Source: Clostridia bacterium
Lineage (GTDB): Bacteria; Bacillota; Clostridia; Oscillospirales; SIG627
DNA length: 49,739 nt
Direction: 5' to 3'
Assembly (NCBI GenBank): GCA_017959745.1
Contig: JAGDAA010000178.1
Span: 1-49,739 of the forward strand
Positions 1 to 49,739 of the stretch are shown here, piece after piece; position 1 is the stretch's first letter, and every line of letters begins with the position of its first letter. A model generated the notes under the pieces. That model was not told where the DNA came from. It worked only from the letters and a program-made list of their open reading frames with translations, and did no database searches. A program made the position numbers and the translations under genes.

Positions 1-252
1 AATATGATCAGGAACGCCAAAGTCACCAGCAACTATGCCATCGCCAAGGTGATCATAAACGTGCTGGATGAGAGCGGCAGCGTCATCTCCACCGTCACAC
101 GTCACGTTCCGGGCAATCCCGTGCGGGAATATGAAGTCTCCTCGTTGATTTCCGTGCGAGACGAAGCGAATTTCTCCGGAAAGCGATTACAGATCCAGGC
201 GTTCGTAGGATCCGGCGAATTGCTCACGGTGTTCGACGGAACAGTCTCATAA
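1..252 (+). CDS. 3' end of a gene truncated by the window edge. Its C-terminal beta-rich domain is paralogous to the middle domain of the next two genes, and it has no dockerin.
   Basis: The frame is open to position 1 and stops at TAA 250..252. The tail IQAFVGSGELLTVFDGTVS aligns with IEAIVGSGETLTVYEG (276..2165) and IEATVGTGETLPVYEG (2269..3933). SNYAIAKVIINV aligns with SNYYLSKLTITV and TNYPIAKVALTL. Confidence 0.55.
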   Translation, partial: NMIRNAKVTSNYAIAKVIINVLDESGSVISTVTRHVPGNPVREYEVSSLISVRDEANFSGKRLQIQAFVGSGELLTVFDGTVS

Positions 253-275
253 GATCATACGAAAAGAGAAGAAAA

Positions 276-2165
276 ATGAAAAGAAATCTGAAAACAGCAT
301 CCTTGCTTCTCTGTATATCGCTTTTATTGATAACTTTAGCCACTCCCCTTTCGCTCAACGCGCATTCCGTCGAGCTGCCCGTCGTGATGCTGCAGTCTGT
401 CCCTGATATCATCACCTGGGACGACGTCAACGCCATCCCGGTGGCAAATAATACGATGTCGGAGGATCAGCTGCGGCAGATCTGCGTGGACTATATGCTC
501 CTGCAGCAAAATTTTACCTGGACGCCCACTCACGATCTGGATTATCTGTGCGCTTCCGCCAGCGACGCGGATGAAGACGGCATGCTTCACTGCAAAGAAG
601 GCGAAATCTACGCGGGCTTTCCATACGGTCACGGGGGTCTGACCCTGTACAACGCCATGGACTATTATGATACGGAAAGCGGACTCTGGGACGCCTACGC
701 CACCCAAAGCGGCACTACGCTGCCCCTGACCAATAACTGCGGCACCGCCGTTATGTGGGCGCTCGCCCGGGTCAGCACCCAAACTCAAAACTTCGCCGGC
801 ACCGTTACTATGACCAAACAGAACGGGTATCTTCCCGTCGGCACCTACAGTTACGATGAAAACATCAGCCGGTTTGACGAATCCGACAAAACCCAGACCA
901 AAGAGATCGCCAAAGCCAACGGCAAACAAACCATGTTCAAATCCTACGCTCTTCTGAAAAAAGGGGACGGGACTGTCACGTATAATACCCCGTACGGCGG
1001 ACATGCCCGCATGGCCATTGAGAATGCCGTCGTGGTCAATAAAACCAGCACTACGATCAACGGCGACAAAAGCTACGTTATTATGGCGGAACAGTATTCC
1101 ACCCGCTACCAGCGCACCAGTCAGGGGCAAACGATCAATCAGCACGGACAGATTTACAAGAAGTATACCTTCAGTGAATTGTACAACAGCGGCTATCTTC
1201 CCTTCACCATCACAGAGTTTTCCGATCCTCAGAGCGTGGAGCAGGCGGCGGTGCGGCTGAGCAACGCAGGATCCAACCTGTCCTATACCACCCTCAGCGG
1301 CTGCGTGGTGTACTCCAACTACTATCTCTCCAAGTTAACGATCACCGTCACCGGACTGGACGGAAGCGTCAAATATCAAAACAAGGTGAATGTGAATATC
1401 ACCAGCACAAGCCTCAGGAATAAGGACAGCAGATACTACGCACTCTCCGCACTGATTCCCTCTAAAATGAAAACGCCCGGTCATGTGAAGATCGAAGCGA
1501 TCGTGGGAAGCGGTGAAACGCTGACGGTCTATGAGGGTAACGCCTGCTATACCGCCTCCGGCGACTTCTATACCAGTCATAGCTATAACCAATCCTCTAC
1601 AACCAAGCCGACCTGTACCGAACCCGGGTTTACCACCCACACCTGCACCCGCTGCGGCGATAGCTATACCGATAACGAAGTGGCGGCTCTCGGTCACAAC
1701 TGGGGTGAGGCAAGCTACAAATGGTCCGAGGACTACACCGCCTGTACCGCAACCCGGATCTGCAAACGGGATGAGACCCACGTAGATTCCGAAACTGCTG
1801 ACGCGACTACTGATACCCAAGGTGCCGAAATCACTTATACAGCGAACTTCAAAGGCACAGACTTCAAGACCCAGACGAAAACCGTGAATTCTTTCATCTG
1901 GGGCGACGCCAACGGAGACGGCTATGTCAATAACAAGGACATTGTCTGTTTGAAGAACTATCTGGCATACTATGATGCGGAGGGCCAGACTTCCGTCCAC
2001 GAAGGCGTCACCTATTCGCTCAAATCCGGCGCGGACGCCAACGGAGACGGGATGAAAAACAACACAGACGTCGTCCGTCTGAAGAGATACCTGATGTTCT
2101 TTGACGAGCTGACCGGGAAATCTATGGACGGTGAAAATGAGGTTGTCTTAGGGCCCGCTTCATAA
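276..2165 (+). CDS. Secreted multidomain protein: signal peptide, N-terminal putative Cys/His hydrolase-like domain (family not recognised), beta-rich domain, Cys-rich module, and C-terminal two-repeat dockerin
   Basis: ATG at 276. The N-terminus MKRNLKTASLLLCISLLLITLATPLSLNA looks like a signal peptide. Dockerin Ca-loop/helix repeats GDANGDGYVNNKDIVCLKNYL and ADANGDGMKNNTDVVRLKRYL lie at the C-terminus. Blocks NNCGTAVMWAL and GGHARM are conserved in the paralog. Confidence 0.8.
   Translation: MKRNLKTASLLLCISLLLITLATPLSLNAHSVELPVVMLQSVPDIITWDDVNAIPVANNTMSEDQLRQICVDYMLLQQNFTWTPTHDLDYLCASASDADEDGMLHCKEGEIYAGFPYGHGGLTLYNAMDYYDTESGLWDAYATQSGTTLPLTNNCGTAVMWALARVSTQTQNFAGTVTMTKQNGYLPVGTYSYDENISRFDESDKTQTKEIAKANGKQTMFKSYALLKKGDGTVTYNTPYGGHARMAIENAVVVNKTSTTINGDKSYVIMAEQYSTRYQRTSQGQTINQHGQIYKKYTFSELYNSGYLPFTITEFSDPQSVEQAAVRLSNAGSNLSYTTLSGCVVYSNYYLSKLTITVTGLDGSVKYQNKVNVNITSTSLRNKDSRYYALSALIPSKMKTPGHVKIEAIVGSGETLTVYEGNACYTASGDFYTSHSYNQSSTTKPTCTEPGFTTHTCTRCGDSYTDNEVAALGHNWGEASYKWSEDYTACTATRICKRDETHVDSETADATTDTQGAEITYTANFKGTDFKTQTKTVNSFIWGDANGDGYVNNKDIVCLKNYLAYYDAEGQTSVHEGVTYSLKSGADANGDGMKNNTDVVRLKRYLMFFDELTGKSMDGENEVVLGPAS
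1899..2165 (+). repeat. Dockerin-coding segment, copy 1 of a 267-nt direct repeat (copy 2 at 3667..3933)
   Basis: Hand alignment codon by codon gives about 15 mismatches in 267 nt. A central stretch of about 130 nt has a single mismatch. The upstream parts of the two genes are much more diverged. Confidence 0.85.
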
Positions 2166-2268
2166 AACAACAGTTTGGGGATTGGAATCCTTCGTCTTGC
2201 CAAACAAGTGAGATAAAGTCATCGCCCACACCTTGCCGATAACGGTCGCGCCCGCGAAAGGAATTCAT

Positions 2269-3933
2269 ATGAAAAGGCGAGCTTCTATCATATCCCTTCT
2301 CCTTTGCATGAGCCTGCTATTCACGGGAAGCCCGGGGATCCTCGCTTTCGCCGATAACGGAGAGCTTCCCGTGGCGTGGCTTGACGGGACGCCGGAGACC
2401 ATCTCTCCGGAAGATCTCGATGCCATTCCCGTGGCGACCCCGGATATGACGAAGGACGAACTGAGACAGATCTGCGTGGATTTCATGCGTCTCCAGCAAG
2501 GCTTTATCTGGACGCCGGCGGAGGATCTTGATTATCTCTGCGCCTCCGCATCCACCGCGGATGAGAACGGGCTTCACCACTACAAAGCGGGTCAGTATTA
2601 CGCGGGATTACCCTACGGGGGCGGCAGCGCGACCCTATACAGCGCCTTGGATTATTATGATCCTGATACAGGGGTGTGGGACGTTTCCGCGCTTGTTTCC
2701 GGCACGGCTTTTCCTTTGACGAACGACTGCGGGACCTCCGTGGTCTGGAGCCTTTCCCGGGTGTGCAACAGTTTGAGCAAATTCGGCGGAACGGTCACCA
2801 TGACGAAAAAAAACGGGTTTTTGCCCGTAGGGCCGTATCAATACGATTTTGAGATCGAAAAGTACACCGCCTCCGAGAAAACGCTGAGCAAAGCCATCTG
2901 CCAAACAAACGGGGAGCAGGTCATGTTTGAATCCTACGCTCAGGTCCGAAAGGCGGACGGCATCGTTCGCCGGTACCAGGAAAACGGGCACGCCCGCATG
3001 GTGGTGGAAGACGCCTTTGTAGTGCGAAAGGGCGACGGGACCATTGACGGCGCCAAGAGTTACCTTAAAACCTGCGAACAGTCCTCCGGCAAATCCACAC
3101 GCGAAAGCTATGGCCACACCGTCATTCAAAACGGATGGATCGATAAGCAATACACCTTCTCAAAGCTGTTCAAGGACGGATATCTCCCCTTCACCGTGGC
3201 GGAACTGAACGGATCAGAACCGGTTGAGCGGGCGCAGGTCAGCTTAAGCAATACCGGGAGCGATCTGTCTTTTGACGCGTTACGAAAGGAAGTCGTTCAC
3301 ACCAATTATCCCATCGCCAAGGTCGCCCTCACCCTTACCGGAGCGGACGGGCATCTGGTGTACAAGGAGACGAAAAACGTCAAGCTATCCAAGCTCTACG
3401 CGGATTATACATTAAGCGATTTGATCCCCGCCTCCCTTTCCGCATCCGGTCACGTTCTGATCGAAGCTACGGTGGGGACCGGGGAGACCCTGCCGGTTTA
3501 TGAAGGCGAAGCGTGCTATGACGCGAGTGGCCTTTTCCACGGTAGCCATGACTATATCGCCGTCGTAACAGATCCCACCTTGACGACAGGCGGCTACACC
3601 ACTTACACCTGCTCCCGCTGCGGGAATACCTACGTAGCCGATGAAACGGAGGCTTTGGGTCCCTTGTGGGGCGATGCCAACGGAGACGGCTCTGTCAATA
3701 ACAAGGACATTGTCTGTTTGAAGAACTATCTGGCATACTATGACGCGGAGGGCCAGACTTCCGTCCACGAAGGCGTCACCTATTCGCTCAAATCCGGCGC
3801 GGACGCCAACGGCGACGGGAAGGAAAACAACGCAGACATCGTCCGTCTAAAGAAATATCTGATGTTCTTTGACGAGCTGACCGGGAAATCTATGGACGGC
3901 GAAAACGAGATTGTCTTAGGTCCCGCTTCATAA
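2269..3933 (+). CDS. Paralog of 276..2165: secreted putative Cys/His hydrolase-like protein with C-terminal dockerin
   Basis: I prefer ATG 2269 (MKRRASIISLLLCMSLLFTGSPGILAFA, a signal peptide) over TTG 2233. Blocks shared with the paralog include LRQICVD, DLDYLCASAS, PLTNDCGTSVVW, TVTMTKKNGFLPVG, NGHARM and GYLPFT. The C-terminal dockerin is nearly identical to the paralog's. Confidence 0.8.
   Translation: MKRRASIISLLLCMSLLFTGSPGILAFADNGELPVAWLDGTPETISPEDLDAIPVATPDMTKDELRQICVDFMRLQQGFIWTPAEDLDYLCASASTADENGLHHYKAGQYYAGLPYGGGSATLYSALDYYDPDTGVWDVSALVSGTAFPLTNDCGTSVVWSLSRVCNSLSKFGGTVTMTKKNGFLPVGPYQYDFEIEKYTASEKTLSKAICQTNGEQVMFESYAQVRKADGIVRRYQENGHARMVVEDAFVVRKGDGTIDGAKSYLKTCEQSSGKSTRESYGHTVIQNGWIDKQYTFSKLFKDGYLPFTVAELNGSEPVERAQVSLSNTGSDLSFDALRKEVVHTNYPIAKVALTLTGADGHLVYKETKNVKLSKLYADYTLSDLIPASLSASGHVLIEATVGTGETLPVYEGEACYDASGLFHGSHDYIAVVTDPTLTTGGYTTYTCSRCGNTYVADETEALGPLWGDANGDGSVNNKDIVCLKNYLAYYDAEGQTSVHEGVTYSLKSGADANGDGKENNADIVRLKKYLMFFDELTGKSMDGENEIVLGPAS
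3667..3933 (+). repeat. Dockerin-coding segment, copy 2 of the 267-nt direct repeat
   Basis: See 1899..2165. Both copies have the same length and the same reading frame and both end at the stop codon. Confidence 0.85.
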
Positions 3934-3942
3934 GGCCGATAT

Positions 3943-3980
3943 AAAACAACAGGCGATCCTACAGGATCGCCTGTTGTTTT
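3943..3980. terminator. Bidirectional rho-independent terminator between convergent genes
   Basis: AACAACAGGCGATCCT (3945..3960) pairs perfectly with AGGATCGCCTGTTGTT (3963..3978). An A-run lies upstream and a T-run downstream. Confidence 0.8.
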
Positions 3981-3992
3981 ACTTGCGGCTTT

Positions 3993-4487
3993 CTATTTAT
4001 GATATTTGCTTCCCGCCAGGATGCAGGAGGCGCGGTAGATCTGCTCCGCCAGCATCACCCGGAACAGGGAATGGGGAAAGGTCATGGGGGAAAAGGAGAG
4101 ACGCAGGTCACAGGCGGCTTTTACCTCCCCGCTCAAGCCCCAGGAGGAGCCGATGATAAAGACGGCGCCGCTTTTGCCGGAAAGCGCCGCGCGATCCAGC
4201 GCTTTTGCCAGTCCTTCCGAAGAAAGCTGTTCTCCTTCCACGCAAAGGGCTATTTTGTAAGCACGGTTGAAGCGGGGCTGAGAAAGGATCTGAAGGATGC
4301 TCTTTCCTTCCCTTTCAAGCGTCTGGGCGATCTCTTCCGGCTTCAGGTCCCTGCCCGGCGTGGCGGCGGGTTTTACGAGAACGCTTTCCATACCGCCGTA
4401 CGCCCGCATCCGTTTCTGATACTCCGCGAAGGCGTCCCGGAAATAAGGCTCCTTCGGCTCGCCAACGCTGATAATACAGGTATTCAC
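3993..4487 (-). CDS. rlmH: 23S rRNA (pseudouridine1915-N3)-methyltransferase RlmH
   Basis: SPOUT-type sequence CIISVGEPKEPYFRDAFAEYQKRM...FIIGSSWGLS...LSFSPMTFPHSLFRVMLAEQIYRA...KYHK. The GTG start at 4487 overlaps the upstream stop (GTGA). The longer ORF up to 4751 is an overlap artefact. Confidence 0.9.
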   Translation of the reverse strand: MNTCIISVGEPKEPYFRDAFAEYQKRMRAYGGMESVLVKPAATPGRDLKPEEIAQTLEREGKSILQILSQPRFNRAYKIALCVEGEQLSSEGLAKALDRAALSGKSGAVFIIGSSWGLSGEVKAACDLRLSFSPMTFPHSLFRVMLAEQIYRASCILAGSKYHK

Positions 4488-5284
4488 AGGATCCTCGTCA
4501 CCTCCCGGCGGGAAGCGGCGCGCAGGGCGTAATCCTTCCCGGCTTCGGCGCCCGCGGCGCGCAGCGTTTCCCGGTACGCCTCCATGGCAAGGGGCGGCGT
4601 GTTGTTGTCCTGAGAGAGATGGAACAGGGTGAAATTTTTGCATCCCGCGGCAAACAGCTCCGCGGCGAAGGCGGCGGAATCCGCATTGCACAGATGCCCG
4701 TTGTCCGAGGCGATCCTTTCTTTCAAGTGATAGGGATAAGGCCCGTTCCAAAGCATTTCCAGGTCGTGATTGGCTTCCAGGACCACGTTCTCGCAGCCTA
4801 AAAGTCCCCTGCGGACGGAGGCGGAAACGTGTCCCAGGTCCGTCGCGACTCCCAGTTTTCCCTCCTGGAAAACAAAGCCCTCGCTGTCCACGCTGTCGTG
4901 GGGGGTACTGAAGGGGGAAAACACCAAATCCCCGATCTCATACTCCTTTTCCGGGTCCACGGTCCGCACGCATTTGGCGAAGACCTGCGCCCATTTCGGC
5001 TTATCCCTCATTTGATAGCCGTAATAGATCTCCTTCGCCACCGCCTCCTGGCAGAAGACAGGGACGGGATTGGCACAGAGCAAGACGGGCAGCGCCGCCA
5101 CGTGATCTACGTGCTCGTGGGTGATCAGGATGGCGGACAGGCTCGCCAGGTCCGTCCCGATACCGTTGAGCGCGTCTTTGATATGCTTGCAGTTGGAGCC
5201 GGCGTCGACGAGGATCTCCGCAGACCCCTCCCGCAGATACAGGCAATTACCGGAAGAACCCGAAAATAAAGAATAACACTCCAT
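4484..5284 (-). CDS. MBL-fold metallo-hydrolase, YycJ/WalJ-like
   Basis: HEHVDH metal motif. The N-terminus YSLFSGSSGNCLYL...ILVDAG resembles YycJ. It sits directly upstream of rlmH, as in Bacillus. Confidence 0.8.
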   Translation of the reverse strand: MECYSLFSGSSGNCLYLREGSAEILVDAGSNCKHIKDALNGIGTDLASLSAILITHEHVDHVAALPVLLCANPVPVFCQEAVAKEIYYGYQMRDKPKWAQVFAKCVRTVDPEKEYEIGDLVFSPFSTPHDSVDSEGFVFQEGKLGVATDLGHVSASVRRGLLGCENVVLEANHDLEMLWNGPYPYHLKERIASDNGHLCNADSAAFAAELFAAGCKNFTLFHLSQDNNTPPLAMEAYRETLRAAGAEAGKDYALRAASRREVTRIL

Positions 5285-5287
5285 ACG

Positions 5288-5692
5288 TCACCCTTTGAAA
5301 AAGAAATGCAGATAGATGTAATCCGCCGCCAGGATAAAGAAGAAGGGCGCCGCCGTCATCAGAAGGATCCGGGCGGCCCTTTCCTGCTTCTCCGCCCCCA
5401 GGTGGAACAAATCGGGCCGGGGCGGGATATCGGCGGAGGGCGCGGCACTCTTTTTTTCTTTTGACCCATCCTTTTCCCGCGCCAGTCGGGCGCGCTTTTC
5501 CTCCTCGCCGCGCAGAGGGCGCCAGCCTCCGTTGACCAGGAGAAAGAAGATGAACAGGACCACGGCGCTTACGGCGTAAACGGCGGAAACGAAAAGGGTG
5601 TACGGCGTTTCGGAAAAAGACCAGTAGACCGCGCCCAGAACCAGGGTCCACAACACCAAAAAGAGGATGGTTTTCAGTGTTTGTTTCTTCAT
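5288..5692 (-). CDS. Small integral membrane protein, function unknown
   Basis: Several hydrophobic segments surround a charged loop (RGEEEKRARLAREKDGSKEKK). Its ATG overlaps the recD2 stop (ATGA). Confidence 0.55.
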   Translation of the reverse strand: MKKQTLKTILFLVLWTLVLGAVYWSFSETPYTLFVSAVYAVSAVVLFIFFLLVNGGWRPLRGEEEKRARLAREKDGSKEKKSAAPSADIPPRPDLFHLGAEKQERAARILLMTAAPFFFILAADYIYLHFFFKG

Positions 5693-7914
5693 GTTCCACC
5701 CTCCGTCAGAAGTTGATATGCCCGGCAGAGCCCGGTGTAGCGTTCGGCGACGCGGTCGTTGTCAACCATCCGGTGAAAGGACGCCGGATCCCCCACGAGA
5801 ATCGCCAGCTTCTTTGCCCGGGTGATCCCTGTATACAGCAGATTGCGGGTCGCCAGCATCGGGGGCGGATTGAACAGGGGCAGGATCACGATGGGATACT
5901 CGCTCCCCTGGCTTTTGTGGACCGTGACCGCGAAGGCGTGCTCGATCTCGTCCAGTTCCTCAAACATATAGGAAACCTTGTGATCGTCGTACAAAACGGT
6001 CACGGTCTCTTCGGCGTGGTCCACGGACAGGATCCGTCCGATGTCCCCGTTGAAGACGCCGTTGCCGCGGATCCCCTCGTTTTCCGTACTTTCCCACTCC
6101 AGGTCGTAGTCATTGCGGATCTGCATGACCTTGTCCCCTTCCCGGAAGATCAGGTCGCGGACCGCTTTTTCCCGCTTATCCGGCGCGGGCGGATTCAGGG
6201 CGTCCTGAAGCAGGGCGTTCAGGCGGACGGTTCCCAGATCCCCCTTTCTGGTGCAGCTGAGGACCTGGATGCCTTCCGACGCCTCCTGACCGTATTTCCG
6301 GGGCAACCGGTCCCGACAGAGGGAGACGACCGTTTCCACGGACGCGGCAAGGGAGGGGCGCGCCATCAGGAAGAAATCTCCGTCCCGATCCGCGGAGACA
6401 GGGTACTCCCCCCGGTTGACACGGTGGGCGTTTTCCACGATGTCGCTGTCGCCGGACTGCCGGTAGATGCGCTCCAGGCGGCAAACCGGGAACACGTCGG
6501 AGCGGATGGTGTCCCGCAGGACTTCGCCCGCGCCCACGCTGGGTAGCTGGTCGCTGTCCCCGATCAGGATCAGGCGGGCGCCGGGACGAATGGCACACAG
6601 GAGGGAGGCGAACAAAAGGACGTCCATCATACTGCTTTCGTCCACGATGATCACATCTTCCTCCAGGGGGTTCTTTTCATTCCGGATGAAATGCGTGGTA
6701 TCGTCCCGGGTGTATTCGATCTCTAAAAGCCGGTGGATGGTGCGGGTAGAAGAGCCGGTGGATTCTCCCAGACGTTTCGCCGCCCGTCCGGTGGGCGCCG
6801 CCAGGGCGATCTTCATACCCACCCGCTCGAAGAGGGAGACGATGGCTTTCACAATGGTGGTTTTGCCCGTACCGGGACCGCCGGTGATCAGCGTCACGGA
6901 ATGGGACAGCGCCGTGCGGATGGCTTCCCGCTGGGCGGGGGCGTAGGTGATGCCCTCCCGCAGTTCCGTTTCCTCGATGAGCCGTTCCGCGTCCTCCACG
7001 GAGCCGTACAGGTTGATGCGGTTCAATTCGCAGAGCTTGGTGGCGCAGGAGATCTCCGCCCGGAAGTACGGCGGCAGGTATACGGGGCAATCCTCTCCCT
7101 GCGCCCGGATTAGATCCCCTTCCAGGCAAAGCCCGTTCAGCCGCTCTTCCACAAGCTGCGGCTCCACCTCCATCAGGGCGGCGGAAGCGGCGACAAGCTT
7201 ATGCTTCGGCAGGTAGCAGTGCCCGTTAGCGGAAGCGTTGAAGCGCAGGACGTAGCGCAATCCGGCGCGCAGGCGGCCCGGGGAATCTTTCTCAAAGCCC
7301 ATGGCCTGCGCCATGGCGTCCGCGCGCTCAAAGCCCACGCCGAAGATCTCGTCGCAGAGGATATACGGGTCCTTTTCCGCGACCTCCACGGCGCGAACAC
7401 CCCACTTCTTATAGATGCGCATGGTGGTGGAAGAACCGAAATAGGAGCCGAAATACATCATAATCTTCCGGACGCCGAACTGCTCCTTGAAGGCGGCGGA
7501 GATCTCCCGGGCTTTCTTGACGGAGATCCCGTGAACGTCCGCCAGCAGGTCGGGATTGTTTTCCAGCACATCGAACGCCGCTTCCCCGAAGCGGTCCACG
7601 ATCCGCTGCGCCAGTTTGGGCCCCACACCCTTCACCGCCCGGGAGGAGAGATAGCGCAGCATGGATTTCTCGTCCACCGGCAGATTCTTTTCCAAACAGG
7701 TCGCCTTGAACTGCTTGCCATAGGTGGGGTGGGAGGTCCAGTTCCCCATCACCCGGATCACATCGCCCACCAGGATCCCGGGCATAATGCCCACAACGGT
7801 GACGGGCTCGTCTTCCACGGCGATCACGCAGACGGTATAGCCGTTTTCGTCATTCTGATAGATGACGTCCTCCACTTCCCCTTCCAGGGTCAGGATTTTT
7901 TCAGTTTGATCCAT
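5689..7914 (-). CDS. recD2: ATP-dependent RecD-like DNA helicase (SF1B, RecD2)
   Basis: 741 aa. Walker A is GGPGTGKTT and the helicase motifs DESSM, GDSDQLPSVG and VHKSQGSE are present. The N-terminal region resembles that of RecD2/YrrC. Confidence 0.9.
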   Translation of the reverse strand: MDQTEKILTLEGEVEDVIYQNDENGYTVCVIAVEDEPVTVVGIMPGILVGDVIRVMGNWTSHPTYGKQFKATCLEKNLPVDEKSMLRYLSSRAVKGVGPKLAQRIVDRFGEAAFDVLENNPDLLADVHGISVKKAREISAAFKEQFGVRKIMMYFGSYFGSSTTMRIYKKWGVRAVEVAEKDPYILCDEIFGVGFERADAMAQAMGFEKDSPGRLRAGLRYVLRFNASANGHCYLPKHKLVAASAALMEVEPQLVEERLNGLCLEGDLIRAQGEDCPVYLPPYFRAEISCATKLCELNRINLYGSVEDAERLIEETELREGITYAPAQREAIRTALSHSVTLITGGPGTGKTTIVKAIVSLFERVGMKIALAAPTGRAAKRLGESTGSSTRTIHRLLEIEYTRDDTTHFIRNEKNPLEEDVIIVDESSMMDVLLFASLLCAIRPGARLILIGDSDQLPSVGAGEVLRDTIRSDVFPVCRLERIYRQSGDSDIVENAHRVNRGEYPVSADRDGDFFLMARPSLAASVETVVSLCRDRLPRKYGQEASEGIQVLSCTRKGDLGTVRLNALLQDALNPPAPDKREKAVRDLIFREGDKVMQIRNDYDLEWESTENEGIRGNGVFNGDIGRILSVDHAEETVTVLYDDHKVSYMFEELDEIEHAFAVTVHKSQGSEYPIVILPLFNPPPMLATRNLLYTGITRAKKLAILVGDPASFHRMVDNDRVAERYTGLCRAYQLLTEGGT

Positions 7915-9433
7915 GACGCCTCCTTGACCGGATCAGAAGGACCAAGCCCCACAAACAGACAAGTCCCGCGTAAAGGGGCAGGACAATATCCCCCGCGGAC
8001 GTGTAGCCGGTCCGGATCTCCGACATACGGATCTGTCCCGATACGATCCCTTTTTGAAGGGGCCCCAGCTCCTGCCGGATCGAGCCGCGGGGATCGATGA
8101 TCGCCGAGACACCGGAATTGGCGGCGCGGACGGTGTACCGACCGTTCTCGATGCTCCTCAGAGCGGCGTGGGCGAGGTGCTGGTAGACGGCGGGGGAATC
8201 CTTGTACCAGGAATCGTTGGTCACCACGGCGAAGGCGTCGGCGCCTGCCGCGGCGCTGTCCCGCGCCAGGGACGGGAAGATGGACTCAAAACAAATCAAA
8301 CAGCCGAGTGCGCCCTTGTCAGTCTCCATAACAGCGGGCGAAGAGCCGGGGACAAGGTCCTCGGAAAGCATATTGATCTCGGTCATAAACGGAAATACCG
8401 CTTCAAAAAAGCCGCGATAGGGCACCGCTTCCCCGAAGGGCACCAGATGGCGCTTGGCGTAGGGGGCTGAAACCCCGGAATGCGTGACCAGGACCGCCGC
8501 ATTGGCGCGGCGGTCTTCCAGGGTCCAGAAAGCCCCGGTGAGCACGGGCACGCCGGTTTTCCGGGACAGGGCGCTGATATTCCGCAGAACGTCCCGGTTA
8601 TAGTCCCGGCTCAGATCCGTCGGGATCGCCGTTTCGGGCCACACGATCAGTTCCGTATCATCCGGGCTGCTCTCGGACAGATCCAGATAAGTCTCCATAC
8701 AGCGGGCGACGCTGTTGTCTCCCCACTTCTCCCCGGAGAGGATATTTCCCTGGATCGCCGCGACACTGACCGGCGTATTCTCCGCCTCAAAGGCGTCAAA
8801 GCTCATAAAGCGGATGAAACCGAAGCCCAGGTTCAGCGCGAACAGGCAGAGCGCCATAGCGCCGGCGATAAAGCGATGCCGGGACTTCCTCAGGATCGTC
8901 AGAGCAAAAAGCATATTAACGGCAAGGATGAGAAGATCCACTCCGTAGACGCCCCAGAAGGACGCGGTCTGCAAAAGGATCGGGGCGCGGAACTGTCCGA
9001 TGGAAAGGCGGATCCAGGGAAACGCCAGGGGTCCCAGCTCCGTGATCCATTCCGCCCCCAGAAAAGCGAGGGCGAACGCGCCGGCGGAAAAGGCGGCGAA
9101 GCGCGTCTTTTTCGCGAAATACACGGCGGCGCCTGGCAGGACGTACAGGCAGCCGTGGAGCAAACTGATCCCCGCCCATCCCAGAAGGACGATGAGAAGG
9201 GACACCCCCTCGGAGACCCCGGCGAAGTCCATGGGATAGAGGGTGTAAAACCACCAGTAGGTGAACAGGTGGTACGAAAAGCCGAAGAGGAAGCCCAGCC
9301 AGAGATTCGAGCGGAAGCGGTTATAGTCCCTCGTCAGCGCGAGAAAGAACGGAACGAGAGAAAACCAGGATAGGAAAAACAGGGAGGGGACGCTGTATGG
9401 CAAGGCGGAAAGCAACGCGGAAAACAGGACCAT
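7901..9433 (-). CDS. lnt: Apolipoprotein N-acyltransferase (Lnt), polytopic membrane N-terminus plus CN-hydrolase domain
   Basis: Catalytic triad contexts are LIVWPETAIP (Glu), KRHLVPFGE (Lys) and GCLICFES (Cys). The N-terminal half is multi-TM. I prefer ATG 9433 with AAGGAG upstream, with GTG 9472 as the alternative. The 3' end overlaps recD2 by 14 nt. Confidence 0.85.
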   Translation of the reverse strand: MVLFSALLSALPYSVPSLFFLSWFSLVPFFLALTRDYNRFRSNLWLGFLFGFSYHLFTYWWFYTLYPMDFAGVSEGVSLLIVLLGWAGISLLHGCLYVLPGAAVYFAKKTRFAAFSAGAFALAFLGAEWITELGPLAFPWIRLSIGQFRAPILLQTASFWGVYGVDLLILAVNMLFALTILRKSRHRFIAGAMALCLFALNLGFGFIRFMSFDAFEAENTPVSVAAIQGNILSGEKWGDNSVARCMETYLDLSESSPDDTELIVWPETAIPTDLSRDYNRDVLRNISALSRKTGVPVLTGAFWTLEDRRANAAVLVTHSGVSAPYAKRHLVPFGEAVPYRGFFEAVFPFMTEINMLSEDLVPGSSPAVMETDKGALGCLICFESIFPSLARDSAAAGADAFAVVTNDSWYKDSPAVYQHLAHAALRSIENGRYTVRAANSGVSAIIDPRGSIRQELGPLQKGIVSGQIRMSEIRTGYTSAGDIVLPLYAGLVCLWGLVLLIRSRRRHGSN

Positions 9434-9551
9434 AACGCTCCTTTTTTTCAAAAAAACGCGCGCTTTTTTCACCGGTGGCTCCTCCCTTCCAAAAGAATGA
9501 CTATATTATACTTCATAATTGTTAAGTTGTAAAGGCGCAATCCGCGCCGCC

Positions 9552-9579
9552 TTGACAAGGGCTGACAAAGCACTATAAT
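9552..9579 (+). promoter_or_regulatory. Sigma-A-type promoter for mrp
   Basis: TTGACA (9552..9557), a 16-nt spacer, then TATAAT (9574..9579), about 30 nt before the RBS. Confidence 0.6.
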
Positions 9580-9609
9580 GGTAGCAGTATCTATTTCTCA
9601 GGAGAACGT

Positions 9610-10437
9610 ATGAACCAACAGGAAACCTGCACACACAACTGCGATACCTGCGGAGCGGATTGTCCCTCCCGCAGTCAGGAAAGTTTGATCCAGAAGCCCA
9701 ACGATCAGAGCCGGATCCAAAAAGTCATCGGCGTCGTCAGCGGCAAGGGAGGCGTGGGGAAAAGCATGGTGACTTCCCTGCTCGCCCTGGAAGCCGCCCG
9801 CGCCGGGAAAAAGACCGCCATTCTGGACGCGGATCTGACGGGCCCCAGCATCCCGAGAGTTTTCGGACTACGCGACCGTGCCGTGGGGGACGATACCGGT
9901 CTGTACCCCGCTGAAACGAGGAGCGGGATCAAAGTTATGAGCATCAATCTGCTTTTGGAAAACGAAACAGACCCGGTGGTGTGGCGGGGCCCCGTCATCG
10001 CCGGGACGGTCGCCCAGTTCTGGACGGAAGTGAACTGGGGCGACGTGGATTATATGTTTGTGGATATGCCCCCGGGTACGGGGGACGTCCCGCTCACTGT
10101 GTTCCAGTCCCTGCCGGTGGACGGGATCGTAGTGGTCACCTCTCCCCAGGAGCTGGTCGCCATGATCGTGGAAAAAGCCGTGAAGATGGCGGATTTGATG
10201 AAGATCCCCGTACTCGGTCTGGTGGAAAATATGGCGTATGTGACCTGCCCGGACTGCGGCCGGAAGATCTACCCCTTCGGGGAAAGCCATCTTGAGGAAA
10301 GCGCGCGGACGTTCGGCATCGGCGAAACGGCGCGGATGCCGCTGGATCCTGCCCTCGCCGGACTGTGCGACAAGGGCCTGATCGAGTCCTACGGCGGTGA
10401 GCCCTTAAAAGAGCTCTTTCGGAAAATCGACGGGTAA
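9610..10437 (+). CDS. mrp: Mrp/NBP35 (ApbC) family ATP-binding iron-sulfur cluster carrier
   Basis: The deviant Walker A is SGKGGVGKS. There is an N-terminal CxxC pair (CTHNCDTCGADC) and a C-terminal CPDC motif. The RBS is AGGAGA. Confidence 0.85.
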   Translation: MNQQETCTHNCDTCGADCPSRSQESLIQKPNDQSRIQKVIGVVSGKGGVGKSMVTSLLALEAARAGKKTAILDADLTGPSIPRVFGLRDRAVGDDTGLYPAETRSGIKVMSINLLLENETDPVVWRGPVIAGTVAQFWTEVNWGDVDYMFVDMPPGTGDVPLTVFQSLPVDGIVVVTSPQELVAMIVEKAVKMADLMKIPVLGLVENMAYVTCPDCGRKIYPFGESHLEESARTFGIGETARMPLDPALAGLCDKGLIESYGGEPLKELFRKIDG

Positions 10438-10444
10438 AAGACGA

Positions 10445-10474
10445 AACGGGCGGGAGCAAAAGCTCCCGCCCGTT
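10445..10474. terminator. Hairpin terminator between convergent mrp and lplA
   Basis: AACGGGCGGGAGC, loop AAAA, then GCTCCCGCCCGTT: a perfect 13-bp stem. The flanking U-tracts are weak. Confidence 0.6.
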
Positions 10475-10490
10475 CTGTTATACACGGGTA

Positions 10491-11456
10491 TCAAACGGTG
10501 GCGGCGAAGGCGGTCAGGGTCTCTTTTCCCTCTTTGCTCAAAGCCTGGGCGGCTTTTAAGACGGCGTCCCTGCGGAGGGCAACGCCCGCCAGCGCCTCTT
10601 CCAGCGCCGCGCACAGGGAGGCGTCCATAGCGTCGGAAAACGCCCTGACTTCCCGTATGGTGCTTTTTTCCAGGGAGAGGTACAATTCCACCCCGCCCCA
10701 GGAAAAGCGCTCATCCCATTTCAGATCAAATTTCGGCGTTTCGCCCAGCCGCCATTCCCAGGTGGCGTGGCGAGCGAGGTAGGGGGCGGTCTTCTCCGGG
10801 TCCAGGGCGTCCTTTGTCAGGGGGATCGCGTCGGGAAAGCGCGCCTTATAAGCGGAATAAATCGCGTCCCGGGCGCGATCCACGGTGAGGGAGGGACAAA
10901 GCTCGGTTAGATTCATCACCCTGGATCGAACGGAAGAAATGCCCTTGGATCGGATCTTTCTCGGGTCCACGGTAAGGTAGCCGGACAGTTTTTCCAAATC
11001 CGCGCGTATCAAAAGGGTCCCGTGGTGTATGCGGGCTTCGTGGCGCACCGCCACGGCAGTGCCGGAGATCTTGCGCCCGTCCACAAGAAGATCGTTGCGG
11101 CCGGACGCCTCGCAGGAGATCCCAAAGCCGCGGACGGCGGAAAGGATCAGGTCCTGAAAGAGCTCCGGCTCGTATCTGCCCTCCCCGGCAATGAAGGAAT
11201 AATTCAGATTGCCCCCGTCGTGATAGACCGCGCCGCCGCCGCTCACCCGGCGGGTTAGTTCCACCCCGTCCCGCTCCATGGCGGCGAGATCGCACTCCTT
11301 CCAGGGATTCTGATTCTTGCCGATGATGACGGCGTTGCCGTTTACGTAAAAATATAAAATGAGATCCCCGGGCTTTACGGTGTCCAGGAAAAACTCATCC
11401 AGTCCGATGTTGTCGCTTGCCCGCAGCGTATCGCTGAAATACACGTAATTTGCCAT
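10491..11456 (-). CDS. lplA: Lipoate-protein ligase A
   Basis: RRVSGGGAVYHDGGNLNYSFI and GRKISGTAV match lipoate/biotin ligase catalytic-domain motifs. An LplA-type C-terminal domain is present. Confidence 0.85.
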   Translation of the reverse strand: MANYVYFSDTLRASDNIGLDEFFLDTVKPGDLILYFYVNGNAVIIGKNQNPWKECDLAAMERDGVELTRRVSGGGAVYHDGGNLNYSFIAGEGRYEPELFQDLILSAVRGFGISCEASGRNDLLVDGRKISGTAVAVRHEARIHHGTLLIRADLEKLSGYLTVDPRKIRSKGISSVRSRVMNLTELCPSLTVDRARDAIYSAYKARFPDAIPLTKDALDPEKTAPYLARHATWEWRLGETPKFDLKWDERFSWGGVELYLSLEKSTIREVRAFSDAMDASLCAALEEALAGVALRRDAVLKAAQALSKEGKETLTAFAATV

Positions 11457-11511
11457 TGTTTTCCTCCCACATTTCAGTATAAGTCAGAGAATAAAAAAAC
11501 GCAAGAATAAA

Positions 11512-11540
11512 TTGACAGTTTGCCCGGATAACCCTATAAT
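11512..11540 (+). promoter_or_regulatory. Sigma-A-type promoter for radA
   Basis: TTGACA (11512..11517), a 17-nt spacer, then TATAAT (11535..11540). Confidence 0.65.
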
Positions 11541-11579
11541 TGTTACAGATGACATCGACAGTATCAAAGGAGCCGACCT

Positions 11580-12986
11580 ATGGCGGGAAAAACGAAAACG
11601 GTTTACACCTGCGTCAACTGCGGCGCGCAATTTCCCCGGTGGAACGGACAGTGCCGGGAATGCGGCGCCTGGAACACCCTGGAGGAGGAGACCTATACCC
11701 CCTCTCCCGCCGCGGCGGGCAAGGACCGGGAAGAGCCCGGTGAATTCACCCCCGCGGTAAAATTGAGTGAGATCGAAGAGGAAAAGCTCTTCGGGGAGCG
11801 GAGCCGGACCGGCATCGGAGAGCTGGACCGGGCTTTGGGCGGCGGGATCGTCCGGGGGTCCGTGGCACTGATCAGCGGCGAGCCGGGGATCGGAAAATCC
11901 ACGCTGCTCCTGCAGATCTGCCGCTCTATGCCGGATACGCGGGTATTGTACGTGTCCGGGGAGGAATCCCAGCTTCAGATCAAGATGCGCGCCAAACGGC
12001 TACGCGCCCTGACGGACAACGTCTATTTGCAGTGTGAAACAGATATCGACGGTATTTTGGCGGAGACGGACAACATCCGTCCGGACCTTTTGATCATCGA
12101 CTCGGTGCAGACGGTGAAAGACAACGCTGTCAGCAGCGCGCCGGGAAGCGTGTCCCAGGTAAAGGCGGCGACGGCGAAGATCATTGCCGCCACCAAAAAA
12201 GGCGGCTTTTCCACCATTTTAGTGGGCCACGTGAACAAGGACGGCGTGATCGCCGGTCCGAAACTGTTGGAGCATATGGTGGACGTGGTACTGTACTTCG
12301 AGGGGGAACGTACCCAAAGCTGCCGTATCCTGCGCGCCATCAAGAACCGGTACGGATCCACCAATGAGATCGGTCTGTTTGAGATGACGGACGAGGGTCT
12401 GGAAGAAGTGCCGGATCCCAGCCGCAGAATGATGGAGGATTCACCCGTGGGCGTGCCCGGTTCCTGCCCCGTGTGCCTGATGGAGGGGACCCGCCCCATC
12501 CTGACGGAGGTCCAGGCGCTGGTGACCCGCTCTCCCTTCCCCAACCCCAAACGGCTCGCTTCCGGATTGGACCTGAACCGGATGACCATGATGCTCGCCG
12601 TTCTGGAAAAGCGCCTGGGGGTCAGGTTCTTCGATAAGGACGTCTATATGAACGTGGTGGGCGGTCTGCGGCTGGACGAGACTGCGGCGGACCTGGGCGT
12701 CTGCGCCGCCATCCTCTCCTGCGCTATGGATCTCAGGCTCCCGCCCCATTTTATCGCCATTGGAGAAGTGGGGTTGTCCGGCGAATGCCGCAGCGTATCC
12801 GACTCGGACCTCAGGGTGAACGAGGCCGTCCGCCTCGGGTTTGAGATCATTCTGCTCCCCCGCCGGGCGGCGGAGCGGATCAAGAAGGTCCCCGCGGGGG
12901 TGAAGGTGATCCCGGTGAGGGGGGTATTCGATCTGATGAGCGTCTTAAAGGAGATGCGCCATGACGAAAGCGGAACTGCTGAATAA
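11580..12986 (+). CDS. radA: DNA repair protein RadA/Sms
   Basis: N-terminal zinc ribbon YTCVNCGAQFPRWNGQCRECGAWNT, Walker A GEPGIGKST, a KNRYG motif and a Lon-like C-terminal domain. Confidence 0.95.
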   Translation: MAGKTKTVYTCVNCGAQFPRWNGQCRECGAWNTLEEETYTPSPAAAGKDREEPGEFTPAVKLSEIEEEKLFGERSRTGIGELDRALGGGIVRGSVALISGEPGIGKSTLLLQICRSMPDTRVLYVSGEESQLQIKMRAKRLRALTDNVYLQCETDIDGILAETDNIRPDLLIIDSVQTVKDNAVSSAPGSVSQVKAATAKIIAATKKGGFSTILVGHVNKDGVIAGPKLLEHMVDVVLYFEGERTQSCRILRAIKNRYGSTNEIGLFEMTDEGLEEVPDPSRRMMEDSPVGVPGSCPVCLMEGTRPILTEVQALVTRSPFPNPKRLASGLDLNRMTMMLAVLEKRLGVRFFDKDVYMNVVGGLRLDETAADLGVCAAILSCAMDLRLPPHFIAIGEVGLSGECRSVSDSDLRVNEAVRLGFEIILLPRRAAERIKKVPAGVKVIPVRGVFDLMSVLKEMRHDESGTAE

Positions 12987-13611
12987 AGAAACATACGACT
13001 TTGACGACCTTTGCGCCATCGTGGACATCCTCCGGGCGCCGGACGGCTGTCCCTGGGACCGGATCCAGACCCACGAGAGCTTGCGAAATAACTTTATCGA
13101 AGAGGCGTACGAGGTAGTAGACGGCATCGACCGGAAGGACAACGACGCCCTGAGGGAAGAGCTGGGAGACGTTTTGCTGGAGGTTCTGTTCCACGTGGGG
13201 CTTGCCCGGGAAGAGGGCGCTTTCGATCTTTCCGACGTATTGAGCGGGATCTGCCGCAAAATGATCCGCCGCCACCCCCACGTCTTCGGGAACGAGACCC
13301 TGGCGGAGGATCAGATCCAGGCCTCCTGGGACGAGATCAAGCGCCGCGAAAAAGGGGCGAAGAGCAAAGAGGACACCCTGAACGGGATCGCCGGGAGCCT
13401 GCCCGCCCTGATGCGAGCGGAAAAGGTGGCGGAGAAAAGCGGCTTCGCCGTGCTGCGCGAGGAAGCAATGCCTCAGGAGGACCCTGTCCTTGCCGGCGGT
13501 GAAGCCCTGTACCGGGTCTGCCTGGATCTGGTGCGGCAAGAGATTTGCCCGGAGGAGGCCCTGCAGCGGTATCTGACCCGGCTGATCCGGGACCCGGAAA
13601 GCTACCGGTAA
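12961..13611 (+). CDS. mazG: MazG-family nucleoside triphosphate pyrophosphohydrolase
   Basis: GCPWDRIQTHESLRNNFIEEAYEVVD and LREELGDVLLEV motifs. The RBS is AAAGGAG. It overlaps the end of radA by 26 nt. Confidence 0.85.
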   Translation: MTKAELLNKETYDFDDLCAIVDILRAPDGCPWDRIQTHESLRNNFIEEAYEVVDGIDRKDNDALREELGDVLLEVLFHVGLAREEGAFDLSDVLSGICRKMIRRHPHVFGNETLAEDQIQASWDEIKRREKGAKSKEDTLNGIAGSLPALMRAEKVAEKSGFAVLREEAMPQEDPVLAGGEALYRVCLDLVRQEICPEEALQRYLTRLIRDPESYR

Positions 13612-13624
13612 AACGCGAAAAAAC

Positions 13625-13653
13625 TTGCAAGACGAAACGATCTGTGATACAAT
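13625..13653 (+). promoter_or_regulatory. Sigma-A-type promoter with extended -10, for yabO
   Basis: TTGCAA (13625..13630), a 17-nt spacer ending in TGA, then TACAAT (13648..13653). The TGaTACAAT reads as an extended -10. Confidence 0.55.
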
Positions 13654-13671
13654 GACGCCCGTGAGGACGAT

Positions 13672-13911
13672 ATGAGATTAGATAAATTCCTGAAAGTATC
13701 CCGCATCATCAAGCGGCGCACCGTCGCCAACGACGCGTGCGGAGCCAGCCACGTTTCCGTAAACGGAAAAGTGGTAAAGCCCTCCTTTGACGTGAAGGCG
13801 GGGGACGTGATCGAAGTGCGCTTCGGCGAAAAAACCTTCCGGTGCGAGGTCCTGTCGACCCCGGAACACGCGGGGAAGAACGAGGCGGCGGGACTGTACA
13901 AAGCCCTGTAG
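13672..13911 (+). CDS. yabO: S4-domain RNA-binding protein (YabO/Hsp15-like)
   Basis: MRLDKFLKVSRIIKRRTVANDAC...VSVNGKVVKPS..VKAGDVIEV is a typical S4 domain. It follows mazG, as in the Bacillus yabN-yabO-yabP-yabQ-divIC block. Confidence 0.85.
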   Translation: MRLDKFLKVSRIIKRRTVANDACGASHVSVNGKVVKPSFDVKAGDVIEVRFGEKTFRCEVLSTPEHAGKNEAAGLYKAL

Positions 13912-13914
13912 AGC

Positions 13915-13943
13915 CGTATATTTTTTCGCGTTTGTTCATAGGA
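13915..13943 (+). promoter_or_regulatory. Sigma-E-like (mother-cell) promoter motif upstream of yabP
   Basis: GTATATT (13915..13921), a 14-nt spacer, then CATAGGAT (13936..13943). My recollection of the B. subtilis sigma-E consensus is kmATATT-N14-CATACAmT. yabP is mother-cell expressed in Bacillus. Confidence 0.45.
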
Positions 13944-13962
13944 TATCACGAGGTGATACGCT

Positions 13963-14226
13963 ATGGACGAAAACCGGCTTCAACTGGAGAACCGCAAAAT
14001 TCTCCGGATCACCGGCGTGACAGACGTCAGCAGCTTTTCCGATGACCAGGCGGAGATCGAAACGAGCCTGGGCCTTCTGCAGATCGGCGGGCGCGCCCTT
14101 CACCTGGACCTTCTGGACCTGGAAAAGAGGGAAGCGCAGCTGTCCGGACAAATCGATTCTCTTTGGTATCCGGATAAGGGCGGCGAACGCAAGGAAGGAT
14201 TTTTCAGCCGCCTGTTCTCCTCATGA
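13963..14226 (+). CDS. yabP: Sporulation protein YabP
   Basis: LRITGVTDVSSFSDDQAEIET..G.LQIGGRALHLDLLDLEK and the C-terminal GFFSRLF match YabP. Synteny supports the call. Confidence 0.85.
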   Translation: MDENRLQLENRKILRITGVTDVSSFSDDQAEIETSLGLLQIGGRALHLDLLDLEKREAQLSGQIDSLWYPDKGGERKEGFFSRLFSS

Positions 14227-14705
14227 CGCCGGAATGGCTGTGGGGTGTCCTGCTCTTTTCCCGCTCCGTTCTCTTCGGCGCCGGACTGGGGTTGTACTAC
14301 GAGGTGTTCCGGTTTCTGCGGATATTGTTTACCCACCCGACCTGGCTCGTAGCGGCGGAGGACCTTCTGTTTTTATTGCCCGCCAGCCTTGCCCATATCT
14401 TTTTTCACTACGCCTTCGGCGAGGGAGAGACCCGTTGGTTTGCCGTATTGGGCGTCATACTCGGCTTTCTTTTGTACCTGGCGTCTGTTGGAAAGATCGT
14501 ACAAAAGGCGCTGCGCGGTGTGAGGCGGATGCTGAAAAAACGGGTATGGGATCCGCTACGGGCGCGCCTGACGGCTCGACGGGAAAAGCGGGCGCAAAAA
14601 AAGCAAATGAGCGCGGAAAAGCGGCGCCACAAGAAAAAGAATAAGAATCGTTTGAGGCACAAAAACAAGAAAACCACGGGACCTGAAACGGAGAGGAACA
14701 TATGA
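14223..14705 (+). CDS. yabQ: Spore cortex biosynthesis protein YabQ
   Basis: Membrane protein with a Lys/Arg-rich tail. It has ATGA overlaps with yabP upstream and divIC downstream, and the synteny is conserved. Confidence 0.7.
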   Translation: MTPEWLWGVLLFSRSVLFGAGLGLYYEVFRFLRILFTHPTWLVAAEDLLFLLPASLAHIFFHYAFGEGETRWFAVLGVILGFLLYLASVGKIVQKALRGVRRMLKKRVWDPLRARLTARREKRAQKKQMSAEKRRHKKKNKNRLRHKNKKTTGPETERNI

Positions 14706-14983
14706 CACAACACAGATTCGGTTTTTTCGCCAAGTTGGCGTTTGTCGCCATTCTGATCTTTCTGGTGATCTCCATCGTCAACAAAAACCTGCAGATCAAC
14801 TCCATGAAAGAACAGCAGCGCCGTCTGGAGGCGGAAAAAAGCACCTACACCCTGCAGGTGGAACGGCTCAACGCGCAATTGAGCGAAGAAGTCTCGGAAG
14901 AGACCATCAAGCGCATCGCCCGGGATAAGCTGAATCTGCGGGAGCCGGGCAGCGTCGTGTACGCCAACGATTTGCCCAACTGA
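14702..14983 (+). CDS. divIC: Septum formation initiator family protein (DivIC/FtsB)
   Basis: One N-terminal TM segment, then a coiled coil (MKEQQRRLEAEKSTYTLQVERLNAQL), then the IARDKLNLREPGSVVY tail. Confidence 0.8.
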   Translation: MTQHRFGFFAKLAFVAILIFLVISIVNKNLQINSMKEQQRRLEAEKSTYTLQVERLNAQLSEEVSEETIKRIARDKLNLREPGSVVYANDLPN

Positions 14984-15000
14984 ACCTGATCGATCGTAGC

Positions 15001-15031
15001 GGCGGGAGCGGAAACGTTCCCGCCTTTTTTT
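15001..15031 (+). terminator. Rho-independent terminator after divIC
   Basis: GGCGGGA, loop, TCCCGCC, followed by a run of seven T (TTTTTTTCG). Confidence 0.65.
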
Positions 15032-15098
15032 CGTCCTTTCGCATAAAACAAGGCGCCACCGCGCAGAATAAGGGCAAACGAGAAAGGACGGAACAAAT

Positions 15099-15818
15099 AT
15101 GGCACTGACAAACAAAACGAAGAGAAAAATCAACAGCGGAGGTCTTTACATTGCTCTGGCTGTGTGCATCCTATCCGTTATCTGCGTGGGGGTATACGGC
15201 GCGGTCCTCGGTCTGGTAAAGCCGGAGACGGCGGCGGAGAAAGGCGGTGCTTCCCTGCCCCGTGTCACGGTGGAGGAGCCCGCGGACAAATCCCCCTCTT
15301 CCTCCCGGAAGACGGAAACGCCGAAGGCTACGGTCCCGGTGAAGGAAACGCCGGAGACGCCCCCGGCGGAAAAGCCGGAGCAGGACGTTTCCGCCACGCC
15401 GGTGGAGCCGACCTATCTGATGCCCCTGGTGGGGACCGTCATCAAGGAATTTTCCGACGAACTTCTGGTCTATTCCGAAACCATGAACGATTACCGCGTG
15501 CATAACGGCATGGACCTTGCCGCCGTGATCGGGGAGCGTGTGAAAGCCATGTCGGACGGCGTGGTGGAAAAGGTGTACGATGATCCGCTTATGGGACAAA
15601 CGGTGATCCTGGACCACGGAAACGGTCTGAAAAGCGTGTATCAGAGCTTGATGCCCTCCGTTCCCGACGGTGTGGAGGAAGGCGCCGTTGTGCAGGCGGG
15701 TGACGTGATCGGCGGCGTGGGTGATACGGCTCTCATAGAATGCGCCGAAGAGCCTCATCTTCATTTTGAAGTCTGGAGGGGCGATACCCCGATCAATCCC
15801 CGGGACCTGATCAGCTGA
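15099..15818 (+). CDS. Membrane-anchored M23/LytM-family metallopeptidase
   Basis: N-terminal TM segment, Pro/Glu/Thr-rich linker, and a LytM domain with intact HNGMDLAA (HxxxD) and HLHFEV (HxH) metal motifs. Confidence 0.8.
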   Translation: MALTNKTKRKINSGGLYIALAVCILSVICVGVYGAVLGLVKPETAAEKGGASLPRVTVEEPADKSPSSSRKTETPKATVPVKETPETPPAEKPEQDVSATPVEPTYLMPLVGTVIKEFSDELLVYSETMNDYRVHNGMDLAAVIGERVKAMSDGVVEKVYDDPLMGQTVILDHGNGLKSVYQSLMPSVPDGVEEGAVVQAGDVIGGVGDTALIECAEEPHLHFEVWRGDTPINPRDLIS

Positions 15819-15829
15819 ATATAATCCGA

Positions 15830-15861
15830 AAAAATCCGTAAGGCAGCCTTACGGATTTTTT
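15830..15861 (+). terminator. Rho-independent terminator after the M23 peptidase gene
   Basis: ATCCGTAAGG, loop CAG, CCTTACGGAT, then a T-run. Confidence 0.8.
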
Positions 15862-15862
15862 C

Positions 15863-15889
15863 ACGATTCGGCGATACGCGCATAAGCTA
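15863..15889 (+). promoter_or_regulatory. Sigma-K-like (late mother-cell) promoter motif
   Basis: AC (15863..15864), a 16-nt spacer, then CATAAGCTA (15881..15889). My recollection of the sigma-K consensus is AC-N16/17-CATAnnnTA. It lies about 30 nt before TTG 15919. Confidence 0.35.
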
Positions 15890-15918
15890 TACTATCACAT
15901 TGATGGGAGGCTAAACCA

Positions 15919-16779
15919 TTGATCACGAAGAACATCGGCGAAAAGCACGCCATGCCGTGCCGCGCCCAGGGAAAAGACGACGGCTCCCGCTCCATAGACA
16001 CGTATCGTATCTTCGACTCCTGCCGTCAGCAGGACTGCCTGGAGGATCTTCAGATCCTGCTCCCGGAAGACGGGCAGCGCATGGTGGATAACGCCGCGAC
16101 GGTGCGCGTCAAAAGCGTGCGCATCCCCTGGGCCGGGATCGAAACGGAGGAAATGTCCTTTCACCGGGGCTATTACCGGGTGAACGTCCGCTACTTTTTC
16201 CACTGTGTACTGGAATGCAGCAACGGGATCGGGACCGGGCAGGAAACGGCGGGGCTTGCCGTATACGACAGGAGCATTATGCTTTATGGCGGCACAAGCA
16301 GAGTCGCCTCCTTCCGCTCTGATTTGACCCGGGGCGGCATCCGCTCCTCCCAAGCCAGTCCGAACATCATTCTGGATGTGGCGGAGCCGGTCGCCCTGCG
16401 CTTGACCACGGTGGACTATGAAAGGAGCCGCGCCTTCGGCACCTGCTTCTGCGACTGCGCCAATCTGCCGGAGGAAATCACCAATGAATTCTCCGGCGGC
16501 TTTGCCGACGCGATCCCGGGCAACAAGGTCCTGTTCGTCACCTTAGGGCTGTTTTCCATGGTCCGGATCGAACGCCCCACGCAGATCATCGTTCCCGCCT
16601 GCGACAGCAGTATCCCCACCGGATGCGGGGACTATCAATTTGACGATACCGATCCCTGCACCTTATTCCGGTCCATGGAATTCCCCTTCTCGGAATTCTA
16701 CCCGGAAACATCGCCGGAAACTGAACGGGAACCGATACCGCCCGCGGAGAGCGAGCCGGAGGAAAGACGCGGCGAATAA
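15919..16779 (+). CDS. Hypothetical protein, no family recognised. No signal peptide, and the C-terminus is acidic and Pro-rich.
   Basis: 286-codon ORF. TTG 15919 follows GGGAGG by 8 nt, and ATG 15952 is the alternative start. Coding-like composition. It lies between a terminator and a promoter. Confidence 0.6.
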   Translation: MITKNIGEKHAMPCRAQGKDDGSRSIDTYRIFDSCRQQDCLEDLQILLPEDGQRMVDNAATVRVKSVRIPWAGIETEEMSFHRGYYRVNVRYFFHCVLECSNGIGTGQETAGLAVYDRSIMLYGGTSRVASFRSDLTRGGIRSSQASPNIILDVAEPVALRLTTVDYERSRAFGTCFCDCANLPEEITNEFSGGFADAIPGNKVLFVTLGLFSMVRIERPTQIIVPACDSSIPTGCGDYQFDDTDPCTLFRSMEFPFSEFYPETSPETEREPIPPAESEPEERRGE

Positions 16780-16805
16780 ACCCGCGTCCGGCGCGGATTT
16801 TCATC

Positions 16806-16834
16806 TTGACAAACAAAGCCGCACCGTTTATACT
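16806..16834 (+). promoter_or_regulatory. Sigma-A-type promoter for the small lipoprotein gene
   Basis: TTGACA (16806..16811), a 17-nt spacer, then TATACT (16829..16834). Confidence 0.6.
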
Positions 16835-16880
16835 GGTAGATGGTAAAAGATCTGTGACGTAGCAAAGAAAGGGTACGAAT

Positions 16881-17078
16881 ATGAAACGCCTCATCCCCAT
16901 CTTTTTGATCGCCTGCCTTTTGATCGTGTGCCTGGTTTCCTGCGGGAACAAAAACGAGGAAACGCAGACGGAGACCGCGGAGGTCGTAACAGCCAAGCCG
17001 CGTCCCACCACAACCGCGCCCATTACCGACGGCGTCAAGCCCGAAGATGAGGGATGGTCCTTCTGGGGCACCTATTGA
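16881..17078 (+). CDS. Small putative lipoprotein
   Basis: MKRLIPIFLIACLLIVCLVSCGN is a signal peptide with an LVSC lipobox. It is followed by a strong terminator. Confidence 0.6.
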   Translation: MKRLIPIFLIACLLIVCLVSCGNKNEETQTETAEVVTAKPRPTTTAPITDGVKPEDEGWSFWGTY

Positions 17079-17086
17079 TACAGGAT

Positions 17087-17131
17087 AAAAAAGAAAAGCG
17101 TTCCGCGTCGGTGGAACGCTTTTCTTTTTTT
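17087..17131. terminator. Bidirectional rho-independent terminator
   Basis: AGAAAAGCGTTCC, loop, GGAACGCTTTTCT (13-bp stem), flanked by an A-run and a T-run, between convergent genes. Confidence 0.8.
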
Positions 17132-17134
17132 ACG

Positions 17135-18703
17135 CTAAGAGCGAATGATGCGGACGACGGGGGGAACGCCTTCCCCTTCCCACTGGTTCTCTCCCCGGAC
17201 GCTTGCCACGCGGGCTTTGAATTTTTTGCACACGTCCCACAGATCCTCTTCTCCGTCGGGATAGTAGAACAAGATGCCCGGTTTTTCCCGTTGGAGCGCT
17301 TCCTTCACATCCGCTCCGGCGACGTACTGAACGGATTCCTCCCGGGACAAGACGAGCCGGCCGAATACCTCCAGGCGGACGTCGATCACGTCCTCCCGCA
17401 AGGTGAGTTGGGCGTCCGAAACGCCGCCCCACAATTCCACCTTTCCCTCTCCCTCGGGAACGTCGCTCACATCCGGCAGGTCGAACCGGATCTCCAGAGC
17501 GTCCTCCGCGGCGGAAACCGCACCGCTCTCAGTCACAGTCAAATATTTCAACTGCAGTTCCGCTTTGACGGTCAGCTTGCGCCCGTCCCGAAAGTTGTCC
17601 AGAAACCGGATGGCGGCGCGCACGTCCTCCGCGTGGGAAAAAGGCGTGTGTTTCAGGGGGAGCTCCGCGTGGATCTCCTTTGTAAAATCCCGGATGGCGG
17701 TATAAACGGACAGTGTTTCGTTCTTGGAGTGAATCTCCAGCTCATCCTTCACGGAATACAGATCCGTGATGAAGCTGATTTTTTCCCGGCGGTACAGGCG
17801 GATCTCCGCCGTATACAGAACCTCTATGGCAAGATCCTTGTTTTCCCCGCCCTCACTGAGCTCCACAGACGACTGAAAGGACGTTGGGATCAGGGCGACC
17901 TCGCACAGATCTCCCTCGGCGGCAAGTCCCGTGCCGATGCTCTTCTCAAACTCCAGGGGCTGGCAGAAGCTGACCACACCGCTTTCCCCCTCCGGCGCGT
18001 ACGCCGCGTTCACCGTCAGACGACCGGTAAACTGGACTGTCCCGTCCGATACCCGGACCCGGTCCGCAAACAGGGAAAAGGTCATATCCGTCATTTCCCG
18101 GATGGGCAGATAGGAGGCGGGCAGCGTCAAAATCTCCCGCAACTCCAGATCTTGCCGTACCACGCCAGCCAAAACCGTGGTTTCACGCGTTTCCGTTTTT
18201 ACTTCCACGTCCGGCGGTACTTGCCCGGACAGGCAGGCGATTTCCCGATTCCCACGCAGAGACAGGGACAACGCCACGTCACAGCGGAAGGATACCCGCC
18301 GCGGTCCCAGAAGGCGCGCGCTGAGGTTTTCCGTCATCCCCTCGCAGAGAGACGCGACCGACTCCTGATCGGGGATCCCGTCCGAAGAAAGGGGCGCGTG
18401 AAAGGTATAGAAAAAGGATTCCGTTGCCACGTAAGAACTGACGGTCTCTTCTCCGCCCTCCCCCTCCGGCTGATATAAGGCTCCGATGGAAAGCTCCCCT
18501 TCCACCTCACAGATCCACTCCTGTCCTTTTTGGTACAGGTTTTTCCCGGTGATCCTGGGGTCGGCGTCCACACGAAGCAGGCGTCTCGCCGCCTCCTTAT
18601 AGTCCGGCAGCGTCCATTCGCTCTCAACCCGGCAGGAAGCCTGTCCCGCCCACAGTTGTCCATAGCATTTTCCCACAATGCTTTCAAACGGTTCCATGCC
18701 CAT
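17135..18703 (-). CDS. DUF3794 / SPOCS-domain protein (SipL/SpoVID-related family of spore-coat assembly factors)
   Basis: The start region WTLPDYKEAARRLLRVDADPRITGK and repeated beta-rich modules match my recollection of DUF3794 (PF12673). ATG 18703 follows GGAAGGGAGAA. The longer ORF to 19021 overlaps sigK. Confidence 0.55.
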   Translation of the reverse strand: MGMEPFESIVGKCYGQLWAGQASCRVESEWTLPDYKEAARRLLRVDADPRITGKNLYQKGQEWICEVEGELSIGALYQPEGEGGEETVSSYVATESFFYTFHAPLSSDGIPDQESVASLCEGMTENLSARLLGPRRVSFRCDVALSLSLRGNREIACLSGQVPPDVEVKTETRETTVLAGVVRQDLELREILTLPASYLPIREMTDMTFSLFADRVRVSDGTVQFTGRLTVNAAYAPEGESGVVSFCQPLEFEKSIGTGLAAEGDLCEVALIPTSFQSSVELSEGGENKDLAIEVLYTAEIRLYRREKISFITDLYSVKDELEIHSKNETLSVYTAIRDFTKEIHAELPLKHTPFSHAEDVRAAIRFLDNFRDGRKLTVKAELQLKYLTVTESGAVSAAEDALEIRFDLPDVSDVPEGEGKVELWGGVSDAQLTLREDVIDVRLEVFGRLVLSREESVQYVAGADVKEALQREKPGILFYYPDGEEDLWDVCKKFKARVASVRGENQWEGEGVPPVVRIIRS

Positions 18704-18774
18704 ACGTTCTCCCTTCCAGGCGGCGAAAAGAACTCGGGCAAAACGCGTGCCCGGTCGCCGCCGTTCTGTTTCTA

Positions 18775-18803
18775 AACCTATGCGTTCCGGGCGTGAAATA
18801 TGA
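18775..18803 (-). promoter_or_regulatory. Sigma-E-like promoter motif upstream of the DUF3794 gene
   Basis: On the minus strand: TCATATT (18803..18797), a 14-nt spacer, then CATAGGTT (18782..18775), immediately after the sigK stop. Confidence 0.4.
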
Positions 18804-18804
18804 A

Positions 18805-19506
18805 CTATACGCCTTTTTCTCTTTCCGTCATATAGGCACGGATCTTTTGAAGCGCGCCTTTTTCCAGTCTGGAGACGTAGGAACGGGAAATGTGAAAGCG
18901 CCGGGCGAGAACGCTTTGGGTTACACCCGCGCCGCCGTCCAGTCCGTATCGCGCCCGGATGATGCTTCTTTCCCGGGGATCCAACACAGTATCCACCGCT
19001 TCCAACGCCGCTTTCACACAATCCCGGCGCCAGATCACTTCCACCACGTCGTCGTCCACCTTCAATACATCCAGGATCGTCAGGGCGTTTCCGTCTTTAT
19101 CCACCTCCAGGGATTCTCCCAGGCTGGTCTCACAAGCGTATTTTTTCTGCGATCTGAAGTACATGAGGATCTCATTCTGCACGCATTTCCCGGCGTAGGT
19201 CGCGAAGCGAGCCCCCTGGGAGACGTCGTAGGAATCAATGGCCTTGATCAGCCCGATGGTCCCGACGGAGATCAGATCCTCCTGAACGTCCGGGGCGGTA
19301 TCGAATTTTTTGATGATGTGCGCCACCAAGCGCAGGTTCCGTTCGATCAGCTGATCCCTGGCGGCACGATCCCCCTCTTTCAATCGCAGGAGCAAAGCCT
19401 CCTCTTCCTCCCTTTTCAGGGGCGGCGGAAAGGCGCTTTTGTTCATCACGCGCAGATACAAAAACGCGAAGCGAGACAGAGCGAATCTCAAAAAGTCAAG
19501 GAACAT
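18805..19506 (-). CDS. sigK: Sporulation sigma factor, most like pro-sigma-K (uninterrupted)
   Basis: Sigma-70 regions 2-4 are present (DLISVGTIGLIKAIDSY, ISRSYVSRLEK). The N-terminal pro-sequence followed by NKSAFPPPL and NLRLVAHIIKKF resembles B. subtilis SigK (NNAFPQPL, NLRLVAHIVKKF) more than SigE. Confidence 0.65.
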   Translation of the reverse strand: MFLDFLRFALSRFAFLYLRVMNKSAFPPPLKREEEEALLLRLKEGDRAARDQLIERNLRLVAHIIKKFDTAPDVQEDLISVGTIGLIKAIDSYDVSQGARFATYAGKCVQNEILMYFRSQKKYACETSLGESLEVDKDGNALTILDVLKVDDDVVEVIWRRDCVKAALEAVDTVLDPRERSIIRARYGLDGGAGVTQSVLARRFHISRSYVSRLEKGALQKIRAYMTEREKGV

Positions 19507-19669
19507 ATCTACCTCCGGTTTCCCTTTTTTCGGATAATTCAGTATATGCGTCCCCGCATTCCGTTTCCCGCATTTCTCTCAACATTTTTCAGCAAATCTA
19601 CCGTCAAATCTTGATTTTAGGATCGAAGACGTGTAGAATAGGGGAAAGTAAGTTGAAAAGAGATCCCGT

Positions 19670-20560
19670 ATGCTATACCCCATCATTGATGTCGGTTCCA
19701 ACACCGTCAAGCTCGCCGTGTTGGACGAGGAAAAGCTATTTAACGCGGCGCCTGTTTTTTTCAAAGCCGTTCCCCTGTGTCTCGGCGCTTCTCTGGTGGA
19801 CAATGCCATGCCCCGGGAAGCGGTCGACCGCCTTTGCGCCCTGATACGTGAATTCAAAGCCATTAGCGCCCGGCTGACAGCGATCCCCCCTATCGCGTTT
19901 GCCACCGCATCCCTGCGCGGCGTTTTGAACCGTGAAGAGGTTTGCGGAGAGGTCGCCAGGGAAACGGGCGTATCCCTGGAGATCATCTCCGGGGAAGACG
20001 AGGCATATTACAGCTTCCTGGGGGCGCTGGGAAACCGGACCAATCAGGCGGGCGTTACGGTGGACCTGGGCGGAGGCTCCACGGAGATCCTCGCCTTCCG
20101 GGACGCCTCCGTGCAGAGCAGCGTTTCATTGCCCATCGGATGCCTTTCCCTTTATAACGAGTTCTTTTCGGATGGAAAAAACGGGATGCCGGCCTGCCGC
20201 GACAAAATCCGGGAGCTGTTGAGGGACGCGCCGGCGCTGCCGGGAAACGCGATCCTGATCAGCGGCGGCAGCGCAAAAGCGCTTTTGAGCTATAAAAACC
20301 TTCTGGAAACAAAAAACAATATGCGCCTGTCCCGGCGGCAGATGGAACGTGTTTTGTGGCACTTCGAGCACGGCAGCGACGAGGACCACGAAAGGATCAA
20401 GGGGATCCTGAGGGAACGGTTCAGGCTGGTTCCGCCCGCTGTCGCCGTCTTTACTGAAATCCTTGCCTTTTACGGGAAAACCGAAGCGTTTGTTTGCCGG
20501 AGCGGCGTCCGGGAAGGCCGCCTCAAAGCCTTTCTCGCGGAAAAATCAAGAAAAGTTTAA
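19670..20560 (+). CDS. Ppx/GppA-family phosphatase (ASKHA fold)
   Basis: N-terminal IIDVGSNTVKLAV and DLGGGSTEI phosphate-binding motifs. Confidence 0.75.
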   Translation: MLYPIIDVGSNTVKLAVLDEEKLFNAAPVFFKAVPLCLGASLVDNAMPREAVDRLCALIREFKAISARLTAIPPIAFATASLRGVLNREEVCGEVARETGVSLEIISGEDEAYYSFLGALGNRTNQAGVTVDLGGGSTEILAFRDASVQSSVSLPIGCLSLYNEFFSDGKNGMPACRDKIRELLRDAPALPGNAILISGGSAKALLSYKNLLETKNNMRLSRRQMERVLWHFEHGSDEDHERIKGILRERFRLVPPAVAVFTEILAFYGKTEAFVCRSGVREGRLKAFLAEKSRKV

Positions 20561-20568
20561 AAAAACCC

Positions 20569-20597
20569 TTGCAATTTGTTTTTTGTCGTGGTATACT
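20569..20597 (+). promoter_or_regulatory. Sigma-A-type promoter for rplS
   Basis: TTGCAA (20569..20574), a 17-nt spacer, then TATACT (20592..20597). Confidence 0.65.
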
Positions 20598-20699
20598 CTC
20601 TCCGTTGCGGTATATAAACCAAGCGGTCCTCTGCCGGCTTCAGCACGAACGCTTGTATGTATACTTAAATAAATTCTTTTATTTAAGGAGGAGCTTGAT
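20598..20699 (+). promoter_or_regulatory. Structured 5' leader of rplS (possible L19 autoregulatory leader)
   Basis: About 100 nt lie between the -10 box and the start codon. CAAGCG...CGCTTG pairs, extended by GTATA/TATAC arms. The assignment to the Rfam L19_leader class is from memory only. Confidence 0.3.
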
Positions 20700-21041
20700 A
20701 TGGATATGATCAAAGCTTTCACAAACGAGCAGCTGAAAAGCGATCCGCCCAAGTTCAACATCGGTGACACCGTACGCGTTCATAATAAGATCGTGGAAGG
20801 CACCCGGGAGCGGACCCAGATTTACGAAGGCACTGTGATCGCCAAGAGAAACGGCGGCATTTCCGAAACCTTCACCGTCAGACGCATTTCTTACGGTGTG
20901 GGCGTGGAAAAGACCTTCCCGCTTCATTCTCCCCGCGTGGAGAAAGTGGAAGTCATCCGTACCGGTAAAGTTCGCAGAGCAAAGCTCTATTATCTGCGTG
21001 ACCGTGTCGGTAAAGCCGCTAAGGTTAAAGAAAAGATCTGA
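20700..21041 (+). CDS. rplS: 50S ribosomal protein L19
   Basis: [60 protein letters not shown] is diagnostic for L19. The RBS is AAGGAGGAG. Confidence 0.97.
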
Positions 21042-21106
21042 AGAGCCTATCCCGAACTGCAAAGTCGCTTTTGACAGCAGCTCATTCGGAGATTGACAAA
21101 CGCTGA

Positions 21107-21138
21107 AGGGGACTTTGAAGAAAGTCCCCTTTCTTGTT
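21107..21138 (+). terminator. Rho-independent terminator or attenuator between rplS and lepB
   Basis: AGGGGACTTT, loop GAAG, AAAGTCCCCT, then TTCTTGTT. It ends just before the lepB RBS. Confidence 0.65.
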
Positions 21139-21151
21139 GAAGGAGATTGCA

Positions 21152-22165
21152 ATGAACGAAAACGACCTTTCCACACCGGAAAAGGAAACACAGTACGCCG
21201 GACCGGAAGAGACTCCCTCTCCGGATAACGGTGAGACCGCGCCGGACAATACAGCGCAGTACGCCGAACCGGAAGAGGTCCCTTCGTTGGATAACAGTGA
21301 AACGGCGCCGGCGGGAGAAGAGAATCGCCCCGCGCGCAGAAGGCCCCTGCGGGCGCGCCGCACCTTATCGCACCCGGACGAAACCGAAAAGGCCGCTCAG
21401 GGTGAAAACGAGAGCAACGAGGTCTACCTGAACGCGTCCGCAGAGCCCATGCAGGACGAGCCCGACATCGCCGACATTTATCCGGACAAGGCGACGGGCG
21501 TGTTTGAGGATTCCCTTCCCCAAGCCGCTGATATCGCCGCCGAACTGGAAGAGGCGGAGCAGCGGGCGGCGCAGGCCCAGGAGGAGCCGGATCCGGACGG
21601 GGAGGAAAAGCTTCCCCCCAGCGTGGCGGTTTTTGACTGGATCAAATCCATCCTCCTGTCCTTCGCGGTGGTGATTTTCACCTTTACCGTCCTGTTCCGC
21701 GGGTCCACCGTGGTAGGCAGTTCCATGATGAATACGCTTCATAACGGCGAGCGGGTCATTATTTCCGACTTTCTGTATACCCCCCGGGGCGGCGATATCG
21801 TGGTGGTGCATACTCCCACCTACAAGAACGGGAAGGATTTTCTCATCAAGCGGGTGATCGCCGTGGGCGGGCAGACCGTCAAGATCAACTTCAACGCCTG
21901 GCAGATCTGGGTGGACGGCGTTCCCTTGGATGAGCCTTACGTCCTGAAACAGGACGCCCCTATGATTTCGGAAAGTTTGCAGGCGGATGACAACGGCGAA
22001 GTGACCTTCACCGTCAAAGAGGATCACGTGTTTGTAATGGGCGATAACCGAAACGACTCTCTGGACAGCCGCTCCGAGCAGATCGGACAGATCAATAAGC
22101 AGTATATTTTAGGAAAAGTCATATTGCGCTATCTGCCCTTCAACGCCTTCGGACCTGTATCATAA
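21152..22165 (+). CDS. lepB: Signal peptidase I with a long acidic N-terminal extension
   Basis: Catalytic Ser box GSSMMNTL, Lys box IKRVIAVGG and the GDNRNDSLDSR box. ATG 21152 lies 6 nt after AAGGAG. About 180 residues rich in Glu, Pro and Asp precede the TM segment. Confidence 0.85.
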   Translation: MNENDLSTPEKETQYAGPEETPSPDNGETAPDNTAQYAEPEEVPSLDNSETAPAGEENRPARRRPLRARRTLSHPDETEKAAQGENESNEVYLNASAEPMQDEPDIADIYPDKATGVFEDSLPQAADIAAELEEAEQRAAQAQEEPDPDGEEKLPPSVAVFDWIKSILLSFAVVIFTFTVLFRGSTVVGSSMMNTLHNGERVIISDFLYTPRGGDIVVVHTPTYKNGKDFLIKRVIAVGGQTVKINFNAWQIWVDGVPLDEPYVLKQDAPMISESLQADDNGEVTFTVKEDHVFVMGDNRNDSLDSRSEQIGQINKQYILGKVILRYLPFNAFGPVS

Positions 22166-23019
22166 TGTCTTTTCAACAGATTCAATGGTTTCCCGGACAT
22201 ATGGCGGTCACCCGCCGTTTGATCCGGGAAAACCTGACTGACGTGGACGTGGTGTTCGAGCTGCTTGACGCGCGGATCCCCCGGAGCAGCAGAAATCCGG
22301 AGATCCAAAAGCTTTTGAGCGGCAAGCCCTCCGTCATCTTATTGAACAAGGCGGATATGGCGGACCCTGATTTCACCCTGCGTTGGAAAAAAGCCTTAAC
22401 GTCGGAAAACACCCGCTGCGTCCCGGTGGACAGTAAAAAAGGAACAGGCCTCGACGACGCGGTTAACGCCGCCCGGGAGCTGCTCCGGGAAAAATGGGCG
22501 CAGTACGAGAAGAAGGGGATGAGCCGTCCCATTCGCGCTATGGTGGTGGGGATCCCCAACGTGGGAAAATCCACTTTGATCAACCGCCTTGCCGGGTCAA
22601 AAAAGGCGAAGGCGGAAAACCGCCCCGGGGTCACCAAGACCAAACAGTGGGTGAAGGCCGGAAATGACCTGGAGCTTCTGGATATGCCGGGGATCCTGTG
22701 GCCGAAATTCGAGGATGAGACCGTGGGGGAAAACCTCGCTATCACCGGCGCGATCCGGGATGAGATCCTGGATACCGCGGAGATCGCCGTGCTTTTGTGC
22801 AAGCGTCTGTCCGAAGGGTGGTCTTCCCTGCTCGCCCAACGCTATAAGCTCTCGGAGGATGATCTTTCCCGGGAGCCGTACGATCTGTTCCTCCTGATCG
22901 GAAAAAAGAGAGGAATGCTTCAAAGCGGCGGTGAGGTCAACGAGGACCGCTGCGCCAATATGCTGCTGGATGAATTTCGCGGCGGCGTGATCGGACGCAT
23001 TTCCCTGGAGGACGTATGA
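22165..23019 (+). CDS. rbgA: Ribosome biogenesis GTPase A (YlqF/RbgA), circularly permuted GTPase
   Basis: IQWFPGHMAVTRR start, NKADM (G4) lying before GIPNVGKST (G1), and DMPG. Confidence 0.92.
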   Translation: MSFQQIQWFPGHMAVTRRLIRENLTDVDVVFELLDARIPRSSRNPEIQKLLSGKPSVILLNKADMADPDFTLRWKKALTSENTRCVPVDSKKGTGLDDAVNAARELLREKWAQYEKKGMSRPIRAMVVGIPNVGKSTLINRLAGSKKAKAENRPGVTKTKQWVKAGNDLELLDMPGILWPKFEDETVGENLAITGAIRDEILDTAEIAVLLCKRLSEGWSSLLAQRYKLSEDDLSREPYDLFLLIGKKRGMLQSGGEVNEDRCANMLLDEFRGGVIGRISLEDV

Positions 23020-23615
23020 TGGACGACCGTCTTCAAAAAGAACTGACCCCCGCCGGCGCCCGCGCGGTATGCGGGCTGGACGAGGCGGGGCGCGGACCGC
23101 TTGCCGGTCCCGTCTTCGCCGGCGCCGTGATTTTGCCGGAGGGCATAATCCCCGAGGGGCTGAACGATTCCAAAAAGCTCAGCGAGAAAAAGCGGGACGC
23201 GCTATTTGACGAGATCTGCCGCATTGCCGTCGCCTGGAGCTTTGGCACGGCGACGCCGGAGGAGATCGACGAAATCAATATTTTGAACGCCAGTCTCCTC
23301 GCTATGCGCCGCGCCGTGGAAAAACTGTCCGTGAAGCCGGATTTTTTATTGATTGACGGGAATATCAACCGCGGCTTTTCCCTGCCCGCGAAAGCGGTCG
23401 TCAAAGGGGACAGCTGTATCCCCTGCATCGCCGCTGCCAGCATCATCGCCAAGGTGCTTCGGGACCGGCACTGCCTGGAGATGGACGCGGCGTATCCTAT
23501 GTACGGCTTTGCCGCGCACAAGGGGTATCCCACCAAGGCGCACTATGAAGCGTTGAGGCAATACGGTCCCTGCCCCCTGCACCGCGCCAGTTTTCTGAAA
23601 AAGAAACACGTTTGA
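23016..23615 (+). CDS. rnhB: Ribonuclease HII
   Basis: GLDEAGRGPLAGPV, DSKKLS and AASIIAKV motifs. ATGA overlap with rbgA. Confidence 0.93.
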   Translation: MMDDRLQKELTPAGARAVCGLDEAGRGPLAGPVFAGAVILPEGIIPEGLNDSKKLSEKKRDALFDEICRIAVAWSFGTATPEEIDEINILNASLLAMRRAVEKLSVKPDFLLIDGNINRGFSLPAKAVVKGDSCIPCIAAASIIAKVLRDRHCLEMDAAYPMYGFAAHKGYPTKAHYEALRQYGPCPLHRASFLKKKHV

Positions 23616-23616
23616 A

Positions 23617-23997
23617 ATGGATCGCCGCGATTTAGGACGCAAGGGCGAGTACCTTGCGAGACTGTACCTGGAGCAGAAGGGGCTGGAATTCATCCGCGCC
23701 AATTATCTGACGCCCCGGGGCGAGATCGACCTGATCATGCGGGAAAACGACGAGATCGTTTTCCTGGAGGTCAAGACACGGACGGTGGAATCCGCCCGGC
23801 GGTACGGGCGGGGTGCTCTGCGGATCGACAAAGGCAAACAGCGGTCTATGTACTATGCCGCCTCCCAGTTTATGCGGGAGGAAAAAAAGCTGGTCCGGGA
23901 TCTTGTGCCCCGTTTCGACGCCCTGGAGATCTACCTGGACGGGAAGGAACCGGAAAAGGTGCGTGTGCTTTATACCCCCTGCGCTTTCGGCATATAA
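23617..23997 (+). CDS. yraN: YraN-family (UPF0102) endonuclease-like protein
   Basis: GRKGEYLA..YL...G.......Y..PRGEIDLIMRENDEIVFLEVKTR is the family signature. Confidence 0.85.
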   Translation: MDRRDLGRKGEYLARLYLEQKGLEFIRANYLTPRGEIDLIMRENDEIVFLEVKTRTVESARRYGRGALRIDKGKQRSMYYAASQFMREEKKLVRDLVPRFDALEIYLDGKEPEKVRVLYTPCAFGI

Positions 23998-24020
23998 AAA
24001 AAGAGGGACAAGCGTCCCTC
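23994..24020 (-). terminator. Terminator for the DUF1540 gene
   Basis: GAGGGAC, loop AAGC, GTCCCTC. The preceding plus-strand A-run gives a U-tract on the minus strand. Confidence 0.6.
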
Positions 24021-24024
24021 CCGG

Positions 24025-24207
24025 TCAGCGGTCCTTGTTGCGAAAGGTCCCGCAGATCGTATCCGTCACTTTTTGGGCGTTGACGGGTCCGATGTGAACC
24101 GCCTTTGCCGTGCATTGATGGGAATCGTTGTGATAAACACAGCGATTGACGTTACAGGCGATCCCGTCAATGTGTTTTTCCTGATCCGAAAGAACGATGG
24201 GTTCCAT
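24025..24207 (-). CDS. Small Cys/His-rich protein, DUF1540-like
   Basis: 60 aa with CNVNRCVYHNDSHQCTAKAVHIG, the pattern I associate with DUF1540. The RBS is AAAGGAGGGG. Confidence 0.5.
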   Translation of the reverse strand: MEPIVLSDQEKHIDGIACNVNRCVYHNDSHQCTAKAVHIGPVNAQKVTDTICGTFRNKDR

Positions 24208-24235
24208 ACATGCCCCTCCTTTTGTGATCTGATAT

Positions 24236-24265
24236 TAGTATGGGATCAAACAGCTGAATTTATAC
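24236..24265 (-). promoter_or_regulatory. Forespore sigma-F/sigma-G-like promoter motif for the DUF1540 gene
   Basis: On the minus strand: GTATA (24265..24261), an 18-nt spacer, then CATACTA (24242..24236). My recollection of the sigma-G consensus is GnATA-N17/18-CATnnTA. Confidence 0.4.
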
Positions 24266-24275
24266 AGAGGTCCAC

Positions 24276-24995
24276 ATGGCTCTATACACCTTGGCGGACG
24301 TGCATCTCTCCTTCGGCACAGACAAACCTATGGACGTGTTCGGGGGCAGATGGGTCCACTATGAACAAAAATTAAAAGAGTATTGGGAATACCTGGTCCG
24401 CCCCGAAGACACGGTCGTGATCCCGGGAGACATCTCCTGGGGTATGAACCTGGAGGAAGCCGCGCCGGACCTGGCTTTTCTGCACGCCCTGCCCGGCAGA
24501 AAAATACTGATGAAGGGCAACCACGATCTCTGGTGGTCCTCCCTTGCCAAACTGGAACACCTGAAAGAAGAGAAACAGTTAGAGAGCCTCACCTTCCTTC
24601 AGAACAGCGCCCTGTACGCCGAAGGCAAGGTTATTTGCGGCTCCCGGGGATGGATGTGCGAAGACAGTATGACAGCCGCCGACGAGAAGGTCCTGCGCCG
24701 GGAGGGACTGCGCTTTGAAATGAGCCTGAACGCCGCGGAAAAGCTGGCGGATAAAACGGAAGCGGAAACGGGCGTACGCCCGGAGATCATCTGTTTTTCC
24801 CATTATCCCGTTGTGACGCCCGCCCAGCGGGAAAACCCCATTCTCTCCGTTCTTGTCGAACATAAGATCAAGCGGGTGTACTTCGGGCATCTGCACAACT
24901 GGGACGGAAAGCCCCTGATCGAAGAATGGGCGGGAATTCATTTTACTCTGGTCAGTGCGGACGCCGTTTTGTTCATCCCCGTAAGGATCGATTAA
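24276..24995 (+). CDS. Metallophosphoesterase family protein
   Basis: Motifs LADVHLS, GDISW, GNHDLWW and GHLH appear in the canonical calcineurin-like order. Confidence 0.8.
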   Translation: MALYTLADVHLSFGTDKPMDVFGGRWVHYEQKLKEYWEYLVRPEDTVVIPGDISWGMNLEEAAPDLAFLHALPGRKILMKGNHDLWWSSLAKLEHLKEEKQLESLTFLQNSALYAEGKVICGSRGWMCEDSMTAADEKVLRREGLRFEMSLNAAEKLADKTEAETGVRPEIICFSHYPVVTPAQRENPILSVLVEHKIKRVYFGHLHNWDGKPLIEEWAGIHFTLVSADAVLFIPVRID

Positions 24996-25012
24996 CTCCT
25001 TTCAAGAAAGAA

Positions 25013-25047
25013 CCTGCAAAGTCGAAAGGCTTTGCGGGTTTTTTTGT
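25013..25047 (+). terminator. Rho-independent terminator upstream of the spoIIIA operon
   Basis: CCTGCAAAG, loop, CTTTGCGGG (9 bp with one G-U pair), then a run of seven T. Confidence 0.75.
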
Positions 25048-25113
25048 TCTGTAAAGAGTAAACCCCGCATAAGATTGGATCGGAACAACAACAAAAGGGA
25101 AACGGAAACAGCT

Positions 25114-26016
25114 ATGGATACGAAAGCATATCTCATTGAACATCTGCCGGAACGATTTCAGGAAAGCGTCCGGCGTTTTTCCCGTCAAAAGGAGTGGATG
25201 GAGATCCGTATGAGGACCGGCGCTCCGCTCGCGGCGTCCGCCACCGACGGGAATTATCTTATTGGAAAATACGGGATCCTGCGCAAAGGGGACGCGTATC
25301 ATTCTTGCGGCGCGCGGGATCTTTCACAAACGGTATCCGCTCTGTGCGAAGGCTCCGGATACCGGTATTTTGACACGCTCTCCGGTGGCTTTTTAACCCT
25401 GGACTGCGGTATACGCCTCGGGATCGCTTGCGAAAGACAAAGCGAGATCGACCGCGTACCGGAACAGCTTTCTTCACTGAACATACGCCTGCCGGGGATG
25501 ATCGAGGACGCGGCGGATCCCTTCCTGCGGGAAATGAATGGAAGAGAATTATCTTCCGCCCTCGTCCTGTCGCCGCCGGGGGGTGGGAAGACGACCTTTT
25601 TACGGGCGCTGGCGAAAAAACTGTCCCGGGGCGCCTTCGGACGGCCCGGTCTGCGGGTCGCCGTGGTGGATGAGCGAAGGGAGCTGTTTCCCGCCGTCCT
25701 TACCCGGGACAACTGCGACGTGCTCTCCGGTTTTTCCAAAGGCGAGGGGATCCGGCGGGCGGTACGCCTGTTTTCTCCGCAGGTGCTGATCTGCGACGAG
25801 ATCGGCGGAGAGGAGGATGTCGCCGCCATTAAAGAAGCGGGCGGAAGCGGCGTGATCCTCTTCGCGAGCTGCCACGCCTCAAGCGCGAAAGAGGCTTTGA
25901 GCAAGCCCGGCATCCGCGCCTTGACAGAGGCGGGCGTCTTCCCTTGCTTTTTGATCCTGACGCCGGTTCCCGGGCCCCGGTTCAGCGTGGAAATTCATCT
26001 GGAAGCGGCAGGGTGA
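25114..26016 (+). CDS. spoIIIAA: Stage III sporulation protein AA (ATPase)
   Basis: Walker A SPPGGGKTTFLR and Walker B LICDEIG. It is the first gene of an eight-gene spoIIIA block. I prefer ATG 25114 over TTG 25075. Confidence 0.88.
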   Translation: MDTKAYLIEHLPERFQESVRRFSRQKEWMEIRMRTGAPLAASATDGNYLIGKYGILRKGDAYHSCGARDLSQTVSALCEGSGYRYFDTLSGGFLTLDCGIRLGIACERQSEIDRVPEQLSSLNIRLPGMIEDAADPFLREMNGRELSSALVLSPPGGGKTTFLRALAKKLSRGAFGRPGLRVAVVDERRELFPAVLTRDNCDVLSGFSKGEGIRRAVRLFSPQVLICDEIGGEEDVAAIKEAGGSGVILFASCHASSAKEALSKPGIRALTEAGVFPCFLILTPVPGPRFSVEIHLEAAG

Positions 26017-26513
26017 GGCACGCCGGTCTGATCTTATGCGCCCTCGCCTTCGCGGCGGCGGGGGTATGGCGCGCCGTGACCCTGTATCGCCGGGCAAAGC
26101 TGATCTCCGCCCTCTACCTTCTCGCCGCGTATATCCGGGAGCAGGTAGTGCGCTACGCCAAAGAGCAGAAGGAGATCTGTCAGCGCTTTCAAAATGAACG
26201 TTTGGAAAAGGCGGGCTTTTTGCCGCTCCTCCGGGCGGAAAGCGAAAAGCGTCCCTGGGGGGCGCTGGACAGGAGCTTTACGCGCTTTTTTGAAACGACA
26301 GATCCGGGGAAAGAGGTAAAGGACGCGTGCCTTGCCTTCGCCGCAAGCTTCGGTATGACGGGAATGGCGGAGCAAGCCGCCTCCTGCGAAACCTTTGACC
26401 GCTGTATGAGGGAGATCGCCCGGCGGGAGGAAAAAGAAATATGGAACAGGATCCGACTCTCCGTGGGTACGGGATTTGCCGCGGGGTGCGGATTTATGAT
26501 CCTGTTTTGGTAG
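26013..26513 (+). CDS. spoIIIAB: Stage III sporulation protein AB
   Basis: The GTG start overlaps the spoIIIAA stop (GTGA). About 166 aa with N- and C-terminal TM segments. Operon position supports the call. Confidence 0.8.
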   Translation: MRHAGLILCALAFAAAGVWRAVTLYRRAKLISALYLLAAYIREQVVRYAKEQKEICQRFQNERLEKAGFLPLLRAESEKRPWGALDRSFTRFFETTDPGKEVKDACLAFAASFGMTGMAEQAASCETFDRCMREIARREEKEIWNRIRLSVGTGFAAGCGFMILFW

Positions 26514-26521
26514 GTGAAAAA

Positions 26522-26716
26522 ATGGACGTATCCTTGTTATTGAAGATCGCGGGTATCGGGATCCTGGTGAGCGCCCTCTGTCAGATCCTTTCCAAGAGCG
26601 GCAAAGACGAACAGGCGGGCTTTGTCACCTTAGGGGGCATCGTTGTGGCGCTGGTATTGCTGGTCGGGGAGATCGCCCGACTCATCAACACCGTGCGAAA
26701 CACCTTCGGCTTATGA
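26522..26716 (+). CDS. spoIIIAC: Stage III sporulation protein AC
   Basis: 64 aa: MDVSLLLKIAGIGILVSALCQILSKSGKDEQAGFVTLGGIV..., the typical SpoIIIAC sequence. Confidence 0.88.
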   Translation: MDVSLLLKIAGIGILVSALCQILSKSGKDEQAGFVTLGGIVVALVLLVGEIARLINTVRNTFGL

Positions 26717-27096
26717 GCGTCGGTGCCGTATGCGCTTTTGCCTTACTCGCCGTCTTTCTGACGGTCACGGTCAAACAAACGGAGGGACGCCTGGGGGCGA
26801 TCCTCTCCGCGGCGGCGGGCGTTGTCCTCTGGCTCTGCGCCGTCAAGGAACTGCTCCCGATGATACAGGCGCTCACGGGACTTACCCGGGACAGCTTCGC
26901 CGGGGAGGCGTTTGCCGCCCTGTTCCGTGCCTTGGGGCTGGCACTGATGATCTCCTTCGTATCCGGCGTCTGCCGGGATCTGGGAGAGACCGGCACGGCA
27001 GAAAAGCTGGAGTTCTGCGGAAAAGCCGCTATGCTGACCCTGGCGCTCCCCCTCTTGAAACGTCTTCTTTCCGCCATCGTGTCCCTTCTGTCGTAA
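26713..27096 (+). CDS. spoIIIAD: Stage III sporulation protein AD
   Basis: 127-aa polytopic membrane protein. ATGA overlap with spoIIIAC. The EKLEFCGKAA segment is typical of the family. Confidence 0.85.
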   Translation: MSVGAVCAFALLAVFLTVTVKQTEGRLGAILSAAAGVVLWLCAVKELLPMIQALTGLTRDSFAGEAFAALFRALGLALMISFVSGVCRDLGETGTAEKLEFCGKAAMLTLALPLLKRLLSAIVSLLS

Positions 27097-27119
27097 CCAT
27101 ACCGGTAATCTGTTTCCTG

Positions 27120-28193
27120 GTGTTGCTCTTGCTGCCCGGCACGCCCTGCCGCGCCGCGGAAACGGACGATATCCGGGACTTTGTAGGGGAAGAAAGCATC
27201 CTGGAAAACGCCCCGGAAGCCTTCCGGCAAAGCGGAATAGATCCCGATTCGGAAGGCGGCTACGCCTCCTTTTGGAACGACGTCCGGCGCTTTTTCCTTG
27301 ACGCCCTTTCCCTGGGCTTTGCCGACGGGATAAAGCTTCTGGCGAAGATCTGCGGGATCCTGCTGACGGGGGCTGTTATGCGGGCAATGACAGATACGGC
27401 AAAGGGCGGCAGGGTCCATCTCGTGTTTCAAATCATCTGTCTTGTAACGCTGACATTTGTAACGCAAAACGCCCTGGAGCCGACCCTTGACCTGGTACAA
27501 AATACCATGGACGGCGCTTGCGGTTTTCTAATGGCTTCCCTGCCGGTCTCTTCCCTGATCCTCGCTATGGGGGGAGAAACGAACCGCGCCGTGCTCCAGG
27601 GGGTCAGCCTACAGCACGTGATCGGGATCGTATCCGTTATCACAACGCAGTTCCTCGCGCCCGTTCTGCGTTTCCTCATGGCACTGACCCTGGCGGGCAG
27701 TATCGCCGGAAAAAGCCTGACCCCCTTGACCGCCTTCCTGGCGAAGTTTCTAAAACGGAGCTGTCTGTTTCTGTTTACCCTCCTGGGAGCGGTGCTTGCT
27801 CTGAAAAACGCCCTCGCAGCCGCCGCGGACTCCGTTGCCATGCGGGGGATCCGCTTCGCCGCCGGGTCCTTTATCCCGGTGGTGGGAAACCTGGTGGGAG
27901 AGGCATCCAGGACGCTTGCGGCGGGGATCGGGTTGATCCGAAGCGAATGCGGCGTCCTTTGCGTGATGATCCTTCTGTATCTGCTGGCACGTCCCGTCGT
28001 TCTTCTTTTTACCCAAAAGATCGTTTTTTCCGCGGCGGGCGCGATGGGAGAGATACTTGGCGATTCCTCGTCGGCGGGCTTCTTGCGGGGTATGAGCGCC
28101 GTCTGGGACCTGTTTCTCGCCGTATGCGCCTTTCAGGGCTGCTATTTCATCTTCAGCATTGTATTATTTCTGAAGGGGGGGAACGGGGTGTGA
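27120..28193 (+). CDS. spoIIIAE: Stage III sporulation protein AE (start codon uncertain)
   Basis: Polytopic membrane protein in the correct operon position. The hydrophobic leader VICFLVLLLLPGTPCRAAE begins before the first canonical start, GTG 27120. The ORF-track extension back to 26643 overlaps spoIIIAC/AD in another frame. Confidence 0.75.
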   Translation: MLLLLPGTPCRAAETDDIRDFVGEESILENAPEAFRQSGIDPDSEGGYASFWNDVRRFFLDALSLGFADGIKLLAKICGILLTGAVMRAMTDTAKGGRVHLVFQIICLVTLTFVTQNALEPTLDLVQNTMDGACGFLMASLPVSSLILAMGGETNRAVLQGVSLQHVIGIVSVITTQFLAPVLRFLMALTLAGSIAGKSLTPLTAFLAKFLKRSCLFLFTLLGAVLALKNALAAAADSVAMRGIRFAAGSFIPVVGNLVGEASRTLAAGIGLIRSECGVLCVMILLYLLARPVVLLFTQKIVFSAAGAMGEILGDSSSAGFLRGMSAVWDLFLAVCAFQGCYFIFSIVLFLKGGNGV

Positions 28194-28618
28194 AGGCATG
28201 GGCGATCACCGTCATACTGGCCGCCGTCATCAGCGGAGCGGCAGCCCTGATCCTTCCCCGGGGCGAACAGTCCCCTCTGTACCAGCCCCTGCGGTTTCTG
28301 GGGGCGCTGATCCTTTTGCTGTTGCTGTGCCACCCCCTTCAAGGCTTGATACGGGACCCGGGCGCCCTGGCAAACGTCGGCTTTGCCGAGGCAAACGAAT
28401 CCGACGCGTACGATCCGGAAGCGATGCTTCTCGAACGCAGTATGGAAATGATCCGAAAGCGGGTGCGGGAAGCGTTTCCCTCCGGGTCCTACAAAATAGA
28501 GTTTGAAACGGATCAAGATTCGCGCACGATCCTTGCCATCCGCGTTGTAACGGCGGACAGGGCGCTGGGGGAAAAGATCTCGCTCTGGCTGACGGACAAC
28601 GGGCTGGCGGTGATATAA
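28190..28618 (+). CDS. spoIIIAF: Stage III sporulation protein AF
   Basis: The GTG start overlaps the spoIIIAE stop (GTGA). Two N-terminal TM segments. Operon position supports the call. Confidence 0.75.
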   Translation: MKAWAITVILAAVISGAAALILPRGEQSPLYQPLRFLGALILLLLLCHPLQGLIRDPGALANVGFAEANESDAYDPEAMLLERSMEMIRKRVREAFPSGSYKIEFETDQDSRTILAIRVVTADRALGEKISLWLTDNGLAVI

Positions 28619-28631
28619 GGAAGGTGAAAAA

Positions 28632-29126
28632 ATGTTTCGTTCCGTCTTAAAAGCGCTGTCACAAAGAAAAATCGCCCTTCTCGCGGGAATTGTGGCGATC
28701 GGCATCATTTTTATTCTGGCGGGTGAATACACTTCTAAGGGAAAAGCCGCGCTCGACCCGGCGTTTGATGAATCGAGCTATACCTCGACACTGGAAAAAA
28801 GGCTGGAGGAAATCATTTCCCGCGTGGACGGCGTCAGCGACGCAAGAGTAATGGTGACCCTGGCGGGATCCGCCACATACCGGTACGGAGCGGACCAGGC
28901 GTCAAGCCTTATGACAAGCGTTGACCCGGCGAGCAGCTCCCTTTCCTACGATATAGGGCGGGATCACGCGGCGGACGCGGTACCGGTAGGCATTTCCGCG
29001 CCGGAGATCAAGGGGGTGAGCGTGGTCTGCAAGGGCGCGGGAAGCCCTGCCCTTCGGCAGAAGGTGATCGGGCTGATCGCCGGCGCGTTGAACCTGAGCG
29101 CCAATCGAATCTATGTAACTGAGTAA
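28632..29126 (+). CDS. spoIIIAG: Stage III sporulation protein AG
   Basis: N-terminal TM segment and the C-terminal ring-building motif region EIKGVSVVCKGAGSPALRQKVIGLIAGALNLSANRIYV. Confidence 0.85.
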   Translation: MFRSVLKALSQRKIALLAGIVAIGIIFILAGEYTSKGKAALDPAFDESSYTSTLEKRLEEIISRVDGVSDARVMVTLAGSATYRYGADQASSLMTSVDPASSSLSYDIGRDHAADAVPVGISAPEIKGVSVVCKGAGSPALRQKVIGLIAGALNLSANRIYVTE

Positions 29127-29138
29127 GGAGTGACCGAG

Positions 29139-29798
29139 ATGGAAAGACTGAAAAAGATCAAGCTGCCCAAGGAGACCGTGGAGGCTGAAAACAAACAGGA
29201 AAACGCTTTGATCGTTCCGGAGGAGACCCGGAAAGAACCGCGCTTTCCGAAGCTTGCCGCCTTCGCGGAAAAGATCCATATCAAGCCCTTTCCCTGGAAG
29301 AGCATCAACGTCCGCGGTGCCGTGGCGGCGCTGTGTCTGGTGGTCATCGCCGTGGCGGGATACGTAAACGTGCGGTACGGCATCTGGGCGAACCGCGCTG
29401 CGTTGGAGCCGGAAAATGAGCCGGACAGCACAGTGGCGCAAAGCGGCGACTTTTTCACCACCGCCGTCCTCGACCGGGAGCGCGCCAGAGGTGAGGCGCT
29501 TGAGGTACTGATGAACATCACCGAGGACGATACAGCCGATGAAGAATCCAAATCCCGCGCCTTTACGCAAATGGAGCGCATCGCCGACGAGACAGGATGG
29601 GAGATCGACATCGAGAACCTGGTCAAATCCAAGGGCTTTTCAGAATGCGTGGCGGTCATCAACGAGGACAGCGCCAACATCGTCGTGGCGTCCGACGGAT
29701 TGACCCCCGCGGAGATCGCCCAGATCAAGGAGATCGTTTATCTGGAATCCAAAATCGTTCCCAAGGACGTAAAGATCATTGAAAAGAAAGCCGGCTGA
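29139..29798 (+). CDS. spoIIIAH: Stage III sporulation protein AH
   Basis: ATG 29139 lies 8 nt after AAGGAG. TM segment plus a C-terminal YscJ/FliF-like region (ECVAVINEDSANIVVASDGLTPAEIAQIKEIV). Last gene of the operon. Confidence 0.82.
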   Translation: MERLKKIKLPKETVEAENKQENALIVPEETRKEPRFPKLAAFAEKIHIKPFPWKSINVRGAVAALCLVVIAVAGYVNVRYGIWANRAALEPENEPDSTVAQSGDFFTTAVLDRERARGEALEVLMNITEDDTADEESKSRAFTQMERIADETGWEIDIENLVKSKGFSECVAVINEDSANIVVASDGLTPAEIAQIKEIVYLESKIVPKDVKIIEKKAG

Positions 29799-29844
29799 CA
29801 AAAAACAGGATCGACCGCTTGACTCGGTCGATCCTGTTTTTTTC
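29799..29844. terminator. Bidirectional rho-independent terminator
   Basis: ACAGGATCGACCG, loop, CGGTCGATCCTGT (13-bp stem), flanked by an A-run and a T-run. It separates spoIIIAH from the convergent CAP gene. Confidence 0.85.
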
Positions 29845-31096
29845 ATTGCAAACAGTAGAATTCCTGCGCGCCCCAGACGGTGCCCCCCTGTTTTTGATAG
29901 CTCAGCCCCACGTGGGTAAACGCGCCGTTGAGCAGGTTTTCCCGGTGGTCCGGCGAGTTGAGATATGCGTCGCACACAAACAGGCTGTTGGTGTAGCCCT
30001 GAGAGAGGTTTTCCCCGGCAAGACGCCAGGGGACTCCCTTTTCCGTCAGCCGCCATTCAAAGCTGTGGTCGTGTTCGAAATATCCCGTGGCGATCATATA
30101 GTCGCAGTAATCCCGGGCGACGGCGTCCGCGGCGATAGAGCGGATGAGGGAACGCGCGCCGGCGCGGATCCGCAGAGCGTTGACCAGGTACCAGGAGAGC
30201 TTTTCCTGTCCGGAGAAATCGTCGTAAACCGCGCTCTCCGCCGCGTAATTGTATTCATACTCATTCAAACGCATCCAAAGGGCGTACAGGGCGCCCTGAT
30301 CCCGGAAGCCAAAGATCGTAACGTCGTTGAACCACAGAGATTCATCCGGGGAATTGAGCGCGCGCTGACCGGCGAAATCGCCCAGTCCGAAGCTCCTGCC
30401 GCCCCAGCGCATCCTTTGGTTGGGATCCAGGCTATACACGCCCCACACACCGCCGCCGTCGCACTGGACGAAGGTCAATCTACGCATATCGGCGGCGTAC
30501 ACCAGGGTGAAGAGATCCCCCTCATACACCACCTCCGTGGGACTGCCGAGCTTGCCCCGGACAGAATCGGCGGATTCATCAAATTCCACTTCCCTGTCCA
30601 GAACGTAAAAGCTGGCGCTTAAAGTATAGCCGCAACGGGCGCAGGTATCCCCTGAAAAATGGTGTCCCAAAGCGGCGGAAAGCACTTCTCCGCAAACGGT
30701 ACAGCGCCCCGGCTCCGTGCAGGTGGCGGCGGTTGGACTGTGGAGAAGGGGCGAGATGCTTTCCTTGACCGCTTTGCCGCAATCACAACGATAACTCCGC
30801 TCCCCCGCCGCGGAACAGGTCGCTTCACGGGACGCGATCAGACGGAAAGCGTGGCTGTGACCCTTCTCTCCGCCGGACAGGACCTCCACTTGATCCGGAA
30901 GCTCCTCCTCACTGAGAACGATCTCCGGCATAGAAACCGGATCCGGGACGCGTAAGGGATTGGACGAGACAAGGACCGACATTTCAGCAAACGCGGGAAG
31001 GGCGGGCCTGACGGAATCCCCTCGGATCAAAAAAACAAGCGCGGCACAAAGGACGCCGCCCAGGGCGACGAGCCTGATCAGTCCGCGCTTTTTCAC
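29843..31096 (-). CDS. Membrane-anchored or secreted CAP/SCP-domain protein with a Cys-rich module
   Basis: GTG start. N-terminal hydrophobic anchor. Cys-rich segment CSAAGERSYRCDCG...CTEPGRCTVCGEVLSAALGHHF..CARCG. C-terminal CAP motifs YFEHDH, GENLSQGY and SPDHRENLL. Confidence 0.72.
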   Translation of the reverse strand: MKKRGLIRLVALGGVLCAALVFLIRGDSVRPALPAFAEMSVLVSSNPLRVPDPVSMPEIVLSEEELPDQVEVLSGGEKGHSHAFRLIASREATCSAAGERSYRCDCGKAVKESISPLLHSPTAATCTEPGRCTVCGEVLSAALGHHFSGDTCARCGYTLSASFYVLDREVEFDESADSVRGKLGSPTEVVYEGDLFTLVYAADMRRLTFVQCDGGGVWGVYSLDPNQRMRWGGRSFGLGDFAGQRALNSPDESLWFNDVTIFGFRDQGALYALWMRLNEYEYNYAAESAVYDDFSGQEKLSWYLVNALRIRAGARSLIRSIAADAVARDYCDYMIATGYFEHDHSFEWRLTEKGVPWRLAGENLSQGYTNSLFVCDAYLNSPDHRENLLNGAFTHVGLSYQKQGGTVWGAQEFYCLQ

Positions 31097-31099
31097 GGT

Positions 31100-31747
31100 T
31101 CAGCCCTCCATACGCAGCATACGCGCGTAGTATTTGATTTGAGAGCGGCAGTTATCCAGGTGGGCGGAATTGCCGTGGCCGGGGCAGAGCTTCATATTTT
31201 CCGGGATCGCCGCCAGGCGCTCCAAAGAGTCCGCCAAAGCGCCGGCGTCACCCCCCGCCAGGTCCGTTCTGCCGTATCCGTAGGCGAAAACCGTATCCCC
31301 GCAGAACAGGGTGTCGCCGCAGCTGAAACAAACAGATCCGGCGGTATGTCCGGGCGTATGCAGTACCGTGAAGGAAAAGGAGCCGCAATCGATCCGGTCC
31401 CCGTCGTGAAGAAGAATATCCCCGTGAAGGGACGGATAGGACTCCGTTTGTCCCCGATAGAAATACACGGCGGCGTTTCTGCCGGGATCCGAAAGCAGAG
31501 GCGCGTCCGCGGTGTGTATGCAGACCTTGGCGCCGGTGGCGCTCTGCACGGCTTTCACGCCCAGAATGTGGTCGAAATGCCCGTGGGTCAACAGGATGTG
31601 GGAAGGGGTAAGGCCGCGTTCCCGCAATTTATTGACCACGGCTTCCCCGTCCATACCGGGGTCAATGACAGCGCAGGCGCCGCTTTCGTCAAAGCAGAAA
31701 TAGGTGTTTGTCTGGTAGTCCCCGAAGCAAAAGGTCAGAACACGCAT
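31100..31747 (-). CDS. MBL-fold metallo-hydrolase (glyoxalase II-like)
   Basis: THGHFDH motif plus the downstream HTPGHT and GHG motifs. Confidence 0.8.
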   Translation of the reverse strand: MRVLTFCFGDYQTNTYFCFDESGACAVIDPGMDGEAVVNKLRERGLTPSHILLTHGHFDHILGVKAVQSATGAKVCIHTADAPLLSDPGRNAAVYFYRGQTESYPSLHGDILLHDGDRIDCGSFSFTVLHTPGHTAGSVCFSCGDTLFCGDTVFAYGYGRTDLAGGDAGALADSLERLAAIPENMKLCPGHGNSAHLDNCRSQIKYYARMLRMEG

Positions 31748-31758
31748 AAAAAACTCCG

Positions 31759-32961
31759 TTAAAAGCTGATGATCTCGTTGTAGCTGTCTATGGCGTACTT
31801 ATCGCTCATTCCGGCGATATAGCTCAGGATCGCCCGGGCATAGTCCTGCTTTATGGCGGGATCGAACACCGGCGGGTTCAAAAGGTTATCCGCCCGGGGG
31901 CCGGTGCGGTAGCAATCCAGCCAATCCAAAAACGCCTTGCCGAATTGGGGATAATCTCCGGTGAATTCAGCGAGGCGGCGCATGGTGTTATCGCCGTCGT
32001 AAACGCTGTACAGAAGATCAAAAATACTGCGGATGATCAATTCAAAGTAGGCGTCCGCGCGAGTGACGCGGGGAACGCGGTAAATGTTCTCGTAATTAAA
32101 CTTCCGGAGCATGGCGAAGAACTCGTCCGTGGCTTCGGAAAAGCAGATGCCGTTTTCCGGAGAGGAGGACAGGCACAGATCCTGGATCAGGTAATTGATG
32201 ATGATGGTGTTATTGATCTTGTTGCCGGTAAAACGTCCCACAAGCTCCGTCAATTCCGCCAGCTTATCCGCCCCCAGAATGCCCAGGGAAACGGCGTCCT
32301 CGATATCACGGCCAACGTAGGAGATCCGGTCCGCCATTCGGACTACGCAGCCCTCGTAGGTGAAGGGATCGACCTTGCCGGGAACGGAGATGGAAGAAAG
32401 GTCGATCTTATCCTCCCGGGGAAAGAGATGATTTCTCACGGATTCGCCGCAATGACAGATCAGCCCGTCCCGGACGGCGTAGGTGAGATTCAGATTCTGC
32501 CGCTTCCGCTCCGAATTCTCCAACAGCTCAATGCAATCCACAAAGAAGAGGGAGTTCTTTTCGTGCCAGAAGCTCTCCCCCGTCTCGGCGCGGGAAATGG
32601 CGTCGATCACCTTCTCCCCTTTGTGACCGAAGGGGGAATGCCCCAGATCGTGTCCGATGGCGATGGCACGCACCAGTTCCCCGTTCAACCCCAAAGAATT
32701 CGAGATGGCGGTGGAGATGGACTCCACGTGCAATACGTGTTCGATCCGGGTGCAGATGTGGTCGCTCTGCGGGGAAAAGAACGCCTGAGTCTTATGCTTC
32801 AAACGGCGAAACGCGGAGGAATGGATGATCCGGGTGTAATCCCGGAAGAAGGGGGTGCGCGTTTCATTCTGCCGCGTATACAGGGGCCGCACCCGGGAAA
32901 CGGCGTCCTCCCACTTGGGGTTACCCTCCGTCATAGCACAGCGTTCCAATACTTTAGACAT
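31759..32961 (-). CDS. dgt: HD-domain deoxyguanosinetriphosphate triphosphohydrolase-like protein
   Basis: FRRLKHKTQ, RIEHVLHV and HDLGHSPFGH motifs, with a dGTPase-like length of 400 aa. Confidence 0.8.
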   Translation of the reverse strand: MSKVLERCAMTEGNPKWEDAVSRVRPLYTRQNETRTPFFRDYTRIIHSSAFRRLKHKTQAFFSPQSDHICTRIEHVLHVESISTAISNSLGLNGELVRAIAIGHDLGHSPFGHKGEKVIDAISRAETGESFWHEKNSLFFVDCIELLENSERKRQNLNLTYAVRDGLICHCGESVRNHLFPREDKIDLSSISVPGKVDPFTYEGCVVRMADRISYVGRDIEDAVSLGILGADKLAELTELVGRFTGNKINNTIIINYLIQDLCLSSSPENGICFSEATDEFFAMLRKFNYENIYRVPRVTRADAYFELIIRSIFDLLYSVYDGDNTMRRLAEFTGDYPQFGKAFLDWLDCYRTGPRADNLLNPPVFDPAIKQDYARAILSYIAGMSDKYAIDSYNEIISF

Positions 32962-32982
32962 AACGGTTCCTTTCTGAAACGA

Positions 32983-33501
32983 TCAGCGGTGAAAGCCCAG
33001 CCGGTCTCTGAGGTGAAACAGATAGAAGGCAGACAACCGGTCCAGCGCGGGATCATACAGGAGCATTACCAGATTTGCCAGTAAAAAGGTCACAAGGATC
33101 ATCCAAAGGGGTTCCCGCTCCGCACCGAAAAGGTAAACGGAAGCGAAGAGCATAGCCGTCGTCAGCGCGTTCAGCAGCACTGCCTTGATCAGGATACGAA
33201 GAAATCGGGACAGATTTCTGATATGCTTTCTGAACAAAGGGTACCACCCGAAAAACAAGGTATAAAACAGGGGCGCGGAACGGACCGGGAGCAAAAATGA
33301 AAGCAGCGCGGAAACCGTGAAGACGCTCCAGGCATATCCCTCGGAGAACTCCAGATCCACGATCATAACCACCGTCCCGGCGATGAGCGCCAGAGAAAAG
33401 TCCAGAACGTCGATCAGGCTGCCCACGGCGAGAATCGCCACGATAGCCGCCGCGAAGACCGCGCAAAACGCCGTTTTTTTAGCGTTCCCGGAGGATTTCA
33501 T
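32983..33501 (-). CDS. Polytopic membrane protein, function unknown, third gene of the coupled trio
   Basis: ATG 33501 overlaps the J-domain gene stop (ATGA). About 172 aa with 4-5 hydrophobic helices. The longer ORF to 33570 is probably an artefact. Confidence 0.6.
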   Translation of the reverse strand: MKSSGNAKKTAFCAVFAAAIVAILAVGSLIDVLDFSLALIAGTVVMIVDLEFSEGYAWSVFTVSALLSFLLPVRSAPLFYTLFFGWYPLFRKHIRNLSRFLRILIKAVLLNALTTAMLFASVYLFGAEREPLWMILVTFLLANLVMLLYDPALDRLSAFYLFHLRDRLGFHR

Positions 33502-34082
33502 CAACAGCACCGGATCAGATCGCCGCCGCAGCATTCGCACATACAATCGGCGCACAGAAGGGCGGAGCACATATCACAGCAGCTGCATTCCCCGGGATTG
33601 CCGCCGGGGGAAAAGGCGCTGCCCGTCCGGTGGAAACGCTGGTACATGGAGGCGTACTCCGCGTTCCCCGGCTCCATGGAGCTGGCGCGGGAAAAGAAGG
33701 AGGACGCGTCGTTATACCGGCGGGAATACATAGCGCACAGGCCTTTGAGATAGTACCACTCCGCGCTCTCCATCCGATCCTGATCCAAAAGGACCTCCGC
33801 CTCGGTATAACGGCCGGATCGAATCAGCTCGCGAATGCGGGCGAAGCGGGGGTCCTTCTCCCCCTCCCCGGAGGCGCCGGAAGGTCCGCCCCCGGCGCGT
33901 TCCCGCAGGATCGCGTCGTACGCCTCGTTGATGGATTTCATTTTTTCGTTGGCAATGTCGGAAAACTCCGTGTTGGCGTAATTATCCGGATGGTACTTTT
34001 TTGCCATTTCCCGGTACGCCTTTTTGATTTCCTCATCCGTCGCGTCAGGGGTGACGCCCAGGACCTGATAGGGGTCGTTCAT
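33501..34082 (-). CDS. J-domain (DnaJ-like) protein with a TPR-like middle region and a cysteine-string C-terminal tail
   Basis: J domain DPYQVLGVTPDATDEEIKKAYREMAKKYHPDN contains the HPD motif. The last 28 residues hold 11 Cys (CSCCDMCSALLCADCMCECCGGDLIRCC). Confidence 0.85.
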   Translation of the reverse strand: MNDPYQVLGVTPDATDEEIKKAYREMAKKYHPDNYANTEFSDIANEKMKSINEAYDAILRERAGGGPSGASGEGEKDPRFARIRELIRSGRYTEAEVLLDQDRMESAEWYYLKGLCAMYSRRYNDASSFFSRASSMEPGNAEYASMYQRFHRTGSAFSPGGNPGECSCCDMCSALLCADCMCECCGGDLIRCC

Positions 34083-34954
34083 ACTGCGTGATCCTTTCTT
34101 TCTTCCAAAACGCGCCTTTCCTCCCGGATAAGCCCGCGCACAACTACATTTTCACAAATGGCGGCAAGATCGCCTTTTTCATCCGCCAAAGCCAGAGCAA
34201 GTTCCATTTCCCGAAGATAGAATCGTTGAACGGCGTCGATCTCCGCCAACGCCGCCTCCGCTCCGCCGTCCGCCGGCAGGATGGACAGGATGGGATTGAA
34301 AGCGCCTTTTTTCCGGTCCCGCTCCAAATCGTCCAGGGCGTCCAGGGTATACAGGAAGCGACCCAGTTTATCCCCCAGTCCGGCGAGGATGCGGGCGGCT
34401 TTTCCCTCGGTTCTGAAGGAAGCCAGGCGGGACAGGATGGCGGCGAAATCCGCGCACATATCGTCCAGCCCCAAGCCCTGTTTTTCCTTTTCCCTGCCGG
34501 CGGCAAACGCCGCGGAAAGCGCCCCGGTCAGTTCCCCGTAAGCGCCGTCCTGTTTTGCCGCCCGCTTCAGCTCCCCGTTCAGAATAGGGCGCCACAGACG
34601 GCAGATCAGCCTTCTGAAAAAGGGGGTGTCCCGGTCCAGGATATCATCCGTCATCTTTTCCCGGATCAAAAGGAGCTGGCAGAAAGCGGTATCCCGCAAA
34701 ACGGAATTGTCCGCCACCATGGCGCGCCGCCGGAAAGGGTGCGTGGGGCAACGGTGCTTTTCAATGGTGTAGCTTTCCCCGAGTACCAGGAGCCGGGCAG
34801 CGGCGAGGAAGACAAAATCATAACTGTGAAAGGGTGAGGAGCCGAGACCGAAATGCCGCCTCGCACTGCGGCAAAGCCCACAGTACAGGGCGCGGTACAG
34901 TCCGTGCTGGCGAACCAGAAGCGACTCCGGCTCACATTTGACGTAACCAAGCAT
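34079..34954 (-). CDS. DUF5685-like protein (family assignment from memory)
   Basis: N-terminus MLGYVKCEPESLLVRQHGLYRALYCGLCRS matches my recollection of the DUF5685 start (M.GYV.p....L......Y...YCGLC). Its stop overlaps the J-domain start (ATGA). Confidence 0.45.
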   Translation of the reverse strand: MLGYVKCEPESLLVRQHGLYRALYCGLCRSARRHFGLGSSPFHSYDFVFLAAARLLVLGESYTIEKHRCPTHPFRRRAMVADNSVLRDTAFCQLLLIREKMTDDILDRDTPFFRRLICRLWRPILNGELKRAAKQDGAYGELTGALSAAFAAGREKEKQGLGLDDMCADFAAILSRLASFRTEGKAARILAGLGDKLGRFLYTLDALDDLERDRKKGAFNPILSILPADGGAEAALAEIDAVQRFYLREMELALALADEKGDLAAICENVVVRGLIREERRVLEERKDHAV

Positions 34955-35044
34955 CGTACATACTCCCCCTTATACTATCTCAATTATTTTACCATATAAA
35001 GCCGTGTATTTCCAGTGTTTTACGAGAATTCCCGAAGATATTTC

Positions 35045-35073
35045 TTGCAATGGCACAAAAATAACGGTATAAT
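35045..35073 (+). promoter_or_regulatory. Sigma-A-type promoter
   Basis: TTGCAA (35045..35050), a 17-nt spacer, then TATAAT (35068..35073). Confidence 0.65.
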
Positions 35074-35105
35074 GAGCGAAAGAAAGGTTGCAGGGAGGTT
35101 TCGTT

Positions 35106-35705
35106 ATGCTGTATGAACTGAAAATGAGGGACGCTTTTCAGCTGCCCAAACAGGAAACAGAACCGCTGACGTTCGCGCCGTGGGGTGACAAAGCCGAGCC
35201 GCGCGCCCTGTTTCAGGGCTGCTATGTCAGGGATCACGGATTCCTGTTTGATCTGGTCGCCTATGAAAGGGATCCCCTCGCCCGCTTTACCAAGCCGGGA
35301 GACCCTGTTTACAAGGACAGTTGTCTGGAACTATTCTGCAATTTCGACCCCAGGGAAAGCGATCTGTATATCAACTTTGAAGTGAACGCCAACGGGGCTT
35401 ATCTGATCTGTACGGGAAGCGGCAGGGAGAACCGGTCCCCCCTCGCCACCCGGGTTTTCCCCACGGTGAGGGCGGCGAAAACGGATGATTTTTGGGACGT
35501 TGCCCTCTATATCCCCCGGGAGACCCTTTGGGAGGTATACGGCAGGGAGATCGAATTTACGGAAGGATATGAACTGCGGGCGAACGTTTACAAATGCGGG
35601 GATGAGACCGCCTGCCCCCATTGGCTCACCTGGAGCCCCGTTAAAAGCGAAAAGCCCGATTTTCACCGTCCGGAGCAGTTTGGCACGTTTCGCCTGGTCC
35701 TATGA
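35106..35705 (+). CDS. Carbohydrate-binding family 9-like (DOMON-like) cytoplasmic protein
   Basis: ATG 35106 follows GGGAGG. Motifs DSCLELFCNF, YINFEVNANG, NVYKCGDETACPHWLTW and PDFHRPEQFG match my recollection of CBM9-like proteins. Confidence 0.5.
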   Translation: MLYELKMRDAFQLPKQETEPLTFAPWGDKAEPRALFQGCYVRDHGFLFDLVAYERDPLARFTKPGDPVYKDSCLELFCNFDPRESDLYINFEVNANGAYLICTGSGRENRSPLATRVFPTVRAAKTDDFWDVALYIPRETLWEVYGREIEFTEGYELRANVYKCGDETACPHWLTWSPVKSEKPDFHRPEQFGTFRLVL

Positions 35706-36298
35706 CGCGCTTTTTGCCGCGCCGGTGGAGAAAACTCCTTTCTCCCCTGCCGGAACTGGAAACGGAGCGGCTTTTGATGCGCCCCGTTACGTTGGAAGAC
35801 GCCCGGGATATGTTCGACTACTCCCGAAACCCGCGGACCAGTGAATACCTGCTGTGGGAACCCCATCAGACAATTGATTTTACGGTAAGCCACATCCGCC
35901 ATCTCTTATCTCAGTATAAAGCCGTCAGCTATTTTGACTGGGCGTTGGTGGACAAAAGCAGCGGCAGGATGATCGGAACGGCGGGATTCACCCGGCTTTC
36001 GGGGCTATACGGCACCGGGGAGCTGGGGTACGTTCTCTCACCCGCCTATCACCGGAGGGGACTGGCGCCGGAGGCCGTGAAAACGGTGATGGCGTTCGGG
36101 TTTGAAAAGCTGGAATTGAATAGCCTGTTCTGCCGCATTATGGAGGGAAACATCCCCAGCCGGAAGGTGGCGGAAAGACTCGGATTTGTGTTCCTCGGTT
36201 TTGAGAGAGAGCCTATCCAAAAACGGGACGCCAGGCAGCGGATCGCCCGATATCAGCTGACCCGGGACGCGTATTTACAACAAAACAGGACCGTCTGA
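35702..36298 (+). CDS. GNAT-family N-acetyltransferase (RimJ/RimL-like)
   Basis: TERLLMRPVTLEDA start, and the acetyl-CoA binding region HRRGLAPEAVK....FE.L.LN.LF..I...N..S.KV.E.LGF. ATGA overlap with the upstream gene. Confidence 0.78.
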   Translation: MTRFLPRRWRKLLSPLPELETERLLMRPVTLEDARDMFDYSRNPRTSEYLLWEPHQTIDFTVSHIRHLLSQYKAVSYFDWALVDKSSGRMIGTAGFTRLSGLYGTGELGYVLSPAYHRRGLAPEAVKTVMAFGFEKLELNSLFCRIMEGNIPSRKVAERLGFVFLGFEREPIQKRDARQRIARYQLTRDAYLQQNRTV

Positions 36299-36317
36299 CG
36301 ACGGTCCTGTTTTGTTG
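36285..36317. terminator. Bidirectional terminator between the GNAT gene and the convergent SleC-like gene
   Basis: ACAGGACCGT, loop, ACGGTCCTGT, then TTTGTTG. An A-rich tract lies upstream. Confidence 0.75.
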
Positions 36318-36321
36318 TATT

Positions 36322-38733
36322 TCAAGAAAAGATCAACTGCCAGGTCTCTTCATCCACCGCGCCGGTGGCGGTCAAGCCCATTTTTCGCTGAAACTCCATA
36401 ACGGTATGACGGGTGGCGTTGCCGAAAAGCGCCTTCTCACCCAAAGCCCGGCAGGAGCATTCTCCTTTTTCAAACAGGGCCTCCTTGATCCGGGAAACGT
36501 CCCTGCCGTAACTGCCCAGAGAAAGCGCTCTGCCGGGGTAGGAGGATTCTCCTTCCCGCTCTTCAGGCGCGTGGTCGGGTATTTCTTCCTCCTTGTGTGA
36601 AAAGACCGGGCGCGCTTCCTCCTTCGCGCTGACAGCGCGGACGACCGCCGGGAGACAGCCTGACCGGACGGCGGCGGCAACGGAGGACAGAACGCTCCAG
36701 GTCTGACTGCCCACGACACCGTCCTGGCTCAAGCCGAAAATGCCCTGCAGACGGATGATCTGTGTCTGGGTGGCGCCGCCGAACACACCGTCCGCCGTAA
36801 CCACGCCGATACGGGGAATGGAATTGTGGATCACGTTCAGGGAGGACTGGATATAGCTTACGTTACTGCCCCTGGATCCGTAGCGCAGCGGCGTTCCGGG
36901 ATAACTCCGGGTCTGACTGTCCGAGGAGGAAAGGACGCAGTCGTTTTGGACGGCGGTGTAGATCTGTCCCAGGGCGTCCCAGGTCCTTCTCCCCACGACG
37001 CCGTCCTGGGACAGACCAAAGATCTGCTGAAAAGATCGGACCGCCCTTTCGGTGCCCGCGCCGAACACGCCGTCCCGGGCTATGGAAGGTATTTCCTCAA
37101 ACACCCGGGCGATCTCCCACAGCAATTCCTGCACGTACCGCACATCCGTTCCCCGGGATCCCCGGCGAAGCAAAGTACCGGGATAGGGGCGAATGGGAAC
37201 GCCGCCCCCCGGCTCCTCCTGTTCCAGTCCCTTGTAGACGGAAACGATCTTGTTCCAGGTGCTTTCTCCCACGACTCCGTCCACGTTCAAGCCGTAAAAG
37301 GACTGAAAGGCGGTCACGACATTTTCCGTTTGTTCCCCGAAGCGACCGTCGGCGGCGAGGGTGGGGATAAAGTTGTTGTAGGCGGCGATATTCTGCAGAT
37401 AGAACTGCATCGCCTGCACGTCGGAACCCACGTCTCCGCGGCGGAGCGGCGTGCCGGGATACTCAAAGTCGTTATACAAAGGTCTCTCCCCTTCCGAAGT
37501 CAATTCTCCCAGATGTGTCACGGCGGTGTAAATGGCTGAAATACGGTACCAGGTCCGTTTGCCGACCGCGCCGTCGGCGGTCAAATTAAAAATGCGCTGG
37601 AACGCTTGTACCTGTGCCCGGACGGATGTGCCGTAAACGCCGTCCACCGTCACCGTGGGGATGGCGGGATAGTTCCGGGCGATGCGGTTCAGTTGACGCT
37701 GTATGGTGCGCACGGCCTCTCCCGAGGAACCGATGGAAAGCGGGGAGCCGGGATAGGAGGGCTGAATGCTCTGCCGCACGTTCTCCGTGACGATCTCAAT
37801 ATTGCCGTAGTAGAACTCCAGGATCTCCTCCGCGGAAAGACCGTTCTGCGCCAGGGTGACCGTTCCCCACTGGCTCATACCGTCGCAGGTAACGGTGGTC
37901 CCGTTGCAATATTGAGCGAATAGCGGCTCCAGTCTGCCCGGTCTGCGGATATACTGGTTGAATACCTCATCCACCACGTCGGAGATGCTTTGGAAAATGT
38001 TTCTGCCGTACACGTAGTACTGATCAAACGCCGTGGAATTGGTAATGTCGAAATTATATCCCCGGGAGGGATACCATTCTGTAAAGCTGCGGTTCAGGGT
38101 CAGGGAGATCTGCGCCAGGATGTTGGCGCGGAGGGATTCCCGGGGCCAGGTGGGGTAAATCTCACTGCTCGCCACGTTCTTGATGTAGTCGATGAACGGG
38201 ACCGTGACGTTTCGCGCGTCGGACTCCGGACGACCCAGGTGGACGGTGATCTCCGTAGGGATATACACCCGGGACAAAACGCGTTCGTCCGCGGGATCAT
38301 CCGGGACGTCCGGGGTCACGTCCGGCGCGCCGTCTCCATCGCTGTCTGATACGGTGTTCGGCGGCACGGTGTAATGGAGCTCTCCGCTGCTCTGCCCCTC
38401 GGGCAGGGGGAGCATTTCAATGGGCAGGTGCGCCGTCTCTCCCGAAAAGACCTGGGCGTCGTGGACGTAAACGGTATAATATCCTTCCCGGGAAGCGACC
38501 ACGTCGCAGGTGGAGTACGGGATCTCATCCCCGGGTCGCAGGGATAAATCCTCCCGGGGCGCCTCGATCTCCACGGATCTGCTCACGCCGCAGCTCATAT
38601 CACCGATGGTTTCCCGCATTACCTCCCGTCCGTTTTCATCGGTCACCACCAAGCTCGTTCCGCTGACGCAAAACGCTTCGCCCGCGGCGCGGACGGTGAC
38701 CATAAAGGTGCCTTTTGCCAATGCCATCATCAT
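36322..38733 (-). CDS. SleC-like spore cortex-lytic enzyme homolog with an N-terminal beta-sandwich extension and five PG_binding_1 repeats
   Basis: The core ITVHLGRPESDARNVTVPFIDYIKNVASSEIYPTWPRESLRANILAQISLTLNR..EWY.SRGYNFDITNST.FDQ......NIF...S.VVDEVF..Y.RR.G..EPLFAQYC.G..V.C.GMSQWGTV.LA matches my recollection of clostridial SleC. It is followed by five YPG..L..GS.G..V..(I/V)Q..L......DG.FG..T...V..FQ...GL..DG.VG..TW repeats. No signal peptide. There are three consecutive ATGs at 38733, 38730 and 38727. Confidence 0.6.
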   Translation of the reverse strand: MMMALAKGTFMVTVRAAGEAFCVSGTSLVVTDENGREVMRETIGDMSCGVSRSVEIEAPREDLSLRPGDEIPYSTCDVVASREGYYTVYVHDAQVFSGETAHLPIEMLPLPEGQSSGELHYTVPPNTVSDSDGDGAPDVTPDVPDDPADERVLSRVYIPTEITVHLGRPESDARNVTVPFIDYIKNVASSEIYPTWPRESLRANILAQISLTLNRSFTEWYPSRGYNFDITNSTAFDQYYVYGRNIFQSISDVVDEVFNQYIRRPGRLEPLFAQYCNGTTVTCDGMSQWGTVTLAQNGLSAEEILEFYYGNIEIVTENVRQSIQPSYPGSPLSIGSSGEAVRTIQRQLNRIARNYPAIPTVTVDGVYGTSVRAQVQAFQRIFNLTADGAVGKRTWYRISAIYTAVTHLGELTSEGERPLYNDFEYPGTPLRRGDVGSDVQAMQFYLQNIAAYNNFIPTLAADGRFGEQTENVVTAFQSFYGLNVDGVVGESTWNKIVSVYKGLEQEEPGGGVPIRPYPGTLLRRGSRGTDVRYVQELLWEIARVFEEIPSIARDGVFGAGTERAVRSFQQIFGLSQDGVVGRRTWDALGQIYTAVQNDCVLSSSDSQTRSYPGTPLRYGSRGSNVSYIQSSLNVIHNSIPRIGVVTADGVFGGATQTQIIRLQGIFGLSQDGVVGSQTWSVLSSVAAAVRSGCLPAVVRAVSAKEEARPVFSHKEEEIPDHAPEEREGESSYPGRALSLGSYGRDVSRIKEALFEKGECSCRALGEKALFGNATRHTVMEFQRKMGLTATGAVDEETWQLIFS

Positions 38734-38784
38734 CCTTTCCGGGGGGATCCCCCGTCATATCCTATGCGTTGGCGGCAAAAGGGT

Positions 38785-38824
38785 GCAAAAAAAGGCTTAT
38801 CGAAAATCGATAAGCCTTTTTTTA
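38785..38824 (-). terminator. Rho-independent terminator after pdxK
   Basis: AAAGGCTTATCGA, loop AAA, TCGATAAGCCTTT (13-bp stem), with A/T runs on both sides. Confidence 0.8.
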
Positions 38825-38832
38825 ATAAAGAA

Positions 38833-39666
38833 TCACTTCTCCAGGCGGGAAATGAGATAGGGCAGGACCGGCTCGAACTTCACGCCGTACCGGTGGTCCG
38901 GATCCCCCGCCGTGTTCTCGATGCATTTCACAGTATAATCCGCGGCGATGGCGGCGGCGTCGAAGGTGGATTTCCCGCGAAGCAGCGCGCCCACGAACGC
39001 GGAGGCATAAACATCTCCGGTACCGTGACTCCCCTGAGCGTATTTGATGTGCTCGTAATACTTCGTTCCCGCTTCGTCCATCACCATAACGCCGGTGGTA
39101 TCGTCGCTGAAGGAGACCCCGGTGAGGACGACGGTCTTCGCGCCCGCTTTTTTCATAGCGGCAAGGATGGAATCGATATACGCCCGGTCGTATTTCTCCT
39201 GATACGCGACCCCGGTGAGGAAGCAAGCCTCGGTGATGTTGGGCACGGAGATATCCGCCGCGAATACCAGCTTCTTCATCTCCTCCACAAACGCCATATC
39301 AAAGGCGGGATAGAGCTTTCCGTTGTCCGCCATAGCGGGGTCGATGACGCTGATAAACGTCTCCCGACGGAGATTTTTCATCATATCCAGAACGTAACTA
39401 ATCTGCTCCGCACTGCCCAGATAACCGGTATAAATGGCGTCAAAGCTGATCTTTTCCTTCTGCCAGTGTGCGGCGATGGCGGGCATATCCTCCGTGAGGT
39501 CCCGCACGGTGAAGCCGGTGAAACCCGCCGTATGGGTGGAAAGGACGGCGGAGGGCAAAATGACCGTTTCGTGTCCCGCGGCGGACAGAATGGGAAGCGC
39601 CACGGTGAGGGAGCACTGCCCGAAGCAAGAGATATCCTGTACCGTTAAAACCCGTTTGTATTCCAT
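38833..39666 (-). CDS. pdxK: Pyridoxal/pyridoxamine kinase (ribokinase superfamily)
   Basis: RVLTVQDISCFGQCSLTVALPILSAAGHE start and the GTGDVYASAF anion-hole motif. ATG 39666 follows AAGGGAG. Confidence 0.75.
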   Translation of the reverse strand: MEYKRVLTVQDISCFGQCSLTVALPILSAAGHETVILPSAVLSTHTAGFTGFTVRDLTEDMPAIAAHWQKEKISFDAIYTGYLGSAEQISYVLDMMKNLRRETFISVIDPAMADNGKLYPAFDMAFVEEMKKLVFAADISVPNITEACFLTGVAYQEKYDRAYIDSILAAMKKAGAKTVVLTGVSFSDDTTGVMVMDEAGTKYYEHIKYAQGSHGTGDVYASAFVGALLRGKSTFDAAAIAADYTVKCIENTAGDPDHRYGVKFEPVLPYLISRLEK

Positions 39667-39772
39667 GTAAAACACTCCCTTCACGATTTGTAACGGCATT
39701 GTATCACAACGCCTACTAAAAAGATAGGCTTTATTCCAAAGTTTAACAAATCCTTCACAATCATAACGTCAA

Positions 39773-39803
39773 GCCGACCGGAACGGGTCCCGTTCCGGTC
39801 GGC
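39773..39803. terminator. Perfect 14-bp GC-rich hairpin downstream of SBP-like gene 1, lacking a clear U-tract
   Basis: GCCGACCGGAACGG, loop GTC, CCGTTCCGGTCGGC. It starts about 20 nt after the stop of 39824..41527 on the minus strand. Confidence 0.45.
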
Positions 39804-39823
39804 ATCGCGCTATTGGCTCTATT

Positions 39824-41527
39824 CTATTCCAGCGCCAGATAATCCTGGACGTTGGAAGCGTAGCCCTTCAGGGTGTCGATGTTGCTCGCGTAGGACGTTG
39901 CCAGCGCGTCCCACTTGGACTCGTCGTTACCGGCGGACTTGAACTTGTCATACAGGTCGGAGCTTAAAACCATACCTCTCTCAAAATAAATGCTGTTAAA
40001 GATCAATTCCAGTGTCTGTAATGGCTTGCCGCCGTATTCCGAATTGTGCAGACCGGGCAGCGCGGCGAGCTGCTGTATAAAGGCGTCCCGCACGTCATAG
40101 CCCTTGCTGTTATGTTTGCCCAGCGACGCCTCCATATAGGCGCTCATAAGGTACCCGGCAAGATTTTTGCCGCTATCAAACCCGTACCGGGCTGCAAAGC
40201 CGTCCGCGTGATTGTATTTCGGAATGGCGTACAGGTAGCAAAAGCCCATGCCGGGATTCATACGGTATTTCTCCTGGGCAGCGCTCCCCTTGGCATCCGG
40301 CAGGATCGCCAAAGCGTAACCGGAAGACCGCATCTGAGAATTATAGGCATAAACCGTACTGCCGATGTAACGGATCACGACAGTGGACTTTGTGCCGCTG
40401 TAAATATTGCTGCCGGCGGACGTATCCCGTTCAGAAGCGAGAAGAGGCTTCAACGCTGCCCACGCTTCATAGCCCGGACAGGCGGAAAAACTATCATAAA
40501 AGGTATAGGCAGAGCCGTTGTGGTAAACGGATTCAAAGCCCGCGGACATCATCTGATCGAAATTGATCCGCGTTTCCGCACCAACCTTGTAATGAGTGGG
40601 CTCTGTGCCGCTGTAATGATTGTAACAGGTGTTCACCACGTCCAACATAGTCTCGATGGTCCAGTCGCCGTCCAGCACCTTATCGTAAATAAAATCGGCG
40701 GCGGCAGCCACGTTGACCAGTCCGAAGGACTGTTGAACGTTGGTCAGCCCAATGGCGGGCAAGAACACAGATTGACGGACAGCGGAGTCGGACGCGCCGG
40801 TGAGATAGTAGAGCGCATTATCAAAAGTAATACCGCTCAGAAGATCCGCGTCGTACCACTGTGCCGAAAGATCTATGGTGGGGATGTTACAGACGTTCTG
40901 AACGTACCCTATGGATGCGTAATTGTAATAATTGCCCAGGGGGAGCATCACAGCGTCGTAGGAGTCCAAACCGCAGAGAGAATCGATCTTTAACGTATCG
41001 AAGGTATTGTAGACCCGCTCCTCTTCCACGGTGATATTATAGGTATCCTTCAGGTACTTGTTCCGCTGAGTGACCACCTCGCTGATCTTGGTGTAATACC
41101 TGGCGTAGGAGGAGGTATCGCTCCAGCTCCCGGAAGTCCACGGGCAAACGTCCTTTACGGAAAAATGGGTGGTTTTGAATTTCGTTCTCCCGCTTCCGTC
41201 ATTCAACACCCCGTCGTCCGCGCCGCCGTAGGTGAGGACACGGAAGGTATAACCGTCCTCGAAATACACAGGGCGCGCGGGATCAAAAGAGGCGATATAG
41301 CGGCTCGCGTCCCGTTCCTTCCAGGGATAAGTCAAACCGCCGTTTTCATCCACATAACCGTCCCAGCAGGCGGCGTGGCGCGCCAGGATGGCGGCATCCC
41401 GGGCGGTTACTGCTCCGTCGCCGTCTACATCAGCCGCTTGAGTGGGCGTAAGAGCCGACGCGGGAAGGGTGAAAAGGGGCGCGAGGATCAGCAGGCAAAG
41501 AAACAGCGAAATCCATTTCGTTTTCAT
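39824..41527 (-). CDS. Secreted solute-binding-protein-like protein 1 with an N-terminal single dockerin-like Ca-loop module
   Basis: Signal peptide MKTKWISLFLCLLILAPLFTLPASA, with no lipobox Cys at the cleavage site. This is followed by DVDGDGAVTARDAAILARHAACWDGYVDENGGLTYPW. The rest resembles large Firmicute family-1 extracellular solute-binding proteins (YD.V...., IPTIDL....W, YYLTG, DGDWT, SAAQEKY). Confidence 0.5.
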   Translation of the reverse strand: MKTKWISLFLCLLILAPLFTLPASALTPTQAADVDGDGAVTARDAAILARHAACWDGYVDENGGLTYPWKERDASRYIASFDPARPVYFEDGYTFRVLTYGGADDGVLNDGSGRTKFKTTHFSVKDVCPWTSGSWSDTSSYARYYTKISEVVTQRNKYLKDTYNITVEEERVYNTFDTLKIDSLCGLDSYDAVMLPLGNYYNYASIGYVQNVCNIPTIDLSAQWYDADLLSGITFDNALYYLTGASDSAVRQSVFLPAIGLTNVQQSFGLVNVAAAADFIYDKVLDGDWTIETMLDVVNTCYNHYSGTEPTHYKVGAETRINFDQMMSAGFESVYHNGSAYTFYDSFSACPGYEAWAALKPLLASERDTSAGSNIYSGTKSTVVIRYIGSTVYAYNSQMRSSGYALAILPDAKGSAAQEKYRMNPGMGFCYLYAIPKYNHADGFAARYGFDSGKNLAGYLMSAYMEASLGKHNSKGYDVRDAFIQQLAALPGLHNSEYGGKPLQTLELIFNSIYFERGMVLSSDLYDKFKSAGNDESKWDALATSYASNIDTLKGYASNVQDYLALE

Positions 41528-41530
41528 AGC

Positions 41531-43864
41531 TTACACCCCCGATCCCGTATGCCCGGAGATCCGGGGCTCGGTACTGCCGTTATTGTAGAGAATATGGAGC
41601 ATGGTCAGAAGCTCTTCCCCGTGTTCCTCGGCAGTCCCCACGGCAAACCGGGTCACGTAGGTCTCATAGCCGTTCTGGAAGTTTTGACTCTCGGTGTGGT
41701 TCCTGGCATAGCGGGTTGGCATATAGCCCCAGGAGCTGTTGGAATAGCCGCAGAGAAATGTCAGGGCAAAGGGAGACTTCTCATCGGTATAGGTATAGGT
41801 CGCCGCCCCGAAGGTGGTGCCGCTCACGTTTGTGGAAACGGTTACGGGCATCCCGGCTTCGTCATACCGGATGTAACGCCCGTCCTTGAGCTGCTGCCCG
41901 ACGGTATCGAAGGGCTCATAGGGACAGAAGCAGAAGGCGACGGACTGCCCAATGGAAAAGACGTACAGTTCAATGGGGGCGGTAAACTTTTCCGCCTTTG
42001 TATCCATCGCCGTAAGATCCGTCCAGGCGCTCCGGTTGTTGAGAGCGTTGGCGTAGTAGTTATTAACGTAGAGTCCCGTCGCGAGGCGGCACAACAGGCG
42101 CGCCACGCAGAACTGCACGTTCAGCGACCCGCCGGAGCCGCCGTTTTCCTCCATGCCCTCCGTGAACGCCTCGTTGATCTTTTTGCGGTAGGTATTCAAA
42201 ACGGACCAGGCAAATGCCTTTTTTTCAACGTCCGTCGATTTCCCGGCGTATTCCGCCGCCAAAGACCGGATCGCGTTCAGCTCCGTGGCGCCCACCGTAA
42301 CGGTGGTCCCTTTGTTCTGATACTGAACGGCGTAGGAGCTTTTGAAGGTTATGGAACCGTTGGCGATCCCCGCCAGCTGATTCATCACCACGCGCAGATC
42401 CCGATCGTTGCTCTGATAGGTGGAATAATACGTGGATTTCACCGCGCGCACAGCGCCGGTGGGAAGCTGCTTGATCCCCTGCCAGTCGTCCGTCCAATTC
42501 TGCCGGGCGACCCCGTGACTGTCCGACGTATCGTTATGCACGGGAGCGGCGTAATTCTTCGGCGTTGTGGCAATATCTTTGATAATGGCGTCGCCCACGA
42601 TGGCACCGACCATCTGGGACTTCCAGTAACCCTTGTTGGTATTGGTGCCGCTGTAGCAGTAATTGTAATACTTGGAATCCCACCCGCTCAGGCGAAGGGA
42701 TGTGAAGGAGGTGGATCCGATCTGCTTGTTCTGGGCGTTATCGATCCGGTCGTTCTGATTCATATTGCCGGCGCCGCCCTGATAATACGCCGTAAGGTAC
42801 CCCTCGCCCTCCAGCACATTCCGGGATCCGTTGATGAAATCAGCGGAAACGATGCGGTTGGTCTTGGACGAGGTGTTATACTTGCCAACGTAACTGCCAT
42901 CCGTGTTCAAATCATAGCAGCCGTTGCCGACCTGGTCGGGATGGCACTGCCAGTTGTACATAAGAACGTCCCGCAGTCCGTCCCGCTTGAAGAGAAGGTA
43001 CTGTACCTCATTGTCCCCGGGGGTCTCGTGCGCCAGATACGTCACGCCGTCGTCCACGTTGTTGGGGCCTTCGTAGCCCACGCGGTTGTTGTCGCCGATG
43101 AGGTTATGGGTCTCGTATTTGTCATAGGTTGAAGAGGAAGAATAGCTCACCAGAAAACGGCGGACGAAGTTGATATTGTTCACGGAGGTGTCCCCCGCCC
43201 AGAGAGTGGCGGGCGCCAGATCGTTCACGGCGCGCCGCGCCGCCTGTCCCGCCTTGCGGACAAGATCCAGAAAATACCGCTGCGTATAGCCGCGGGAGAC
43301 GCTCGTATCGGCGTTATCAGGCCCGGTATGGGTGTGGGAGGCGGTCACGGAAATGTGATCCAGCGGCACAAGGGTCTGCCGGGAGGCGTTTTCCCGGATC
43401 ATCAGTCCCAGGTCCTTCGCAAAACCGACGATATCCACGGAGAGCATCAGAATGGTCTCACCCGCCGCGTCACGCACGGCAACGCAGGTGACTTTCAAGC
43501 CGTCGTTTTCGGGCACTCCGGTGGCGTGACGGGTATCGGTGTTGCCGTAGCCCGCAAGGGGCATCCGTTTATAAAAGCCGAGGTCAGGGGTGGTGTCTAC
43601 GATCCCGTAGCCCACGGAAAAGCACTCCTCCGGAGGCTCGGGACAGGCCACACCGCCGTTTTCATCTATGTAGTCCTCCCAGCCGGCAGGATGGCGCGCC
43701 ACGATCGCCGCGTCGCGTGTCCGCACAAAACCGTCCCCATCCACGTCACCGACCATGGATGAGGTCTTTGTTTCGCCCTCGGCGAGGGCGGGAAGGGTCC
43801 CGCCGCTGAACAGGATCGTCAGGGAGAGACATACCGCCAGAATTCGACAAAGCTTACTTTTCAT
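41531..43864 (-). CDS. Secreted neutral/alkaline-ceramidase-like zinc hydrolase 1 with an N-terminal dockerin-like module
   Basis: Signal peptide MKSKLCRILAVCLSLTILFSGGTLPALA, then GDVDGDGFVRTRDAAIVARHPAGWEDYIDENGG. The N-domain FSVGYGIVDTTPD...PLAGYGNT...GLKVTCVAVRD....ILMLSVD and the ASHTHTGP motif resemble the ceramidase HTHSGP Zn site. Confidence 0.6.
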   Translation of the reverse strand: MKSKLCRILAVCLSLTILFSGGTLPALAEGETKTSSMVGDVDGDGFVRTRDAAIVARHPAGWEDYIDENGGVACPEPPEECFSVGYGIVDTTPDLGFYKRMPLAGYGNTDTRHATGVPENDGLKVTCVAVRDAAGETILMLSVDIVGFAKDLGLMIRENASRQTLVPLDHISVTASHTHTGPDNADTSVSRGYTQRYFLDLVRKAGQAARRAVNDLAPATLWAGDTSVNNINFVRRFLVSYSSSSTYDKYETHNLIGDNNRVGYEGPNNVDDGVTYLAHETPGDNEVQYLLFKRDGLRDVLMYNWQCHPDQVGNGCYDLNTDGSYVGKYNTSSKTNRIVSADFINGSRNVLEGEGYLTAYYQGGAGNMNQNDRIDNAQNKQIGSTSFTSLRLSGWDSKYYNYCYSGTNTNKGYWKSQMVGAIVGDAIIKDIATTPKNYAAPVHNDTSDSHGVARQNWTDDWQGIKQLPTGAVRAVKSTYYSTYQSNDRDLRVVMNQLAGIANGSITFKSSYAVQYQNKGTTVTVGATELNAIRSLAAEYAGKSTDVEKKAFAWSVLNTYRKKINEAFTEGMEENGGSGGSLNVQFCVARLLCRLATGLYVNNYYANALNNRSAWTDLTAMDTKAEKFTAPIELYVFSIGQSVAFCFCPYEPFDTVGQQLKDGRYIRYDEAGMPVTVSTNVSGTTFGAATYTYTDEKSPFALTFLCGYSNSSWGYMPTRYARNHTESQNFQNGYETYVTRFAVGTAEEHGEELLTMLHILYNNGSTEPRISGHTGSGV

Positions 43865-43909
43865 CAGTTGTTCCTCTTCAGGATACAGTACCTCTATTTA
43901 ACCTTATAT

Positions 43910-43938
43910 ATTTTACCGCAAAGCTCCCCTTCCGTCAA
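43910..43938 (-). promoter_or_regulatory. Sigma-A-type promoter for cassette 1 (cer-like-1 plus SBP-like-1)
   Basis: On the minus strand: TTGACG (43938..43933), a 17-nt spacer, then TAAAAT (43915..43910), about 45 nt before ATG 43864. Confidence 0.6.
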
Positions 43939-43977
43939 TCTTTTTTTGGCGAAACGCAAATTACAAAAGCAAGCGGC

Positions 43978-44019
43978 AACACGACAAAACCCCGCGCCGT
44001 TCAAAGAATGGCGCGGGGT
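43978..44019 (-). terminator. Rho-independent terminator ending cassette 2
   Basis: On the minus strand: ACCCCGCGCC, 11-nt loop, GGCGCGGGGT, then TTTTGTCGTGTT. It lies about 20 nt after the SBP-like-2 stop. Confidence 0.7.
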
Positions 44020-44037
44020 CGTATAGTCAGCGGCGGT

Positions 44038-45798
44038 TTATCGGTCCATCGCCGAAAAGTCCAACATTTTGTTGAGATACCTTTGCTGCTGGTTGTAAGC
44101 GGTGGCGTATCGGGAGGAAAGGGTGTCCCAGTTCGCCGCGACTCCCCCCGTAATGGAAAACACCGAGGTGATGGGAGACGTATAAATAAAGCAGAAATCC
44201 AGAGTCAGACCGTCGAAAATCATCCTGAGCGCGGCTTTCGGCTTCCCTTCCGGGTATTCGGGAGACACAAAATCAGCGTTGTGGAAACTCCGCCGTTCGG
44301 ACAGTTGCTCGATCACGGCGTCCTTCAAGTCGTATCCCAGGGTGTTGTGCCTGGCGAGGGACGCCTCCATAAACGCGGAGATGAAATAGCCCTCCATATC
44401 CTTTCCGCTCTCAAAGCCGTACTGATCCGCGTACGCCCCGGCGCGGTTTGCCGTGGGAATGACGTACATACAGCAAAAGCCGTTATTGGGCTGGGTGATA
44501 TAATGCTCCTGAGCGGCGCTCCCCTTGGGGAACGGCAGAAATGCCATCCAGTTGTTCGTGCTGGTACTGTCGTAAGCGGAACTGTTGCAATAGGTGGGAA
44601 CACCGATGGCGCGGATGACGCCGGAGGAACCGGAAAGCCCGCCGGTGATGGCGGCGTTCTCCGTGGTAGTTCTGTGTCCCTCGTCCGATAAAAAGCCCTT
44701 GAGCTTCACGAACGCGTCGCTCCCGGGACAGTCGACAAAGCTGCTGTACAACTGCCTTGTTTCGGGATTGTAGGCGGAAAAGCCGGCCCCCACGGCATGG
44801 GTAATATTGCTGGTACCGGTGGCGGAATAAAGCCACTTGTTCGTTTTGTCGGAATACGCGTTGAAGCAAGTCGTGCCAACCTCGATGAGCTTATCCACGG
44901 TCCAATCGCCATTCAGAACCAAATCGTAGATAAAATTACCCGCCGCTTTTTCGTCTGTCAGTCCGTAGGCCTCCTTCACGGTCTTCAAGCCGATGACGGG
45001 AAGGAACACCGCGTGCCGCAGGGTGGAATCGGAAGCGCCGGTAAGGAAATACGCCGCGTCGCCGCAGGCAACGCCCCGTATGATATCCTCCTCATACCAT
45101 TCCTTCGTGATGTCCACGGTAGGAATGTTCATCACGTTTTCATACAAGCCGAATGTCACCTGGCTCTGGATGGTCATATTCAGCATCGGCGAAGTAAGCC
45201 CGACGCTCACGGCGGCAAGGTCATAGGAACAGGACCCGCTGAAAAGGTCGACATGCAGCTCCCCGAAGGGATCCGATACGCGGATCTCCTCGATGCTGCA
45301 ATGATAGGTTTCTTCCAGGTAGGCGTTACGCTGCGCCACGGCGGCGCTGAGCTTCGTAAAGCGCTTCGCGTAGCCGCCATAGTCGCTCCAGCTGCCATCC
45401 AGCCAGGGGCACACGTCCATCACGGAAAAATGGGTGGTCTTGAATTTGGGAACCGTCTCTCCGTCCAGTTCCCTCGTCCCGTCTGCTTCACCGGCGCGGG
45501 TCAGGACGCGGAAGGTATAGCCGCCGAAGTCTACCGGTTGATCGGGATCAAAGCTCTTGACAAACTTCCCGTCCGTCCGCGGTCCGGTACGCCAGGGATA
45601 GGTGAGGCGGCCACGTTTATCCACGTAGCCCTCCCAGCCGGCATTATAGCGCGCGAGGATCGCGGCGTCCCGGGCGGTCACCGCGCCGTCCCCGTCCACA
45701 TCAGCCGCCTGAGCGGGCGTCAGCGCGGAGGCGGAAAGGGAGAATTGAGGCAGGAGGATCGCCAAACAAAGCAAAAGCGAAAACAGCTTACACTTCAA
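44038..45798 (-). CDS. Secreted solute-binding-protein-like protein 2 (paralog of 39824..41527)
   Basis: I prefer TTG 45798, which follows GAGGAGGGG by about 5 nt and avoids overlapping the upstream gene. Signal peptide KCKLFSLLLCLAILLPQFSLSASA, then DVDGDGAVTARDAAILARYNAGWEGYVDKRGRLTYPW. Blocks shared with the paralog include KFKTTHFSV.DVCPW, YFLTGASDS, NGDWT and SAAQEHY. Confidence 0.5.
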   Translation of the reverse strand: MKCKLFSLLLCLAILLPQFSLSASALTPAQAADVDGDGAVTARDAAILARYNAGWEGYVDKRGRLTYPWRTGPRTDGKFVKSFDPDQPVDFGGYTFRVLTRAGEADGTRELDGETVPKFKTTHFSVMDVCPWLDGSWSDYGGYAKRFTKLSAAVAQRNAYLEETYHCSIEEIRVSDPFGELHVDLFSGSCSYDLAAVSVGLTSPMLNMTIQSQVTFGLYENVMNIPTVDITKEWYEEDIIRGVACGDAAYFLTGASDSTLRHAVFLPVIGLKTVKEAYGLTDEKAAGNFIYDLVLNGDWTVDKLIEVGTTCFNAYSDKTNKWLYSATGTSNITHAVGAGFSAYNPETRQLYSSFVDCPGSDAFVKLKGFLSDEGHRTTTENAAITGGLSGSSGVIRAIGVPTYCNSSAYDSTSTNNWMAFLPFPKGSAAQEHYITQPNNGFCCMYVIPTANRAGAYADQYGFESGKDMEGYFISAFMEASLARHNTLGYDLKDAVIEQLSERRSFHNADFVSPEYPEGKPKAALRMIFDGLTLDFCFIYTSPITSVFSITGGVAANWDTLSSRYATAYNQQQRYLNKMLDFSAMDR

Positions 45799-45811
45799 AA
45801 TACCCCTCCTC

Positions 45812-48427
45812 TCAATCGTCGCCCGCGTCTTCGGAAACATCGCCCATGCCGCCGCCGGTATTGCCGGAAACGCGCGGGGTGGTGTCTCCGCCGTTGTAAA
45901 GGATGTTCAGCATGGTGATCAATTCCATCGCGTGGTCCTCGCCGGTGCCCGCCAGGAATTTGGTGATATAGGTTTCGTAGCCGTTCTGATAATTATCGGA
46001 CTCCTGATGATTCCGGGCGTAAAGGGTGGGCATATATCCGTAGGAGCCGTTGGAATACCCGCAGGCAAAGGTGAGTTCAAAGGGCGACTTTTCGTCCCGG
46101 TACTCATACAGCGCCGCTTCATAGGTCAGCGTGGGATAGGGGGAGGACTTGCCGTTCACGTTGGTATAACTGGAGGCCGTGAGACGGGGCGGTTTGAGCG
46201 CCGTGCGGGTCTCCGTGATGGGTATATCGTTTTCGTCATAGCGGATATAGCGTCCGTCCTTGATCATTTGTCCCAGGGTGTCGAACATCTCATAGGGCAT
46301 GAAGGAAAACGCCACGGACTGCCCGATGGCGATGCAGGACAGAGGTATCGGGCGGGTGTGCAGACTCAGGTCCGTCGTTTCCTGCGTCAGGTCGGTCTGG
46401 GGCAGACGGGTATCGAGGATGCCGTTGCCGGAATAGTTGCTGACGTAAAGACCTGTGGCGAGGCGGCACACCAGGCGCGCTTTCTTAAACAAGGCGTTGC
46501 TGTTGCCGTTTTGCCCCTGATTGGCGTATATACCGTCCTTGAAAGCGTCCCGGACCGGTTGTATATAGGTTCTGAGCATATCCCGGGCAAAGGTCTTTCT
46601 CTCCGCTATGGTGGAGAGCGCGGCGAATTGCACCGCCTTGTCGCGGATCTCGTTGATCTCCGCGGCGGTAACGCTGACAGTGGTGCCGGTATAGGTGACG
46701 GAATAGGTGTTCATCAAGGGTATATCCGCCCCGGTGGAGGTGACTCCCACCCGGTCGTAAGCGGCAAGGTCGGAAAGATACGCCATCACGGTGGCAAGAT
46801 CCCGATCCGCGTTGTCCAGGGTGGAATAGAAAGTGGAGTGCATAGCGGAAACGTTGCCCGTTTCCAGTTGGCGAAGCCCCTGCCAGTTGTCCGTCCAGTG
46901 GTGGGTAATAACGGGCTTCGTCACGTTTTCGGAATCCTTGTACGTCCGGTTCTGGGTGGAAGTGACGTCGTTGTGATGCGGCTCGCTGTACGCCGCGTAC
47001 GGCTTATTCATATCCTTGAGGATGGAATCCGCCACGATCGCGCCGATCATCTGAGACTTCCAATAGCCCTTTCTGCCCGTGCTGCTGCTGAAATCATCGG
47101 ATAATGTATAGTACCGGCTGTCCCAGCCCGGCAGGCGGTATTCGGCGTACTCCGCCTTGGCGGTCTGGGCGTTGTTGGAATATCCCACGATATCATAGTA
47201 ATTGTTGTTGCCGCTGCCGCCGTTGAAGAAGGCGGTGAGATACCCTTCCTTTTCGTCCAGCACCCGGCGGACGCCGTTGATGTAATCGGCGGTGATGATC
47301 CGGTTTTTCGCGCGGATAGCGGTGTTGGTATTCTTATACTCGCTCTCCGTATAGCTGGAGGTCCCCTCACTGTCATTCGCCGCCTTTCCGAAAGCGCGGT
47401 AGCTGCCGTCCAGACTCAGATCCGGGCAGTCGTTGCCCGTGATATCCGCGTGGCATTGCCAGTTGTAGAGGAGCACGTCCTTGACGCCCTCCCGCTTGAA
47501 GACGATGTACTGGACCTCGTTGTCCGCGGGGGTCTCGTTTTCATAGGCGATATCCCCGTCGTCCACGGGGTTCGGACCCTCATAGCCGATGCGGTGCATA
47601 GTCTGCTCCGTCTCCCCGGCGACGGAATGGCTCTGATAGGATCCCATCGTTTTGGAATCGGAATACCAGGTGAGCCGGCGCCGCACGAAATTCAGATCGG
47701 TAACGGAGGTATCCCCCGCCCACAGGGTAGCGGGCGTCAGATCCGCTATGGCGCGGCGCGCCGCCTGGGCGCCTTTTTGGAAAACCTCCATGATGTACCG
47801 GGTCATATAGCCCCATCCCTCGGGGGAGTTCGTTAAGGAAGTGGGGTATTCCGGTCCGGAATGGGTATGGGACGCGTTGATCGCCATATTCTCGGCGGGG
47901 ATACCCGTCGCTTGGGACGCCGTGTTCTTGATCCCCTCCGCGACCATAGCGCCGCTTTCATTACTGCGAAAACCGCTGAATCCGGAGCGATCCAGCGTGA
48001 CCATCAAAACGGTCTCCCCCCGCTCGTCCCGAATGGCGACGCAGGTCAGATACAGCCCGTCCCCGTCGGGAACGCCGGACGCCAGGCGGGAGTTGGTGTT
48101 CCCGTACCCCGCCAGGGGCACCCGGGGATAGTAAGCGGGATCGGGGGTAATGTTCACCTTGCCGTAGCCCACGGAAAACGCCGCCGTTTCTGTCTCGGGA
48201 TAGGTCAGTTCCCCGTTTTCATCCACATAGTCCTCCCACCGGGCGAGATACCGCGCCACAATGGCGGCGTCCCGGGGCAGGACAACGCCGTCCCCGTCCA
48301 CGTCGCCCGTTATCGCGGATTCCCGCGTTTCAGCGGACGCCGGCGTCGCGAACAGCCCGAGAAGCATGGCAAACACCAACAGAACGGACAGCAATCTGGT
48401 ACTATTTTTACTCAAAGGCCCTCCCAT
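45812..48427 (-). CDS. Secreted neutral/alkaline-ceramidase-like zinc hydrolase 2 (paralog of 41531..43864)
   Basis: The ASHTHSGP motif, FSVGYGKVNITPD...PLAGYGNT, and long blocks shared with the paralog (GYWKSQMIGAIV, CRLATGLYV, KDGRYIRYDE, GYSNGSYGYMPTLYARNH). The start is uncertain: ATG 48427, or TTG 48415 after GGGAGGG, which would give MSKNSTRLLSVLLVFAMLLGLFATPASA. TTG 48487 would overlap the upstream gene. Confidence 0.6.
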   Translation of the reverse strand: MGGPLSKNSTRLLSVLLVFAMLLGLFATPASAETRESAITGDVDGDGVVLPRDAAIVARYLARWEDYVDENGELTYPETETAAFSVGYGKVNITPDPAYYPRVPLAGYGNTNSRLASGVPDGDGLYLTCVAIRDERGETVLMVTLDRSGFSGFRSNESGAMVAEGIKNTASQATGIPAENMAINASHTHSGPEYPTSLTNSPEGWGYMTRYIMEVFQKGAQAARRAIADLTPATLWAGDTSVTDLNFVRRRLTWYSDSKTMGSYQSHSVAGETEQTMHRIGYEGPNPVDDGDIAYENETPADNEVQYIVFKREGVKDVLLYNWQCHADITGNDCPDLSLDGSYRAFGKAANDSEGTSSYTESEYKNTNTAIRAKNRIITADYINGVRRVLDEKEGYLTAFFNGGSGNNNYYDIVGYSNNAQTAKAEYAEYRLPGWDSRYYTLSDDFSSSTGRKGYWKSQMIGAIVADSILKDMNKPYAAYSEPHHNDVTSTQNRTYKDSENVTKPVITHHWTDNWQGLRQLETGNVSAMHSTFYSTLDNADRDLATVMAYLSDLAAYDRVGVTSTGADIPLMNTYSVTYTGTTVSVTAAEINEIRDKAVQFAALSTIAERKTFARDMLRTYIQPVRDAFKDGIYANQGQNGNSNALFKKARLVCRLATGLYVSNYSGNGILDTRLPQTDLTQETTDLSLHTRPIPLSCIAIGQSVAFSFMPYEMFDTLGQMIKDGRYIRYDENDIPITETRTALKPPRLTASSYTNVNGKSSPYPTLTYEAALYEYRDEKSPFELTFACGYSNGSYGYMPTLYARNHQESDNYQNGYETYITKFLAGTGEDHAMELITMLNILYNGGDTTPRVSGNTGGGMGDVSEDAGDD

Positions 48428-48458
48428 CGTGAATAGCGGTTTACTATACCGCGTATTA

Positions 48459-49739
48459 TCAAAATCTGGTAACGTTCTCAAAGACAATATCCTCGTTTTC
48501 TTCCCGGGGATTCAACTCCCGGATCAAACCCACGTCGCCCCGGATCGCCGCGTTCCGGACGCGGAAATTCCGGGCGATCAATCCGTCGAAATAGAACGGC
48601 ACGCCTTCCCTTCTGGTACTGTTCCAGAAGATGCCGTCCGCCAGCAGGTTTTCAACCGTGGTGGTGCGCTGGGTGGGATCCGCGATCAGGCGCGTGTCCA
48701 GTTCGTCGCCGGAAACCTCGACCTTCAAGTGACGGCCCGCTTTGATCTGAGACACGGCGATGGCGTGGTTCCCCCGCTCACTTACGGAAAGATTGCGAAT
48801 GATCACGTTTTGCGCCGCGCAGTTCAATACAACGCCCGCCAGGGCGGCGGAATGCACGTTGGAAATAAAGATATCCCGCATTTCCTCCGGACGGCAGCGC
48901 TGGGAAGGATCGGGACAGTAGCCGTTTTCCCCGATCTTGACACAGGAGGCGGTACGGATCAGGTCCTCATTTTCCGGGGTGGCGTCCGTTATGCCGTCGA
49001 TGGTGATATCGTGGATCCTGCGGCGGTTGTGGCACAACAGACGGATCAGGGCGCAGTGATTATTGCGACCGGTGATGTTTTGAATCGTCACGTTATAGAT
49101 ATCAAAAGACAAATGATCGCAGGCGTGCTGCAATTCAAAGCAATTCGGACGAATGGCAAGGGCGGTCAGCGCCACAATATCGTCGCAGGTCTCGCCGGTG
49201 AGATTTAGGATCTGAATGTCGTGACAGCCGACCCTGAGATCGATCCCATCCTGGTTGCGCCAGGGGTGAAAAGCGGACTCCCGGATGCTTTTGTCCCCGA
49301 TCTCAAAATGAATGTCGGAGATCACGCCGTCCCACGCCCACGCCAGGGTAATGCCCCACCAGCGCTGGTCACGCACGGTGAGATGCTCGATCCGGAAATT
49401 CCTGACGTTATGCAGATAAACTGTCAAGTTGTTGACAATATGCGGCATTCCGTCCTGCAGGGACGTTTTTTCCCGCAGACCGTTGTGCTTGCCTCCGTCC
49501 AGAACGGCGCGTCCCACGCCCCGGAGGACGATATCCTCCTGAAGCCCCTCGGGCGTTCTGCCGATCTCCTCAAAGGCGTTGGCGTTCCGAAACATCTGGC
49601 AGAAAACACCGTCTGCCATACGCAAATGGGCGTTATCCAGCGTGACGGTGATATGAGAGGGCAGAAGGATCGTTTCCTCGATCTCCCAGAGGTAGGTCCC
49701 GGTGCGCTGATTGAAAGACGGAATAACCACGCTGCCGCA
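48459..49739 (-). CDS. Right-handed beta-helix protein, GH28-like glycoside hydrolase. The 5' end lies beyond the window.
   Basis: RNQDGIDL followed about 21 residues later by TCDDIVAL resembles the GH28 NTDG...DD catalytic spacing, and the sequence has the periodicity of a parallel beta-helix. The frame stays open to position 49739. Confidence 0.5.
   Translation of the reverse strand, partial: CGSVVIPSFNQRTGTYLWEIEETILLPSHITVTLDNAHLRMADGVFCQMFRNANAFEEIGRTPEGLQEDIVLRGVGRAVLDGGKHNGLREKTSLQDGMPHIVNNLTVYLHNVRNFRIEHLTVRDQRWWGITLAWAWDGVISDIHFEIGDKSIRESAFHPWRNQDGIDLRVGCHDIQILNLTGETCDDIVALTALAIRPNCFELQHACDHLSFDIYNVTIQNITGRNNHCALIRLLCHNRRRIHDITIDGITDATPENEDLIRTASCVKIGENGYCPDPSQRCRPEEMRDIFISNVHSAALAGVVLNCAAQNVIIRNLSVSERGNHAIAVSQIKAGRHLKVEVSGDELDTRLIADPTQRTTTVENLLADGIFWNSTRREGVPFYFDGLIARNFRVRNAAIRGDVGLIRELNPREENEDIVFENVTRF

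Follow-up and report, generated by a model that had tools for sequence, protein, structure and literature searches.

Duplicated gene pair encoding secreted neutral-ceramidase relatives and divergent solute-binding-like proteins in an uncultured Clostridia bacterium

Why would a bacterium encode, twice in succession, a secreted relative of neutral ceramidases directly before a protein that resembles a solute-binding protein (SBP) of ABC import? The question is raised by a cassette of four genes in the genome of an uncultured gut-type Clostridia bacterium, near one end of the 49,739-nucleotide stretch of contig JAGDAA010000178.1 that we analysed as a whole (the window).

Two paralogous gene pairs on one strand

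The four genes lie on the minus strand and form two paralogous bicistronic units, which are set apart by a hairpin terminator and a sigma-70-like promoter. All four open reading frames are present in the order proposed by an initial annotation of the sequence, as are the terminator, promoter and 14-bp hairpin that it described:

45812–48427, minus strand: cer-like-2, ATG start, 871 amino acids; signal peptide, half-dockerin module and predicted Zn-amidohydrolase domain with large insertions
44038–45798, minus strand: SBP-like-2, TTG start, 586 amino acids; secreted, putative divergent solute-binding-fold protein with an N-terminal half-dockerin module
43981–44019, minus strand: intrinsic-terminator-like hairpin directly 3′ of the SBP-like-2 stop, read in the sequence
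43910–43938, minus strand: sigma-70-like promoter TTGACG-17-TAAAAT, 5′ of cer-like-1; 10/12 positions match
41531–43864, minus strand: cer-like-1, secreted 777-amino-acid paralogue with the architecture of cer-like-2
39824–41527, minus strand: SBP-like-1, secreted 567-amino-acid paralogue of SBP-like-2
39773–39803, minus strand: hairpin 3′ of SBP-like-1 at the end of the second unit; perfect 14-bp stem (39803–39790 with 39786–39773) and 3-nt loop

Reading of the junctions bears out the short intra-pair distances first reported: 3 nt between cer-like-1 and SBP-like-1 (TAA-GCT-ATG) and 13 nt between cer-like-2 and SBP-like-2, where the spacer before the TTG start is GAGGAGGGGTATT. Both enzyme/binder junctions carry a Shine-Dalgarno sequence. 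The cer-like-2 frame stays open up to a TTG at 48487, and a TTG at 48412, with GGGAGGG just before it, offers an alternative start. Between the units, the terminator-like hairpin has a 10-bp G+C stem (44019–44010 with 43998–43989) followed by TTTTG, and was overlooked by an automatic scan because its loop is 11 nt long. Promoter-like sites in this intergenic region show no excess over shuffled sequence, and TTGACG-17-TAAAAT is therefore a consensus match only; the hairpin 3′ of SBP-like-1 has no real T tract. GC content is 0.53–0.60 across the cassette region versus 0.573 for the whole window, a composition that gives no sign of recent foreign origin.

Large proteins are related to neutral ceramidases

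The two large proteins share 49% identity across some 850 columns (E = 0), and every shared motif block listed for them at the outset is seen in their pairwise alignment, with cer-like-1 keeping SHTHTGP, NFVRR, WQCHP, GYMPT and NGYETY. Their suspected kinship with ceramidases had been expected to surface as a PF04734 match. Instead, cer-like-2 scores 27.1 bits, under the Pfam gathering score of 32.1, over profile positions 1–167 of 509, and cer-like-1 gives no match in the Pfam scan; PF04734 often yields N-terminal partial matches, as one paper notes. An NCBIfam scan of the large and small proteins returned nothing, and direct PDB sequence searches with them nothing useful. Profile and structure comparisons do support the kinship. 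The A2 family profile matches human (4WGK, E 1e-15) and Pseudomonas (2ZWS, E 8e-13) neutral ceramidase in an alignment that runs from the N-terminal strand and HxH region to the C-terminal Tyr motifs. A Foldseek search of the PDB with an AF2 model of cer-like-2 (pLDDT 76.7, pTM 0.83) places only the neutral ceramidases 2ZWS, 2ZXC and 4WGK below E 1e-3 (E 3e-14 to 7e-13, probability 1.0, TM 0.44–0.50 on target), at only 11–13% identity in the structural alignment. The large proteins are thus distantly homologous to the catalytic domain of neutral ceramidases.

The proposed active site is likewise conserved, as a His/Arg/His/Tyr/Tyr constellation at aligned positions. Residues H187, H189, R249, H326, Y798 and Y817 of cer-like-2 are invariant in 32 homologous sequences and align in the profile alignment with SGTHTHSGP, NRSP, aiHP, HY and RYE of 4WGK. 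Four of these positions align with human His196, Arg257, Tyr579 and Tyr591, which are critical for catalysis according to a review (PMC6952831). We predict that the large proteins are catalytically competent zinc-dependent amidohydrolases that cleave an N-acyl (amide) bond.

Compared with neutral ceramidases (human ASAH2, 4WGK; Pseudomonas aeruginosa CDase, 2ZWS/2ZXC; PF04734 plus PF17048), the large proteins have the same catalytic fold, the HxH, Arg, His, Tyr and Tyr residues in common and a secreted or extracellular location. Unlike those enzymes, they give no Pfam match to the C-terminal Ig-like domain PF17048 and end about 50 residues beyond the last Tyr motif; they carry about 300–400 amino acids of lineage-specific insertions and an N-terminal dockerin-like tag. 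At the position of human Ser354, in the G-x-x-S-P-N loop, they have Asn (G-N-x-N; N409 in cer-like-2), with Pseudomonas GNLSPN aligned to GNINPN of the A2 profile. Closer relatives are uncharacterised lipoproteins of about 480 amino acids from Clostridia/Oscillospiraceae, named 'neutral/alkaline non-lysosomal ceramidase N-terminal domain-containing', from which the large proteins directly descend or to which they are sisters, with 27–34% identity end to end and the same invariant residues. These lipoproteins differ in having a lipobox and in lacking the dockerin tag, the large insertions and an SBP-like partner, and they occur singly or as tandem arrays, with as many as 13 copies in locus L009.

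Small proteins are homologous to a clade of lipoproteins

SBP-like-1 and SBP-like-2 are 44% identical (E = 6e-164). The initial annotation compared them to family-1 SBPs and anticipated SBP_bac_1 or SBP_bac_8 matches, and a Pfam scan found no SBP family on either protein at E ≤ 1. Their family profile (A1) retrieves no SBP from the PDB, only weak dockerin matches, and an AF2 model from a shallow 7-sequence alignment (pLDDT 42) yields SBPs at Foldseek ranks 4–5 with E ≥ 3.

Intermediate sequences connect the small proteins to SBPs in two steps. The A1 profile search gathers 4965 relatives. The small proteins are homologous over their full length to a large clade of Clostridial lipoproteins of about 500 amino acids: when A1 is compared by hhalign with a lipoprotein set, A4, the match spans 481 columns at 100% probability and E 9e-50. 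A broader set of 50 sequences (A3) comprises 7 of the window's own family and 43 relatives; each of these 43 was retrieved by A1 at E ≤ about 6e-16. Among its members, 13 of 50 match SBP_bac_1 (best 8e-8) and 6 of 50 match SBP_bac_8 (2e-9), and in the PDB the A3 profile reaches the arabino-oligosaccharide binder 6RJY (1.5e-6) and MalE proteins (about 3e-5). The narrower A4 set alone finds no SBP in the PDB; only A3 reached SBP structures. The SBP-like character of the small proteins is thus partly supported, as homology through intermediates (A1 to A4, A3 to SBP_bac_1/8), whereas a direct Pfam or PDB match is missing. Through this chain they are remote homologues of family-1 ABC SBPs (AbnE 6RJY, MalE) in a size class similar to large Firmicute sugar binders, and unlike such SBPs they have no lipid anchor, no nearby permease or ATPase, and a hydrolase as their genomic partner.

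The pair was duplicated as a unit and recurs in few lineages

The adjacency of enzyme and binder recurs in related genomes, as had been anticipated. Enzyme-then-binder order is found in the window (twice), in loci L001 (twice) and L002/L003 (twice), and in L012, L004, L010 and L011, a distribution over six lineages. One variant arrangement is present: in L013 an enzyme gene directly precedes a second enzyme gene with no binder between them, and strict enzyme/binder alternation is therefore not universal. Orthologue groups of the large (L1/L2) and small (S1/S2) proteins are congruent, in agreement with the suggested duplication of the pair as a unit. The duplication of both genes together predates the separation of three related species, and its copies have since diverged.

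Beyond these loci the partners part company. No ceramidase-like gene lies beside the binder relatives of about 500 amino acids in 80 loci, a result that rejects an ancient, widespread pairing, and the enzyme relatives of about 480 amino acids, including the tandem array of L009, are found without an SBP-like neighbour. Because the relatives of each protein occur without the other, the partnership is confined to a small clade. A contig scan using the dockerin motif as a pattern confirmed just one species representative. The two-gene unit is very rare. Literature on ceramidases with dockerins, PF04734, bacterial ceramidases of Firmicutes and dockerin-bearing SBPs yielded no such system.

Enzyme and binder share a dockerin-like tag

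In all four proteins an AxA signal peptide is followed by one Dockerin_1 half-repeat. This shared tag is unmentioned in the initial annotation, as are the lipoprotein nature of the relatives and two window proteins with full dockerins.

48197–48307, minus strand: half-dockerin module of cer-like-2 (GDVDGDGVVLPRDAAIVARYLARWEDYVDENGELTYP); Dockerin_1 HMM positions 2–23, repeat 1
45595–45705, minus strand: half-dockerin module of SBP-like-2; positions 31–55, 25.0 bits
43640–43750, minus strand: half-dockerin module of cer-like-1; positions 2–23
41324–41434, minus strand: half-dockerin module of SBP-like-1; Dockerin_1 half-repeat, repeat-2-like

Each protein has a single D-x-D-x-D-G-x5-D loop that covers positions 2–23 or 31–55 of the 57-position HMM, and the two tandem F-hand repeats of a type I dockerin are found in none of the four. 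Dockerin_1 (PF00404) scores are 24.8 and 25.0 bits for the small proteins and 14.6 and 20.2 bits for the large ones, against a cut-off of 22.9. None of the signal peptides contains a lipobox; signal peptide and dockerin-like calcium loop together replace the lipobox of the relatives in all four proteins. The tag resembles type I dockerins in its canonical 12-residue calcium loop (D1, D3, D5, D12) and the dockerin-type helix that follows, and the organism has full C-terminal dockerins as well. It is unlike the type I dockerins of cellulosomal enzymes in having one repeat rather than two, in lying at the N terminus instead of the C terminus, and in being carried by a non-glycosidase enzyme and a binding protein. 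Pfam scans of 42 open reading frames of the window, among them all the long non-overlapping ones, brought up no cohesin.

As a whole, these features are best explained, in our tentative view with a probability of about 0.45, by a coupled pair of secreted enzyme and binder that acts at the cell surface and outside ABC import. Each unit would be a translationally coupled two-gene operon, in which the large protein would cleave the N-acyl bond of a ceramide-like lipid, a glycolipid or another N-acylated compound. The small protein, proposed within this explanation to be a highly diverged two-lobed solute-binding-fold protein from a clade that appears to have largely lost genomic linkage to permeases, may capture the substrate, or one product, for the enzyme. 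A cleavable signal peptide with one dockerin-type calcium loop and helix would have taken the place of the lipobox of the lipid-anchored relatives, and the common tag would most likely gather the partners on one shared cohesin-like receptor or join them to each other. The duplicated copies have presumably diverged towards related substrates.

A more specific proposal is that enzyme and binder each supply half of a composite dockerin, with a repeat-1 F-hand of the enzyme and a repeat-2 F-hand of the binder pairing through calcium into an obligate heterodimer that perhaps docks on a cohesin. EF- and F-hands normally fold in pairs, and each protein offers one calcium loop only. The tags are repeat-1-like on enzymes and repeat-2-like on binders, and the binder tags of P0055 and P0056 (L010 and L011 lineages) also match positions 31–56; in every lineage read, enzyme tags start G-DVDGDG and binder tags A-DVD(G/E)DG, just as the full dockerins of this bacterium have GDANGDG in repeat 1 and ADANGDG in repeat 2. 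Yet this assignment leans on few residues, because the two halves of the Dockerin_1 HMM are similar; the tail W-x-x-Y-V-D-x-x-G-x-x-T-Y-P is common to both partners and not obviously complementary, AF2 models the module at low confidence, and L013 has its tandem enzymes with no binder between. We consider such pairing improbable, and judge equally poor the odds that an SBP-fold protein was recruited from transport as the substrate-presenting subunit of a surface lipid or N-acyl amidase, joined by such a split dockerin.

Genomic neighbourhood

The coupled surface pair that we favour would operate without an importer, and the window was indeed described at the outset as free of ABC transporter genes. 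Pfam scans of the same 42 open reading frames confirm this for permeases and ATPases, and the syntenic loci also contain no ABC genes. Among 99 flanking proteins from the 80 binder-relative loci, ABC_tran appears 5 times and BPD_transp_1 is absent from the families matched by at least 2 of them; the lipoprotein clade of about 500 amino acids is rarely encoded beside ABC permeases, which are thus not its usual neighbours in these loci.

These counts bear on a conventional reading in which the two proteins are coupled only by pathway: a soluble product of the enzyme would be passed by an ordinary SBP to a distant ABC importer, and enzyme and binder would cooperate neither physically nor kinetically. 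It is well known that orphan SBP genes can serve distant permeases, the small proteins trace to the family-1 SBP lineage, the five ABC_tran neighbours fit, and the visible part of the genome amounts to only 49.7 kb. On the other hand, SBPs of Gram-positive bacteria need a membrane lipid anchor, in whose place a dockerin-type tag stands here; the enzyme bears the same tag as the binder; and the whole lipoprotein clade seldom adjoins permeases. We regard conventional import as unlikely.

The surroundings of the cassette invite another explanation. On one side, close to the spoIIIA operon, lies a protein with five PG_binding_1 repeats and a SpoIID-like region; on the other, beyond the window end, syntenic loci have a SleB-type Hydrolase_2 gene. 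Placed between such genes, the enzyme might act on the cell's own wall, spore cortex or a lipopeptide, with a muropeptide or glycan as the ligand of the binder, and the enzymes of L010 and L011 are fused to a Cys/His-motif domain, possibly a papain-like amidase. Against this, synteny holds for the flanking sporulation genes but cassette content differs between loci, the pattern of a variable island; the sole promoter-like site is of sigma-70 type; tags of dockerin type typically belong to systems that degrade substrates outside the cell; and no homology of the cassette proteins to known peptidoglycan amidases was found. A role as cell-envelope or spore amidase is, on this evidence, very unlikely.

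Upstream of cer-like-2 is one further gene on the same strand:

48459–49730, minus strand: GH28-like beta-helix gene (PF00295, E 1.4e-9), truncated at the N-terminus where the window ends

Only 31 nt separate its stop from cer-like-2, and the two may share a transcript. The gene is conserved upstream in L001–L003, L012 and L013, absent in L010 and missing from more distant loci, and its product has no signal peptide (a full-length orthologue starts MHRSYMDPNDF...), so a secreted partner it is not. Because of this missing signal peptide and patchy distribution, the GH28-like neighbour, first offered as a clue to the substrate, is a weak guide.

Implications of a proposed surface enzyme–binder pair

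If enzyme and binder do cooperate at the cell surface, as we tentatively propose, the cassette would represent a new use of the solute-binding fold, partnering a secreted hydrolase rather than a transporter, and a new dockerin-type tag in which a single N-terminal repeat replaces a lipid anchor. It would also offer an initial way into the function of two large families of Clostridial lipoproteins that lack annotation, the ceramidase-like one of about 480 amino acids and the orphan SBP-like one of about 500 amino acids, the latter with thousands of members. Were the substrate a sphingolipid or another N-acyl lipid, this would point to Clostridia as extracellular processors of such lipids, an activity for which we found no description for this protein family in the literature on ceramidases and dockerins.

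Lysosomal sphingolipid hydrolases act with saposins or the GM2 activator, non-catalytic binders that extract or present an amphiphilic substrate to an amidase or glycosidase. The analogy proposed for the cassette is functional only, and these proteins have no homology to the cassette binder. Should a presenting subunit joined by a split dockerin prove real, extracellular enzymes of two subunits would have a new mode of assembly, and hydrolase and activator-protein systems a counterpart in bacteria.

Elsewhere in the window, two further proteins carry full canonical dockerins at their C termini. Both contain a Cys/His-motif domain that has 12 homologues, which are unannotated.

A duplicated enzyme-binder cassette

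Reading the minus strand recovered all four open reading frames (ORFs) at the positions proposed by the initial annotation, which had described a duplicated pair of a ceramidase-like enzyme and a solute-binding-protein (SBP)-like binder:

45812..48427, minus strand, cer-like-2 (enzyme)
44038..45798, minus strand, SBP-like-2 (binder)
43938..43910, minus strand, sigma-70-like promoter TTGACG-17-TAAAAT (consensus match)
41531..43864, minus strand, cer-like-1 (enzyme)
39824..41527, minus strand, SBP-like-1 (binder)

The enzymes are 49% identical to each other (E = 0), with every motif block originally quoted visible in their pairwise alignment, and the binders are 44% identical (E = 6e-164). Both enzyme/binder junctions show close coupling. 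The cer-like-1/SBP-like-1 junction reads ...GTG TAA GCT ATG... and includes a G-rich Shine-Dalgarno sequence; the cer-like-2/SBP-like-2 junction reads ...TGA GAGGAGGGGTATT TTG..., so SBP-like-2 starts with TTG. Two starts are candidates for cer-like-2, ATG at 48427 or TTG at 48412 behind GGGAGGG, in a frame that stays open to 48487. The terminator (a 10-bp GC hairpin, then TTTTG) lies directly behind SBP-like-2, and the 14-bp hairpin follows SBP-like-1. The promoter sequence is also present, but is to be read only as a consensus match since such sites are not in excess in the region.

Related MAGs (loci L001-L003 and L012) preserve the syntenic order GH28-like, enzyme-2, binder-2, enzyme-1, binder-1, PdxK-like kinase and PG_binding protein, and L013 is an exception in which two consecutive enzyme genes come after the GH28-like gene. 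In the more distant lineages L004, L010 and L011 a single pair occupies the equivalent chromosomal position, immediately upstream of a GNAT gene in divergent orientation; the L010 pair additionally lies downstream of the MutS2 and SleB-like genes. The enzyme gene precedes the binder in L010 and L011. The L010 enzyme has 987 aa including a C-terminal extension of ~370 aa; in L011 the contig end cuts the enzyme, leaving the homologous extension as its only visible part. Because the orthologue groups of large and small proteins are congruent, the pair was duplicated as a unit, as first proposed, before the three species diverged.

Protein identity within and between orthologue groups (L, large proteins; S, small proteins)
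L1 orthologues: 68-73%
L2 orthologues: 61-65%
L1 versus L2: 52-56%
S1 orthologues: 56-64%
S2 orthologues: 54-58%
S1 versus S2: 44-49%
Outgroup lineages (L004, L010, L011) versus window clade: 26-36%

Enzyme/binder adjacency thus recurs within the clade (L001-L004 and L010-L012), but the two families are not linked outside it: no enzyme neighboured the ~500-aa relatives of the binder at any of 80 metagenomic loci (0/80). Conversely, locus L009 (JGI 3300018495, Ga0187908_10001087; 1276..21440) holds 13 tandem ceramidase-like lipoprotein paralogues of ~480 aa on one strand, interrupted by a glycerophosphodiester phosphodiesterase (GDPD) gene, and the array contains no binder gene. This family expansion is striking; the source name of the L009 protein is 'Ruminococcaceae bacterium'. 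The family occurs in one GTDB species representative, a MAG labelled 'uncultured Clostridia bacterium'.

The large proteins resemble neutral ceramidases

For the proposed ceramidase (PF04734) identity, Pfam was searched first-hand: cer-like-2 has a sub-threshold N-terminal match (27.1 bits against a cut-off of 32.1 bits) and cer-like-1 has none, but profile and structure searches both reach neutral ceramidases. A search of 5.8 billion proteins returned only seven long forms (760-871 aa) together with many proteins of ~480 aa, several annotated as ceramidase N-terminal-domain proteins. In an alignment of 32 homologues, homology spans the entire short protein; several large insertions and an additional N-terminal module set the long forms apart. 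The profile of this alignment matches two neutral ceramidases, the human (4WGK, E 1e-15) and the Pseudomonas enzyme (2ZWS, E 8e-13), in two stretches each: the HxH region and the C-terminal Tyr region.

Residues invariant in the 32-sequence alignment (cer-like-2; human neutral ceramidase)
H187 / H189; His194 / His196
R249; Arg257
H326; His303
Y798; Tyr579
Y817; Tyr591

A review lists His196, Arg257, Tyr579 and Tyr591 as critical for catalysis in the human enzyme (PMC6952831). An AF2 model built from the same alignment (pLDDT 76.7, pTM 0.83) retrieved neutral ceramidases as the sole significant Foldseek matches in the PDB (E 3e-14 to 7e-13; next match E 0.17). By profile matches, aligned invariant residues and the modelled structure, the large proteins therefore share the fold and catalytic apparatus of neutral ceramidases, a claim that stops short of established family membership in the narrow sense or activity on ceramide. 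Unlike characterised ceramidases, to which they are 11-13% identical in structural alignment, they lack the Ig-like C-terminal domain, have Asn in place of Ser354 and contain insertions of 300-400 aa.

The small proteins are distant SBP relatives

SBP-like-1 and SBP-like-2 match no SBP family in Pfam, NCBIfam or the PDB, and a word-indexed search found seven homologues only. The SBP_bac_1/8 match expected from the initial annotation is thus absent from the proteins themselves, but kinship emerges through lipoprotein intermediates. Searching 1.84 billion representatives with a profile of the seven homologues yielded 4965 relatives, mostly ~490-510 aa long, of which 976 reached E <= 1e-10; the nearest are lipobox lipoproteins with the source name 'hypothetical protein [Clostridia bacterium]', and hhalign against 13 such lipoproteins gave a probability of 100% (E 9e-50, 481 columns). 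When the family was aligned with 43 relatives (50 sequences in total), SBP_bac_1 matched 13/50 members and SBP_bac_8 6/50, and the resulting profile matched several MalE proteins as well as 6RJY, which binds arabino-oligosaccharides (E 1.5e-6). The SBP fold is supported by this two-step homology chain rather than by structure, as AF2 gave no usable model of SBP-like-1 (pLDDT 42, Foldseek matches below significance). The ~500-aa SBP-like lipoprotein family, with thousands of members, often forms tandem arrays of 2-5 copies (L059 3597..10310, L065 628..7338 and L046 2879..10124, among others) and seldom lies beside ABC permease genes.

Around the 80 binder-relative loci, ABC_tran occurred in 5/99 flanking proteins, making it joint commonest neighbour with URO-D-like genes (5/99), and BPD_transp_1 was not among the families matched by at least two of the 99. 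With so few ABC neighbours, the genes of the SBP-like clade are largely uncoupled from those of ABC permeases. In the window, Pfam scans of 42 ORFs, including all long non-overlapping ones, likewise upheld the annotated lack of any ABC component. That the binders supply an ABC importer encoded far away is an unlikely reading, although the likeliest of the three alternatives we weighed.

A dockerin-like tag on both partners

The initial annotation had overlooked a common tag. All four proteins carry an AxA-type signal peptide directly followed by the consensus (G/A)DVDGDGxxxxRDAAIxARxxxxWxxYVDxxGxxTYP. Each tag has a single canonical 12-residue Ca loop, and Pfam treats it as a half Dockerin_1 domain. 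The tags of the two enzymes match model positions 2-21 and 2-23 (repeat 1) and begin G-D; those of the two binders, and of the L010 and L011 binders, match positions 31-56 (repeat 2) and begin A-D. These starts are constant across every lineage read and parallel those of repeats 1 and 2 in the canonical dockerins that the organism itself encodes. Pairing of the two half-dockerins into a composite module, giving an obligate heterodimer, is a reading we rate somewhat less probable than a distant importer. Because the relatives of enzyme and binder have lipoboxes where these proteins have the tag, it has taken the place of the lipid anchor in both partners.

Two tandem secreted paralogues (46% identity) bear complete two-repeat canonical C-terminal dockerins, which indicates that this organism tethers proteins through dockerin-type modules; the window yielded no cohesin.

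276..2165, plus strand, dockerin protein
2233..3933, plus strand, dockerin protein

Each consists of a signal peptide, an unannotated ~330-aa domain with a Cys motif (LTNxCGTxVxWxLxRV) and a His motif (GHARM), and the dockerin. This domain, with only 12 database homologues, none annotated, is homologous to the C-terminal extension of the L010/L011 enzyme (31% identity, E 1e-30), so that a domain fusion connects the two types of enzyme. The fusion, together with wall-related genes adjoining the cassette, would also suit an enzyme directed at the cell's own envelope or spore, the least probable of the alternatives.

The best-supported reading, at a probability of roughly 0.45, is a co-expressed and co-tethered extracellular pair. 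The enzyme would be a Zn amidohydrolase that cleaves an N-acyl compound, the SBP-fold binder would capture the enzyme's substrate or product, and both would be attached through the dockerin-like tag rather than lipid. From the fold we infer an N-acyl amide held in a hydrophobic pocket, and from the binder's sugar-type SBP ancestry that a glycolipid or N-acylated sugar would fit. Comparative support for the architecture of the pair is good, and the partners may, hypothetically, be linked biochemically. Both proteins are divergent members of known superfamilies; new are the pairing of a ceramidase-like enzyme with an SBP-like binder, the N-terminal single-repeat dockerin-like tag in the lipobox's stead on both, and how extremely rare the clade is, each type being represented by about ten proteins among billions. 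The literature searched held no description of such an enzyme and binder system.

Neighbouring genes

The GH28-like protein was ruled out as an extracellular partner because it lacks a signal peptide. Two further window genes stand out:

36322..38733, minus strand, 803-aa protein with five PG_binding_1 repeats and a region weakly similar to SpoIID, second gene downstream of the cassette, past the PdxK-like kinase
7901..9472, minus strand, apolipoprotein N-acyltransferase (Lnt-like; CN_hydrolase and LNT_N)

The PG_binding_1 protein occurs in L002 and L003 and is missing from the single-pair locus L010, placing it in the same variable island as the cassette. Lnt is not common in Firmicutes, and its gene lies here in a sporulating Clostridia genome. 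In L004 the order is enzyme C-terminus, binder and DUF4886, which may add a third component in that lineage; the DUF4886 gene (1891..2730) overlaps the preceding pair by 4 nt.
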